From an uncultured Polyangiaceae bacterium (lineage in GTDB: Bacteria; Myxococcota_A; Polyangia; Polyangiales; Polyangiaceae), in assembly GCA_964467935.1 (NCBI GenBank), contig CAYYKK010000064.1, positions 1 through 28,367 of the forward strand: a DNA stretch of 28,367 bases, in the 5' to 3' direction. Shown piece after piece: positions 1 through 28,367 of the stretch; within the stretch, counting starts at the first letter, position 1; the number at the start of each line of letters is the position of its first letter. Under the pieces are notes generated by a model, which ran no database searches, was not told the DNA's origin, and saw only the letters and a list, made by a program, of their open reading frames with translations. The position numbers and the translations under genes are program-made.

Positions 1-774
1 CAGGCTGACGGGCTCGGAGAGGCCGAGCGCGAGCCCGAGCGCCTCGCGCGTCTCGAGCAGCGCCTCGTCGCCGCGCACGAGCGCCGCGCGCGCGGAGAGG
101 ACGTCTTGGCGAGCGCGGAGCAGGTCGAGCGCGCTGCCCGCGCCGAGCTCTTGCTTCTTCTCCACGATCGCCAGGCGCGCGAGCGCGTCGGAGAGGCCGA
201 CGCGATCGATCTCCGACACGCGCTCCGCGGCGGCCTCGGCGAGCATCGCCTCGATGACCGCGAGGACGATCTGCCGCTTCTGATCTTCGAGCGAGAGCGC
301 GACCGCGCGCGCGTTCGCCCGCGCGGTGCCGACGGCGTACCAAGTCTCGGCGGCGACGAGCGGCACCGAGAGCGTCAAGCTCGCCTGGAGCGAGTTGGAT
401 CCCGCGGTCCCGGTGGTCGTCGTGGCCGTCGTCGAGGTGATGCAGTGACGCGTCCCGCTGGCCGGGCCGTTCAGCGTCGGGAGCGCGCCCGCCAAGGCGA
501 CGCGCGACTGCCCCTCCGCCCGCTCCACTTCGTCGAGCGCGATGCCGTAGTCCGCCGAACGGCTCTGCGCGAGCGACAGCGCCTCGTCCCAGCTCGTGAG
601 CGTGCGTCGCGCGGCGGGCACGGGCGAGAGCATCGCGTCGGTCGACCGAGGGATCGCGTCGTCGACGCTCGGCGCGGTGGTCTTCGGCGCCGGCGGCGCG
701 CCGGCAGGCTGGGCCGAGGCGAAGCCGGCGAAGAGCACGACGACGAGCGAGGTGGCGATCGGTTCCTTTCGCAT
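1..774 (-). CDS. Outer-membrane efflux protein (TolC/OEP family), N-terminal 258 codons; the C-terminus lies beyond the window start
   Basis: Absent from the ORF track because it has no in-window stop. ATG is at 774..772 and the frame stays open to position 1. Translation: MRKEPIATSLVVVLFAGFASAQP (signal peptide) ...SWDEALSLAQSRSADYGIALDEVERAEGQSRVALAGALPTLNG...TWYAVGTARANARAVALSLEDQKRQIVLAVIEAMLAEAAAERVSEIDRVGLSDALARLAIVEKKQELGAGSALDLLRARQDVLSARAALV. This is the alternating-helix signature of OEP/TolC N-terminal repeats. The family call is from memory of the domain pattern. Confidence 0.6.
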   Translation of the reverse strand, partial: MRKEPIATSLVVVLFAGFASAQPAGAPPAPKTTAPSVDDAIPRSTDAMLSPVPAARRTLTSWDEALSLAQSRSADYGIALDEVERAEGQSRVALAGALPTLNGPASGTRHCITSTTATTTTGTAGSNSLQASLTLSVPLVAAETWYAVGTARANARAVALSLEDQKRQIVLAVIEAMLAEAAAERVSEIDRVGLSDALARLAIVEKKQELGAGSALDLLRARQDVLSARAALVRGDEALLETREALGLALGLSEPVSL

Positions 775-909
775 GGGCCCTTTCCGGTCGAGCGCTCCGC
801 GCAGGTCGGCGGTGAGTCGGCCGCGGAATGCAACCGCATGCGAGCGGCCGTGTCGAGGTCCGTACGAGCCTGACCCGAAGACGTCGTCACGCCACGACGA
901 CGAGCGGCG

Positions 910-2691
910 CTACCGAGCCCGCTCGAGCTCGAGCCAGAACGTGCTCCCGACGCCAGGCTCGCTGTCGACCCCCAACGTGCCGCCCATCGCCTCGACGAGC
1001 CGCTTCGAGATCGCGAGGCCGATGCCGGTCCCTTCGATCTCGCGCGAAGCGTCGAGGCGCTCGAACGGTTGGAAGAGTCGTGGCAAGAGGGTCGGCTCGA
1101 TCCCGCGGCCCGTGTCGCGCACTTCGATGCGCGCCCTCCCGCTCGCCGCCCTCGACGCCCCGAGGGTGACTTCGCCGCCGTCACGGTTGTACTTCACGCC
1201 GTTCGACAGGAGGTTGAGGAGCACCTGACGGAGCCGCTGCTCGTCGGCCATCGCCGAGCCGCTCGCGTCCGCGTCGATCGAGACGCGCACGCCGCGATCG
1301 CGCGCGACCGGCTCCACTTGCCTCGCGCACGCCTCGAAGAGCGCGCGCAGATCGACCGGCTCGGCCACGAGATCGAGCCGTCCGCTCTCGACGCGGGACA
1401 GATCCAGCACCTCGTCGATGAGCCCGAGCAGGTGACCGCCCGCGCGGAGGATCTCGCGCACGTTCTCCGCCTGCTCGGCGGCGAGCACGTGCCGTTGGTC
1501 CACCTCGAGGAGCTGGGAGAAGCCGAGGATCGCGTTGAGCGGCGTCCTCAGCTCGTGGCTCATGCGCGAGAGAAACTCGCTCTTCGCTTCGCTCGCGCGC
1601 TCCGCCTCGTTCTTCGCGATCAGGAGCTGCTCGGTGCGCTGCGCCACCCGATCCTCGAGATCCTGGTTCAGCCTCCGGAGCGCCTCCTCGGCGAACGCCT
1701 CCTCGGTGACGTCCTTGAGCACGGCGAAGAACCCCTTCGGCCGTCCGTCGGCGCCCAGCTCCGGGACGAGATCGACGTCGAACGCGCGCTCGTCCCCCGT
1801 GGACGACGCGAGCGCCTCGCGGAACGAGAGGCGCTCGCCGGCGAGGACCCGCCCGAGCCTCTCGTCGAGCAGACGGTGATGGCTCTCGCCGACGATCTCG
1901 CGCACGGTCCGCTTCTCGAGATCCTCCGGGGAGGCGCCGTAGAACTCGGCGTAGCTGCGGTTCGCGTAGAGGCAACGCTGCTCGCGATCGCCGTGGTAGA
2001 TCATCGCGGGGACGCTCTCGGCGACGAGGCGGATCTCGCGCTCTTTGTCGGCGAGGTCCGCGGCGCGCGCCTCGAGCGCGAGCCCGAGGCCCCGCACCTC
2101 GGCGATCCGGTTGCGGTAGCTCGCGACGAGGTACCTGATGAGGACGGCCGCGGAGACGAACACGGTGCCCTGCACGACGCAGTAGAGCAGCGGCGGCGAC
2201 GGCGGCGGGAGGTGGAACGCGGCGCGCGCCTCGGCGAGCCCGAGCCCCAGCGCGGCGAGCGACGACAGGATCGCGAGGGTCATCGCAGCGCGAGGGCTCC
2301 AGAGCCACCCCGTGAGGAGGATGACCTGCGGGAACAGGATCATCACCGGCGCCCGAACGCCGCCGTTCGAGAACGCCTGCTCGATCGCGACCGCCCACAC
2401 GCCGATCGCGAGCACACGCACCGTCGCCCGGACCCGACCGCGCGACAGCAGGAACCACGCGACCGCGGCGAGCACGATGAGCGCGGCCGGGCCCGATGCG
2501 CGGCGGGTCTGCTCGGGCGCCACGATGGCGAGCGCGACGAGGAAGAGCGACGCGCCGACCAACGTGAGGCGAATGCTGAGCCGCAGAAACGCGAGAGACG
2601 GCTCCCAGAACATGGGCTCGTCGACTCTCTCCTCGGGCTCCTGCATCGGCGGGCGAGGAGTGTAATCCACCCGCGGTGACTCCCGCGTCAC
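910..2691 (-). CDS. Membrane-bound sensor histidine kinase: 5-6 TM helices, PAS, HisKA, HATPase_c. No response regulator in the window
   Basis: H-box HELRTPLNAILGFSQLLE, N-box LLSNGVKYNRDGG, G-boxes DTGRGIEP and GTGIGLAISKRLVEAMGG. The N-terminal half is hydrophobic (LFLVALAIVAP, LIVLAAVAWFLL, LAIGVWAVAI, VMILFPQVILLTGWLW, LAILSSLAALGLGL, VFVSAAVLIRYLV) and is followed by a PAS-like segment. 2691 is a GTG start. An ATG alternative at 2646 (MQEPEE...) is equally plausible, and neither has a clear SD. Confidence 0.85.
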   Translation of the reverse strand: MTRESPRVDYTPRPPMQEPEERVDEPMFWEPSLAFLRLSIRLTLVGASLFLVALAIVAPEQTRRASGPAALIVLAAVAWFLLSRGRVRATVRVLAIGVWAVAIEQAFSNGGVRAPVMILFPQVILLTGWLWSPRAAMTLAILSSLAALGLGLAEARAAFHLPPPSPPLLYCVVQGTVFVSAAVLIRYLVASYRNRIAEVRGLGLALEARAADLADKEREIRLVAESVPAMIYHGDREQRCLYANRSYAEFYGASPEDLEKRTVREIVGESHHRLLDERLGRVLAGERLSFREALASSTGDERAFDVDLVPELGADGRPKGFFAVLKDVTEEAFAEEALRRLNQDLEDRVAQRTEQLLIAKNEAERASEAKSEFLSRMSHELRTPLNAILGFSQLLEVDQRHVLAAEQAENVREILRAGGHLLGLIDEVLDLSRVESGRLDLVAEPVDLRALFEACARQVEPVARDRGVRVSIDADASGSAMADEQRLRQVLLNLLSNGVKYNRDGGEVTLGASRAASGRARIEVRDTGRGIEPTLLPRLFQPFERLDASREIEGTGIGLAISKRLVEAMGGTLGVDSEPGVGSTFWLELERAR

Positions 2692-2776
2692 GTCTTTGCG
2701 CGTGACCGAGGCGTCGCGCGGGGACGAGATGGCCCTCGACCTCTCCGTCGCTTCCTGGTCCCATCGAGGAGGGTCG

Positions 2777-3211
2777 ATGAGCGTCTACTACGTGAACGAG
2801 GCGGCGTTCGAGATCGACGATGCGGCGTTCGACGACCGGACGGTGCACGTGCTCGCGTCGCGCGAGGAGCTCGAGGGAGACGTCAGTCTGCTCGTCTCGA
2901 GGAGCCGCTACCGCCCCGGCGAGTCGCTCCTCGACAACGTGGCGCGCCACCTGGAGCGCGAGAGGCGTTCGTTCGCGGGATACCGCCAGCTCGACCTTCG
3001 TCAGCTCCGTGTCGACGGGGCGCCCGCGGTCGACGTCTCGACGCGATGGCGCGGCGCCGCCGGCCTCGTCTACCAACGCCAGGTCCACATCGGCCTCGAG
3101 CGCGTCGTGCTCTTGGTCGTCGCGACGGGATCGGTGGCGGAACGAGAGGCGTGCGACGCTCACGTCGAGCGCGCCTTGCGGACGTTTCGAGCACGCGAGG
3201 AGGGAACATGA
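2777..3211 (+). CDS. DUF1795-family protein (EagT6/EagR/DcrB-like effector-associated chaperone fold), 144 aa
   Basis: ATG at 2777 with SD gaggaggg 4 nt upstream. The track's longer 2696 start is N-terminal junk. MSVYYVNEAAFEIDDAAFDDRTVHVLA...SLLVSRSRYRPGESLLDNVARHL...FAGYRQLDLRQLRVDGAPAVDVSTRWRGAAGLVYQRQVHIGLERVVLLVVAT is colinear with the EagT6/DcrB pattern (x-NEG-f-LPD-W-D-sVNVL ... SLvISRD-lp-g-s ... GYqLLeqr-v-dGrpA ... QrQVyl-lgeR-lvLtaT). The stop overlaps the next gene's ATG (ATGA). Confidence 0.7.
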   Translation: MSVYYVNEAAFEIDDAAFDDRTVHVLASREELEGDVSLLVSRSRYRPGESLLDNVARHLERERRSFAGYRQLDLRQLRVDGAPAVDVSTRWRGAAGLVYQRQVHIGLERVVLLVVATGSVAEREACDAHVERALRTFRAREEGT

Positions 3212-4452
3212 CCGGAAAGCACCACGCCGCCCCGAAGGCGAAGCAGAAGGCGCCCGCGAAGAGCCCCGAGGCCAAGACGCCGCCGAAGAAGAAGAAGAGC
3301 ACGCGACACTTGGCGGTGAAGTACGAGAGCGACGGGATGAGCATCGCGGAGTTCGAGAAGCTCTCCGCGAAGAAGAAGGGCACGAGCGTCGAGGAGTGGC
3401 GCAAGAGCTCGCTCGACGCCTTGAAGAAGGCGGGCAAGGGCAGCGATCTCGCGACGGCCGCCAAGTTCCTGGAAGATCGGAGCTGGACCGACATGACGAA
3501 GAACCCGGAGGGCGACGATGGCGCGATGAAGAGCCTCCTCGACACCGCCGGCTATTCGAAGGCGAAGGGCGATCTGCCGACCCAGCGCGCCTTCTGGAAA
3601 TACCTCTACGACCGCAAGCTCGCGCTCGAGGCCGACTGGCAATACAAGACGAGCGTGTCGTTCGTGACGAAGGACGCGAAGGGCAAAGTCACCGAGCGCG
3701 CCTATGCGGACACGTCGAAGCTCCCCAGCCTCGCGAGGCACGCCGGCGCGACGAACCAGAAGCTCGGGTCGTTCATGAAGATCGTGACCGACAAGGATCC
3801 CGACAACCCGCTTCGTTATGCCCGAATCCTCGACAGCGGCACGCTCGAGCGATCGGAGGCCGAGGTCGGCATGGGCGCGGCGCGCAACCTCGGTGACGCG
3901 TCACCGAACCCCGCGATCGGCCCGACCGACTCGCTGCTCGAGAAGGCGGACGTGTCGACCGTCGCCGCCAATCCAGTGAGCCAAACCGAGTTTCCGATGG
4001 ATGGCATGCTCGACAACGAGCACACCCAATACGCCGGCTGGCTCGCCGAGAACAAGGGCGCGTCGTACGACGATGTCTCGACGAATACCGCTTTGTCGAA
4101 GACCATGGACAAGTACAAGGACGATAAGGCCTTTACCGACTACAAGAAGAAGGTCCAGGACGCGCTCAAGAAGCAGGCCGACGACGCCGCGGCCGGCGAC
4201 CGGGTCGAAAAGGGTGAGAAGACCCGCGTCTTCGTCGGCGAAGAGAAGCGCGAGCTCGCGACGAAGGGCGCCATCACGCAATCCGGCGATCAGCTCAAGG
4301 AGGGTGTCCGGGGCGTCTACGCGGGGAAGAACGGAAAGCCCGTCGCCGTGGTGGGCAGCGGGACGGTGCGCGGCAAGGGCGTGAAGAACGGCGCCGTCCA
4401 CGTCGAGGTGGGCGGCCCCGACACGACCGAAGAGGCGCGGCCTCCCCGCTGA
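3208..4452 (+). CDS. Hypothetical lysine-rich cytoplasmic protein (414 aa) with a histone-H1-like N-terminal tail containing SPKK/TPKK-type motifs
   Basis: ATG at 3208 is preceded by gaggaggg. The start overlaps the DUF1795 stop by 4 nt (ATGA), so the two are translationally coupled. N-terminus: MTGKHHAAPKAKQKAPAKSPEAKTPPKKKKSTRH. The rest is K/D/E-rich with no signal peptide and no TM. GC is visibly lower than the flanks (many aag/gac/tac runs). I recognise no catalytic motif. Confidence 0.6.
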   Translation: MTGKHHAAPKAKQKAPAKSPEAKTPPKKKKSTRHLAVKYESDGMSIAEFEKLSAKKKGTSVEEWRKSSLDALKKAGKGSDLATAAKFLEDRSWTDMTKNPEGDDGAMKSLLDTAGYSKAKGDLPTQRAFWKYLYDRKLALEADWQYKTSVSFVTKDAKGKVTERAYADTSKLPSLARHAGATNQKLGSFMKIVTDKDPDNPLRYARILDSGTLERSEAEVGMGAARNLGDASPNPAIGPTDSLLEKADVSTVAANPVSQTEFPMDGMLDNEHTQYAGWLAENKGASYDDVSTNTALSKTMDKYKDDKAFTDYKKKVQDALKKQADDAAAGDRVEKGEKTRVFVGEEKRELATKGAITQSGDQLKEGVRGVYAGKNGKPVAVVGSGTVRGKGVKNGAVHVEVGGPDTTEEARPPR

Positions 4453-4465
4453 GCACGGCGTCGGC

Positions 4466-7400
4466 TCAGGCGGGCTCGAACAGGATCGGCTCGCGCGCCA
4501 GGACGAACTGGCGGACGAGCTGCTGCGCGTCCGGCGAGAGATCGGCGAAGCGCGCGCCGAAGCCGGGCTGCGTCCACGGAGGCCCCTTGTCCCCCGCCGG
4601 ACGGCTCCACTCGACGACGCCGAGCGTCTCGAGCTCGACGCCGCCCGGGAGGCTCATGCGGAGCGCGACCGTCGACCCGAGGTTCGGCGCCGGACGATAG
4701 GACGCGACGAACACGCCGCCCTCGCGCACGACGTCGCCGTTCTTCCTCCAACGATAGAAGTTCGAGGCGCTCTCGAGATCGATCGCGGCGTCGTAGCGCG
4801 GGTGATTGCCCGCGACCGCCGCCGCCGCCTGACCGATGCGACCCTGGAGGCCCTTCACGAGGCTCGTCAGCTCGCCGAGCCGCTGCTCGACGCGCTGTAC
4901 GGCCGCGCCGACCTCCGGCCCCGTGCCCTGGGAGCGCGCTTGTGCAATGGCCTGTTGCGCTCTTGCAATGGCCTCGTTCTCCTCGGCGCTCGCGCCGGGT
5001 CGCTGCACGAGCGCGCCTTGCCCGTGACCAGGCGGAGGCGGCGCCGCGGCAGGACCGAACCCCGGCAGGCCGATCTGCCCCGGCGGTATCGTCGGCGGCC
5101 GCATCGCCGCGTCGCGCGCCATCTGCTGCGCGTGCTGCGCGACTTGCTGCGCTTGCTGGGCGACCTGTTGGGCCTGCTGCAGCCCCGCCTGCTGCGTCGC
5201 GACGACCTGCCTCGCCATCTGCTGCGCAGCGATCACCGCGTTCTGCGTCTCTCGCGCGACCTGCTCGGCCTCGCGCAGCGCCACCGCCTGCGCGGCTTGT
5301 TGACCGGCGATCTGCGCGCTCGCCTGCGACACCGCGCGCACCTGCGCGGTCGCCTCCGAGACCGCCTCGGAGAGCGCGGCGGCCTGCGCCTCGCTCTCGA
5401 GCCTCGCGTGCGCGCCCGCCTGCGCGAGGCTCTGCGCGAGCGCGTGAACCACGGGCGCGAGGGACGACTCCACCGTCCCGAGCTGCTGCGCGAGGAGCTC
5501 GGCGATCGCGGGGTCGCGCTCGACCTTCACCATCAGCTCCCTCGACGCGAGCTCGGCGAGCGCGGCGTGGAGCTTGTCGAGCTCCTTCGCGACCATCTCC
5601 GCGGGCGTCCTCTGCTGCGCGACCGCCTGGTTCAGCGTCTTGCCGATCCCGTCGAGCTGCGAGCCGAGCGTCCCGAGCGCGCCGGTGACGCGCGCGACGG
5701 GGTCGTCGTCCTTGCCGCCCATCATCTTCACGCGCACGAAGCCCTTCTTGATCTCCTCCCAGCGCCTCGCGCCCTCCTCGGAGAGCCGCCCGCGCATCGA
5801 CGCGAGCTTGAGGAGGTTCTGCTCCGCCCCGGTCGTCAGCGTCTGCGACTCGCCCGCGTAGTGATCGTCGATGAGCGAGTCGACCTCGGCCTCCGTGTGC
5901 GCGGCGACGATCTTCTCCGCGATCTTGTTCATGTTGCGGTAGCTGCCCTGGAGCTTGAACGGAGGCTCGGTGCGGTAGGCGTCGTCCTGCGACGCGGACG
6001 CGATGTACTCGAGATTGACCTGCAACAGCACCTTTTGAACGCGAGAGAGGCGCCTCAGCACCTCGACCATCTCGTTCACCTCGGCGGCCGAATAAGGGTA
6101 CGCGAGCTCGGAGACCGGGATGGCCTCGCCCTCCGACATGCGGATGATCTTGTGGATGTCGGCGGGCTCACGACCCGAGAGCGACGCGAGCGCCTTGTTG
6201 GAGGTGAGCGCGTTCTCGATGTAGCTGAGCGCGAAGAGGTGGTCCTTGCCCTCGAGGATGTCGCCGAGGTTGTACGTGTCGGCGCGGTTCGCGAGCATGT
6301 CGGGGATCTTGAACTTGTCGCCGCTCTCCGTGTACGGGTTGCCCGCCATCACGACGCAGAACTTCTTGCCGCGCAGATCGTAGGTCCGCGTCCGCTTCTT
6401 CCAGACGCCCTCGATGCGGCGCTGCGCGTCGCAGAGCGAGATGAACTTCTGCAAGAGCTCGGGGTGCGTGTGCTGGATGTCGTCGAGATAGAGCATCACG
6501 TTGTTGCCCATCTCGAGCGCGAGGTTGATCTTGTCGACCTCCTGACGCGCGGTCGCGTTCGGCGCCTCTTCGGGGTCGAGCGAGCGGACGTCGTGGCCGA
6601 GCGCGGGGCCGTTCACCTTCATGAAGATGAGGCCGAGCTTGTTCGCCACGTACTCCATGAGGGTCGTCTTGCCGTACCCGGGCGGCGAGATGAGCAGGAG
6701 CAGGCCCATCAGATCGGTGCGCTTCGAGTCGCCCGCGGCGCCCATCTGCTTGGCGAGGTTGTCGCCGACGAGCGGGAGGTACACCTCGTCGATGAGGCGG
6801 TTGCGGACGAACGACGAGAGGATGCGCGGCGTGAACTCGTCGAGCCGGAGGCGCCGGCGCTCGCGCTCGAGCAGCTCTTGCTTGGTCTTTCGGAACGCGC
6901 GGAAGCGCGGGACGCGCTCGACCATGGTCCGCTCGAGCCGACCGAGGAAGGCGTCGAGGCGGATCGTCAGCGACTGGTTCTGGATGAGCGGGTGCTGTCC
7001 GAGGAGCCCCGACGCGACCGACTCGACGACCGCGGACGAGGGTTCCCGCTCGATGCGCCGATCGGTCGCGACGAGCACGCACGCCTCGAGCAGCGCCTGC
7101 GCGTGGGAGGTGAGGTCGGCGTGACGAGCGACGAGCGCCTCGAGCCACGCTCTCACGAGGCCGAGGCGCTCGGCCGGGTGCTTCTCGAGGAAGCGGAGGT
7201 CCTCGTCGAAATCGCGTCGCGCGCTCGCGCGATCGATCTCGGACGAGAGCGCGTCCCTCAGCGTCGTGGCGGAGGCCGACGTGACGAAGCGCGGGCGCTC
7301 GGCCGAGAGCTCCTCGACGAGGTAGCGCGCCGAGACCCGCACGGTCGCGTCGTCGACGGGGACGCGCTCGCCGGCGACGACGATCTCGAAGCGGTGGAGC

Positions 7401-10400
7401 TCGGCGGCGACCCGCAGGTCGCGCTCCACCTCGCGCGCGAGATCGTCCTGCGCGCGTGACGACGCGAGGCGCTCCTTGAGGCGGCCGAAGCTCCGCGCGC
7501 GCCGCGAGAGCAGCCCGCGCTCGACCTCGCCGAGGCTCGCCCACGTGAGGCACGCGAGCGCGCGCGCGTCGCCGCCGTAGCGCAGCAGGCCCGAGGCCTT
7601 CTTCATCGCGACGAGCTTCTCGAGGATGATCGCCGCGTCGACGTCGTGCACGCCGCGCTCGTAGCCCTCCTCGTGTCGATCCTGCGCGTAGGCGCGCACG
7701 ACCTCGAGGATGCCGTTCGGGCGGGTCCCCGCCTCCGTGAGCGACGCGAGCGAGAGGCCGCCCTCGCCCTTCTCCGCGGCGAAGAACACGCTCGCGGCGA
7801 GGTACTCGCCTCGGTAGACGTCGGCGCTCTCCGACGGGAGCGATTGGTCCCACAGATCGCGCGACGCCTCGAGCAGCGGATCCTCGATGCGCTCGTAGAA
7901 GTCCGTGCCCGTGATGTGCGTGTATTGGACGTCGAGCCCCGCGCCCTCGTCGCGACGCGGGACGAGCGCGAGCTCGACGGGCTGCGTGTTGACGTTGAAG
8001 CGGTGCTTGCCGAGCTTGATGACGTCGGCGCCGCCGTCGAAGAGCTCGGTCTTGTCGCGGAGGGCGCGGAGCGCGTCCTGCCTCGCGCTCTTGAGCTTCG
8101 CTTCGACCTCGTCGCCCTTCACCGTGGCGCCGATCGCGAAGAGCTGCTGCGTCAGATCCCGGAGCTTCAGGATCATCGCGTCGGAGGCGAAGTACGTGTT
8201 GAGCTCGTCCGCCGAGGAGAGCGTGCGCGACTTGCGGACGACGCCGGCGATGATGCGCTCGGCCGCGCCCAGGATGTTCTGCGCGCGCTTCTGGCGCTCG
8301 TCGAGCAGCTGCTGACGCTTCGCCGCGATCGCCTCGGTCACCTCTTCGCGCTTCTGCGTGAGCTCGCCGATGAACTCGTCGAACTCGCTGAACTTGCCCT
8401 CGAGCTCCTCGAGCCCGAGGAGCAGGCGCGACAGCTCCGCGTCGCATTTCTCCGGCGTGTCGCAGAGCGCGAGCGCGCTCGTCACGCTCTGCCCGAAGAG
8501 CTTGAACTGCGCGACGAACTCGCCCTTGCCCTCGGCGCTCGAGAGCTCCTTCTTGCGGGCCGCGAGGGTCGCGCGCGCGCGGTTCAGCTGTGAGAAGGCC
8601 TCGCTGATGCCTTCGAGGATGCGCGTCCGCTGCGTCGGGTCCTCGATGTTGAGGCCGTTGATGACGTCCGAGAGGACCGTGAGCCCCTCGCCGACGCGAT
8701 CGACGTCCTCGCGGTGCGGCTTGAGCTCGGTCGCCTTCTTCGCGACGCCGACCTTGTCGACCACGTCGCCGAGGCGCTTCACGAGGGGCGCGAGCGCGGT
8801 CGGCGTCAGGAGGAACGCGACGCACGACTTCGAGACGAGCTCGAACTCCTCGACGACGCGCTTCTCGAGGCCGTCGACCTTCGCGAGGTCCATGTACCTC
8901 ATCTCCTTCAAGGTGATGAGCTGACCGCGTTGCTTGCGGAGATCGCTGAGCGCCCCCATGAACTCTTCGACCGAGCGCATGTCGTCGGGCCGGAGCCCGA
9001 GGAAGAGCTTGTCCTGCGAGTCCTCGGCGGCCGCGAGCGCCTCGGTCGCCCGCTTTCGAATGGCGGCGACCTTCTCGAACTCGTCGATGATGCTCTCGGC
9101 GGTCTTCTTGAGCGCCGAGATCGCCTCCGCGACGTTGCCCGCCTCTTCGTGCGCGACCCAATGGTGGGCGTCCATGATGCGGCGCGCCGTCGCGATGACG
9201 TCCTCGTAGCTCTGCCGCGTCGGCGTCTCCGACAGCGCGACACGCTGGAGCGTGAGCATCTCCGAGATGCCACGGACGAGCTCGGCGTTGCCGAGCTTCG
9301 CGAGGTACGAGCCGTCGGTCGGCGCGGCGGCGGCGAACTCCTGCGTGCAGAAGGGCGTCTGCCAGATCTGCATCGGGTGCACCTTGCTCGCCTCGTCCGT
9401 CAGGGTGCGGAACACGATCATCTTGCCGTCGTCGAAGACCGAGTACCCCTGGCAGAGCAGCGGGTTCTGCACCTCTTTGCGGATGAGGTTGTACGGCAGG
9501 AGCAGGTAGAAGCCGTCCTCGACGCGCTCGAAGACGTAGAGGATGTCCTCGCCGTTCGGCGACTTGATCGCCCGCCGAAACGTGAGGCCGCGGCTGTCGC
9601 CGTCGAAGACCTTGTACTCGCCCGTCCGCAGGTAGTAGCCGCCGGGGAAGATGATCCCCTGGTCCTCGGGGAGCGACACGCACGCCGACTCGATCGAGTC
9701 GATGCGGACGACGCCTTGGGTGCGCGTGTTGAACACGAGATACCGGTAGGCGTTCTCCCGGTACGGCTTGATCTTGAGCAGGATGAGCGCGCCGAGCTTG
9801 ACGTACGCGATGTCCGAGTCGTCGAGCGACTGGTTCGCGTCCTCGACCGGCTCGCGGTAGATCCCGCGACCGTCCTTCGTGTTGTTCTCGATCTTGACCG
9901 TGAGATCACCGCCCACGGTCTCGACGAACACCTCGTCGAGGATCGAAAAATGCGGGTTCTCACCGGGGACTTGATCGTCGCGCGTGCACGGCGTCCAGAC
10001 GAAGTCGTGCTGCTTCGGGGGCGCGAAGTCCTCCTCGCCGCGCGAGTCGATGAAGACGATGTTGCCGGCCTTGTCGATCCCCCAGCGGAAGATCTTCCGA
10101 TCGCTCGGCGACGCGCCGATCTGGAAGACGGCGAGCAGACGCGTGTCGGAGCGCTGGATCTGCAGCAGCTTCGCCTCACGCGTGTAGCGGTAGAGGTCCG
10201 AGAACTCCTTCACGAACGCCGGGTCGGCGAGGTAGTGGCCGGGCTCGATCGGCAGCTGCGGGAGCTCGAACGTCGTGTCCGTCTGACGGAGCTCGTGGAC
10301 GGCGAACACGTCCGAGACGAGCGTCTCCGTCTTGAGGCCGATGAAGACGTTGAAGCCGAAGAGCAGCTTGCCCTGCACCTGGCGGATGTCGCGCGGGACG

Positions 10401-10615
10401 CAGTTGTTCTCGGTCCGCACGCGCTCGGTCGCGAGGAGCGCGAGCTGCGAGGCGCCGAACACCTCGGTGCGGCGCGTGTTCAGCCACTCGGCTTTCTTGC
10501 CGAGCGCGGCCGCCTGCTCGATGAGGCGGCCGCGAATGACGTCGTAGCTGCCGCCTTCGAGCGCCTCGGCGCCCTCGGCGGGCGCCTCGCCGGCTGTCTT
10601 GTCGCCCTCGGCCAT
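4466..10615 (-). CDS. Giant multidomain protein (2049 aa): N-terminal beta-rich region, long helical regions, one MoxR/AAA_5-type AAA+ ATPase module, a Q/A-rich coiled-coil-like tract, and a C-terminal PilZ-like domain of the myxobacterial TIGR02266 type
   Basis: Walker A LLLISPPGYGKTTLMEY (revcomp of about 6670..6705). Walker B MLYLDDIQH (about 6470..6500). Sensor-1-like VVMAGNPYTESGDKFKIPDMLANRAD. Q/A repeats AQQAGLQQAQQVAQQAQQVAQHAQQMA. The C-terminus NFYRWRKNGDVVREGGVFVASYRPAPNLGSTVALRMSLPGGVELETLGVVEWSRP...GFGARFADLSPDAQQLVRQFV matches the GG-FV...LP-G....G-VVW...G-G-rF..L pattern of TIGR02266/PilZ-like domains. The ATG at 10615 lies 12 nt after the flotillin stop. Every long ORF antisense to it is a GC-frame artefact. 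Confidence 0.85.
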   Translation of the reverse strand: MAEGDKTAGEAPAEGAEALEGGSYDVIRGRLIEQAAALGKKAEWLNTRRTEVFGASQLALLATERVRTENNCVPRDIRQVQGKLLFGFNVFIGLKTETLVSDVFAVHELRQTDTTFELPQLPIEPGHYLADPAFVKEFSDLYRYTREAKLLQIQRSDTRLLAVFQIGASPSDRKIFRWGIDKAGNIVFIDSRGEEDFAPPKQHDFVWTPCTRDDQVPGENPHFSILDEVFVETVGGDLTVKIENNTKDGRGIYREPVEDANQSLDDSDIAYVKLGALILLKIKPYRENAYRYLVFNTRTQGVVRIDSIESACVSLPEDQGIIFPGGYYLRTGEYKVFDGDSRGLTFRRAIKSPNGEDILYVFERVEDGFYLLLPYNLIRKEVQNPLLCQGYSVFDDGKMIVFRTLTDEASKVHPMQIWQTPFCTQEFAAAAPTDGSYLAKLGNAELVRGISEMLTLQRVALSETPTRQSYEDVIATARRIMDAHHWVAHEEAGNVAEAISALKKTAESIIDEFEKVAAIRKRATEALAAAEDSQDKLFLGLRPDDMRSVEEFMGALSDLRKQRGQLITLKEMRYMDLAKVDGLEKRVVEEFELVSKSCVAFLLTPTALAPLVKRLGDVVDKVGVAKKATELKPHREDVDRVGEGLTVLSDVINGLNIEDPTQRTRILEGISEAFSQLNRARATLAARKKELSSAEGKGEFVAQFKLFGQSVTSALALCDTPEKCDAELSRLLLGLEELEGKFSEFDEFIGELTQKREEVTEAIAAKRQQLLDERQKRAQNILGAAERIIAGVVRKSRTLSSADELNTYFASDAMILKLRDLTQQLFAIGATVKGDEVEAKLKSARQDALRALRDKTELFDGGADVIKLGKHRFNVNTQPVELALVPRRDEGAGLDVQYTHITGTDFYERIEDPLLEASRDLWDQSLPSESADVYRGEYLAASVFFAAEKGEGGLSLASLTEAGTRPNGILEVVRAYAQDRHEEGYERGVHDVDAAIILEKLVAMKKASGLLRYGGDARALACLTWASLGEVERGLLSRRARSFGRLKERLASSRAQDDLAREVERDLRVAAELHRFEIVVAGERVPVDDATVRVSARYLVEELSAERPRFVTSASATTLRDALSSEIDRASARRDFDEDLRFLEKHPAERLGLVRAWLEALVARHADLTSHAQALLEACVLVATDRRIEREPSSAVVESVASGLLGQHPLIQNQSLTIRLDAFLGRLERTMVERVPRFRAFRKTKQELLERERRRLRLDEFTPRILSSFVRNRLIDEVYLPLVGDNLAKQMGAAGDSKRTDLMGLLLLISPPGYGKTTLMEYVANKLGLIFMKVNGPALGHDVRSLDPEEAPNATARQEVDKINLALEMGNNVMLYLDDIQHTHPELLQKFISLCDAQRRIEGVWKKRTRTYDLRGKKFCVVMAGNPYTESGDKFKIPDMLANRADTYNLGDILEGKDHLFALSYIENALTSNKALASLSGREPADIHKIIRMSEGEAIPVSELAYPYSAAEVNEMVEVLRRLSRVQKVLLQVNLEYIASASQDDAYRTEPPFKLQGSYRNMNKIAEKIVAAHTEAEVDSLIDDHYAGESQTLTTGAEQNLLKLASMRGRLSEEGARRWEEIKKGFVRVKMMGGKDDDPVARVTGALGTLGSQLDGIGKTLNQAVAQQRTPAEMVAKELDKLHAALAELASRELMVKVERDPAIAELLAQQLGTVESSLAPVVHALAQSLAQAGAHARLESEAQAAALSEAVSEATAQVRAVSQASAQIAGQQAAQAVALREAEQVARETQNAVIAAQQMARQVVATQQAGLQQAQQVAQQAQQVAQHAQQMARDAAMRPPTIPPGQIGLPGFGPAAAPPPPGHGQGALVQRPGASAEENEAIARAQQAIAQARSQGTGPEVGAAVQRVEQRLGELTSLVKGLQGRIGQAAAAVAGNHPRYDAAIDLESASNFYRWRKNGDVVREGGVFVASYRPAPNLGSTVALRMSLPGGVELETLGVVEWSRPAGDKGPPWTQPGFGARFADLSPDAQQLVRQFVLAREPILFEPA

Positions 10616-10627
10616 GACGGTGGAGCC

Positions 10628-12784
10628 TTACCGACCCGCCGACTTGAGCTGGTCGATCCCCATCTCCTTCGCGCGCGCGGCGAGGTCGGCGAGCTTCTTC
10701 CTCGCCGCGTCGTCGACGCTCGCGCCGCCCATGAGCCCCTGGATGACGCCCGAGAGGCTCGCGCCGTCGGCGCCGCCGAGGTGGTCGCCGAGCGCGGTGC
10801 GCAGCGTGTCGCTGTTCGCGAGCACGGTGTCGAACGACTGCCCGAGGCTCATCGCCTTCACGAACCGATCGAAGAACTGGCCGTCGCCGCCGACGATCTG
10901 GATCTTCGCCTCGCTGAAGGCCTCCGCGAGGATCTTCGACTGCTCCTGGGCGATGTCGCGCCTCGTCTTGAGCGTCTCCATCGCGACCTCGCGCTGGGCC
11001 TGCAGGCGGATGCGGAACTCCTCGTGCTCGCGGCTCGCCGGATCGAGCGCCTTCATCGCCGCGGCCTTCTCGGTGATGCCCGCGGCCTCCGCCATGAGCT
11101 TCTCGCGCGCGGCGTGCGCCTCGGCCATGCCGACCTTCTCGATCGCCTGCGCGTCGGCCTCGCGGACCTTCACCTTGGCGAGGCCCTTCTGCTCCTCGCC
11201 GTGCGCCTCGGCGAGCAGGCGCTCCTTCACGACGAGCGCCTCCGCGAGCCCCTTCTTCTCGATCGCGAGGGCCTCGGCCTCCGCGACGTGCACCTTGGCG
11301 AGGCCCTGCTTCTCCTCGCCCGTCGCGGTGGCCGTCAGCTTCTCGAGCGTCACGCGCGCCTCGACCATGCCCTGCTTCTCGATCGCGGCGGCGTCCGCCT
11401 CACGGACGCGGACCTGCGCGAGCCCCGCGGCCGCGTGCTCGGCCTGGACGCCCTCGGCGAGGCGGATCTTCGCGCGCGCGAGCTTGTCGGCGGCCTCGAG
11501 ATCCGCGTCGGCCGTGACGAGCTTCTCACGCGCGCGGAACTTCGCGCTCTCCTCGCTCGCCTCGGCGGCCTTCACCTGCTTCACGAGCGCCTCGGCGGCC
11601 TGCGCCTCGGCGTTGATCCGGACCGACTCCTTCAGGCGGTTCGCCTCGGCGACGACGCGCACGTCCTTGATGCGCTCCTCCTCCTCGGCGACGGTCTTGT
11701 CGACGACGATGCGCGCGCGCACCACGTCGGCGATCTCCTTCTTCTTGACCTCGATGTCCTTCTCTTTCGAGATGCGCTGCAGCTCGACCTCGCGCTCGCG
11801 CGAGAGCGCCTCGAGCTGCTGGGCCTTCTTCACGCGCTCGATCTCGACGGCGACCTCGCGCTCCTTGTTCTGGCGGGCGACGAGCACGGCGCGCTCCTTC
11901 GCCTCGTTGGCGACGAGCGACTCCTCCTCGTTCTTCGCGCGGAGGAGCAGCGTCTCCTTCTGCTCCTTCTCGGAGATGCGGGCGGCCTCGTTCTGCTCAC
12001 GCGCCTGGGCGACGGCGATCTCGCGCGCCTTCTTCGCCTCGGCCTCCGCGCGGCGCTGCTCGAACCGGAAAATCGCCTCGTCGGCGGTCAGGTTCTGGCT
12101 GCCCATCTCCATGCGCTCCTTCTGGCGGAGCTCGTTCGTCTTCACGTTCTGGATGACGGTGAGATCGGTGATCTTCCGAATGCCCTCGGAGTCCATGATG
12201 TTGTCTTTGTCGAGGGCCTCGACCGGCGTCTGCTCGAGGTAGTCGATCGCGCAGTCGTCGAGGTGGAAGCCGTTCAGATCGGTGCCGATCACCTTGATGA
12301 TCTCGTCCTTGAAGAGCTGCCGCTCCTTGTAGAGATCCTCGAAGTTCATCCCCTTGCCGACCGTCTTCAGCGCCTCGGAGAACTTCGCCGCGAAGAGCTC
12401 CTGGATGACGCGCTGATCGCTCGCGCGCGCGCAGCCGATCGCCTGCGCGACCTTGAGCACGCTGTCCGCCGTCTTGTTCACGCGCACGAAGAACGTGACC
12501 TCGATGTCCGCGCGGATGTTGTCCTTGCAGATGAGGCCGTCCTTGTTGCGGCGATCGATCGCGATCGTCTTGACGGAGATGTCCATCATCTCGGCGCGGT
12601 TGATGATCGGGTAGACGACCGCGCCCGTGAAGAACACCTGCGGCTCGTTCTTCATCGTGTTCACGATGAGGGCCGTGCCCTGATCGACCTGCCGGTAGAA
12701 CTTCGCGACGATGATGATGACCCCGAAGACGACGAGGGCGATGACGCCGACGACGATCAAGATCAAGACGAGCTGATCGGGCAT
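10628..12784 (-). CDS. Flotillin (SPFH/band-7 family, FloT/YqiK-like), 718 aa
   Basis: N-terminal TM anchor LVLILIVVGVIALVVFGVIIIVAKFY. The SPFH core runs QGTALIVNTMKNEPQVFFTGAVVYPIINRAEMMDISVKTIAIDRRNKDGLICKDNIRADIEVTFFVRV...DLYKERQLFKDEIIKVIG. The C-terminal half is E/A-rich with flotillin-type repeats (KQGLAKVHVAEAEALAIEKKGLAEA..EEQKGLAKVKVREADAQAIEKVGMAEA). I chose the ATG at 12784 because a perfect AAGGAG SD sits 9 nt upstream. The track's 12802 start is an upstream GTG. Confidence 0.9.
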   Translation of the reverse strand: MPDQLVLILIVVGVIALVVFGVIIIVAKFYRQVDQGTALIVNTMKNEPQVFFTGAVVYPIINRAEMMDISVKTIAIDRRNKDGLICKDNIRADIEVTFFVRVNKTADSVLKVAQAIGCARASDQRVIQELFAAKFSEALKTVGKGMNFEDLYKERQLFKDEIIKVIGTDLNGFHLDDCAIDYLEQTPVEALDKDNIMDSEGIRKITDLTVIQNVKTNELRQKERMEMGSQNLTADEAIFRFEQRRAEAEAKKAREIAVAQAREQNEAARISEKEQKETLLLRAKNEEESLVANEAKERAVLVARQNKEREVAVEIERVKKAQQLEALSREREVELQRISKEKDIEVKKKEIADVVRARIVVDKTVAEEEERIKDVRVVAEANRLKESVRINAEAQAAEALVKQVKAAEASEESAKFRAREKLVTADADLEAADKLARAKIRLAEGVQAEHAAAGLAQVRVREADAAAIEKQGMVEARVTLEKLTATATGEEKQGLAKVHVAEAEALAIEKKGLAEALVVKERLLAEAHGEEQKGLAKVKVREADAQAIEKVGMAEAHAAREKLMAEAAGITEKAAAMKALDPASREHEEFRIRLQAQREVAMETLKTRRDIAQEQSKILAEAFSEAKIQIVGGDGQFFDRFVKAMSLGQSFDTVLANSDTLRTALGDHLGGADGASLSGVIQGLMGGASVDDAARKKLADLAARAKEMGIDQLKSAGR

Positions 12785-12900
12785 GTGAGCGGGCTCCTTC
12801 ACGAAGGCGCGGGGAGACCGAGGCCCCCCGTGAGCGACGGGGAGAGTACATCAACTGAGACGGCCGAACAGCGCGACGGCGCGCTCGCGGTGGGCACGGC

Positions 12901-13791
12901 TCAGCGCGTCGTTTCTCGCTTGCGATCCGCGTCGACCGGCTCCGCCTCGACCTCCATCCTCGGGGCCGTCGTCGCGATGCGAGGCCGCGGGGTCGAGCCG
13001 GGAAGGTCGGGCATGCGCTCGATCGAGAAGCCCTCGGTCTCCGGATCGTAGTCGACGATCACGCACTGATCGCCCTTCTTGAGGCCCGCGCCCTCTTCGG
13101 CGCGCACCTGGAGCGTGAGACCGGCGCCGCCGTCGGCGAACGTGGCCTGCCCGAAGCGCGGCGTCACGGTGCCGGTCGACACGACCACGATCTTGCCGAG
13201 GAGGTCCTGGTGCTTCGACGCGCCCTTCTTCTCGAAGACACCGCCGAGCGGGCGGATCGCGAGCGAGGTGAGGAGCAGAGAGACCAGCGAGGCGCCGAGG
13301 AAGATCGGCAGACCGACGAGCCATCCGACGTTCCCGGTGGGCGTCAGCGTGCGAACCACGAGGCTGGAGCCGAGGAAGCCGAACGCGGCGAAGAGGGTGA
13401 GGACGACCGTGATGGGCGCGCGACGGAGGTGGAGCGCCGCGATGAAGCTCGCGAAGATCCCCTCGCCCGCAGCGTCCGTCGCGCCGTCGACGGCCCCGTC
13501 CGCGGCGCCCTTGGCGACGCCCTCGAGCGCTTGATCCGAACCGTGCAGGCCGCCGTGGAGCGCCGCGTCGGCCGCGCCGTCGAGCGCGCTGTCGGCGCCG
13601 CCGTGCAGCACGCCGTCCGCGGCGCCGTCGAGCGCGCCCTTCGCGACGCCCTCGATCGCGTGATCGCCGCCGCCGAGGAAATCGAGGTCGAGCGCGCCCA
13701 CGAGGACGAAGAGCCAATAGAGGACGGTCACGGCGAGCAGGACCGTGAACACGACCGTGGGGAAGCTGATGATGAGGTGGATGAGAGCCAT
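12901..13791 (-). CDS. NfeD/YqiJ-like membrane protein with a C-terminal OB-fold, the usual flotillin operon partner
   Basis: MALIHLIISFPTVVFTVLLAVTVLYWLFVLVGALDLDF is the TM start. An internal D/G/A/H-rich tandem repeat follows (ALDGAADGVLHGG / ALDGAADAALHGG; EGVAKGALDGA / EGVAKGAADGA). More TM helices, then a C-terminal OB-like segment KIVVVSTGTVTPRFGQATFADGGAGLTLQVRAEEGAGLKKGDQCVIVDYDPETEGFSIERM. An SD-like gagggg sits 7 nt upstream of the ATG. The gene lies directly upstream of flotillin on the same strand, as in E. coli yqiJ-yqiK and Bacillus nfeD-floT. Confidence 0.8.
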   Translation of the reverse strand: MALIHLIISFPTVVFTVLLAVTVLYWLFVLVGALDLDFLGGGDHAIEGVAKGALDGAADGVLHGGADSALDGAADAALHGGLHGSDQALEGVAKGAADGAVDGATDAAGEGIFASFIAALHLRRAPITVVLTLFAAFGFLGSSLVVRTLTPTGNVGWLVGLPIFLGASLVSLLLTSLAIRPLGGVFEKKGASKHQDLLGKIVVVSTGTVTPRFGQATFADGGAGLTLQVRAEEGAGLKKGDQCVIVDYDPETEGFSIERMPDLPGSTPRPRIATTAPRMEVEAEPVDADRKRETTR

Positions 13792-13851
13792 GGGCGCACC
13801 CCTCGCGCGCGTCGATCCGGAGGTTACGCCGGTCTCGCGCGGCGAGGCCGA

Positions 13852-14574
13852 CTATCCGTGTCGGGTCTGCGGCGAGGCGCGGCTCGGGATCGTCCGGTGT
13901 CCCTCGCCGTGCGACCAGAGCCACTTCGCGAGCTCCATGGCGCGGCTCCCGTCGGCGACGCCCCGCACCCAATCACACTCGCCCGGCGTGATCGACGTGA
14001 GCACGACCAGCCTCGACTCGCATCCGTCGACGGCCGCGAGCAGCGTCTGGGCGTCGCGGCCGAACGTCGTCGTCGGCGAGAGGGGCATTCCCGCGAGCGC
14101 ACCCACGCTGCCGTCCTCGAGCACCAAGTGCCGAAGGACGGGGTCCGGCGGGAGCAGCTGCGTCACCATGCCGAAGCGCTCGATGAGGTCGAGGAGTCGA
14201 AGCTCGTCGAGGACGTAGCAGGCGGCGCACCAGAGGAGCGCGGGCACGACCCAAGAGCGAGCGAGCTCGTCGGACGAGAGCGCGAGCGCTGCCTGTTCGA
14301 GCTCGATGCCGAGCTCGAACCCGAGCGGCGCCTTTCCCGGGCCGTGCATCGACGCATCGAACGGGTGCGAGAGCCCTTCGGTGACGAAGAGCACACCTCG
14401 CTCGCGCCGGACCAGACGTATTCGCCCCAGGGCCTGGCTGGGCCAAGGCACGAGGGTCTCGCCGATGCGCTGCGGTACGACGGCTCCCACGACCCGCTCC
14501 TCCAATTCGCCGAGGTCGCGCAGGCTCCGTTCGGACTCTTTCTCGAGGGCTTGGGTGATCGACTCCGTCGCCAC
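13852..14574 (-). CDS. SUFU (suppressor-of-fused) family domain protein; bacterial SUFU domains are known as polymorphic-toxin immunity domains. Start is uncertain
   Basis: ...FVTEGLSHPFDASMHGPGKAPLGFELGIELEQ...WVVPALLWCAACYVLDELRLL...RHLVLEDGSVGALAGMPLSPTTTFGRDAQTLLAAVDGCESRLVVLTSITPGECDWVRGVADGSRAMELAKWL is colinear with the SUFU core (fGLSdL...GpsGfGFELTfRL...L..lARYV...qHmLLtED...TPFG...L.IVGvCteEl.....W.G.G.LEL), recalled from memory. The frame is open up to 15279, but that upstream stretch is antisense to the neighbouring lipoprotein gene. I chose the GTG at 14574 (M/V-ATESITQALEKE...). An ATG at 14721 would overlap the lipoprotein ATG head-to-head. The gene ends 60 nt upstream of the NfeD start. 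Confidence 0.5.
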   Translation of the reverse strand: MATESITQALEKESERSLRDLGELEERVVGAVVPQRIGETLVPWPSQALGRIRLVRRERGVLFVTEGLSHPFDASMHGPGKAPLGFELGIELEQAALALSSDELARSWVVPALLWCAACYVLDELRLLDLIERFGMVTQLLPPDPVLRHLVLEDGSVGALAGMPLSPTTTFGRDAQTLLAAVDGCESRLVVLTSITPGECDWVRGVADGSRAMELAKWLWSHGEGHRTIPSRASPQTRHG

Positions 14575-14719
14575 GCTTTCGAGCGTATCGGGGCCCGGTG
14601 GAGCTGGGTAGGGCCGCCGAGCGAAGCCTCCGCGAAGGAATGGGTACCTCGCCCACCCTTGGACCTCTTCCGCGCTCGTGTTTCCATCTTCCTCATCCTT
14701 CCTGCCTACGAGGTGTCCC

Positions 14720-15448
14720 ATGAAGCTTGCGCTCCCTTCCCTCGCCGTCTCCGCCTGTCTCGTCGTCTCCCTGACCCCGTCGCTGCTCGGCTGTAGCGGA
14801 GGCGGCGGCGCCGGGGGGGCCGGTGGAGGGACGACCTCGGCCACGACGGGCACGGGCACGACGACGGGCACCGGCTCCACCTCGTCGAGCGCGACCACGA
14901 CGTCATCCTCGGGCTCCACCACCTCGAGCTCGTCCACTGGCGGTGGCATGGCGCAGGCCGAGTGCGCGACCGCGGCGGACTGCAAGCTCGTCGACGACTG
15001 CTGCAACTGCGAGGCGATCCCGAAGACCAAGATGGATCCGCAGTGCAGCCAGCAGTGCCTGCAGAGCGCGTGCATGGCGCTCGGCGTGACGCCCACCGTC
15101 GATTGCCAGGCAGGGCGCTGCATCGCCGCGTTCGACTGCGACGGCTCCAAGGTGACGTGCCTCACGCCGCAGCCCGTGTGTCCCGCCGGAGAGACGAACC
15201 TGGTCGACGGGCTCTGCTGGACGCAGCAATGCGTGCCGGTGACCCAATGCGCGTTCGTCGACGACTGCGCGGCGTGCACGGCGACGCAGGCCTGCGTCTT
15301 TTACGGTGGCGGCATCATGAAGCGACATTGCGTCGACGTGCCGCCCGAGTGCAATGGCACGCCCTCCTGCGCGTGCATGGGGCAGATGATCTGCGGCAAC
15401 ATCCCCTGCGGCGGCACGGGCAACCAGCTCGATTGCCAGATCCCGTAG
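14720..15448 (+). CDS. Secreted cysteine-rich lipoprotein with a G/T/S-rich linker
   Basis: MKLALPSLAVSACLVVSLTPSLLGC carries a signal peptide and a lipobox L-L-G-C. An AGGTG SD lies 4 nt upstream of the ATG. Next comes GGGGAGGAGGGTTSATTGTGTTTGTGSTSSSATTTSSSGSTTSSSSTGGG, then a roughly 150-aa domain with about 28 Cys (CKLVDDCCNCEAIP...CQAGRCIAAFDCDG...CAACTATQACVFYGG...CNGTPSCACMGQMICGNIPCGG). Confidence 0.7.
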   Translation: MKLALPSLAVSACLVVSLTPSLLGCSGGGGAGGAGGGTTSATTGTGTTTGTGSTSSSATTTSSSGSTTSSSSTGGGMAQAECATAADCKLVDDCCNCEAIPKTKMDPQCSQQCLQSACMALGVTPTVDCQAGRCIAAFDCDGSKVTCLTPQPVCPAGETNLVDGLCWTQQCVPVTQCAFVDDCAACTATQACVFYGGGIMKRHCVDVPPECNGTPSCACMGQMICGNIPCGGTGNQLDCQIP

Positions 15449-15487
15449 CGATCGCCCCCTTGCTGATGCGGTGGTGGGGGATCGGGC

Positions 15488-15528
15488 TTGACACTTCGTC
15501 AGGAAACGTTCATTGACACTTCGTCAGG
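15488..15528. promoter_or_regulatory. Tandem 16-bp direct repeat TTGACACTTCGTCAGG x2 (15488..15503 and 15513..15528), each holding a TGAC-N5-GTCA inverted motif. Candidate TetR operator or promoter element, 8 nt upstream of the tetR-family ATG
   Basis: Read directly: cTTGACACTTCGTCAGGaaacgttcaTTGACACTTCGTCAGGtttcccgATG. TTGACA is also a perfect -35 hexamer. Binding and function are inferred. Confidence 0.4.
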
Positions 15529-15535
15529 TTTCCCG

Positions 15536-16228
15536 ATGCCTCGCCCTCCGGACCCCGAGAAGAAGCTCGAGCTCGCTCGCCGCGCCGCCCTGGTGCTCGC
15601 GCGCGACGGGCTCGACGTCCCCATCGCGCGCCTCGCCGAGGAGCTCGGCATCAAGCGTCCGACGTTCCTCTACCACTTCCCGACGCGGGCCCACGTGGTC
15701 GAGACCGCGCTCGTCGCGCTGCTCACCGAGCAGGCGGCGTTCGTGCTCGCGCGCATCGAGGAGCATGAGCACCCGATCGACCGGCTCTACGCGCAGATCC
15801 GGGCGGTGCACGCGTTCCACCACGGCCGCGAGGCGCGCATCCTGCTCCTGAGCCAGGCCGTGGCGTCGAGCGGCGGACGCCTCGCCGAGATCATGGCCGC
15901 CGGAAACCAGGTATTCGAGGCCCACCGGCGCGCCGCGGCCGATCGCATTCGCGAGGGGATCCGCGCCGGCACCGTCGCGCCGTGCGACGCCGACGCGGTG
16001 GTGAGCCTCGTGCGCGCCGTGACCGACGGCCTGATGGTCCAGCGGGTGATGACGGGCGCCGATCTGGCTCCCATTCACGCGACCCTGTGGGAGCGGCTCC
16101 TCGCGCCATTGAAACGCGACGCGGAGTCGAGCCGTCCGCGTGCGCGTCGCGCCCTTCGCGGAGACGAGCGCGCGAAGAGCCCGAAGCCCCCGCGCCGCCC
16201 CTCCTCTCGAAAGGCCCCATCACGATGA
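15536..16228 (+). CDS. TetR-family transcriptional regulator
   Basis: N-terminal HTH LELARRAALVLARDGLDVPIARLAEELGIKRPTFLYHFPTRAHVV is the TetR_N signature (...s...iA...Gvs.g.lYhHF.sKe.L). The track's 15488 start is a TTG inside the repeat element, so I chose the ATG at 15536. The stop TGA overlaps the next ATG (ATGA at 16225..16228). Confidence 0.85.
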   Translation: MPRPPDPEKKLELARRAALVLARDGLDVPIARLAEELGIKRPTFLYHFPTRAHVVETALVALLTEQAAFVLARIEEHEHPIDRLYAQIRAVHAFHHGREARILLLSQAVASSGGRLAEIMAAGNQVFEAHRRAAADRIREGIRAGTVAPCDADAVVSLVRAVTDGLMVQRVMTGADLAPIHATLWERLLAPLKRDAESSRPRARRALRGDERAKSPKPPRRPSSRKAPSR

Positions 16229-17856
16229 CCCGTCCCTCCCTCCTCGAGCGAGCCCGAGCCCGCGCCGCTTCGCTCGGCGCCGCCTTCGGACGTGGCGTTC
16301 GTCCGCTCCGCATCGGCTATGGACGCATCTTCCACGAGGCGAATGCGTATTCGCCGATCGAGACGACGCGCCGCGATTTCGAGCGCATGCATTGCCTCGC
16401 GGGCGAGGCATTGGCCGAAGCAGCGTCGCTCGGCGGCTCGGAGCTCGCGGGGTATTTGCCGCACGCCGAGCTCAGCGGCTTCGTCCAGGCCGCGCGGGTC
16501 GCAGGTGGCGTCACGGCGGTCCCGCTCACGTCGCACCTCGCCGTGCCGGGCGGCCCCATTTCGCGCGAGACCTTCGAATGGATGCTCGGCTCGCTCTTGG
16601 ATGCCATCGCGCGTGCGGGCGAGCTCGACGGCGTGTACCTCGCGCTCCATGGCTCCATGGAAGTATCCGGGCTCGGTGAGGCGCCCGAAGCCGTGATCCT
16701 CCGGCGCGTGCGGCGCGCCCTCGGCCCTGCGGCCGAGGTGGCCGTCAGCTACGATCTCCACGCCAATCTCTCCGAAGGGCTCGTCGAGGGCGCGGACGTG
16801 CTCGTCGCTTATCGCACGAACCCGCACGTCGATCTCGCGCCCACCGGCTTCCGCGCCGGGACGCGCCTCGTCCGCGCATTGCGCGGGATCATTCGCCCCG
16901 TCCACGCCTGGAGAAAGCTCCCGATGGTGCTCGGCGGCGGGACGACGCTGTCATTCACGTCCCCGATGAAGCAGGTCTTTCGACACATGCGCCGGATGGA
17001 GAAGGACCCGCGCGTCGTCTCGACGAGCCTCTTCATGGTGCACCCGTACACGTCGGCCGACGATCTCGGCTGGGCCGTACACGTGTCGACCGACGGCGAT
17101 CTCGCGCTCGCCGAGCGCCTCGCCGACGAGCTCGCCGACGTCGCGTTCGGCGTTCGGCACGTCGCATTGCCGCCGATGTTCGGGGCTCGCGACGCCATCG
17201 CCGAAGCCGAGAAGAGCGTCTTTCGCAGGCTCGGTCCCGTCACGCTCGTCGACGTCGACGACATCGTCGGCGCGGGCGCGCCCGGCGGCAACACGCGCAT
17301 CGTCGAAGCGCTCGTGCGCGACGCGCGAGGCCTGCGCGCGCTCGTGCCCGTGCACGATCCCGCGCTCGCGCGGCGCACGTTCGATCTCCCGATCGGAACC
17401 GCGGTCGACGTCGAGCTGCGCGGCACGCCCGGCTACGATCAGCCCGTCGTCCCCCTACGCGCGGTCGTCTCGGCGCGCCTCGAGGGCGACTTCGGTCGCA
17501 CGGTGCGGCTCTCGTCCGGCACCCTCGAGCTCGCCGTGACGGAGGTGCCACCGCTCCCCATTCACCCGAAGTTCTGGCGCGAGCTCGGCGTCGATCCGAG
17601 GCGCGCCGACGTGATGGTGCAGAAGAACTTCTTTCACTATCGCATCTTCTACGCCGCCATTTCGTTCGCCCACGTCCCGACGATCACCGGGGGAGCGACG
17701 AGCCTCGAGCGCGTTCGCACGCGGCCCTTGCGCGTGCCCGTCCACCCGGCGGTCGATCACGCCGATTGGCGCCCGCTCGATCCCGAGCTTCGCAGACGAC
17801 CGACCCCGCCCGCCGATCGGCAGAGCGCGAGTCGCGACGAGCCCGCCCGCCGCTGA
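16225..17856 (+). CDS. M81-family metallopeptidase (microcystinase MlrC-like; DUF1485 N-domain plus MlrC C-domain), 543 aa
   Basis: MTRPSLLER...LRIGYGRIFHEANAYSPIETTRRDFERMHCLAGEAL (DUF1485-like start)...VYLALHGSMEV...VSYDLHANLSEGLVEGADVLVAYRTNPHVD...VVSTSLFMVHPYTSADDLGW... The true ATG is at 16225. The upstream part of track ORF 15982 is junk. Translationally coupled to tetR. Confidence 0.8.
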   Translation: MTRPSLLERARARAASLGAAFGRGVRPLRIGYGRIFHEANAYSPIETTRRDFERMHCLAGEALAEAASLGGSELAGYLPHAELSGFVQAARVAGGVTAVPLTSHLAVPGGPISRETFEWMLGSLLDAIARAGELDGVYLALHGSMEVSGLGEAPEAVILRRVRRALGPAAEVAVSYDLHANLSEGLVEGADVLVAYRTNPHVDLAPTGFRAGTRLVRALRGIIRPVHAWRKLPMVLGGGTTLSFTSPMKQVFRHMRRMEKDPRVVSTSLFMVHPYTSADDLGWAVHVSTDGDLALAERLADELADVAFGVRHVALPPMFGARDAIAEAEKSVFRRLGPVTLVDVDDIVGAGAPGGNTRIVEALVRDARGLRALVPVHDPALARRTFDLPIGTAVDVELRGTPGYDQPVVPLRAVVSARLEGDFGRTVRLSSGTLELAVTEVPPLPIHPKFWRELGVDPRRADVMVQKNFFHYRIFYAAISFAHVPTITGGATSLERVRTRPLRVPVHPAVDHADWRPLDPELRRRPTPPADRQSASRDEPARR

Positions 17857-17946
17857 CTTCCCGCTCGAGCGCAGCGAAGCGGTGGCCCCGCGCGGTCTGG
17901 GCCCATCCCGTGAGGCGCCCTCGTCGCGCCATCGCGGACGAGACGC

Positions 17947-19035
17947 TCAGGGAGCCGGCGTGAAGAACGCATTGCCCGGATCGATGGGCGCGCAGCCGAT
18001 CGTGGCCGGGACGCCACAAAAAGGCGTCGAGTGCGGAGACGAGCCCGGACCCCCTGGGAGGTAGATCTCATCGCTGCAGCACCCCTGCACGTAGACGGGA
18101 TCCGGCGAAAGCGCGTCGCCGGGGGAAATCCACATCGCAGGGCAGTCGATGCTGCCGTCCGGGAATACGCAGTGCATCGAGCTCGCAGGGGACGCCACGC
18201 AATGCGTCGCCGCAGCGTCGATGGAGTTGATCGCGGGGTTGCACGCGGCAGCGAACTTGCCCAAGGAGAGGAGGCTCTGACAGCCCGAGAAGTTCGCAGA
18301 GTTGGACCCGCTGGTGCAGATCACGGTCGGGCACGTCACGTTGGCGCAGGCATCACCGCTGCAGACGAACACCCCCGAGCCCGGCGGGCCTGCCTCCACG
18401 CAGCTTTGATTGCTGAGACATGGAGGATGGCAGGATCCCATTCCGCTGCCTGTCGAGGAACCCGTTCCAGCGGCGGTCGTGCTGCTGCTCGAGGAGCTCG
18501 ACGTCGTCGAGCCCCCAAAGCACTCTGGTTGGCAGCTGGCCAAGTCGCATCCCATCGCGGCTTCGAACTTCGTGACCGCGGCGGCCGGCAATCCACTCTC
18601 GCATGCGGCCGTACAGGCTGAGTCCTTGCACGGCCCCGCGCAGGTGACGATCCCCACACAGGCAGGGTCGGCCGCGCAAGCTTGGTTTTGTGCACAACAA
18701 TTCGCCTTGACGCAGTCGTCGCAGGTCCCGGTGTACGCGAAGCCGCATGCATTGCTCGTGCATCCGACGGGCGAACAAGTGATCCTGTCGTACGCGCAGA
18801 ACTTCCCCTGCTGACAAGTCGGGCAGGTCGCGGGCTTGCACACCATTCCCCCGCCGGCCTTGGGCAGGCAGGCCATGCCCTGGCCCTGGCAAGGGGTCTG
18901 CGCGTCGCACGGAACCCCGCACCCGCTGAAGGTCGCCGCGGCGCCGCCCGAACCGCCCGGCGGGGGCTGCACCGGGGGGTTGCACGCCGAGGCGAGCAAG
19001 AGACCAACGAGCGCTGGAGCAGCACGGAGGAGCAT
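17947..19035 (-). CDS. Secreted cysteine-rich lipoprotein, 363 aa from ATG 19035
   Basis: MLLRAAPALVGLLLASAC carries a lipobox (L-A-S-A-C). More than 50 Cys sit in motifs such as CGVPCDAQTPCQGQGMAC, CKPATCPTCQQGKFC, CDDCVKANCCAQNQACAADPACVGIVTCAGPC. A poly-Ser/Thr linker STTSSSSSSSTTAAGTGSSTGSG is present. The track's upstream extension to 19380 lacks a signal peptide and is rejected. Confidence 0.65.
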   Translation of the reverse strand: MLLRAAPALVGLLLASACNPPVQPPPGGSGGAAATFSGCGVPCDAQTPCQGQGMACLPKAGGGMVCKPATCPTCQQGKFCAYDRITCSPVGCTSNACGFAYTGTCDDCVKANCCAQNQACAADPACVGIVTCAGPCKDSACTAACESGLPAAAVTKFEAAMGCDLASCQPECFGGSTTSSSSSSSTTAAGTGSSTGSGMGSCHPPCLSNQSCVEAGPPGSGVFVCSGDACANVTCPTVICTSGSNSANFSGCQSLLSLGKFAAACNPAINSIDAAATHCVASPASSMHCVFPDGSIDCPAMWISPGDALSPDPVYVQGCCSDEIYLPGGPGSSPHSTPFCGVPATIGCAPIDPGNAFFTPAP

Positions 19036-19072
19036 CACGGTGCCTACGATCGTGCACGAGCAAGGACGCGGC

Positions 19073-19119
19073 GATACCCGTGGGACCACGTAGGTCGACC
19101 CCGTGATCTCACGGGTATC
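19073..19119. promoter_or_regulatory. Perfect 10-bp inverted repeat GATACCCGTG-N27-CACGGGTATC in the divergent intergenic region between two lipoprotein genes
   Basis: Read directly from 19073..19082 and 19110..19119. The spacer itself contains ggtcgacc and repeated ccgtg. Function is inferred. Confidence 0.3.
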
Positions 19120-19222
19120 TCCGACCACGCACGATCGATATCCGAAGACGATGCCCTCACCGTTTTGCTCTCCTTTCGGATCGTCGGGTACGCCGCATCC
19201 AACTGCCGCGACGCAGGGTCGA

Positions 19223-20266
19223 ATGGCGCGCCTGCTCGTGACCACTGCGCTCGCGGTCGCGCCGCTCGTCGGGTGCACGCCGAGCGTGCTGCGATGCGGA
19301 CGACCGGAGCAGGCCGTCAAGGTCCCGAAGCCGACGCTCGAGTACGTGCTCGTCGAATACCGACAAGGGGTCGAGGCCACGCCGCCTCAGGTCGAGGTGA
19401 AGGCCACTCCCCGTTACGACGACGTGCGGACGAAGATCCACTCGGTGGCGATCCGACTCCCAGACTCCTGCCTCAACGAGGCGGCGTCGCAGGTGTCGGG
19501 CGTTTCTCAGCACACCGAGACGATCTTCCAGACCACGTGCGGCCCCTGGCTCAGCGAGATCGAGAAGGCGCTGGCCAACGCGGGCTACCAGGTCTTCTCC
19601 TGGGACGCGCTCTGGAAGCTCGAGAAGCAGGAGAACCTGTCGACCTACAACGCCGGAAAGAAGCTCGGCGCCGACATCGTGTTCGTGTTCAACAGCCTCG
19701 AGGCCGGGGACATCAAGTCGGGGAGCGCGCTGAAGACCACGCTGAAGTACTCCGTCTCGAATGGGCGCGGAGAGGTCCTCGGACCGAAGCTCCTCGACGA
19801 GGACACGCGGCGAGGCTTCGGCGCCTTCGTCGAGGGTGTGCTGCGGCAAGGGGACCAGGCCAAAGGGGTCGTCGCCCTGTCCTCGGTGCTCGATTCGACG
19901 GCGGTATTGACCGGAAACAACGAGCGAGTGGGCGACAAGGCCGCGGGAGAGTCCATTTGGTTCTACCGGAGAGCGGTCATCTTTCCCATGCAGCGCAACT
20001 CCGGAATGCGCTTCCTCTTCGCGCGCCTGCTCGCGTGTCCGGACTGCGCCACGCCCTCACCGACTCTCCAACAAGAGCCGTGGAAGCCGACGAGACGGGA
20101 GGTCGCCGTCTCGCCGGCGGTGATCGCACCGCCGCGTCTGAGCGCCGAAGACACCGTTCAAGACGCGACCGCGACGGCCCTCGATCCCTACAAGGCGGAG
20201 CGATTGCAGCTCATTCGGGCAGGGGCGCAGGCGTTCGTTCAGTCGTTCCAGGAGGGCACGCGATGA
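19223..20266 (+). CDS. Lipoprotein with a CsgG/LpoB-like core (tentative), 347 aa
   Basis: MARLLVTTALAVAPLVGC is a signal peptide with lipobox. Core: CGPWLSEIEKALANAGYQVFSWDALWKLEKQENLSTYNAGKKLGADIVFVFNSLEAG fits the l..ie.aL...Gy.V..r..l..vl.E.......a.klGadyvv.G.v pattern shared by CsgG/LpoB-type lipoproteins. This is from memory and tentative. The track's 19103 start is rejected. Confidence 0.55.
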   Translation: MARLLVTTALAVAPLVGCTPSVLRCGRPEQAVKVPKPTLEYVLVEYRQGVEATPPQVEVKATPRYDDVRTKIHSVAIRLPDSCLNEAASQVSGVSQHTETIFQTTCGPWLSEIEKALANAGYQVFSWDALWKLEKQENLSTYNAGKKLGADIVFVFNSLEAGDIKSGSALKTTLKYSVSNGRGEVLGPKLLDEDTRRGFGAFVEGVLRQGDQAKGVVALSSVLDSTAVLTGNNERVGDKAAGESIWFYRRAVIFPMQRNSGMRFLFARLLACPDCATPSPTLQQEPWKPTRREVAVSPAVIAPPRLSAEDTVQDATATALDPYKAERLQLIRAGAQAFVQSFQEGTR

Positions 20267-21036
20267 GCCCCTGGAGGAGAGCCGCTCTGGGGATCTTGCT
20301 CGGCGGGATCGCCGCGACGACGTCGCCGTCGCGAGGGTTCGCGCAGCCGGTCGCCCCACCACCCTCGCCGCCACCGCCGCTCGCGCCACCGGCGCCACCC
20401 GCACCGCCCCCGCCGAGCGCTCCCGCGCCGGTCGCGGCCCAGGCCGCGCCTGCCCGCGTGGCGGCCCCAGGCGAGGCCGCTGAAGATATACCGTTTTACG
20501 ATCCCGGGACGATGGTGACGCCTCCCGTGGTCCGACAGCCGCGCGAGCCCGAGCCGTCCAGTCCCTTGATCCTCGCGCTGCAACCCCGGGTCACGAGGCT
20601 CGTCGTCCCCGACCTGAGCAGCTCGGCGACGTTCGTCGAGACCAGCCTCTTCGTCGGGACCGAGTGGATTGGCGGGAGCGTCGGCTACGCGAACGTCGCA
20701 GGGTCCAACGGAGTCGCGTTCGGGGTAGGCGCCTTTCGCTTCGTTCCCGGCGTCAAGCTCCTCGACGGAAACGGCTTTCGGCTGAGCCTCGTGCCGCCGA
20801 CGCTGGACGCGCGGTTCATCTTCCTACCGGGAGGATCGACGGGGGACAAAGTGCTCGCGGCCAGCACCGACGCCCTGGGGATCCGGTTCTGCAAGTGCGC
20901 CGGGAGCTTTCCCCTCGTGGTCACGGCGCGCGGCCCGACGCTGAGCGGGGGCTTTCTGACCTACGCCGACGGAACCAACCGAGGATTGTACGGCGTCGGC
21001 GCCGCCCTCGACATCGGAATGGGGATCCCACTATGA
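20263..21036 (+). CDS. Secreted protein with a proline-rich N-terminal segment and a Gly/beta-rich C-terminal domain, 257 aa
   Basis: The ATG at 20263 overlaps the upstream stop (ATGA), and SD ggaggg lies 6 nt upstream. The signal peptide MSPWRRAALGILLGGIAATTSPSRGFAQP is followed by PVAPPPSPPPPLAPPAPPAPPPPSAPAPVAA, then SLFVGTEWIGGSVGYANVAGSNGVAFGVGAFRFVPGVKLLDGNGFRLSLVPP... Confidence 0.6.
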   Translation: MSPWRRAALGILLGGIAATTSPSRGFAQPVAPPPSPPPPLAPPAPPAPPPPSAPAPVAAQAAPARVAAPGEAAEDIPFYDPGTMVTPPVVRQPREPEPSSPLILALQPRVTRLVVPDLSSSATFVETSLFVGTEWIGGSVGYANVAGSNGVAFGVGAFRFVPGVKLLDGNGFRLSLVPPTLDARFIFLPGGSTGDKVLAASTDALGIRFCKCAGSFPLVVTARGPTLSGGFLTYADGTNRGLYGVGAALDIGMGIPL

Positions 21037-21668
21037 GCAAACGCAATGGCTTCTTTGCATTCGAGCCTTCGCGACCGCGTCTGCTGCATCCGTCGCGCCG
21101 AGGCATCGTCGTCTTCTGCCTGTTGGGCCTCGGCGCGTGCAACACGGGTGTCTTCGCCGGGAACGACTGCGTGGACGCGGCCCAGCGCCTCGCGTCCAAG
21201 TTGCAATCATGCGGACTGTCCCAGCCGTCGGAGGCGACGGCCTCGGGCGCGGGTGGAGCGGCGCCCGTGTGTCCTCCGGACGAAGGTCAGCGGGCCAAGG
21301 CGATCGCGGACTGCACCGACGCCGCGACGTGTGAGGCGGTGATCGGAACCGACAGGGCCGGCGCCCTCCAGCTCGCTCAGTGCGTGGCGGCGGCACAACA
21401 AATGACCTCCAGCACCGGCCTGGGCGGCGTCGGGGCGAGCTCCTCGACCGGCGCGCCAAAGAGCATCGGCCCGTGCAACATTTGCGGCACCTGCAACAAC
21501 AGCGATGTCCAATGCAATTTCCCAGAGTTCGGGACGGACATCCGCGTGAACAAGGCGATGCCTTATTGGTGTGTCACGAAGGGCTGCACATTCATCGAGG
21601 CCGCGAGCGCCAGCGACCCTACCCTCGTCAACAATTGCGGCTCGGTCATCCATCAGCTGTGTCAATGA
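21033..21668 (+). CDS. Cysteine-rich lipoprotein, 211 aa
   Basis: The ATG at 21033 overlaps the upstream stop (ATGA). MSKRNGFFAFEPSRPRLLHPSRRGIVVFCLLGLGAC carries a lipobox L-G-A-C. Many Cys follow (NDCVDAAQ...SCG...PVCPPDEG...CTDAATCEAV...PCNICGTCNNSDVQCNF...WCVTKGCTF...NNCGSV..LCQ). The 3' end overlaps the kinase gene's 3' end by 23 bp (convergent). Confidence 0.6.
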   Translation: MSKRNGFFAFEPSRPRLLHPSRRGIVVFCLLGLGACNTGVFAGNDCVDAAQRLASKLQSCGLSQPSEATASGAGGAAPVCPPDEGQRAKAIADCTDAATCEAVIGTDRAGALQLAQCVAAAQQMTSSTGLGGVGASSSTGAPKSIGPCNICGTCNNSDVQCNFPEFGTDIRVNKAMPYWCVTKGCTFIEAASASDPTLVNNCGSVIHQLCQ

Positions 21669-24600
21669 CGGGCAGCGCCAGCCTCGCGAGCCCTGCGCGC
21701 GCCTCGACGGCGTCGAGGCGCATGTCGAGCTGCTCGGCGAGAGCGAGGGCTCGGCGAAGGTGCTTGTCAGCCTTCCTCGGTGTCCCGCGCGCGAGCGCGA
21801 GCTGCCCCGAGTAGAGCCAATACCTCGGTCTCGAGGCCGCGAACGAGGGCCCGAATCGGCGCAGCACCGCGATGGCGCGCTCGACCCAGCCGAGCGTGTC
21901 GTCCGAGGACTCTTTCGAGCCCGCGGCGAGCGAGAGGCCAGCCTGCGCGGCGCCCATGCAACCGTGCACTGCGTGGTAGACGCCCGGGTCTGCGCGCTCA
22001 CCGATCTCGACGGCCTCACGGAGCTTTTCGTGCGCGTCGCTCGCCCGGCCGACGCGGCTCGACGCGAGCGCGACAATTCCCGCCACCATCGTTCGGTCGG
22101 CGAGCATGGTCTCCTGCAAGACCTCCGTGGCCGCGCTGCACACGGCGAGGGCCTGCTCGGGCGCGCCGAGCGCGAGGAGCATCCGCGCCTTGTCGCAGAG
22201 CGCCCATAGCTGGGTCTGGGTGTCGCCGCGCGACAGGGCGGACGCGTACCCTTCGTCGGCGAGAGAGATCGCGCTCGCCGGGTCCCCGCGCATCGACTCG
22301 ATCTCGCAGAGGATGCTCAGGCACTCCTCGCGCCTCCGAAGCTCTCCGCAGCGCGTCGCGAATTCGAGACCCCATTTCGCCATGTGGGTCGCGCGTTCCC
22401 ATTCGGCCATTCCACAGCGATAGTAGGCTTCGACCATTCCCACCCAGGCGCAGCTCGATGGATCCTCCGAGATCGCAGCGAGCTCTTGGGATCTCCGCAA
22501 CATCCGATCGGCGAGGCCGTGGAGCGGGACGAGGCCGAGCATGGCCCCGAAAGTGGCATTTCCACGCGCCATGAGCGCTGGAGACCCGGACCGAGCGCCG
22601 AGCTCGCGCAGCCTCGTGGCCGTATGCACCAATGCGAGGTTGTCGGAGAGCAAGAAGCAGAGCCCCTCGGTCGAGCCGTAGATGTCCGCGATTCGACGAA
22701 GGCCTTCTTCGGTCGCGTCCCTACGAGGATTCTTGAAGAACCCCTTCGCCAAGCTCACGAGGGTCCGTCCTGCGAGAGCCGCACGGGACCTCGGAAAGGG
22801 GCTCCCCAGCAGCTGAAGGGCCCGCTCGTGGTGCTCCCTGCTCTCGTCGATGAGACCCACCGCATTCAATGCGGTGCCAAGCTCTCGCTCCAAGCCGGCC
22901 CGGATGGAGTCGGAGACGCCTCGATGCGCTGCCGCGACGAGTGCGGCCCGGAGCAACCTCGCGGCCTCGTGGTTCGCATAGCTCGCCGACGCTGCCTGCG
23001 CCGCGGCCTGCAGGTGGGGGAATGCCGACGCATGCTCGGCGGCCTCCATGTAATGAATGCCAATCTGGCCCGAGAGGCGGGCGCGCAGGGGGGCGCGCTC
23101 CTCCGTCTCGAGCTCTCGCTCCATCGCGACGGCCGCCGCCTTGTGGAGTCGGCCCCTGCTCTCGGGGCCGATGAGCGCGTAGACCTGCTCTCGGAGGTTG
23201 TCGTGTTCGAAGCGCCAACCTTCGCTCGCGAGCTCGAGCACACTCCGCGTGCGCAGCTCGTCGAGGCCTCGACCGAGCACGCTCGCGTCGAATGAGCCCG
23301 TCTTGGCGATGAGCGGCTCTGCGACCTGCCCCGAGAGGACGGCGACGCCCCCGGCGCCCGCGCGCGCCTCTTCCGACAGCGTCTTCAAACGCCGTGACAC
23401 GAGCTCCGCGATCGGCACCTGGCCCTCGGGAAGCACGCCGCCGGAGCGGACTTCCCAGCGTCCCTCGTCGCTGCGCCGCAGCGTGCCGGCTTCGAGGGCA
23501 GCGCGCAGATACTCCGCGACGAAGAAGGGATTTCCTCGTGACGCCCGGGCCAAGGACGACACGAGGGCGGGTGGACTGTCGGAGGCGCCGAGCATCATGG
23601 CGGCCATCGTGGGGATCACGCTCGTGTCGAGCCGCGAGAGCGGGACTTGGTCCAACCCGGGAGTGCCGAGGAGCCGATCGATCCTCGGATCGGCTTCGTC
23701 CCGCCGTGCCGCGCCGAGGATCCGAATGGGCACTCTCGCGAAGCGTTGGGTTCGAGCGACCTGCTCGACCCACGCGACCGTGACGTCGTCCGCCCATTGC
23801 AAGTCATCCAGGACGAGGAGGAGCGGGTTGGCGTCGGCCATGGCCGCGAGCGTCTCGGAGAGGGCCGCGAGGAGGCGCTGCCGAGCCGCCTCGGGGAGAA
23901 GGGGTGGGGGCAGGGGCTCCGCGTCGTCAGCCAAGTCGCCGAATTCGGGCAGGACCGCTCCGAGGACGCGGGCGCGGCCTCCGAGCAATCGCCGCGACTC
24001 GTCCACTCCCCACTCGCGAACGCGCATTGCGATCGTCGCGAGCGGGCCGATCATCGACTCGAGCGGCGTCGCCGCGGGGCGCCCGAAGCTGTGACCGCTC
24101 ATCCCCGCGCTCGATCCCGTGAGCACTCGGAGTCCCCTGCGCGAAGCGGCGCGAACGATCTCCAAGGCCAGCCGGCTCTTGCCGATGCCGCTCGGGCCCG
24201 ACAGCACGGTGACGCCGCCTTCCCCCTTCTCCAACGCGTCGAGAGACACGCCGAGCTGGCGGATCGTCTCCTCGCGACCGACGAGCCCCGGTCGGCAGAA
24301 GTGCGGCCGTGGGCGCCACTCGGCGTGGGAGGGCGGTCGTCCACCGAGGCGCACCAGGGCTCTCACCACGTCGTCCGCGTAGGCCGGGCGCGAGGTCGGG
24401 TCCTTGGCGAGCAAGCGCAAAACGAGCGCGTCGAGGTCCTTGGGTACCGCCGGCGCGCGCTCGGACGGCGGGCTCGGGGGATGGTCCAGGTGAGCACGCA
24501 AGACGGCTCGGACGGTGCCGTCGAAAGGCGGGTGCCCGGTGAGCAGCTCGTGGAGGATGCAGCCGAGCGAGTAGAGGTCTGCGCGACCGTCCACGACGGA

Positions 24601-25173
24601 CTTCGAAATGACCTCCGGCGCCATGTAGGCTGCGGTGCCTGCTACCTCGACCTCGTCCACCGGCTCCCGGTTCGTGCCGCCCGCGAAATGGGTCGAGAGC
24701 CCGAAATCGAGGAGCAGGGGCGCGGCCTCGTCGGGGACGAGCACGTTGTCGGGTGTGAGATCGCCATGGACGAGGCCTTCACCGTGGAGAAACGCGAGCG
24801 TGCGCGCGAGCGCAGCCGCGACCGTCAATGCGCTGGTCACGAAGGCATGCTCGTCGCGCGCGACGCTCGCCCACCGGCGCAGCGATGGCGCTGTGACGAG
24901 AGGCATCGCGAGCCAGTGCTTCGTCCCCTCGATGCCATGGGCGAGGATGGGAATGATGCCGGGGTGTCGGATACGCGCAAGGGTCGTGACCTCACGGTTC
25001 ATCGCGCGCAGGTGGGGCTCGCGAACGCTGCGACTCACCTTGAGGGCTATCGGCTTTGGGTCGGCTCCATATGCCTCGTAAATCGTCGCGGTGCTCCCTT
25101 GGGCGAGGACGGTTCCCAGTGCGTAGCCACCAATACGTTCCCGCCCGTCTGGTGCGGCGGCGCCGGTGCTCAT
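21646..25173 (-). CDS. Multidomain Ser/Thr protein kinase fused to a STAND/AAA-type NTPase and TPR repeats (1175 aa)
   Basis: The kinase subdomains are IALKV (VAIK), HGDLTPDNVLV (non-RD catalytic loop), LLDFGLS (DFG) and AAYMAPE (APE). P-loop: VTVLSGPSGIGKSRLALE. Many TPR-like helical repeats sit in the C-terminal half. The ATG overlaps the upstream activator's stop (ATGA on the minus strand). Confidence 0.85.
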   Translation of the reverse strand: MSTGAAAPDGRERIGGYALGTVLAQGSTATIYEAYGADPKPIALKVSRSVREPHLRAMNREVTTLARIRHPGIIPILAHGIEGTKHWLAMPLVTAPSLRRWASVARDEHAFVTSALTVAAALARTLAFLHGEGLVHGDLTPDNVLVPDEAAPLLLDFGLSTHFAGGTNREPVDEVEVAGTAAYMAPEVISKSVVDGRADLYSLGCILHELLTGHPPFDGTVRAVLRAHLDHPPSPPSERAPAVPKDLDALVLRLLAKDPTSRPAYADDVVRALVRLGGRPPSHAEWRPRPHFCRPGLVGREETIRQLGVSLDALEKGEGGVTVLSGPSGIGKSRLALEIVRAASRRGLRVLTGSSAGMSGHSFGRPAATPLESMIGPLATIAMRVREWGVDESRRLLGGRARVLGAVLPEFGDLADDAEPLPPPLLPEAARQRLLAALSETLAAMADANPLLLVLDDLQWADDVTVAWVEQVARTQRFARVPIRILGAARRDEADPRIDRLLGTPGLDQVPLSRLDTSVIPTMAAMMLGASDSPPALVSSLARASRGNPFFVAEYLRAALEAGTLRRSDEGRWEVRSGGVLPEGQVPIAELVSRRLKTLSEEARAGAGGVAVLSGQVAEPLIAKTGSFDASVLGRGLDELRTRSVLELASEGWRFEHDNLREQVYALIGPESRGRLHKAAAVAMERELETEERAPLRARLSGQIGIHYMEAAEHASAFPHLQAAAQAASASYANHEAARLLRAALVAAAHRGVSDSIRAGLERELGTALNAVGLIDESREHHERALQLLGSPFPRSRAALAGRTLVSLAKGFFKNPRRDATEEGLRRIADIYGSTEGLCFLLSDNLALVHTATRLRELGARSGSPALMARGNATFGAMLGLVPLHGLADRMLRRSQELAAISEDPSSCAWVGMVEAYYRCGMAEWERATHMAKWGLEFATRCGELRRREECLSILCEIESMRGDPASAISLADEGYASALSRGDTQTQLWALCDKARMLLALGAPEQALAVCSAATEVLQETMLADRTMVAGIVALASSRVGRASDAHEKLREAVEIGERADPGVYHAVHGCMGAAQAGLSLAAGSKESSDDTLGWVERAIAVLRRFGPSFAASRPRYWLYSGQLALARGTPRKADKHLRRALALAEQLDMRLDAVEARAGLARLALPVIDTADG

Positions 25174-26789
25174 TCGCTCTCGCCTCGCGGGGCGGGTCTC
25201 AGACTGGCCAGGCGCCCCGACAAGCTCGTTCGGGCGATGCCGAGCTCACGCGCGGCGTGGGCGATCACACCGCCGTGCTTCTCCAGCGCCGCGGCGATGA
25301 GGCTCGCTTCGCGGGCTTCTGCGGCAGCCCGCTCCGCCTGCACGCTGCGCCAAGCTGCGCCGAGGTCCGCGCCCGACGGCGTCGGGGCGCTCGTCTCGAG
25401 GAGCGCCCGCGGAGGCTGCCACCGCGGCAACGCGTCGAGTCCGAAGTCGTCGGCGGTCACGGCGTCGAGGTCGATCTTGGAGTCGGTCTTCGATTTTCGC
25501 CGGGCGCGCTCCCACGCGCGAGTGAGGATCGCAAAGAGCTCGCGCAGGTTTCCGCGCCACGGGAGATCCGGGCTCATGAGCAGCCCCTCGAGCGCCGGCG
25601 AGAGCTCGCAGCGGCGCTCGGCGTCGAGGCCCGCGAGGTGCCTCTGGGCGAGCTCCGGGATGTCGGCCCTGCGGTCGCGGAGGGCGGGCACTCGGAGCGC
25701 CGATCCCGCGAGCCGATAATAGAGATCCGCGCGCAGCTTCCCTTCTCGAATCGCGGCGAGCGGATCCTTGTTGGTGCACACGAAGATGCGGACGTCGGCG
25801 CGCTTCGGCTCGGCTCGGTCCCACCCGAGCGGCCGGTATTCGCCATATTGGGTGAAATCGAGCAGCAGCTTCTGCGCTTCGACGGTCAGATTCGAGAGCT
25901 CGTCGAGGATCAAGGTACCTCCATCGGCCAGCTCGACCAGCCCTGCGCGGCGCGCCAGGGCCCCAGAAAACGCACCCTTCGCGTGCCCGAAGAGCTCCGA
26001 CGAGATCGTGTTGAGGTCGTCGCTCGTCCCGAGCATCGACCGCACGACGGGCAAACGACGACTGGCCCTCGCCATCGCGCGCACGAGCTCCGTCTTGCCG
26101 GTGCCCGACTCGCCCACGACGAGCACGGGGGCGGCGGAATCGAGCGCGATTTCCACATCGGCGCGGAGCCTCCGGAGCGACCCATGGGCGAGCAGCTCGT
26201 CCAATTCGAGCGCTGACCCGCGACTCTCCACCGAGGCGAGGCACCGCAGCCGTTCGCGCGACTCGTCGGCTCCCTCGGCGAGCTCGATGGTCAATGCGAG
26301 CGCAATGGCGGCCACGTCGAGCGCGCCCCGGGGGTCTCCCTCGAGCCCGCCTTGGACCTTCTTCGAATCGACGTAGAGCGCGCCCATCAGCGAGTCGGTA
26401 TGCGAGCGCCAGCGAGGCCGTCGCAGGGGAGTCGCCGCCGCGGCGAGAATACCGAGCGTGGCCATGCTGTCGCTCCGGGCGGCGGAAGCGTCTTGTTCCC
26501 AAACGACGGTCCGCCGCTCGCGCATCGCGTCCGCGATGATGGTGCGCGAGATCTCCTGGCGTTCGCTTGGGCTGAGGGCGCGACCGCGACGTCTGCCCTG
26601 GATGGAGAGGATCGATCCGTCGCCGTCGAGAAGCACGACGAGGCCGCGATCTGCGCCGATCGCATCGACGACCGCGTCGAGGCATTCGTCGACGAATGCG
26701 CCACGGCTCTCGCACTCGAGCAAGCGCGCCACGAGTCTGCCCACGCGGCCCCCCGCGGTCGAGTCCTGCGCGACGACCGGGCCTTCCAC
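25170..26789 (-). CDS. Sigma54-dependent transcriptional activator (bacterial enhancer-binding protein) with an N-terminal GAF-like sensor domain
   Basis: Walker A VLVVGESGTGKTELVRAMA. GAFTGA-loop variant GHAKGAFSGA. Also LFVCTNKDP...LRADLYYRL and RRADIPELAQRHL. C-terminal Fis-type HTH ALEKHGGVIAHAARELGIARTSLSGRL. N-terminal GAF-like ~160 aa. The start is GTG at 26789, and no in-frame ATG exists nearby. Confidence 0.8.
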   Translation of the reverse strand: MEGPVVAQDSTAGGRVGRLVARLLECESRGAFVDECLDAVVDAIGADRGLVVLLDGDGSILSIQGRRRGRALSPSERQEISRTIIADAMRERRTVVWEQDASAARSDSMATLGILAAAATPLRRPRWRSHTDSLMGALYVDSKKVQGGLEGDPRGALDVAAIALALTIELAEGADESRERLRCLASVESRGSALELDELLAHGSLRRLRADVEIALDSAAPVLVVGESGTGKTELVRAMARASRRLPVVRSMLGTSDDLNTISSELFGHAKGAFSGALARRAGLVELADGGTLILDELSNLTVEAQKLLLDFTQYGEYRPLGWDRAEPKRADVRIFVCTNKDPLAAIREGKLRADLYYRLAGSALRVPALRDRRADIPELAQRHLAGLDAERRCELSPALEGLLMSPDLPWRGNLRELFAILTRAWERARRKSKTDSKIDLDAVTADDFGLDALPRWQPPRALLETSAPTPSGADLGAAWRSVQAERAAAEAREASLIAAALEKHGGVIAHAARELGIARTSLSGRLASLRPAPRGESE

Positions 26790-26896
26790 GAGGCGGGGAA
26801 TACCATGGCTCGCCCGCGGGACGGAAGCCGTCGCGGCGACGAGCGCCGTCGCGACGAGGTACGTCGCAACCGGTCATTCGGGCAGCGGCCGAGCGA

Positions 26897-27322
26897 ATGA
26901 ATTCGCGCTCATACTCAGCCGGAGCGGTCCGCAGGTTCGCTTGCGGCGTTCGGCACGGCGAATGCTCAGCGACTCCGTCGATGAGGACTGCCGCTCCCTA
27001 TGGAATCGTGCACCGGGGTTCGCCTGGCTTCGTGAAGGAATCTTTATTTCCGAGATCGAACACGGGATCCGTCGCGGCGACGCTCGTCCGCGATGCCGTG
27101 GTCGAGGCTCGATTGGGCCAGGTCCGCGTCGCGTGGTGCCTCACGCCTCGCCAGTCGGACATCGTCCGCCGGCTGGCCATGGGGGATGCGAACAAAGAAA
27201 TTGCGGTGTCGCTCGGCGTCAGCGCGCGAACGGTCGAGCAACACGTCGCCGATCTGCTCGAGAAGATCGGCGCCGACAGCCGTCTTCGACTCGTTTCGCG
27301 ATTCTGGACCGACTCGATCTGA
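26897..27322 (+). CDS. Small LuxR/GerE-family HTH regulator
   Basis: The C-terminus LTPRQSDIVRRLAMGDANKEIAVSLGVSARTVEQHVADLLEKIGADSRLRLV is a canonical GerE/LuxR HTH. The start is uncertain: ATG 26897, or ATG 26981 (MRTAAPYG...). It is divergent from the sigma54 activator. Confidence 0.55.
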   Translation: MNSRSYSAGAVRRFACGVRHGECSATPSMRTAAPYGIVHRGSPGFVKESLFPRSNTGSVAATLVRDAVVEARLGQVRVAWCLTPRQSDIVRRLAMGDANKEIAVSLGVSARTVEQHVADLLEKIGADSRLRLVSRFWTDSI

Positions 27323-27603
27323 GCTCGAGCGCCGGGGCTCGCCGTGCCCGTTCGCCCTTGCGTGACGAACGAGGCTCACCCCAGCGAACGCACTCCTGCC
27401 GGTTTGAATTCACACTTCGAGGTCCACGCAGTCGAGCTCCACACCGTGGGCCCGACGACTGACGAGCACGGGAGGGCGCGGCGAGCTCGAGTCGCCGGCG
27501 CTGTCGGTGCGCTCAGCCGCGCGCCGCCATCGACCGGAAGCGCCACACTAAAGGGGCGATTGGGGGGAGCTCACGTGGTTCACGCAGGACCGTCGGCGCG
27601 ACG

Positions 27604-28367
27604 CTACGAGCCGTCGGTGCCATCGGACAGCACGACGGCGGTGCTGGTCTCTCGCCCCCCCCGCGGCGCCCTCGCGACATCGCCACGACGCCGCACCTTG
27701 AGCACGCCGAGGCTCGCCGTAGCGAGCCACGCGCGCAGCGGGCCGCGGTGAGGGCACGGCGGGATCACGTCGGTCGCCTCGGTGAGGAGGCGCTCCACGA
27801 GGCGGAAGCTCTCCTCCTCCCCGAGCTGAGCGACCGCGTTCGGGCGGCCGTGCTCGGCGTCGCGCCCGCACGCCTTGCCATGGTCGCGCTCGCTGCCGAT
27901 CGCGTCGACGATGTCGTCGGCGACTTGGTAGGCGCGCCCGAGCGCCCTGCCGACCTCGCGCCACGCCCGCTCGTCCGCGCCAGCCGCGATCGCGCCGAGC
28001 GCGCACGCGGCCTCGAAGAGCGCCGCGGTCTTCGCGTGGTGATAGGTCAGGAGCGCCACCTTGGGCTCGGACTCCCACGCCTGCCCGGCGATGATGCCGT
28101 TCGGGTGACCCGTCGCCTCGGCGAGCGTCACGATCATGCGGCCGAGCGATCCCGGCCTCTGCATCGGCGCGCGCGCCAGCGTCTGGAACGCCAAGACGAG
28201 CAACGCGTCCCCGACGAGCACCGCCGTGGCCTCGCCGAACGCCTTCTGCACCGAGGGCACGCCACGTCGCAGCGGGGCGTCGTCGAAGCACGGCAGATCG
28301 TCGTGCACGAGCGACGCGCAGTGCACCAGCTCGAGCGCCACGGCGGCGGCGTCGGCGGCGGCTGCAT
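27604..28367 (-). CDS. trans-Isoprenyl (polyprenyl) diphosphate synthase, GGPP/FPP synthase type. The N-terminus lies beyond the window end
   Basis: First Asp-rich motif HCASLVHDDLPCFDDAPLRRG (DDxxxxD). Second Asp-rich motif GRAYQVADDIVD. Then GKACGRDAEHGRPNAVAQLG. The frame is open to the window edge (...AAAADAAAVALELVHCASLVHDD), so the track's Met at 28341 is really an internal GTG. Confidence 0.8.
   Translation of the reverse strand, partial: AAAADAAAVALELVHCASLVHDDLPCFDDAPLRRGVPSVQKAFGEATAVLVGDALLVLAFQTLARAPMQRPGSLGRMIVTLAEATGHPNGIIAGQAWESEPKVALLTYHHAKTAALFEAACALGAIAAGADERAWREVGRALGRAYQVADDIVDAIGSERDHGKACGRDAEHGRPNAVAQLGEEESFRLVERLLTEATDVIPPCPHRGPLRAWLATASLGVLKVRRRGDVARAPRGGRETSTAVVLSDGTDGS

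What the first reader, a model, noticed from the sequence alone, without database searches (positions are those of the whole stretch)
2777..4452. Orphan DUF1795 (EagT6-like) chaperone translationally coupled to a lysine-rich, H1-tailed protein of lower GC
DUF1795 proteins such as EagT6/EagR are best known as chaperones for the N-terminal TM helices of PAAR/Rhs T6SS effectors (established). The ATGA-coupled downstream gene here has no PAAR, Rhs or TM segment. It is a 414-aa K/D/E-rich soluble protein whose N-terminus resembles a histone H1 / SPKK minor-groove-binding tail. Both genes have strong GAGGAGGG SDs, and the second has visibly lower GC than the flanks, which suggests horizontal acquisition. 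It could be a non-canonical effector or chaperone pair, or a DNA-targeting cargo.
Basis: partly seen in the sequence, partly recalled or inferred. Interest (0 to 1): 0.6.

Follow-up and report, generated by a model that had tools for sequence, protein, structure and literature searches.

The report
Eag chaperone with reversed PAAR effector
These two coupled genes most likely encode a type VI secretion chaperone and its toxin, a sugar-cutting enzyme with a hidden spike-tip (PAAR-like) domain at its tail end instead of its head end, an arrangement that known chaperone–toxin pairs of this kind do not have.

Summary
ORF1 (2777-3211) is a DUF1795/DcrB protein that matches EagT6 end to end. It overlaps ORF2 (3208-4452, 414 aa) by ATGA. 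Both genes have GAGGAGGG 3 nt before their ATG.

Much of the interpretation does not hold.
- ORF2 does carry a PAAR-type domain. It is cryptic, degenerate and C-terminal (residues ~326-407).
- The lower GC comes from lysine AAG codons. GC3 is 0.90, like the neighbours, so it is not evidence of foreign DNA.
- The K/A/P-rich tail is disordered, not conserved (dN/dS ~1) and absent from many homologues.
- The conserved core is a double-psi beta-barrel closest to GH75 chitosanase, and it keeps the catalytic Asp/Glu.

Relatives are known only from Polyangiaceae genome bins and unassigned metagenome contigs. Eleven of 13 separately recovered non-identical loci outside the window have an adjacent Eag gene. 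In six Polyangiaceae bins and one metagenome locus the pair sits in VgrG – P-loop protein – Eag – effector, followed in all but one by a DUF2169 gene. The same C-terminal domain is fused elsewhere to glucosaminidase, phage-tail lysozyme and YkuD domains.

Best reading: an orphan type VI secretion chaperone–effector module with reversed domain order, no transmembrane segment, no prePAAR motif and no adjacent immunity gene. It is a new variant of a known kind. Nothing was tested experimentally.

The parts
2766..2773 (+). Shine-Dalgarno GAGGAGGG of ORF1, 3 nt before the ATG
   Evidence: It is one of only two + strand copies in the window.
2777..3211 (+). ORF1: 144-aa cytoplasmic Eag-type (DUF1795/DcrB) chaperone
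   Evidence: Pfam PF08786 at 61.4 bits. EagT6 (6xrf/1tu1) matches end to end, E 6e-6. The start is fixed by the M[AS][IV]YYVNEA N-termini of the partner Eag proteins (alignment A5). dN/dS is 0.30.
3197..3204 (+). Shine-Dalgarno GAGGAGGG of ORF2, lying inside the end of ORF1
3208..3211 (+). ATGA: the ORF2 start overlaps the ORF1 stop
   Evidence: Tight spacing is also seen in L004 (2-nt gap), L010 (1-nt gap) and L018 (where the Eag and effector tblastn matches abut at position 563).
3208..4452 (+). ORF2: 414-aa effector (tail + GH75-like domain + linker + PAAR-like domain)
3208..3306 (+). Residues 1-33: disordered K/A/P-rich tail, variable across the family
   Evidence: pLDDT <50. GC3 is 0.96 over codons 1-50, which span the tail, so it is coding. 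The tail is absent in P0008, P0011, P0014, P0015, P0019, P0020 and P0023. dN/dS is 1.1.
3307..3339 (+). Residues 34-44: first conserved strand, carrying E40-S-D42-G43. This is the proposed counterpart of the GH75 DxDG acidic pair (inferred).
   Evidence: Position 42 is D in 33 and E in 4 sequences. G43 is present in 36 of 37. GH75 invariant residues are given in PMC9485262.
3340..3627 (+). Residues 45-140: helical insertion, absent from the family relative P0059
   Evidence: AlphaFold2 helices 46-135 at pLDDT ~90. In P0059 the DSDG motif lies about 10 residues before its equivalent of the WQ..TSV motif, against about 100 residues in ORF2.
3628..4002 (+). Residues 141-265: double-psi beta-barrel catalytic core, with D209 (3832-3834) and E219 (3862-3864)
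4003..4182 (+). Residues 266-325: helical linker
   Evidence: Helices 270-329. dN/dS is 0.20.
4183..4428 (+). Residues 326-407: degenerate PAAR-like cone domain. It has no Cys/His motif, and one PAAR-type motif remains (PVAV).
   Evidence: The profile of A2 hits the PAAR proteins 9rce_c, 6ox6, 7pq5 and 4jiv. hhalign against the Pfam-PAAR-positive relatives gives 99.2%, E 2.4e-19. The AlphaFold2 model has pLDDT 84.8. The top six Foldseek hits are all PAAR proteins. dN/dS is 0.18.

Best explanation
ORF1 and ORF2 are an orphan type VI secretion (T6SS) chaperone–effector module of a Polyangiaceae-type myxobacterium.

ORF2 is a specialised effector with reversed domain order:
- a dispensable disordered Lys-rich tail;
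- a GH75-like double-psi beta-barrel glycoside hydrolase domain that keeps the catalytic Asp/Glu, interrupted by a helical insertion;
- a helical linker;
- a C-terminal degenerate PAAR-like cone.

The cone would cap a VgrG spike encoded elsewhere in the genome. ORF1, an EagT6-like DUF1795 protein made in step with ORF2 through the ATGA coupling, would hold the effector in the cytoplasm until it is loaded.

On firing, the enzyme would ride at the spike tip and cut a wall glycan of the target: peptidoglycan, or a chitosan-like GlcN polymer.

Shown here: the domain identities, the gene linkage, purifying selection and the VgrG-island context of relatives.

Inferred: secretion by T6SS in this organism, what part of ORF2 the chaperone binds, the DxDG equivalence, enzymatic activity and the substrate.
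For: Chaperone:
- Pfam DcrB at 61.4 bits.
- EagT6 is the best match among solved structures, over the full length.
- No signal peptide is visible in the sequence.

PAAR-like domain:
- The ORF2-family profile retrieves proteins that pass Pfam PAAR_motif: P0059 at 33.9 bits and P0075 at 36.3 bits.
- 21 of 35 aligned domains hit PAAR_motif.
- The domain profile hits solved PAAR proteins: SalCis10 at 1.5e-9, Tas1 at 1.2e-5, Tre23 at 9.5e-5 and VCA0105 at 4.4e-4.
- hhalign of the ORF2 subgroup against the PAAR-positive subgroup gives 99.2%, E 2.4e-19.
- The AlphaFold2 model (pLDDT 84.8) finds only PAAR proteins in its top six. T4 gp5.4 has TM 0.55/0.52 and c1882 has 0.54/0.52.

Enzyme domain:
- hhalign of A1 against the Pfam-GH75-positive P0059 gives 96.9% and aligns D209 and E219 to its Asp and Glu.
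- E219 is invariant in 40 sequences.

Linkage:
- An Eag gene is adjacent in 11 of 13 separately recovered non-identical loci outside the window.
- Chaperone and effector identities fall together: 68/47/46/48/39% for the chaperone against 76/43/40/42/31% for the effector.

T6SS context:
- L010, L023, L024, L025, L027, L028 and L030 carry VgrG – P-loop protein – Eag – effector. A DUF2169 homologue follows in all of them except L027.

Selection:
- dN/dS is 0.18-0.30 for all folded parts.

Wall theme:
- The same C-terminal domain is fused to Glucosaminidase, Phage_lysozyme2 and YkuD domains (weak Pfam matches for most YkuD members), with a sub-threshold Tlde1 hit.
- P0009 adds a PG_binding_1 domain.
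- An M15-like + PG_binding_1 gene follows the effector in L010 and L025.
Against: - No VgrG, Hcp, DUF2169 or other T6SS gene lies in the 28-kb window. The rest of the genome is unseen.
- ORF2 itself does not reach Pfam PAAR_motif or Glyco_hydro_75 at E<=1.
- Family profiles without P0059 and P0075 do not hit V-Csn by sequence.
- Foldseek E-values for the small PAAR-like model are weak (0.3-2).
- The Cys-x-His motif kept by VgrG-linked relatives is lost in the ORF2 subgroup. Spike binding could therefore be impaired.
- Characterised Eag chaperones bind transmembrane helices, and ORF2 has none (PMC7773334).
- No immunity gene is adjacent.
- Many double-psi beta-barrel proteins (expansins, kiwellin) are not enzymes.
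Confidence: 0.68

Rival explanations
1. The pair is a retired or repurposed descendant of a T6SS module. After leaving the VgrG island and losing the Cys/His motif of its PAAR-like domain, it would no longer ride a T6SS spike. It might use another contractile injection system, or act inside the producer.
For: - The window has no T6SS genes.
- The ORF2 subgroup has lost the C-x-H motif kept by the VgrG-linked relatives.
- The best PDB sequence hit of the domain profile is SalCis10, whose name suggests a contractile-injection-system component rather than a T6SS PAAR.
- Many DUF1795 genes occur in genomes without T6SS (PMC7714669).
Against: - The PAAR-like domain is the most constrained part of the protein (dN/dS 0.18).
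- Orphan Eag–effector pairs away from T6SS clusters are usual.
- The Eag partnership is retained in five orphan lineages.
- ORF2 has no signal peptide, so a wall-cutting enzyme needs some export route.
Confidence: 0.14
2. The double-psi beta-barrel core is a non-catalytic glycan-binding or wall-loosening module, like an expansin or kiwellin. The protein would then act mainly as a structural or sharpening spike tip rather than as a hydrolase.
Against: - E219 is invariant. Positions 209 and 42 are always acidic apart from one Gly at position 209. They match the GH75 catalytic residues (PMC9485262).
- Sister architectures carry bona fide hydrolase domains.
Confidence: 0.13
3. This is the first reader's alternative: a DNA-targeting or nucleoid-binding cargo whose histone-H1-like Lys-rich tail binds the DNA minor groove, acquired horizontally.
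For: - The tail holds 11 K/R, 5 P and 6 A in 33 residues and includes TPPKKKK.
- The overall pI is 9.3.
- Total GC is below that of most neighbouring genes.
Against: - No SPKK motif and no linker-histone or other DNA-binding domain is present.
- The tail is absent in many homologues that keep the Eag partner.
- The tail has dN/dS 1.1.
- GC3 and Lys codon choice match the host.
- The conserved body is a glycosidase fold plus a PAAR-like domain.
Confidence: 0.03

Closest known systems
EagT6–Tse6 and the other Eag / prePAAR effector pairs (Ahmad et al. 2020, PMC7773334)
   Same: A DUF1795 chaperone gene lies immediately upstream of a PAAR-type specialised effector. ORF1 aligns end to end with EagT6 and keeps Q102 and the Val/Val positions of the binding cradle. 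Relatives sit next to VgrG.
   Different: - There is no AARxxDxxxH prePAAR motif at the N-terminus and no transmembrane region.
- The PAAR-like domain is C-terminal and the enzymatic domain N-terminal.
- The toxin is a glycosidase fold, not a cytoplasm-acting toxin.
- The pair occurs in Polyangiaceae, not among the 15 proteobacterial genera named in that study.
- The chaperone's binding target is unknown.
DUF2169 – PIPY (DUF4150) non-canonical spike-tip complexes (Sachar et al. 2025, PMC11883445)
   Same: A non-canonical PAAR-like tip lacks the standard PAAR motifs and is paired with a dedicated chaperone. DUF2169 genes lie in the same Polyangiaceae VgrG islands.
   Different: The chaperone next to this family is DUF1795, not DUF2169. 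The domain is related to PF05488 PAAR, and no DUF4150 hit appeared in the Pfam scans.
GH75 chitosanases, e.g. viral V-Csn (7TVL; PMC9485262)
   Different: ORF2 does not reach the Pfam GH75 threshold. It has a ~95-residue helical insertion, is fused to a PAAR-like domain, and has no signal peptide. Its substrate is unknown.
Spike-borne wall hydrolases: the phage T4 gp5 lysozyme with the gp5.4 PAAR tip, and the Vibrio cholerae VgrG3 lysozyme domain (from my own knowledge)
   Same: A wall-cutting enzyme is physically attached to the puncturing spike of a contractile machine. T4 gp5.4 is the top structural match of the ORF2 C-terminal domain.
   Different: Here the enzyme is fused to the PAAR tip itself rather than to the VgrG/gp5 trimer, and it has a different fold.
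Histone H1 / SPKK tails
   Same: The first 33 residues share the Lys/Ala/Pro-rich composition.
   Different: ORF2 has no SPKK motif, no globular H1 domain and no conservation of the tail.

Membership tests
DUF1795 / Eag T6SS chaperones (ORF1) | Match to Pfam PF08786 above the gathering score | tested here: met
   61.4 bits against 27.2, covering 126 of 127 profile positions
DUF1795 / Eag T6SS chaperones (ORF1) | Cytoplasmic Eag type rather than the periplasmic DcrB lipoprotein type; closest to characterised Eag proteins | tested here: met
   The N-terminus MSVYYVNEAAFEIDD has no signal or lipobox sequence. The best PDB hits are EagT6 (E 6e-6, full length) and then SciW.
DUF1795 / Eag T6SS chaperones (ORF1) | Encoded next to a PAAR-type effector | tested here: met
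   ATGA-coupled to ORF2, which carries a PAAR-like domain. An Eag gene is adjacent in 11 of 13 separately recovered non-identical loci outside the window.
DUF1795 / Eag T6SS chaperones (ORF1) | Binds and shields the effector's transmembrane helices | tested here: not met
   No family member has a hydrophobic segment. The maximum Kyte-Doolittle 19-residue mean is 0.50 in ORF2 and at most 1.32 in the 18 relatives examined. Binding itself cannot be tested with these tools.
prePAAR effectors, class I/II (ORF2) | N-terminal prePAAR motif AARxxDxxxH | tested here: not met
   A regular-expression search of ORF2 and 84 relatives found one hit only, in fragment P0040 at the start of its PAAR-like domain. 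ORF2 has DAAAGDRVEK at that position.
prePAAR effectors, class I/II (ORF2) | One or two N-terminal transmembrane regions; the toxin lies C-terminal to PAAR | tested here: not met
   There are no transmembrane regions. The enzyme domain is N-terminal and the PAAR-like domain C-terminal.
PAAR (PF05488) spike-tip domains (ORF2 residues 326-407) | Match to the Pfam PAAR_motif model | tested here: not met
   ORF2's own domain gives no hit at E<=1, while 21 of 35 aligned relatives do hit.
PAAR (PF05488) spike-tip domains (ORF2 residues 326-407) | Homology to bona fide PAAR domains by profile methods | tested here: met
   hhalign gives 99.2%, E 2.4e-19 against the PAAR-positive relatives. The domain profile hits 9rce_c, 6ox6, 7pq5 and 4jiv.
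PAAR (PF05488) spike-tip domains (ORF2 residues 326-407) | Conical beta-fold like the solved PAAR proteins | tested here: inconclusive
   The model has pLDDT 84.8. The top six Foldseek hits are all PAAR proteins with TM 0.44-0.55, but their E-values are 0.3-2.
PAAR (PF05488) spike-tip domains (ORF2 residues 326-407) | Three PAAR motifs and His/Cys metal ligands near the tip (from my own knowledge of Shneider et al. 2013) | tested here: not met
   Only PVAV remains. The C-x-H motif of the relatives is replaced by a two-residue gap and Thr.
PAAR (PF05488) spike-tip domains (ORF2 residues 326-407) | Binds the tip of a VgrG trimer | not testable with these tools
   There is only contextual support: VgrG lies upstream of relatives in 7 loci.
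GH75 chitosanases (ORF2 residues 34-265) | Match to Pfam PF07335 | tested here: not met
   ORF2 gives no hit. The relative P0059 reaches 29.4 bits against a cutoff of 27.
GH75 chitosanases (ORF2 residues 34-265) | Double-psi beta-barrel fold of GH75 | tested here: met
GH75 chitosanases (ORF2 residues 34-265) | Universally conserved Asp148 and Glu157 (V-Csn numbering) | tested here: met
   D209 (D in 25, E in 14 sequences) and E219 (40/40) align to them through P0059 and V-Csn.
GH75 chitosanases (ORF2 residues 34-265) | Universally conserved Asp34 and Asp36 (the DxDG motif) | tested here: inconclusive
   E40-S-D42-G43 fits the motif. Position 42 is always acidic, but position 40 is C, D, E or Q. 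No alignment or superposition confirms the equivalence.
GH75 chitosanases (ORF2 residues 34-265) | Endo-hydrolysis of chitosan | not testable with these tools
   This needs an enzyme assay.
Histone H1 / SPKK DNA-binding tails | S/TPKK repeats or a linker-histone domain, conserved in homologues | tested here: not met
   No motif and no domain are present, and the tail is absent from many homologues.

The most novel reading that the evidence does not exclude
This family, and its siblings with glucosaminidase, tail-lysozyme or YkuD heads, would define an undescribed class of 'reverse' T6SS effectors. A wall-degrading enzyme is fused in front of a C-terminal PAAR-like tip. An Eag chaperone serves a client with no transmembrane helix, so Eag proteins would not be only transmembrane-domain chaperones. 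With the enzyme on the very tip and no immunity gene beside it, the module could let myxobacterial T6SS breach walls the producer does not share, such as chitosan-containing fungal walls or de-N-acetylated Gram-positive peptidoglycan.
Probability: 0.3. Interest if true: 0.78.

Novelty: new variant of a known kind. Interest (0 to 1): 0.6.

Why it matters
Eag (DUF1795) chaperones are currently explained as cytoplasmic holders of effector transmembrane helices. PAAR effectors are described as having an N-terminal PAAR domain and a C-terminal toxin.

Here a conserved, selected Eag partnership exists with a soluble client that has the opposite domain order.
- If the chaperone really binds this client, the model of what Eag proteins recognise must widen.
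- Searches that look only downstream of PAAR domains miss a whole set of wall-degrading effectors.
- GH75-like glycosidases would join the T6SS toxin repertoire.
- The module gives a concrete, small and testable pair for asking how myxobacterial predators use T6SS against walled prey.
- An engineered PAAR/chitosanase T6SS delivery has been published (PMC11966926, seen only by title and abstract). This pair would be a natural counterpart.

Tried and rejected
- Pfam and NCBIfam scans of ORF2 gave nothing usable. The one weak hit, VitD-bind_III at E 0.016, was rejected as chance.
- The profile of the close family (A1) against PDB sequences found nothing relevant.
- The family profile without P0059 and P0075 (A4) did not reach V-Csn. 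The sequence link to GH75 is therefore transitive only.
- The first full-length AlphaFold2 model left residues 330-414 at pLDDT <50. Only a domain-only run with a deeper alignment gave a usable model.
- A genome-contig scan with A3 failed because no conserved stretch was available. The scan with A1 found no relative, so the window's own genome is not among the GTDB representatives.
- The context of P0081 was uninformative (1.1-kb contig).
- Literature searches for 'C-terminal PAAR' and variants returned no paper. This is absence within an open-access text search, not proof that the architecture is unreported.
- The promoter and terminator scan of 2500-4700 found nothing.
- The horizontal-transfer idea was rejected on GC3 and codon usage.
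- I considered that the conserved N-terminal strand LAVKYESDG might be a prePAAR equivalent. I rejected this in favour of the GH75 DxDG motif, because P0059 has DSDG there.
Distances between D42, D209 and E219 could not be measured.
Full report
**1. What is in the sequence**

The window is 69% GC. At the stated coordinates there are two same-strand genes.
- ORF1 (2777-3211) encodes 144 aa.
- ORF2 (3208-4452) encodes 414 aa.
- The ORF2 ATG overlaps the ORF1 TGA as ATGA.
- The octamer GAGGAGGG occurs only twice on the + strand of the window. Both copies lie exactly 3 nt before one of these start codons.
- ORF1 diverges from a PAS histidine kinase gene (910-2691, minus strand).
- ORF2 converges on a 2049-aa DUF3686/AAA/PilZ gene, with 13 nt between the stop codons.

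**2. ORF1**

- ORF1 matches Pfam PF08786 (DcrB, the former DUF1795) at 61.4 bits against a cutoff of 27.2.
- Among solved structures, its best sequence match is the T6SS chaperone EagT6, residues 1-136 to 1-136, E 6e-6. SciW follows weakly.
- It has no signal sequence.
- The Eag genes that sit next to ORF2 homologues form one clade. They share 68, 47, 46, 48 and 39% identity with ORF1 and have invariant blocks DRTVHVL and Q.Q.H (A5).
- Some of these invariant positions coincide with contact positions of EagT6 reported in PMC7773334.

**3. ORF2 composition**

- ORF2 is 13% Lys. Its total GC is 0.651.
- GC3 is 0.90, within the 0.83-0.97 of the confidently called neighbours. The deficit is all in codon position 1 (0.60).
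- Lys is encoded 52 AAG to 2 AAA, like the large neighbouring gene.
- The low GC is therefore a consequence of amino-acid composition. It gives no evidence of foreign origin.
- The first 33 residues hold 11 K/R, 5 P and 6 A, but no SPKK motif.
- They are predicted disordered.
- They are missing in many homologues that still have the Eag partner.
- Against the closest available gene they show dN/dS of about 1.1. The folded parts show 0.18-0.25.

**4. The family**

- A word-indexed search found only 15 relatives.
- An exhaustive profile search of 1.84 billion representatives found 72 at E<=1e-3.
- Every named source is Polyangiaceae or Polyangium.
- No Pfam or NCBIfam model covers ORF2.

**5. 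The C-terminal domain is PAAR-like**

- Many of the 72 hits match only the last ~85 residues of the profile.
- Several of those pass or approach Pfam PAAR_motif: P0059 at 33.9 bits, P0075 at 36.3 bits and P0047 at 22.7 bits.
- In an alignment of 35 such domains (A2), 21 hit PAAR_motif. ORF2's own copy does not.
- The A2 profile hits solved PAAR proteins: SalCis10 at 1.5e-9, Tas1 at 1.2e-5, Tre23 at 9.5e-5 and VCA0105 at 4.4e-4.
- hhalign of the 11 ORF2-type domains against the other, PAAR-positive group gives 99.2% probability, E 2.4e-19, over 86 columns.
- Folding ORF2 residues 326-414 with A2 gave pLDDT 84.8.
- The six best Foldseek matches in the PDB are all PAAR proteins: T4 gp5.4, phiKZ gp163.1, the P1 and KP1 baseplate tips, c1882 and VCA0105. 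Their TM scores are 0.44-0.55, although their E-values are weak.
- The ORF2 subgroup is degenerate. The C-x-H motif of relatives is replaced by a gap and Thr, and only one PAAR-type motif (PVAV) is left.
- Even so, this is the most constrained part of the gene (dN/dS 0.18).

The statement that the partner has no PAAR is therefore wrong in substance. The domain is simply at the other end of the protein and below Pfam's reach.

**6. The body is a GH75-like double-psi beta-barrel**

- The full-length model has pLDDT of about 90 for residues 30-330.
- Foldseek's top hit is the viral GH75 chitosanase V-Csn (probability 0.99).
- By sequence the link is transitive. The close-family profile A1 aligns to P0059, which passes Pfam GH75, at 96.9% probability. 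That alignment pairs D209 and E219 with P0059's Asp and Glu.
- The family core profile built without P0059 scores 57.5 bits on P0059.
- A profile that includes P0059 and P0075 hits V-Csn at 4.4e-9. Profiles without them do not.
- In V-Csn, E157Q abolishes activity and D148N lowers it five-fold. D34 and D36 are the other universally conserved acids (PMC9485262).
- Across 40 family members E219 is invariant. Position 209 is always Asp or Glu, apart from one Gly. Position 42 is always Asp or Glu and is followed by a near-invariant Gly.
- I infer that E40-S-D42-G43 is the DxDG motif. Residues 45-140 would then be a helical insertion, absent from P0059.

ORF2 is thus GH75-like but not a demonstrable GH75 member.

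**7. Linkage to Eag and to T6SS**

- An Eag gene lies beside the effector gene in these relatives or loci: P0005, P0011, P0013, P0010, P0019, P0059, L017, L018, L021 and L022.
- It is same-strand and tightly spaced in some loci, and divergent in others.
- Two loci (P0014/L008 and L020) lack it. Both come from samples that also hold an Eag-linked paralogue.
- The flanking genes are mostly unrelated between loci, though L001 and L007 share theirs. The two genes therefore move as a unit.
- One metagenome locus (L010) and six Polyangiaceae genome bins (L023, L024, L025, L027, L028, L030) show the order VgrG – ~309-aa Walker-A protein – Eag (twice in L025) – effector – sometimes an M15-like/PG_binding_1 protein – a DUF2169 protein, for which L027 gave no match.
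- DUF2169 is reported to co-occur strictly with T6SS spike genes (PMC11883445).
- The window holds no homologue of VgrG, the Walker-A protein or DUF2169, and no other T6SS domain.
- The window pair is therefore an orphan copy of a module whose relatives live in VgrG islands.

**8. The wall theme**

The same C-terminal domain is fused to several wall-enzyme heads:
- Glucosaminidase (P0065, 57.6 bits);
- Phage_lysozyme2 (P0068, 122.8 bits);
- YkuD (P0081 at 23.5 bits, just above the 23.4 cutoff; P0072 and P0074 below it), with a sub-threshold Tlde1 hit in P0070;
- GH75-like (P0059, and P0083 by its visible GDVGPS…GENS motif).

P0009 carries an added PG_binding_1 domain. All heads are wall enzymes and all precede the PAAR-like domain.

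A large survey of PAAR proteins describes toxins fused as C-terminal extensions of PAAR or encoded by neighbouring genes, and does not describe N-terminal heads (PMC8651086). A text search for 'C-terminal PAAR' found nothing.

**9. Mechanism proposed**

ORF1 and ORF2 are made together.
- Inferred: the Eag dimer holds ORF2 in the cytoplasm.
- Inferred from homology and context: the C-terminal cone docks on a VgrG tip encoded elsewhere.
- Inferred from conserved catalytic residues and sister architectures: on contraction the GH75-like head is carried into the target envelope and cleaves a beta-1,4 glycan, either peptidoglycan or chitosan-like.

What the chaperone grips is unexplained. Characterised Eag clients are transmembrane helices next to a prePAAR motif, and this family has neither. 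By analogy with DUF2169 and PIPY domains, the non-canonical PAAR-like domain or the linker is the likeliest site. These are the parts shared by ORF2 and by the differently headed, Eag-linked P0059.

No immunity gene adjoins the pair here or in four other orphan loci. This would fit a substrate the producer lacks or shields, but that is speculation.

**10. Verdict**

The 'no PAAR', 'foreign GC' and 'H1/DNA' readings are not.

The finding is a new variant of a known kind: an Eag–PAAR effector pair with reversed architecture, a GH75-like head, no transmembrane domain and no prePAAR motif. It belongs to a small family recorded so far only in Polyangiaceae. Everything is computational. T6SS dependence, chaperone binding and enzymatic activity remain to be shown.

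Noticed in passing
window 4466-10615 (-) and 10628-12802 (-): A 2049-aa protein carries DUF3686 (647 bits), DUF7902, an AAA+ module, a long Gln/Ala-rich stretch and a C-terminal PilZ/TIGR02266-like domain. It converges on ORF2. On its own strand it lies just downstream of a 724-aa Lys/Glu/Ala-rich protein with no family match (12 nt apart), possibly an operon.
   Followed up: partly
L010 2218-3147; matches also in L017, L022-L025, L027, L028 and L030: A ~309-aa protein with a Walker A motif (VVVTGPAASGKT; only weak AAA_16/AAA_21 hits) sits between VgrG and the Eag gene in every Polyangiaceae island examined. It also sits beside Eag in two loci where no VgrG was seen. It may be an undescribed accessory of this module. 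It is absent from the window.
   Followed up: partly
L010 4928-5605; L025 11281-11973: The gene after the effector encodes 225 aa with LAS/M15-like metallopeptidase motifs (SDHNLGNAVD, HTHHCH) plus PG_binding_1, and no signal peptide. It looks like a second wall-degrading cargo rather than an immunity protein.
   Followed up: partly
L025 9074-9493 and 9547-9966: Two tandem Eag (DUF1795) genes precede a single effector gene.
   Followed up: no
L008/L009 (P0014) and L020: These family members have no Eag gene within 6-10 kb. Each comes from a sample that also holds an Eag-linked paralogue (L002, L017). One chaperone may therefore serve two effectors.
   Followed up: no
P0040 (93-aa fragment), residues 4-13: A perfect prePAAR-type motif AARKADRLDH lies at the start of this relative's PAAR-like domain, contiguous with the domain. 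ORF2 has DAAAGDRVEK at the same place (window ~4183-4212).
   Followed up: partly
N-termini of P0005, P0009, P0021, P0022, P0025, P0047, P0049 and P0068: Lys/Ala/Pro-rich disordered N-terminal tails recur in separate branches of the family, and on a sibling with a phage-lysozyme head. Their sequences are unrelated. The composition seems to be selected even though the sequence is not, and its function is unknown.
   Followed up: partly
window ~17900-21100: Overlapping ORFs on both strands (17947-19380 -, 18682-21036 +, 19103-20266 +) have lower GC3 (0.62-0.83). The two scanned (17950-19380 - and 19103-20263 +) gave no Pfam hit. The coding assignment here is unclear.
   Followed up: no

Follow-up and report, generated by a model that had tools for sequence, protein, structure and literature searches.

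Flotillins and NfeD proteins are widespread in bacteria, and their function remains unclear. Homologous NfeD and flotillin genes stand in the same order in yqiJK of Escherichia coli and in yuaFG (floT) of Bacillus subtilis, in the SPFH2 group (Hinderhofer et al. 2009, PMC2636767). Unlike in the locus that we describe here, yqiK of E. coli is not followed by an ATPase gene. Two described operons come closer. First, the comparative genomics of Ravi et al. (2024, mSystems; PMC11237479) describes an operon of PspA, CesT-Tir (YjfI), band-7/flotillin, AAA+, and YqiJ/YuaF genes, both with and without PspA; according to its sections on this operon, the PspA-less versions are widely distributed. Second, the biofilm-associated bacABCDEF operon of Pseudomonas aeruginosa (PA3732-PA3727 / PA14_16140-16200) encodes a short NfeD (BacC), the flotillin PaFlo3 (BacD), and, downstream of BacD, BacE. 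Wallart et al. (2024) found read-through across bacD-PA14_16190 by RT-PCR, and the proteins BacB to BacF co-accumulate (PMC10948618). The known phenotypes of the bac operon involve biofilm formation, swarming, virulence, and osmotic shock (PMC2587700, PMC10948618); in particular, osmotic shock induces PA3731, and strains that have lost it show biofilm and virulence phenotypes (PMC2587700).

We analyzed a stretch of 28,367 nucleotides (the window) from an uncultured member of the Polyangiaceae. Four co-directional genes on the minus strand span positions 4466..14574, with gaps of 60, 116, and 12 nt between them (Table 1); the open reading frames confirm this layout, as it was first described. 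The last three genes, which encode a YqiJ-type NfeD, a YqiK-type flotillin, and a propeller/AAA+ ATPase of 2049 amino acids, are an already described operon, and their counterparts in P. aeruginosa appear to be BacC, BacD, and BacE. As in the bac operon, the ATPase gene is downstream of the flotillin gene. This likeness comes from gene order and annotation, as does the assignment of BacE (PA3728) to the DUF3686 family, which we inferred from the gene order in other Pseudomonas loci together with annotation. The preliminary description of this DNA took a partnership of flotillin with a giant AAA+ protein to be undescribed. That was wrong, given the operon in the comparative genomics (PMC11237479, in its sections on these genes) and the read-through in P. 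aeruginosa (PMC10948618).

Table 1. Positions in the window of the four genes, their junctions, and the parts of the giant ATPase
Feature	Position	Strand	Details or basis
SUFU-like gene	13852..14574	-	240 aa, GTG start
Short NfeD gene	12901..13791	-	296 aa, ATG start
NfeD-flotillin spacer, 116 nt, with GAAGGAG ribosome-binding site	12785..12900	-	Sequence
Flotillin gene	10628..12784	-	718 aa, ATG start, GAAGGAG ahead of start
12-nt junction, flotillin stop to giant-gene ATG	10616..10627	-	Sequence
Giant ATPase gene	4466..10615	-	2049 aa, ATG start
Beta-propeller inside DUF3686, residues 59-419	9359..10441	-	AlphaFold2 model, Foldseek
Long helical region, residues ~420-1299	6719..9358	-	DSSP of model, family alignment, Pfam match
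DUF7902, residues 607-690	8546..8797	-	Pfam PF25472 match
AAA+ core, residues ~1300-1460	6236..6718	-	
Walker A, SPPGYGKTT	6662..6688	-	
Walker B, LYLDDIQH	6470..6493	-	
Conserved helical lid and C-terminal region of family core, residues ~1461-1630	5726..6235	-	Family-alignment invariants
Lineage-specific Gln/Ala/Pro-rich linker, residues ~1631-1919	4859..5725	-	Translation; unaligned in distant family members
Degenerate PilZ-like (TIGR02266-type) domain, residues 1920-2049	4469..4858	-	PF07238 and TIGR02266, both sub-threshold

The flotillin-like, NfeD-like, and SUFU-like proteins had no matches in Pfam, NCBIfam, or PADLOC, and we identified the NfeD and the flotillin by direct comparison with YqiJ and YqiK of E. 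coli MG1655. The NfeD, a short one of the YqiJ/YuaF type, has no Pfam match; it has three predicted transmembrane segments, an acidic loop rich in Gly, Ala, Asp, and His, and a C-terminal soluble domain. By BLASTP (9e-7), it is similar to YqiJ across residues 94-246, which comprise the second and third transmembrane segments and the C terminus. The flotillin has an N-terminal transmembrane anchor (its translation shows a hydrophobic segment at about residues 5-28), an SPFH domain, and a long Glu/Ala-rich coiled coil, with repeated EA-rich segments after the SPFH domain. It aligns to YqiK by BLASTP (2e-25) as far as residue 457, and hhalign places residues 23-218 onto residues 26-222 of YqiK (99.5%, E = 4.6e-23). 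Judging by these alignments, the two genes are clear homologues of yqiJ and yqiK. The flotillin has 718 amino acids, versus 553 for YqiK, and is too divergent to match Band_7 (PF01145), even at E <= 10. Some of its homologues at 65% identity do have a precomputed match to PF01145, and homologues carry the names YqiK or flotillin family. The missing match is due to sequence divergence, not to loss of the fold. Searches of PDB sequences with the flotillin family, both single-sequence and profile, gave no matches.

The 2049-amino-acid protein is a full-length member of a family with DUF3686, DUF7902, and a single AAA+ module. It matches PF12458 (DUF3686) at E = 9.7e-195 across positions 2-448 of the 448 in the profile and PF25472 (DUF7902) at E = 1.7e-23, and it exceeds the cut-offs of Pfam AAA (27.2 bits versus 21.2) and of AAA_5. 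The family is large, with more than 5484 homologues in 961 clusters at 50% identity; an exact-sequence search of an assembly index found no identical copy of this protein. An AlphaFold2 model of the N terminus, a check proposed in the preliminary description, shows a beta-propeller (mean pLDDT 83.7) that is preceded by a helix at residues 24-53 and followed by helices: residues 425-700 are all-helical by DSSP. In Foldseek, the propeller matches WD40, Kelch, and prolyl-oligopeptidase propellers and the N-terminal domain of the clathrin heavy chain. The helical region holds motifs that are conserved in the family alignment. Besides the Walker motifs, the AAA+ core has a pre-sensor-1 beta-hairpin, a sensor-1 asparagine (N1426), and R1444, and the helical-lid region contains the motif QGSYRNM, which served as the scan pattern for finding relatives. 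The ATPase motifs are invariant in the family alignment, and Walker B is DD instead of DE in every aligned member. The fold is that of the MoxR/midasin/dynein group with its pre-sensor-1 hairpin, and the MoxR-family remodelers NorQ and CbbQ are closest, which bears out the original description of the AAA+ module as MoxR-type. The sequence shows no evident aromatic pore loop. Given the invariant DD, hydrolysis may be slow and switch-like instead of driving processive remodeling.

A different role is implied by the names of these proteins, "ATPase involved in DNA repair" and "DNA repair ATPase" in Pfam and NCBI, the latter being NCBI's name for the DUF3686-DUF7902-AAA family. If taken literally, the protein would act on DNA in the manner of RuvB, and its linkage to flotillin would be incidental. 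The region around the P-loop does have weak matches to RuvB_N and RuvB, in both sequence and Foldseek comparisons. However, the Pfam scan found no DNA-binding domain in the giant ATPase, and in the literature we found neither backing for the "DNA repair" name nor any work on DUF3686/PF12458 or on a flotillin with a DNA repair ATPase. Because of these results and the linkage to membrane proteins, the name is probably a misnomer, worth correcting, and we consider a true DNA repair ATPase to be extremely unlikely.

Linkage to the flotillin and NfeD genes is tight. At least 588 species genomes encode a relative of the giant ATPase, and we surveyed gene adjacency in the best 80 of these loci, which come from Myxococcota, Actinomycetota, Gamma-, Beta-, and Zetaproteobacteria, Planctomycetota, and Acidobacteriota. 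Among these best 80 of at least 588, 71 of 77 loci have a YqiK-like gene as the immediate upstream neighbor of the giant gene, less than 600 nt away and in the same orientation; in 71 of 72, a YqiJ-like gene (a member of a family built with jackhmmer) comes before the flotillin gene. Such linkage among three genes, across at least six phyla, is far more than chance would give. We also considered whether the few loci where the genes are not adjacent might reveal an alternative partner, and we rejected this idea: the two of them that we examined (L072 and L079) show insertions of transposase-like, NYN, or nucleotidyltransferase genes. Thus, a check of gene neighborhoods that could have shown a lack of co-conservation proved decisive in the other direction (71/77), and the giant AAA+ gene stands, as first proposed, as the third cistron after NfeD and flotillin, with the flotillin gene directly upstream.

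The DNA between the genes is consistent with a single operon. A scan of the minus strand from 3800 to 15800 for sigma-70 promoters and terminators found no terminator-like sites; none, in particular, separates the flotillin and giant genes. The scan also found no sigma-70 sites on the minus strand. At the flotillin/giant junction, an AAGG, made up of the final two bases of the flotillin's TAA and two more at the start of the gap, stands 10 nt ahead of the ATG of the giant gene. The 116-nt spacer shows no unusual folding in comparison with shuffled sequence (z = 0.41), and an Rfam scan of the whole window, this spacer included, had no matches.

The SUFU-like gene, which had been placed at the head of the operon, is another matter. 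It lies 60 nt upstream of the NfeD gene and in the same orientation, and no terminator-like site separates the two. All four genes could make up one operon, with the SUFU-like protein working in the flotillin machine, for example as a regulator or an immunity-like partner. However, none of the other 84 related loci has a homologue, not even the closest relative (L007), in which the giant protein is 86% identical. Instead, SUFU-like homologues in L085 and L087 occupy a different and conserved context, adjoining HMA and copper P-type ATPase genes. In these relatives, the gene that follows the SUFU-like homologue is not an NfeD. As the gene is not co-conserved, it lies outside the conserved unit; the four-gene operon is largely refuted and, in our judgment, very unlikely, and the SUFU-like gene is a chance local neighbor. 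Its family is narrow, with 13 close homologues, none of which has a Pfam domain and whose N termini fit the GTG start of the window gene. PF05076 matches two of the 14 family members weakly (best E = 3.4e-4) and does not match the window protein itself, and a PDB profile search with the SUFU-like protein gave no matches.

Both forms of the operon in Ravi et al. (PMC11237479, sections on this operon) recur in the best 80 of at least 588 loci. In 18 proteobacterial loci, genes for DUF2170 (YjfI) and PspA are added upstream and PLD or rhomboid genes downstream; four Pseudomonas loci (L040, L050, L055, and L060) have the order YjfI-PspA-YqiJ-YqiK-giant ATPase. HMMs from the 18 loci, when compared with the open reading frames of the window at E <= 1, found no PspA, DUF2170/YjfI, or PLD. 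Therefore, this locus has the abbreviated form of the operon.

The distribution of the operon raises the question of whether it is a horizontally spread anti-phage or abortive-infection system, in which the AAA+ protein would sense infection and act at the membrane, with a PLD-family effector in some versions. The operon is patchily distributed within genera; it is also carried on megaplasmids such as pQBR103 and on plasmids of Streptomyces, Deinococcus, and Hymenobacter; and a PLD-like gene lies downstream in nine loci. In addition, phage infection induces PA3728-PA3732, which were upregulated in every sample of P. aeruginosa that phage had infected (PMC12041424). That induction would also fit a generic Psp-type envelope-stress response, though, and the phenotypes known for the bac operon do not point to defense. 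Nor did PADLOC yield a meaningful match, and the neighboring genes in the window are ordinary signaling and peptidase genes. We view a defense system as unlikely.

The preliminary description also suggested that a nucleotide second messenger, such as c-di-GMP, binds the PilZ-like domain at the C terminus of the giant protein and controls a flotillin-anchored machine. The C-terminal 130 amino acids do match the models for PF07238 (E = 5.7e-4, 20.6 bits) and TIGR02266 (E = 5.8e-11, 42.4 bits), and the domain is kept in about 100 Polyangiales homologues. However, both matches are below the curated cut-offs, which are 22.5 and 68.7 bits, respectively. The c-di-GMP-binding motifs of PilZ are RxxxR and (D/N)xSxxG. 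Neither is present in canonical form in the 16 C termini that we aligned, which show only xxxPR(F/Y)D and DVVxxGG: RxxxR is down to one arginine (PRFD), and in the second motif valine replaces the serine. Furthermore, the domain is present in just 10 of 84 loci, all of them from Polyangiales, and is absent from Myxococcaceae, Kofleriaceae, Nannocystis, Actinomycetota, Proteobacteria, and the other groups among these loci; therefore, it is not part of the core mechanism. Second-messenger control is unlikely as a general feature, and we consider it quite unlikely for this protein as well. Most likely, the PilZ-like domain is a module for protein interaction or localization instead of a c-di-GMP sensor.

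What survives of the preliminary description is a MoxR-like AAA+ protein encoded by a co-conserved third cistron; the undescribed partnership, the SUFU-like head, and second-messenger control do not. Our preferred reading, which we believe is probably correct but hold with only some confidence, is that this is an abbreviated, PspA-less operon for the ATP-driven remodeling of a flotillin/NfeD scaffold under membrane stress, with the SUFU-like gene incidental. A scaffold or cage made of flotillin and NfeD would form on the cytoplasmic side of the inner membrane. The giant ATPase, itself cytoplasmic, would dock there through its propeller and helical arm, or would dock on PspA polymers where these are present, and its AAA+ ring would consume ATP in assembling, disassembling, or remodeling that scaffold or its client proteins when the membrane or envelope is under stress. 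The degenerate PilZ-like domain of Polyangiales would have been gained for protein interaction or localization. We infer this mechanism from the protein homologies, the domain architecture, and the near-universal same-strand adjacency across phyla (in the best 80 of at least 588 loci), together with the co-transcription and co-accumulation that others showed in P. aeruginosa. We found no report in the literature of physical contact of the ATPase with flotillin, NfeD, or PspA. Some observations count against scaffold remodeling: deletion of paFlo3, the P. aeruginosa flotillin gene, reduced biofilm by only about 20% and gave no stress phenotype (PMC13086221), and the ATPase has the DD form of Walker B and neither an evident aromatic pore loop nor a VWA partner.

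A more specific idea, which we put forward tentatively, is that flotillin-NfeD cages, and PspA polymers where present, have in the DUF3686 propeller/MoxR-like ATPase a dedicated factor that uses ATP for their assembly or disassembly, and that the PilZ-like domain of Polyangiales ties this ATPase to a lineage-specific partner or signal. If so, the ATPase would be a counterpart, in bacteria, of Vps4 with ESCRT-III, and no energy-consuming remodeler of an SPFH scaffold would have been known before it. The strongest clue available to active scaffold remodeling is that one flotillin subfamily is accompanied by a giant ATPase in at least six phyla. This clue has already been published, in comparative genomics and in work on the Pseudomonas bac operon, so no new concept comes from this locus.

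Comparison with better-known ATPases shows how this one differs. Canonical MoxR ATPases act with VWA partners. Among the conserved neighbors in the 84 loci, there are no VWA families, and, unlike NorQ, CbbQ, and RavA, the giant ATPase has no VWA partner gene, has DD in Walker B, and has its AAA+ module embedded in 2049 amino acids with a propeller and a long helical arm. The best mechanistic precedent is HflK/C-FtsH, where an SPFH cage encloses and regulates an AAA+ machine, so that the pairing of scaffold and AAA+ is shared. However, HflK/C is on the periplasmic side, and FtsH, an AAA+ protease of the classical clade, is embedded in the membrane, whereas the ATPase here is soluble and MoxR-like, lacks a protease domain, and has the SPFH gene in the same operon. 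Vps4/ESCRT-III and PspA/Vipp1 offer a functional analogy, with the AAA+ protein genomically coupled to PspA, of the ESCRT-III superfamily, in the long form of the operon; the analogy with Vps4 was proposed by Ravi et al. (2024, PMC11237479) in discussing this operon. Vps4 is of the classical AAA+ clade and the giant ATPase is not; moreover, the giant ATPase lacks an MIT domain, and PspA is absent from the window.

The bac operon differs from this locus in also having BacA, BacB, and BacF and in its regulation. A sigma-54 promoter has been proposed for it in Pseudomonas, which prompted us to search the window for sigma-54 promoters; there were fewer matches than expected by chance and none close to the operon. 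The operon of Ravi et al. (PMC11237479, as described there in the sections on its gene content) differs in that the locus here is without PspA, DUF2170, and PLD. To these systems, our analysis adds a measure of how tight the linkage is; an assignment of the ATPase at the level of its folds, as a propeller, a helical arm, and a MoxR-like ring whose Walker B is invariantly DD; and, on the Polyangiales versions, a degenerate PilZ-like tail, which, like the Polyangiales-specific Gln/Ala-rich linker before it, does not feature in those sections of PMC11237479.

In the window, whose G+C content is about 70%, the four ORFs of the cluster lie head to tail, with gaps of 60, 116 and 12 nt; the gene coordinates and gaps in the preliminary description were correct when we re-derived them. 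A GAAGGAG ribosome-binding site precedes the flotillin ATG, and just 12 nt separate the flotillin TAA from the ATG of the giant gene, with an AAGG straddling the flotillin stop codon. No terminator-like site was found on the minus strand between positions 3800 and 15800; this includes the junction between the flotillin and giant genes, where a terminator would have spoken against an operon. The 116-nt NfeD-flotillin spacer is predicted to fold no more stably than shuffled versions of it, and an Rfam scan of the window gave no match. The cluster is bounded upstream by a divergent lipoprotein gene, which starts 145 nt from the SUFU-like GTG, and the intergenic region between these two genes is the sole candidate promoter space upstream of the cluster. 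Downstream, the stop codons of the giant gene and of a convergent 468-aa ORF are 13 nt apart, which leaves no space for a conventional terminator.

Features of the cluster, its surroundings and its proteins, with one plasmid-borne relative
Feature	Position	Strand	Size or residues	Details
468-aa ORF	3046..4452	plus	468 aa	No Pfam match; converges on giant gene
Giant ATPase ORF	4466..10615	minus	2049 aa	ATG start
Giant protein, N-terminal part			1-700	AlphaFold2, mean pLDDT 83.7: helix 24-53, beta-propeller 59-419, all-helical 425-700
Propeller fold				Foldseek: generic propellers (DCAF1 WD40, Kelch, prolyl oligopeptidase) and clathrin heavy-chain terminal domain plus linker
Giant protein, AAA+ part			1201-1700	AlphaFold2, mean pLDDT 71: AAA+ fold, beta-hairpin before sensor 1
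AAA+ fold				Foldseek: RuvB and NorQ
Walker B	6470..6493		1375-1382	LYLDDIQH
PilZ-like tail			1920-2049	PF07238, E = 5.7e-4, 20.6 bits vs. cut-off 22.5
Flotillin-like ORF	10628..12784	minus	718 aa	ATG at 12784
NfeD-like ORF	12901..13791	minus	296 aa	
NfeD loop	13432..13689		~35-120	Between first and second membrane segments
SUFU-like ORF	13852..14574	minus	240 aa	GTG start
Lipoprotein gene	14720..15448	plus		MKLALPSLAVSACLVVSLTPSLLGC lipobox, then Gly/Pro-rich linker
Ser/Thr protein kinase-STAND-type AAA_16 NTPase-TPR fusion	21646..25173	minus	1175 aa	
L088, relative on P. fluorescens SBW25 plasmid pQBR103 (425 kb)	NC_009444.1 86461-103536			

The flotillin-like and NfeD-like proteins matched no Pfam, NCBIfam or PADLOC model, so we compared them directly with the products of E. 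coli yqiJK. The flotillin-like protein is similar to YqiK (BLASTP, E = 2e-25), and the flotillin-family profile matched the SPFH domain of YqiK with 99.5% probability; searched against PDB sequences, the profile retrieved no flotillin. Source labels on the homologues are YqiK or "flotillin family," with PF01145 on some. The NfeD-like protein aligns with YqiJ over its last two membrane segments and C-terminal domain (E = 9e-7). Its loop is quasi-repetitive, acidic and rich in Gly, Ala, Asp and His (for example, GALDGAADGVLHGGADSALDGAADAALHGG), and possibly binds metal; the corresponding stretch of E. coli YqiJ is shorter and rich in His and Asp. The giant protein is an unambiguous full-length member of DUF3686 (PF12458, E = 9.7e-195). 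DUF7902 (PF25472) and a single AAA+ module were matched as well, and both AAA and AAA_5 exceeded their gathering scores. We are highly confident of the identification of the locus.

We searched for relatives in one genome per species. At least 588 genomes contain one, and we kept the best 80 loci, which include Myxococcota, Planctomycetota, Acidobacteriota, Actinomycetota (Nonomuraea, Actinoplanes, Nocardiopsis, Amycolatopsis and others), Gammaproteobacteria (Pseudomonas, Xenorhabdus, Stenotrophomonas, Lysobacter, Methylomonas and others), one betaproteobacterium and one zetaproteobacterium. Using HMMs against all six-frame ORFs of the loci, we found that the ATPase gene is preceded on the same strand, at a distance of under 600 nt, by a YqiK-like gene in 71 of the 77 loci whose upstream sequence extends for 2.5 kb or more. 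A YqiJ-like gene precedes the YqiK-like gene in 71 of 72 loci. Within the best 80 of these 588 or more relatives, then, the three genes are together almost everywhere that the ATPase occurs, and the central inference of the preliminary description, that the giant gene is functionally linked to flotillin and NfeD, was right.

Six loci missed strict adjacency. In L062, the flotillin gene abuts the giant gene's match, and the giant ORF itself was called about 1 kb downstream; in L084, the gap is about 680 nt. The flotillin and ATPase genes are separated in L072 by alpha/beta-hydrolase, NYN and Pol-beta nucleotidyltransferase genes (6479-9517) and in L079 by two PD-(D/E)XK transposase-family genes (8030-9930). 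In both loci, the insertion of these mobile or toxin-antitoxin-like genes falls exactly between the two. About 6 kb is inserted in L011, and no flotillin gene lies within 10 kb in L025. Separately, a Labilithrix locus (L004) encodes a 512-aa protein with a weak trypsin-like match between NfeD and flotillin (3794-5332) and a 115-aa ORF between flotillin and ATPase (7634-7981). The full three-gene module is also present on a contig labeled "uncultured Clostridia bacterium" (L013, CAZQBW010000056.1). The ATPase encoded there shares 55% identity with the window protein, a level similar to that of Myxococcota loci. This points to mis-binning of a myxobacterial contig or to recent transfer.

The partnership had been taken to be undescribed. 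This is wrong, because the operon has an in silico description and has been studied to some extent in Pseudomonas. Exactly this system is the subject of Ravi et al. 2024 (PMC11237479; preprint 2020): a CesT/Tir-PspA dyad is combined with three genes, the third encoding a three-TM YqiJ/YuaF protein, and a PLD hydrolase is present in some cases. When we clustered all neighbors, 18 proteobacterial loci had a longer form of the operon, with DUF2170 (YjfI) and PspA/IM30 upstream and a PLD-like or rhomboid gene downstream; none of these genes is in the window. The P. aeruginosa version of the long form appears to be the biofilm-associated cluster bacABCDEF, and the gene order in other Pseudomonas loci (L040, L050, L055 and L060) suggests that BacE/PA3728 is the DUF3686 protein. 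RT-PCR placed bacA to bacF (PA14_16140-16200) on one transcript, including the bacD-PA14_16190 junction, and in a bacA mutant the proteins BacB to BacF accumulate together (Wallart et al. 2024, PMC10948618). Co-transcription of the three genes has been shown in this apparent Pseudomonas homologue. Osmotic shock induces the PspA-like protein PA3731, and a mutant in its gene has defects in biofilm formation, swarming and virulence (Macé et al. 2008, PMC2587700). When just the flotillin PaFlo3 (PA14_16180) was deleted, biofilm fell by only about 20% (PMC13086221). A list of recurrently mutated genes in cystic fibrosis isolates includes PA3728, as an "ATPase" (PMC8190622).

The giant ATPase family is also found on 13 PLSDB plasmid records. 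On pQBR103, YqiJ-like, SPFH and "DNA repair ATPase" genes come immediately after yjfKLMC-like genes (DUF2491, DUF350, DUF1190 and glutathionylspermidine-synthase-family); this string joins the two classes of PspA-linked operon that Ravi et al. describe. Carriage on plasmids, a patchy distribution, the PLD partner and the upregulation of PA3728-PA3732 in phage-infected cells (PMC12041424) would fit an anti-phage system, but there was no meaningful PADLOC match, and we consider this role unlikely.

We aligned 15 members of the giant family, down to 34% identity. The conserved core stops near residue 1630, and Walker A (SPPGYGKTT), N1426, R1444 and a QGSYRNM motif are invariant. So is Walker B, which has Asp-Asp instead of the usual Asp-Glu; judging from these residues, ATP hydrolysis may be slow and switch-like. 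The predicted structure and its Foldseek matches support the label "MoxR-type" for the AAA+ module at the level of the fold. Canonical MoxR systems have a VWA partner gene; clustering of neighbors across the loci identified no conserved VWA gene near the giant gene. NCBI names the family "DNA repair ATPase," which may stem from weak RuvB-like similarity around the ATPase motifs. No DNA-binding domain was detected in the giant protein, and a true role in DNA repair is extremely improbable.

The tail of the giant protein matched the myxobacterial TIGR02266 domain with E = 5.8e-11, although the match scores below the TIGR02266 cut-off. Some 100 of the 120 closest homologues carry this tail. Across 84 loci, it occurs in 10, all from Polyangiales (Polyangiaceae, Sorangium, Chondromyces and Labilithrix); Myxococcus, Corallococcus, Archangium, Kofleriaceae, Nannocystis and all non-myxobacterial loci lack it. 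PilZ domains contact c-di-GMP through RxxxR and (D/N)xSxxG motifs. In an alignment of 16 tails, the first is reduced to a single Arg (PRFD) and the second has become DVVxxGG. Given the degenerate motifs and the restriction to Polyangiales, the tail is lineage specific and probably a non-canonical PilZ-like module. The case for second-messenger control is correspondingly weak: despite the PilZ-like similarity, we think it quite improbable that c-di-GMP acts through this tail.

The SUFU-like gene heads the cluster in the window, but this seems incidental. HMM searches of six-frame ORFs found no homologue in the compared flotillin/ATPase loci, and in two relatives the homologue lies upstream of an unrelated gene, together with an HMA gene and one for a copper P-type ATPase. 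A functional role for this gene in the system is thus very improbable. The family is tiny (13 close homologues, all lacking Pfam domains), and just 2 of its 14 members touch PF05076 (best E = 3.4e-4), so "SUFU-like" is a faint possibility and not a finding. A gene similar to the kinase-AAA_16-TPR fusion of the window lies near the SUFU-like homologue in one of these two relatives (L085).

How the three conserved proteins might work together can be proposed only tentatively, and we would put the whole mechanism at somewhat less than an even chance. The flotillin would be anchored in the membrane by its N-terminal segment, which is followed by Lys and Arg, and would build a scaffold on the cytoplasmic face with the three-TM NfeD protein. 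The soluble ATPase would dock on this scaffold via its propeller and helical arm, and under membrane stress its MoxR-like ring would act on the scaffold, on PspA polymers or on client proteins by assembling, disassembling or remodeling them. HflK/C with FtsH and Vps4 with ESCRT-III offer precedents by analogy only; Ravi et al. (PMC11237479) made the Vps4 comparison for PspA/Snf7-AAA+ associations. The window locus is a further member of this known system, with a lineage-specific tail.

Follow-up and report, generated by a model that had tools for sequence, protein, structure and literature searches.

A giant DUF3686-family AAA+ ATPase encoded together with a YqiK-type flotillin and a YqiJ-type membrane protein in an uncultured Polyangiaceae bacterium

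The present study suggests, with modest confidence, that a giant protein of an uncultured Polyangiaceae bacterium serves as the ATPase subunit in a conserved membrane module of three genes, in which a YqiJ-type protein with three transmembrane (TM) segments, a YqiK-type flotillin, and a DUF3686 AAA+ protein are encoded together, and that it remodels flotillin/PspA assemblies. Because its gene almost always lies behind a flotillin gene and that of a small membrane partner, the ATPase most likely powers a membrane-stress module rather than DNA repair, and its most likely role is to remodel, at the expense of ATP, the assemblies that flotillin or PspA forms at the inner membrane. The protein, 2049 residues long, is genuine: a soluble AAA+ ATPase with a single motor, from a large family, and with more than 5000 homologs. 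Its ORF spans 2049 codons from an ATG start, and its GC1/GC2/GC3 values of 0.70/0.43/0.95 follow the coding-frame pattern expected at 70% G+C. No TM segment was found in the protein by Kyte-Doolittle analysis (19-residue window, maximum 1.49). A literature search found no experimental work on any DUF3686-family ATPase.

In the window, the 28,367-nucleotide stretch of DNA analyzed here, the three module genes all lie on the minus strand, separated by gaps of ~98 nt (YqiJ-type to flotillin) and 12 nt (flotillin stop to ATPase start):

12901..13791, minus strand: putative YqiJ/YuaF-type (NfeD-like) protein, first gene of the module (hhalign against YqiJ, TM segments)
10628..12802, minus strand: YqiK-type flotillin (SPFH) (hhalign against YqiK, synteny)
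4466..10615, minus strand: giant ATPase, 2049 aa, soluble, DUF3686 family (ORF and translation)

The flotillin partner aligns with Escherichia coli YqiK in a family-profile hhalign comparison (probability 99.9%, E = 1.6e-32, 404 columns) and consists of one N-terminal TM segment (residues 4-40) followed by a long Ala/Glu-rich coiled coil; translation probably begins at the ATG at 12784. The window copy itself gave no match to Pfam Band_7, to NCBIfam, or in PDB sequence searches, and Band_7 matches were obtained for 6 of 25 orthologs. The neighbor at 12901-13791 is assigned with moderate confidence as a YqiJ/YuaF (NfeD-like) protein from its three hydrophobic TM segments and C-terminal soluble domain, its hhalign alignment to E. 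coli YqiJ (probability 91.4%, E = 9.3e-7, 131 columns), and a Pfam YqiJ_N match in one of its 22 orthologs. The yqiJ-yqiK pair of E. coli is therefore a homologous two-gene core; in E. coli K-12, however, no ATPase gene follows yqiK, and YqiK has 553 residues as against 718-724 for the window flotillin. Flotillin-YqiJ pairs, E. coli yqiJK among them, can do without the ATPase, which is therefore accessory rather than obligate.

The linkage seen in the window extends throughout the family. Of 82 loci, 77 have flanks longer than 2.5 kb, and in 76 of these a flotillin-like gene lies upstream of the ATPase gene on the same strand, at a median gap of ~65 nt; locus L024 is the only one without it, and in three others (L008, L074, and L081) 2-6 kb is inserted between the two genes. 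A YqiJ-like gene precedes the flotillin gene in 75 of the 82 loci, and unbiased ORF clustering recovered any further partner in at most 17. The three-gene order is retained across Myxococcota, Actinomycetota, Proteobacteria, Planctomycetota, Acidobacteriota, and others. Together with the homology to YqiK, this synteny strongly supports the link to flotillin that an earlier, sequence-only reading of this DNA had implied, and the protein does not belong to a well-characterized family with a context unrelated to flotillin.

An operon of YqiJ-type, flotillin, and AAA+ proteins has already been described computationally, and a role in sub-membrane assembly proposed for it (Ravi et al. 2024, mSystems; PMC11237479); the window matches it in all three proteins and in their order. 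The available text of that paper also describes a CesT/Tir-like YjfI (DUF2170)-PspA pair, a phospholipase D (PLD) gene that some Proteobacteria add, and the wide occurrence of "abbreviated" operons that lack PspA, all of which are reproduced here. The DUF2170-PspA pair is found upstream in 17 of the 82 loci, all proteobacterial, rhomboid and PLD genes follow downstream in seven and eight loci, respectively, and on plasmid pQBR103 the module comes after yjfKLMC-like genes; this context links the module to stress. Because neither a PspA nor a DUF2170 gene is present in the window, the window locus is the abbreviated form of the PspA-linked operon. The window ATPase differs in bearing a lineage-specific Ala/Gln tail and a PilZ domain, neither of which is mentioned in the available text (PMC11237479), where structure models, an AAA+ clade assignment, and experiments are likewise absent.

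The ATPase can be divided, from its N to its C terminus, into the following parts:

9161..10504, minus strand: DUF3686 domain, residues 38-485 (Pfam)
8039..9160, minus strand: long helical region with DUF7902, residues 486-859 (Pfam PF25472, composition)
6866..8038, minus strand: conserved middle region, residues 860-1250
6266..6730, minus strand: single AAA+ alpha/beta core, residues 1296-1450
6662-6688, minus strand: Walker A, SPPGYGKTT
6473-6496, minus strand: Walker B, MLYLDDIQ
6332-6349, minus strand: sensor-1 Asn1426 in MAGNPY
6278-6304, minus strand: candidate arginine finger R1444 in PDMLANRAD
5666..6265, minus strand: helical lid and family-specific conserved helical extension, residues 1451-1650 (conservation, model helices)
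4826..5665, minus strand: variable Ala/Gln-rich tail, residues 1651-1930 (composition, gaps in homologs)
4499..4804, minus strand: C-terminal PilZ domain with apparently degenerate c-di-GMP motifs, residues 1938-2039 (Pfam PilZ)

The presence of DUF3686, DUF7902, and a single AAA+ module with the family motifs places the protein in the DUF3686-type AAA+ family. The architecture put forward by the sequence-only reading holds in most respects: there is one P-loop in 2049 residues (Walker A SPPGYGKTT, Walker B LYLDDIQ), preceded by a beta-rich domain and then long helices, and followed by helices, the Ala/Gln-rich tail, and a PilZ domain that scores above the Pfam cutoff. Its proposal that the N-terminal ~500 residues form an unassigned, candidate novel domain did not survive the HMM scan, which assigned the region to DUF3686 (PF12458; 647.7 bits, E = 1e-194, cutoff 25) with the whole model covered over residues 38-485. 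DUF3686 is a known Pfam domain, found in 773 clusters at 50% identity, and its description as beta-propeller repeats is already in print (PMC11237479). In the structure model, an N-terminal helix (23-53) is followed by approximately six to seven four-stranded beta blades (59-419) and by C-terminal helices that pack back, and the region is thus modeled as a divergent beta-propeller. Beyond it, residues 486-859 are rich in Leu, Ala, Glu, and Lys and include DUF7902 (PF25472; residues 607-690, DNA 8546-8797, E = 1.7e-23), while in the middle region a small beta unit (865-909) gives way to a helical domain (913-1183) and then to beta strands (1190-1219), after which a long helix runs into the ATPase. 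What lies N-terminal to the motor is, in sum, the putative propeller and ~750 mainly helical residues.

Conservation along the protein peaks in the ATPase core, with ~92% column identity among close homologs. In an alignment of 42 diverse members, including the window protein, the motifs SPPGYGKTT, LYLDDIQH, and AGNPYTESG..F.IPDMLANRAD are invariant, as are Lys1316, Asp1378/Asp1379, Asn1426, and the candidate-finger Arg1444. The predicted fold of the core is nearest to those of the MoxR, midasin, and dynein modules; a beta-hairpin (1400-1413) precedes sensor 1, and between strand beta2 and helix alpha2 (residues 1336-1353) there is, in the model only, a loop and short helix without the helix-2 insert hairpin. 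At the sequence level, assignment to MoxR is weak, because Pfam AAA (PF00004, 27.2 bits) ties with AAA_5 (26.2 bits, cutoff 22) and because the family profile, when searched against the PDB, matches only Rix7, NVL, p97, and RuvB, around Walker A, and no MoxR protein at E <= 0.01. Thus, of the MoxR/AAA_5 flavor initially claimed for the module, the fold stands and the sequence assignment is weak, and its framing as a MoxR protein deprived of a VWA partner misleads, since it is a flotillin and a YqiJ-type protein that are conserved as partners.

C-terminal to the core, the lid and its extension carry the conserved motifs YRTEPPFKLQGSYRNMNK and DDHY..E.QTLT.GAE.NLLKL. The tail that follows (23% Ala, 16% Gln, and Pro-rich toward its end) is gapped in 38-80% of the 120 closest homologs, and most of it is an insertion specific to the sub-lineage of the window protein. 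The PilZ domain (PF07238) was detected at 27.2 bits (E = 5.2e-6, cutoff 22.5) when residues 1931-2049 were scanned alone and at 20.6 bits in the full-length scan; NCBIfam TIGR02266 matches the same region with E = 5.8e-11, below its cutoff. This domain is carried by 102 of the 120 closest homologs, and in these 102 tails, with the register set by eye, the RxxxR site retains a single conserved Arg (pRFd) and DVVxxGG replaces D/NxSxxG.

These features can be combined into a mechanism. The AAA+ module would form a ring, typically a hexamer, and the propeller and helical arms would dock it on the cytoplasmic face of the flotillin/YqiJ assembly. There, under envelope stress, ATP hydrolysis could assemble, disassemble, or reshape flotillin oligomers, oligomers of the ESCRT-III-like PspA, or client proteins, and in Polyangiaceae, Sorangium, and Labilithrix the C-terminal PilZ domain may add a regulatory or adaptor input. 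The loop following strand beta2 (GPALGH.V.SLDP) lacks an aromatic residue, which suggests that the ATPase remodels or switches its target in the manner of MoxR proteins, in preference to threading it processively. HflK/C with FtsH and ESCRT-III with Vps4 offer precedents for the action of an ATPase on such assemblies. HflK and HflC form an SPFH cage that encloses the AAA+ protease FtsH, to which they are coupled genetically and functionally at the inner membrane. The likeness lies in the pairing of an SPFH membrane assembly with an AAA+ machine. However, FtsH is a membrane-anchored, classical-clade AAA protein with a protease domain, whereas the window ATPase is soluble, has a MoxR-like fold and no protease domain, and is partnered by a YqiK-type flotillin that is itself paired with a YqiJ/NfeD-like protein. 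In the ESCRT-III (PspA/Vipp1/Snf7)-Vps4 system, an AAA+ ATPase is linked to a membrane-remodeling polymer, much as PspA is encoded in the operon in the 17 proteobacterial loci. In Bacillus subtilis, PspA is brought to the membrane by an SPFH protein (PMC8581546).

The Walker B of the core is DD instead of the usual DE, so ATP hydrolysis could be slow or switch-like. This property, along with a Walker A that starts with Ser (invariant, as is the DD), the lack of an aromatic residue in the beta2 loop, and the ~85% of the protein that lies outside the ATPase core, would suit a scaffold or tether in which the AAA+ module is a nucleotide-dependent switch that turns over little and keeps the propeller and helical arms attached to the flotillin assembly. 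We regard this as unlikely, as every catalytic position of an active AAA+ protein is filled and invariant and the core is the part under the strongest conservation.

It is less likely still that the module is an anti-phage or conflict system, in which the giant ATPase would sense infection and membrane damage would follow via flotillin, PLD, or rhomboid effectors. Defense systems often contain giant ATPases with repeat domains, and the family is patchily distributed across phyla, has one copy on the megaplasmid pQBR103, and in some Proteobacteria adjoins PLD (HKD) and rhomboid genes. However, PADLOC-DB contains no match for the flotillin or YqiJ-like proteins and for the ATPase only IetA (E = 0.0048, over the P-loop), plasmids seldom carry the family (13 of 72,556 records, mostly of megaplasmid or chromosome size, 0.4-12 Mb), and the linkage to PspA/YjfI stress genes points to envelope maintenance.

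MoxR proteins, which are ~250-500 residues in length, act together with VWA partners, among them CbbO, NorD, and ViaA. In principle, then, the window ATPase could be a chaperone of the RavA-ViaA, CbbQ-CbbO, or NorQ-NorD type that uses a VWA adaptor encoded elsewhere in the genome, its linkage to flotillin being incidental; we consider this improbable. As the sequence-only reading had stated, no VWA domain occurs in any plausible gene of the window. None is fused to the ATPase in the precomputed domain lists of ~240 homologs, and none is listed near it in the 82 loci, including among the 25 commonest families within two genes on each side in ~65 loci. In contrast, the flotillin/YqiJ linkage is near-universal across phyla. 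The protein also differs from CbbQ (PDB 6l1q), NorQ (9qh4), and RavA in its 2049 residues, which include large adaptor-like domains of its own, in its Walker B DD, in the failure of the ATPase-region profile to reach any solved MoxR protein significantly, and in a helix-2 insert hairpin that is not clear in the model. Finally, a function in DNA repair, as given in the Pfam description of DUF3686 ("ATPase involved in DNA repair") and the NCBI product name of the whole-protein family ("DNA repair ATPase") and echoed by weak Foldseek and HMM matches to RuvB, is very improbable, because no DNA-binding, nuclease, or helicase domain was found in the ATPase and its conserved neighbors are membrane proteins and not repair genes; the name, which has spread to thousands of genomes, is unsupported by domain content or gene context.

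Returning to the favored reading, a membrane module whose ATPase remodels flotillin/PspA assemblies, these studies draw attention to an ATPase that is large, occurs widely, is hardly ever encoded apart from a YqiK-type flotillin, and shares an operon with PspA in Proteobacteria. If it acts on the flotillin/PspA assembly, it would represent the first energy source dedicated to a flotillin scaffold, as well as a MoxR-lineage AAA+ protein that works without a VWA adaptor. More tentatively, in some bacterial flotillin assemblies the DUF3686 ATPase could be the missing "engine": a MoxR-lineage ring, its VWA adaptor replaced by its own propeller and helical arms, that sits docked on a flotillin/YqiJ dome and spends ATP on opening, disassembling, or loading the dome or on remodeling PspA polymers held there, with gating by the PilZ tail in the Polyangiaceae, Sorangium, and Labilithrix myxobacteria. 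The mechanism of bacterial flotillins is still debated, and the DUF3686 ATPase family offers a concrete handle on it. Were the engine model true, bacterial flotillins would gain an energy-dependent cycle comparable to those of ESCRT-III/Vps4 or HflK/C-FtsH.

The giant AAA+ ATPase of the window is encoded in a three-gene same-strand module with a flotillin-like protein and a YqiJ-like membrane protein, and this arrangement recurs widely. In DNA of ~70% G+C, the values of GC1/GC2/GC3 across the ATPase ORF (0.70/0.43/0.95) indicate a true coding frame. The identical protein is on a single recorded NCBI contig (28,367 bases), and its nearest relatives are proteins of Polyangiaceae metagenome-assembled genomes, followed by those of Sorangium, Chondromyces, and Labilithrix. 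Features of the module, of its upstream flank, and of its ATPase are as follows.

13852-14721, minus strand: 289-aa ORF, sharing the strand of the YqiJ-like gene and 60 nt upstream of it
10628-12802, minus strand: flotillin-like gene (hhalign to YqiK; Band_7 matches of orthologues)
4466..10615, minus strand: giant ATPase ORF, ATG start, 2049 codons
Residues 38-485: DUF3686 (PF12458; Pfam, E=9.7e-195), described there as 'ATPase involved in DNA repair'
Residues 607-690: DUF7902 (Pfam, E=1.7e-23)
Residues 1304-1429: generic P-loop models (Pfam: AAA, 27.2 bits; AAA_5, 26.2 bits; AAA_22, 25.4 bits)
Residues 1310-1318 (6662-6688, minus strand): Walker A, SPPGYGKTT, sole copy in a motif scan
Residues 1374-1381 (6473-6496, minus strand): Walker B, MLYLDDIQ, sole copy in a motif scan
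Residues 1651-1930: Ala/Gln tail, 23% Ala and 16% Gln
4499-4804, minus strand: PilZ domain (C-terminal 119 residues scanned alone; Pfam, 27.2 bits, E=5.2e-6, cut-off 22.5)

To place the ATPase in its genomic setting, 80 loci were fetched, one genome per species, from the Myxococcota, Actinomycetota, Gamma-, Beta-, and Zetaproteobacteria, Planctomycetota, and Acidobacteriota; with one Chondromyces locus and the window the set comprises 82. Of the 77 loci whose flank exceeds 2.5 kb, 76 have a flotillin-like gene upstream of the ATPase gene and on its strand; the median gap is ~65 nt (12 nt from flotillin stop to ATPase ATG in the window). This bears out the link to flotillin implied in the sequence-only reading. 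The YqiJ-like gene precedes the flotillin gene in 75/82 loci, and in an unbiased clustering of all ORFs no further gene was common to more than 17. In one Labilithrix sp. locus (L024) the 10 kb upstream of the ATPase gene contain no flotillin gene, and in three others (L008, L074, and L081) 2-6.4 kb are inserted between the two genes. The E. coli K-12 yqiJK genes, unlike the window module, are without such an ATPase gene.

The 724-aa flotillin-like protein has one N-terminal transmembrane segment, and its family profile aligns with the E. coli flotillin YqiK (hhalign, probability 99.9%, E=1.6e-32); Pfam Band_7 is matched by 6 of 25 orthologues. The window protein itself gave no match in Pfam (including Band_7), NCBIfam, or PDB sequence searches, and is an annotation blind spot. 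Its gene probably starts at the ATG at 12784 (MPDQL...), not at the GTG at 12802. The 296-aa YqiJ-like membrane protein, with its three hydrophobic segments, likewise found no match in direct Pfam, NCBIfam, or PDB sequence searches; alignment of its family profile with E. coli YqiJ gave a probability of 91.4% (E=9.3e-7). Both proteins were identified solely by way of orthologue scans and of hhalign comparisons with YqiK and YqiJ from E. coli.

Further genes flank the module in some lineages. A Pfam scan of the two genes on each side in ~65 loci matched PspA/IM30 in 12 and DUF2170 in 8 upstream, and PLD-like proteins in 7, rhomboid in 6, and TelA in 3 downstream; by clustering, the DUF2170-PspA pair occurs in 17 loci, all proteobacterial. 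One Oleiphilaceae locus shows the extended order DUF2170(YjfI-like)-PspA-YqiJ-flotillin-ATPase-rhomboid-PLD, and the extended operon was noted at locus L027 (5674-16736) and at 16 other proteobacterial loci. The window carries the abbreviated form. The module also occurs on the 425-kb Pseudomonas megaplasmid pQBR103 (L083, NC_009444.1, 87136-106296), where its genes carry the annotations 'SPFH domain-containing protein' and 'DNA repair ATPase' and where it comes directly after DUF2491, DUF350, DUF1190, and glutathionylspermidine-synthase-like genes, a set that we take to resemble E. coli yjfKLMC. In the window, the 289-aa ORF has neither a Pfam or NCBIfam match nor any counterpart among the remaining 81 loci; a longer reading of it (to 15279) overlaps an opposite-strand Cys-rich lipoprotein gene, 14678-15448. 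On the other side of the module, a DcrB-like gene, 2696-3211(+), has a 4-nt overlap with the gene at 3208-4452(+), whose 414-aa Lys-rich product matches no family; the latter gene converges on the ATPase gene with only 13 nt between stop codons. Farther away, 21646-26789(-) holds the gene for a 1175-aa Ser/Thr kinase with AAA_16 and TPR, with a 4-nt overlap with the end of a GAF-sigma54 activator gene (25170-26789).

Pfam, the motif scan, and composition confirm the overall anatomy that had been read from the ATPase sequence, with one exception. The N-terminal ~500 residues, put forward as a candidate novel domain, are Pfam DUF3686; a library of 1.8 billion proteins contains 773 clusters (50% identity) with this domain at E<=1e-3. 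Most full-length members measure 1600-1900 aa, and residues 1651-1930 of the window protein are mostly an insertion relative to its close homologues. No transmembrane segment was found in the ATPase. The only further GxGKT string in the motif scan, GIGKT at residue 1656, was rejected as a second P-loop, as it lies in a modelled helix within a poorly conserved stretch. Residues 860-1250 were also weighed as a second, degenerate AAA+ domain, and this too was rejected: in the model the region consists mostly of helices, with a few short beta strands and no Rossmann-like alpha/beta core, and no match maps there.

The alignment built for structure prediction had 94 sequences. A structure model of residues 860-1700 (pLDDT 88.5) predicts, in order, a small beta unit, a helical domain of ~270 residues, a few strands with a long helix, the AAA+ core, and a lid. 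The single alpha/beta core would have strands at 1305-1307, 1330-1335, 1373-1378, and 1419-1424, with a predicted beta-hairpin (1400-1413) before sensor 1, and the helical lid appears to be followed by a conserved helical extension to about residue 1690. The one Walker A/B pair and the one modelled core agree with the earlier claim of a single MoxR-like module. Conservation along the protein is highest in this core. Among 42 members at 33-52% identity to the window protein, S1310, P1311, P1312, G1313, Y1314, G1315, K1316, and T1317 of the Walker A region, D1378, D1379, Q1381, and H1382 of the Walker B region, and N1426, P1427, Y1428, and R1444 are invariant in 42/42. Walker A starts with Ser (SPPGYGKT), and Walker B has Asp-Asp where Asp-Glu is usual in AAA+ proteins; since both are invariant in the 42 members, they are traits of the family, not signs of decay. 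For the core, Pfam AAA and AAA_5 are level and sequence methods give no clade placement, the family profile extending no further than the surroundings of Walker A in Rix7, NVL, p97, and RuvB. Foldseek matches are weak; RuvB has the best E-value (5.6e-5), and NorQ/CbbQ have the best TM-scores (0.50-0.57). The ATPase is soluble, with an intact, invariant catalytic set and, in the model, a MoxR-like fold.

The PilZ tail is present in 102 of the 120 closest homologues and also matches TIGR02266, the NCBIfam myxobacterial PilZ-like model (E=5.8e-11, under its trusted cut-off). By our assignment, one Arg is left of the RxxxR motif and DVVxxGG stands where DxSxxG is expected, a pattern kept in 102/120. 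With both motifs degenerate, c-di-GMP binding is doubtful; the tail may possibly serve as an adaptor.

Passages of Ravi et al. (2024, mSystems, PMC11237479) describe the gene arrangement of the module from comparative genomics, with a PLD gene added in some Proteobacteria and abbreviated operons without PspA more widespread, and propose roles in building membrane-linked complexes. The rhomboid gene of the extended operon (7 loci) is absent from those passages. Literature searches on DUF3686, PF12458, and 'DNA repair ATPase' in combination with SPFH gave no result, no experimental study of the DUF3686 ATPase family was found, and neither the P. aeruginosa SPFH paper nor the 2009 SPFH evolution paper mentions the ATPase. 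The window protein is a further member of an already described family known from computation.

What the ATPase does can be considered from its domains and context. It is possible that it acts as a nucleotide-gated scaffold with little turnover. A MoxR chaperone whose VWA partner is encoded at a distance is disfavoured, as no VWA is listed among the neighbours in the 82 loci; the absence of VWA that the sequence-only reading noted was confirmed, with no VWA domain in any plausible gene of the window and no VWA fusion among ~240 homologues. Matches to the whole query at E<=1e-10 number over 5000; many of them bear the NCBI name 'DNA repair ATPase', whose apparent origin is the Pfam DUF3686 description. 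A DNA-repair function has no support: neither domain content nor gene neighbourhood backs the name, which is probably a misnomer spread over thousands of genomes. A role in defence is not supported, with no meaningful PADLOC match and a family rare on plasmids (13/72,556 records).

We favour a mode of action at the membrane. The AAA+ module would form a ring, and the modelled DUF3686 propeller and the helical arms would be the adaptor that docks this ring onto the cytoplasmic flotillin/YqiJ assembly, a part normally supplied to MoxR proteins by a VWA partner. HflK/C with FtsH and ESCRT-III with Vps4 offer precedents for an ATPase paired with a membrane assembly. The loop after strand beta2 is without an aromatic residue, which, together with the Asp-Asp of Walker B, argues for remodelling or switching more than for threading. 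ATP turnover may then drive the remodelling of flotillin or PspA oligomers, or of their clients, under envelope stress.
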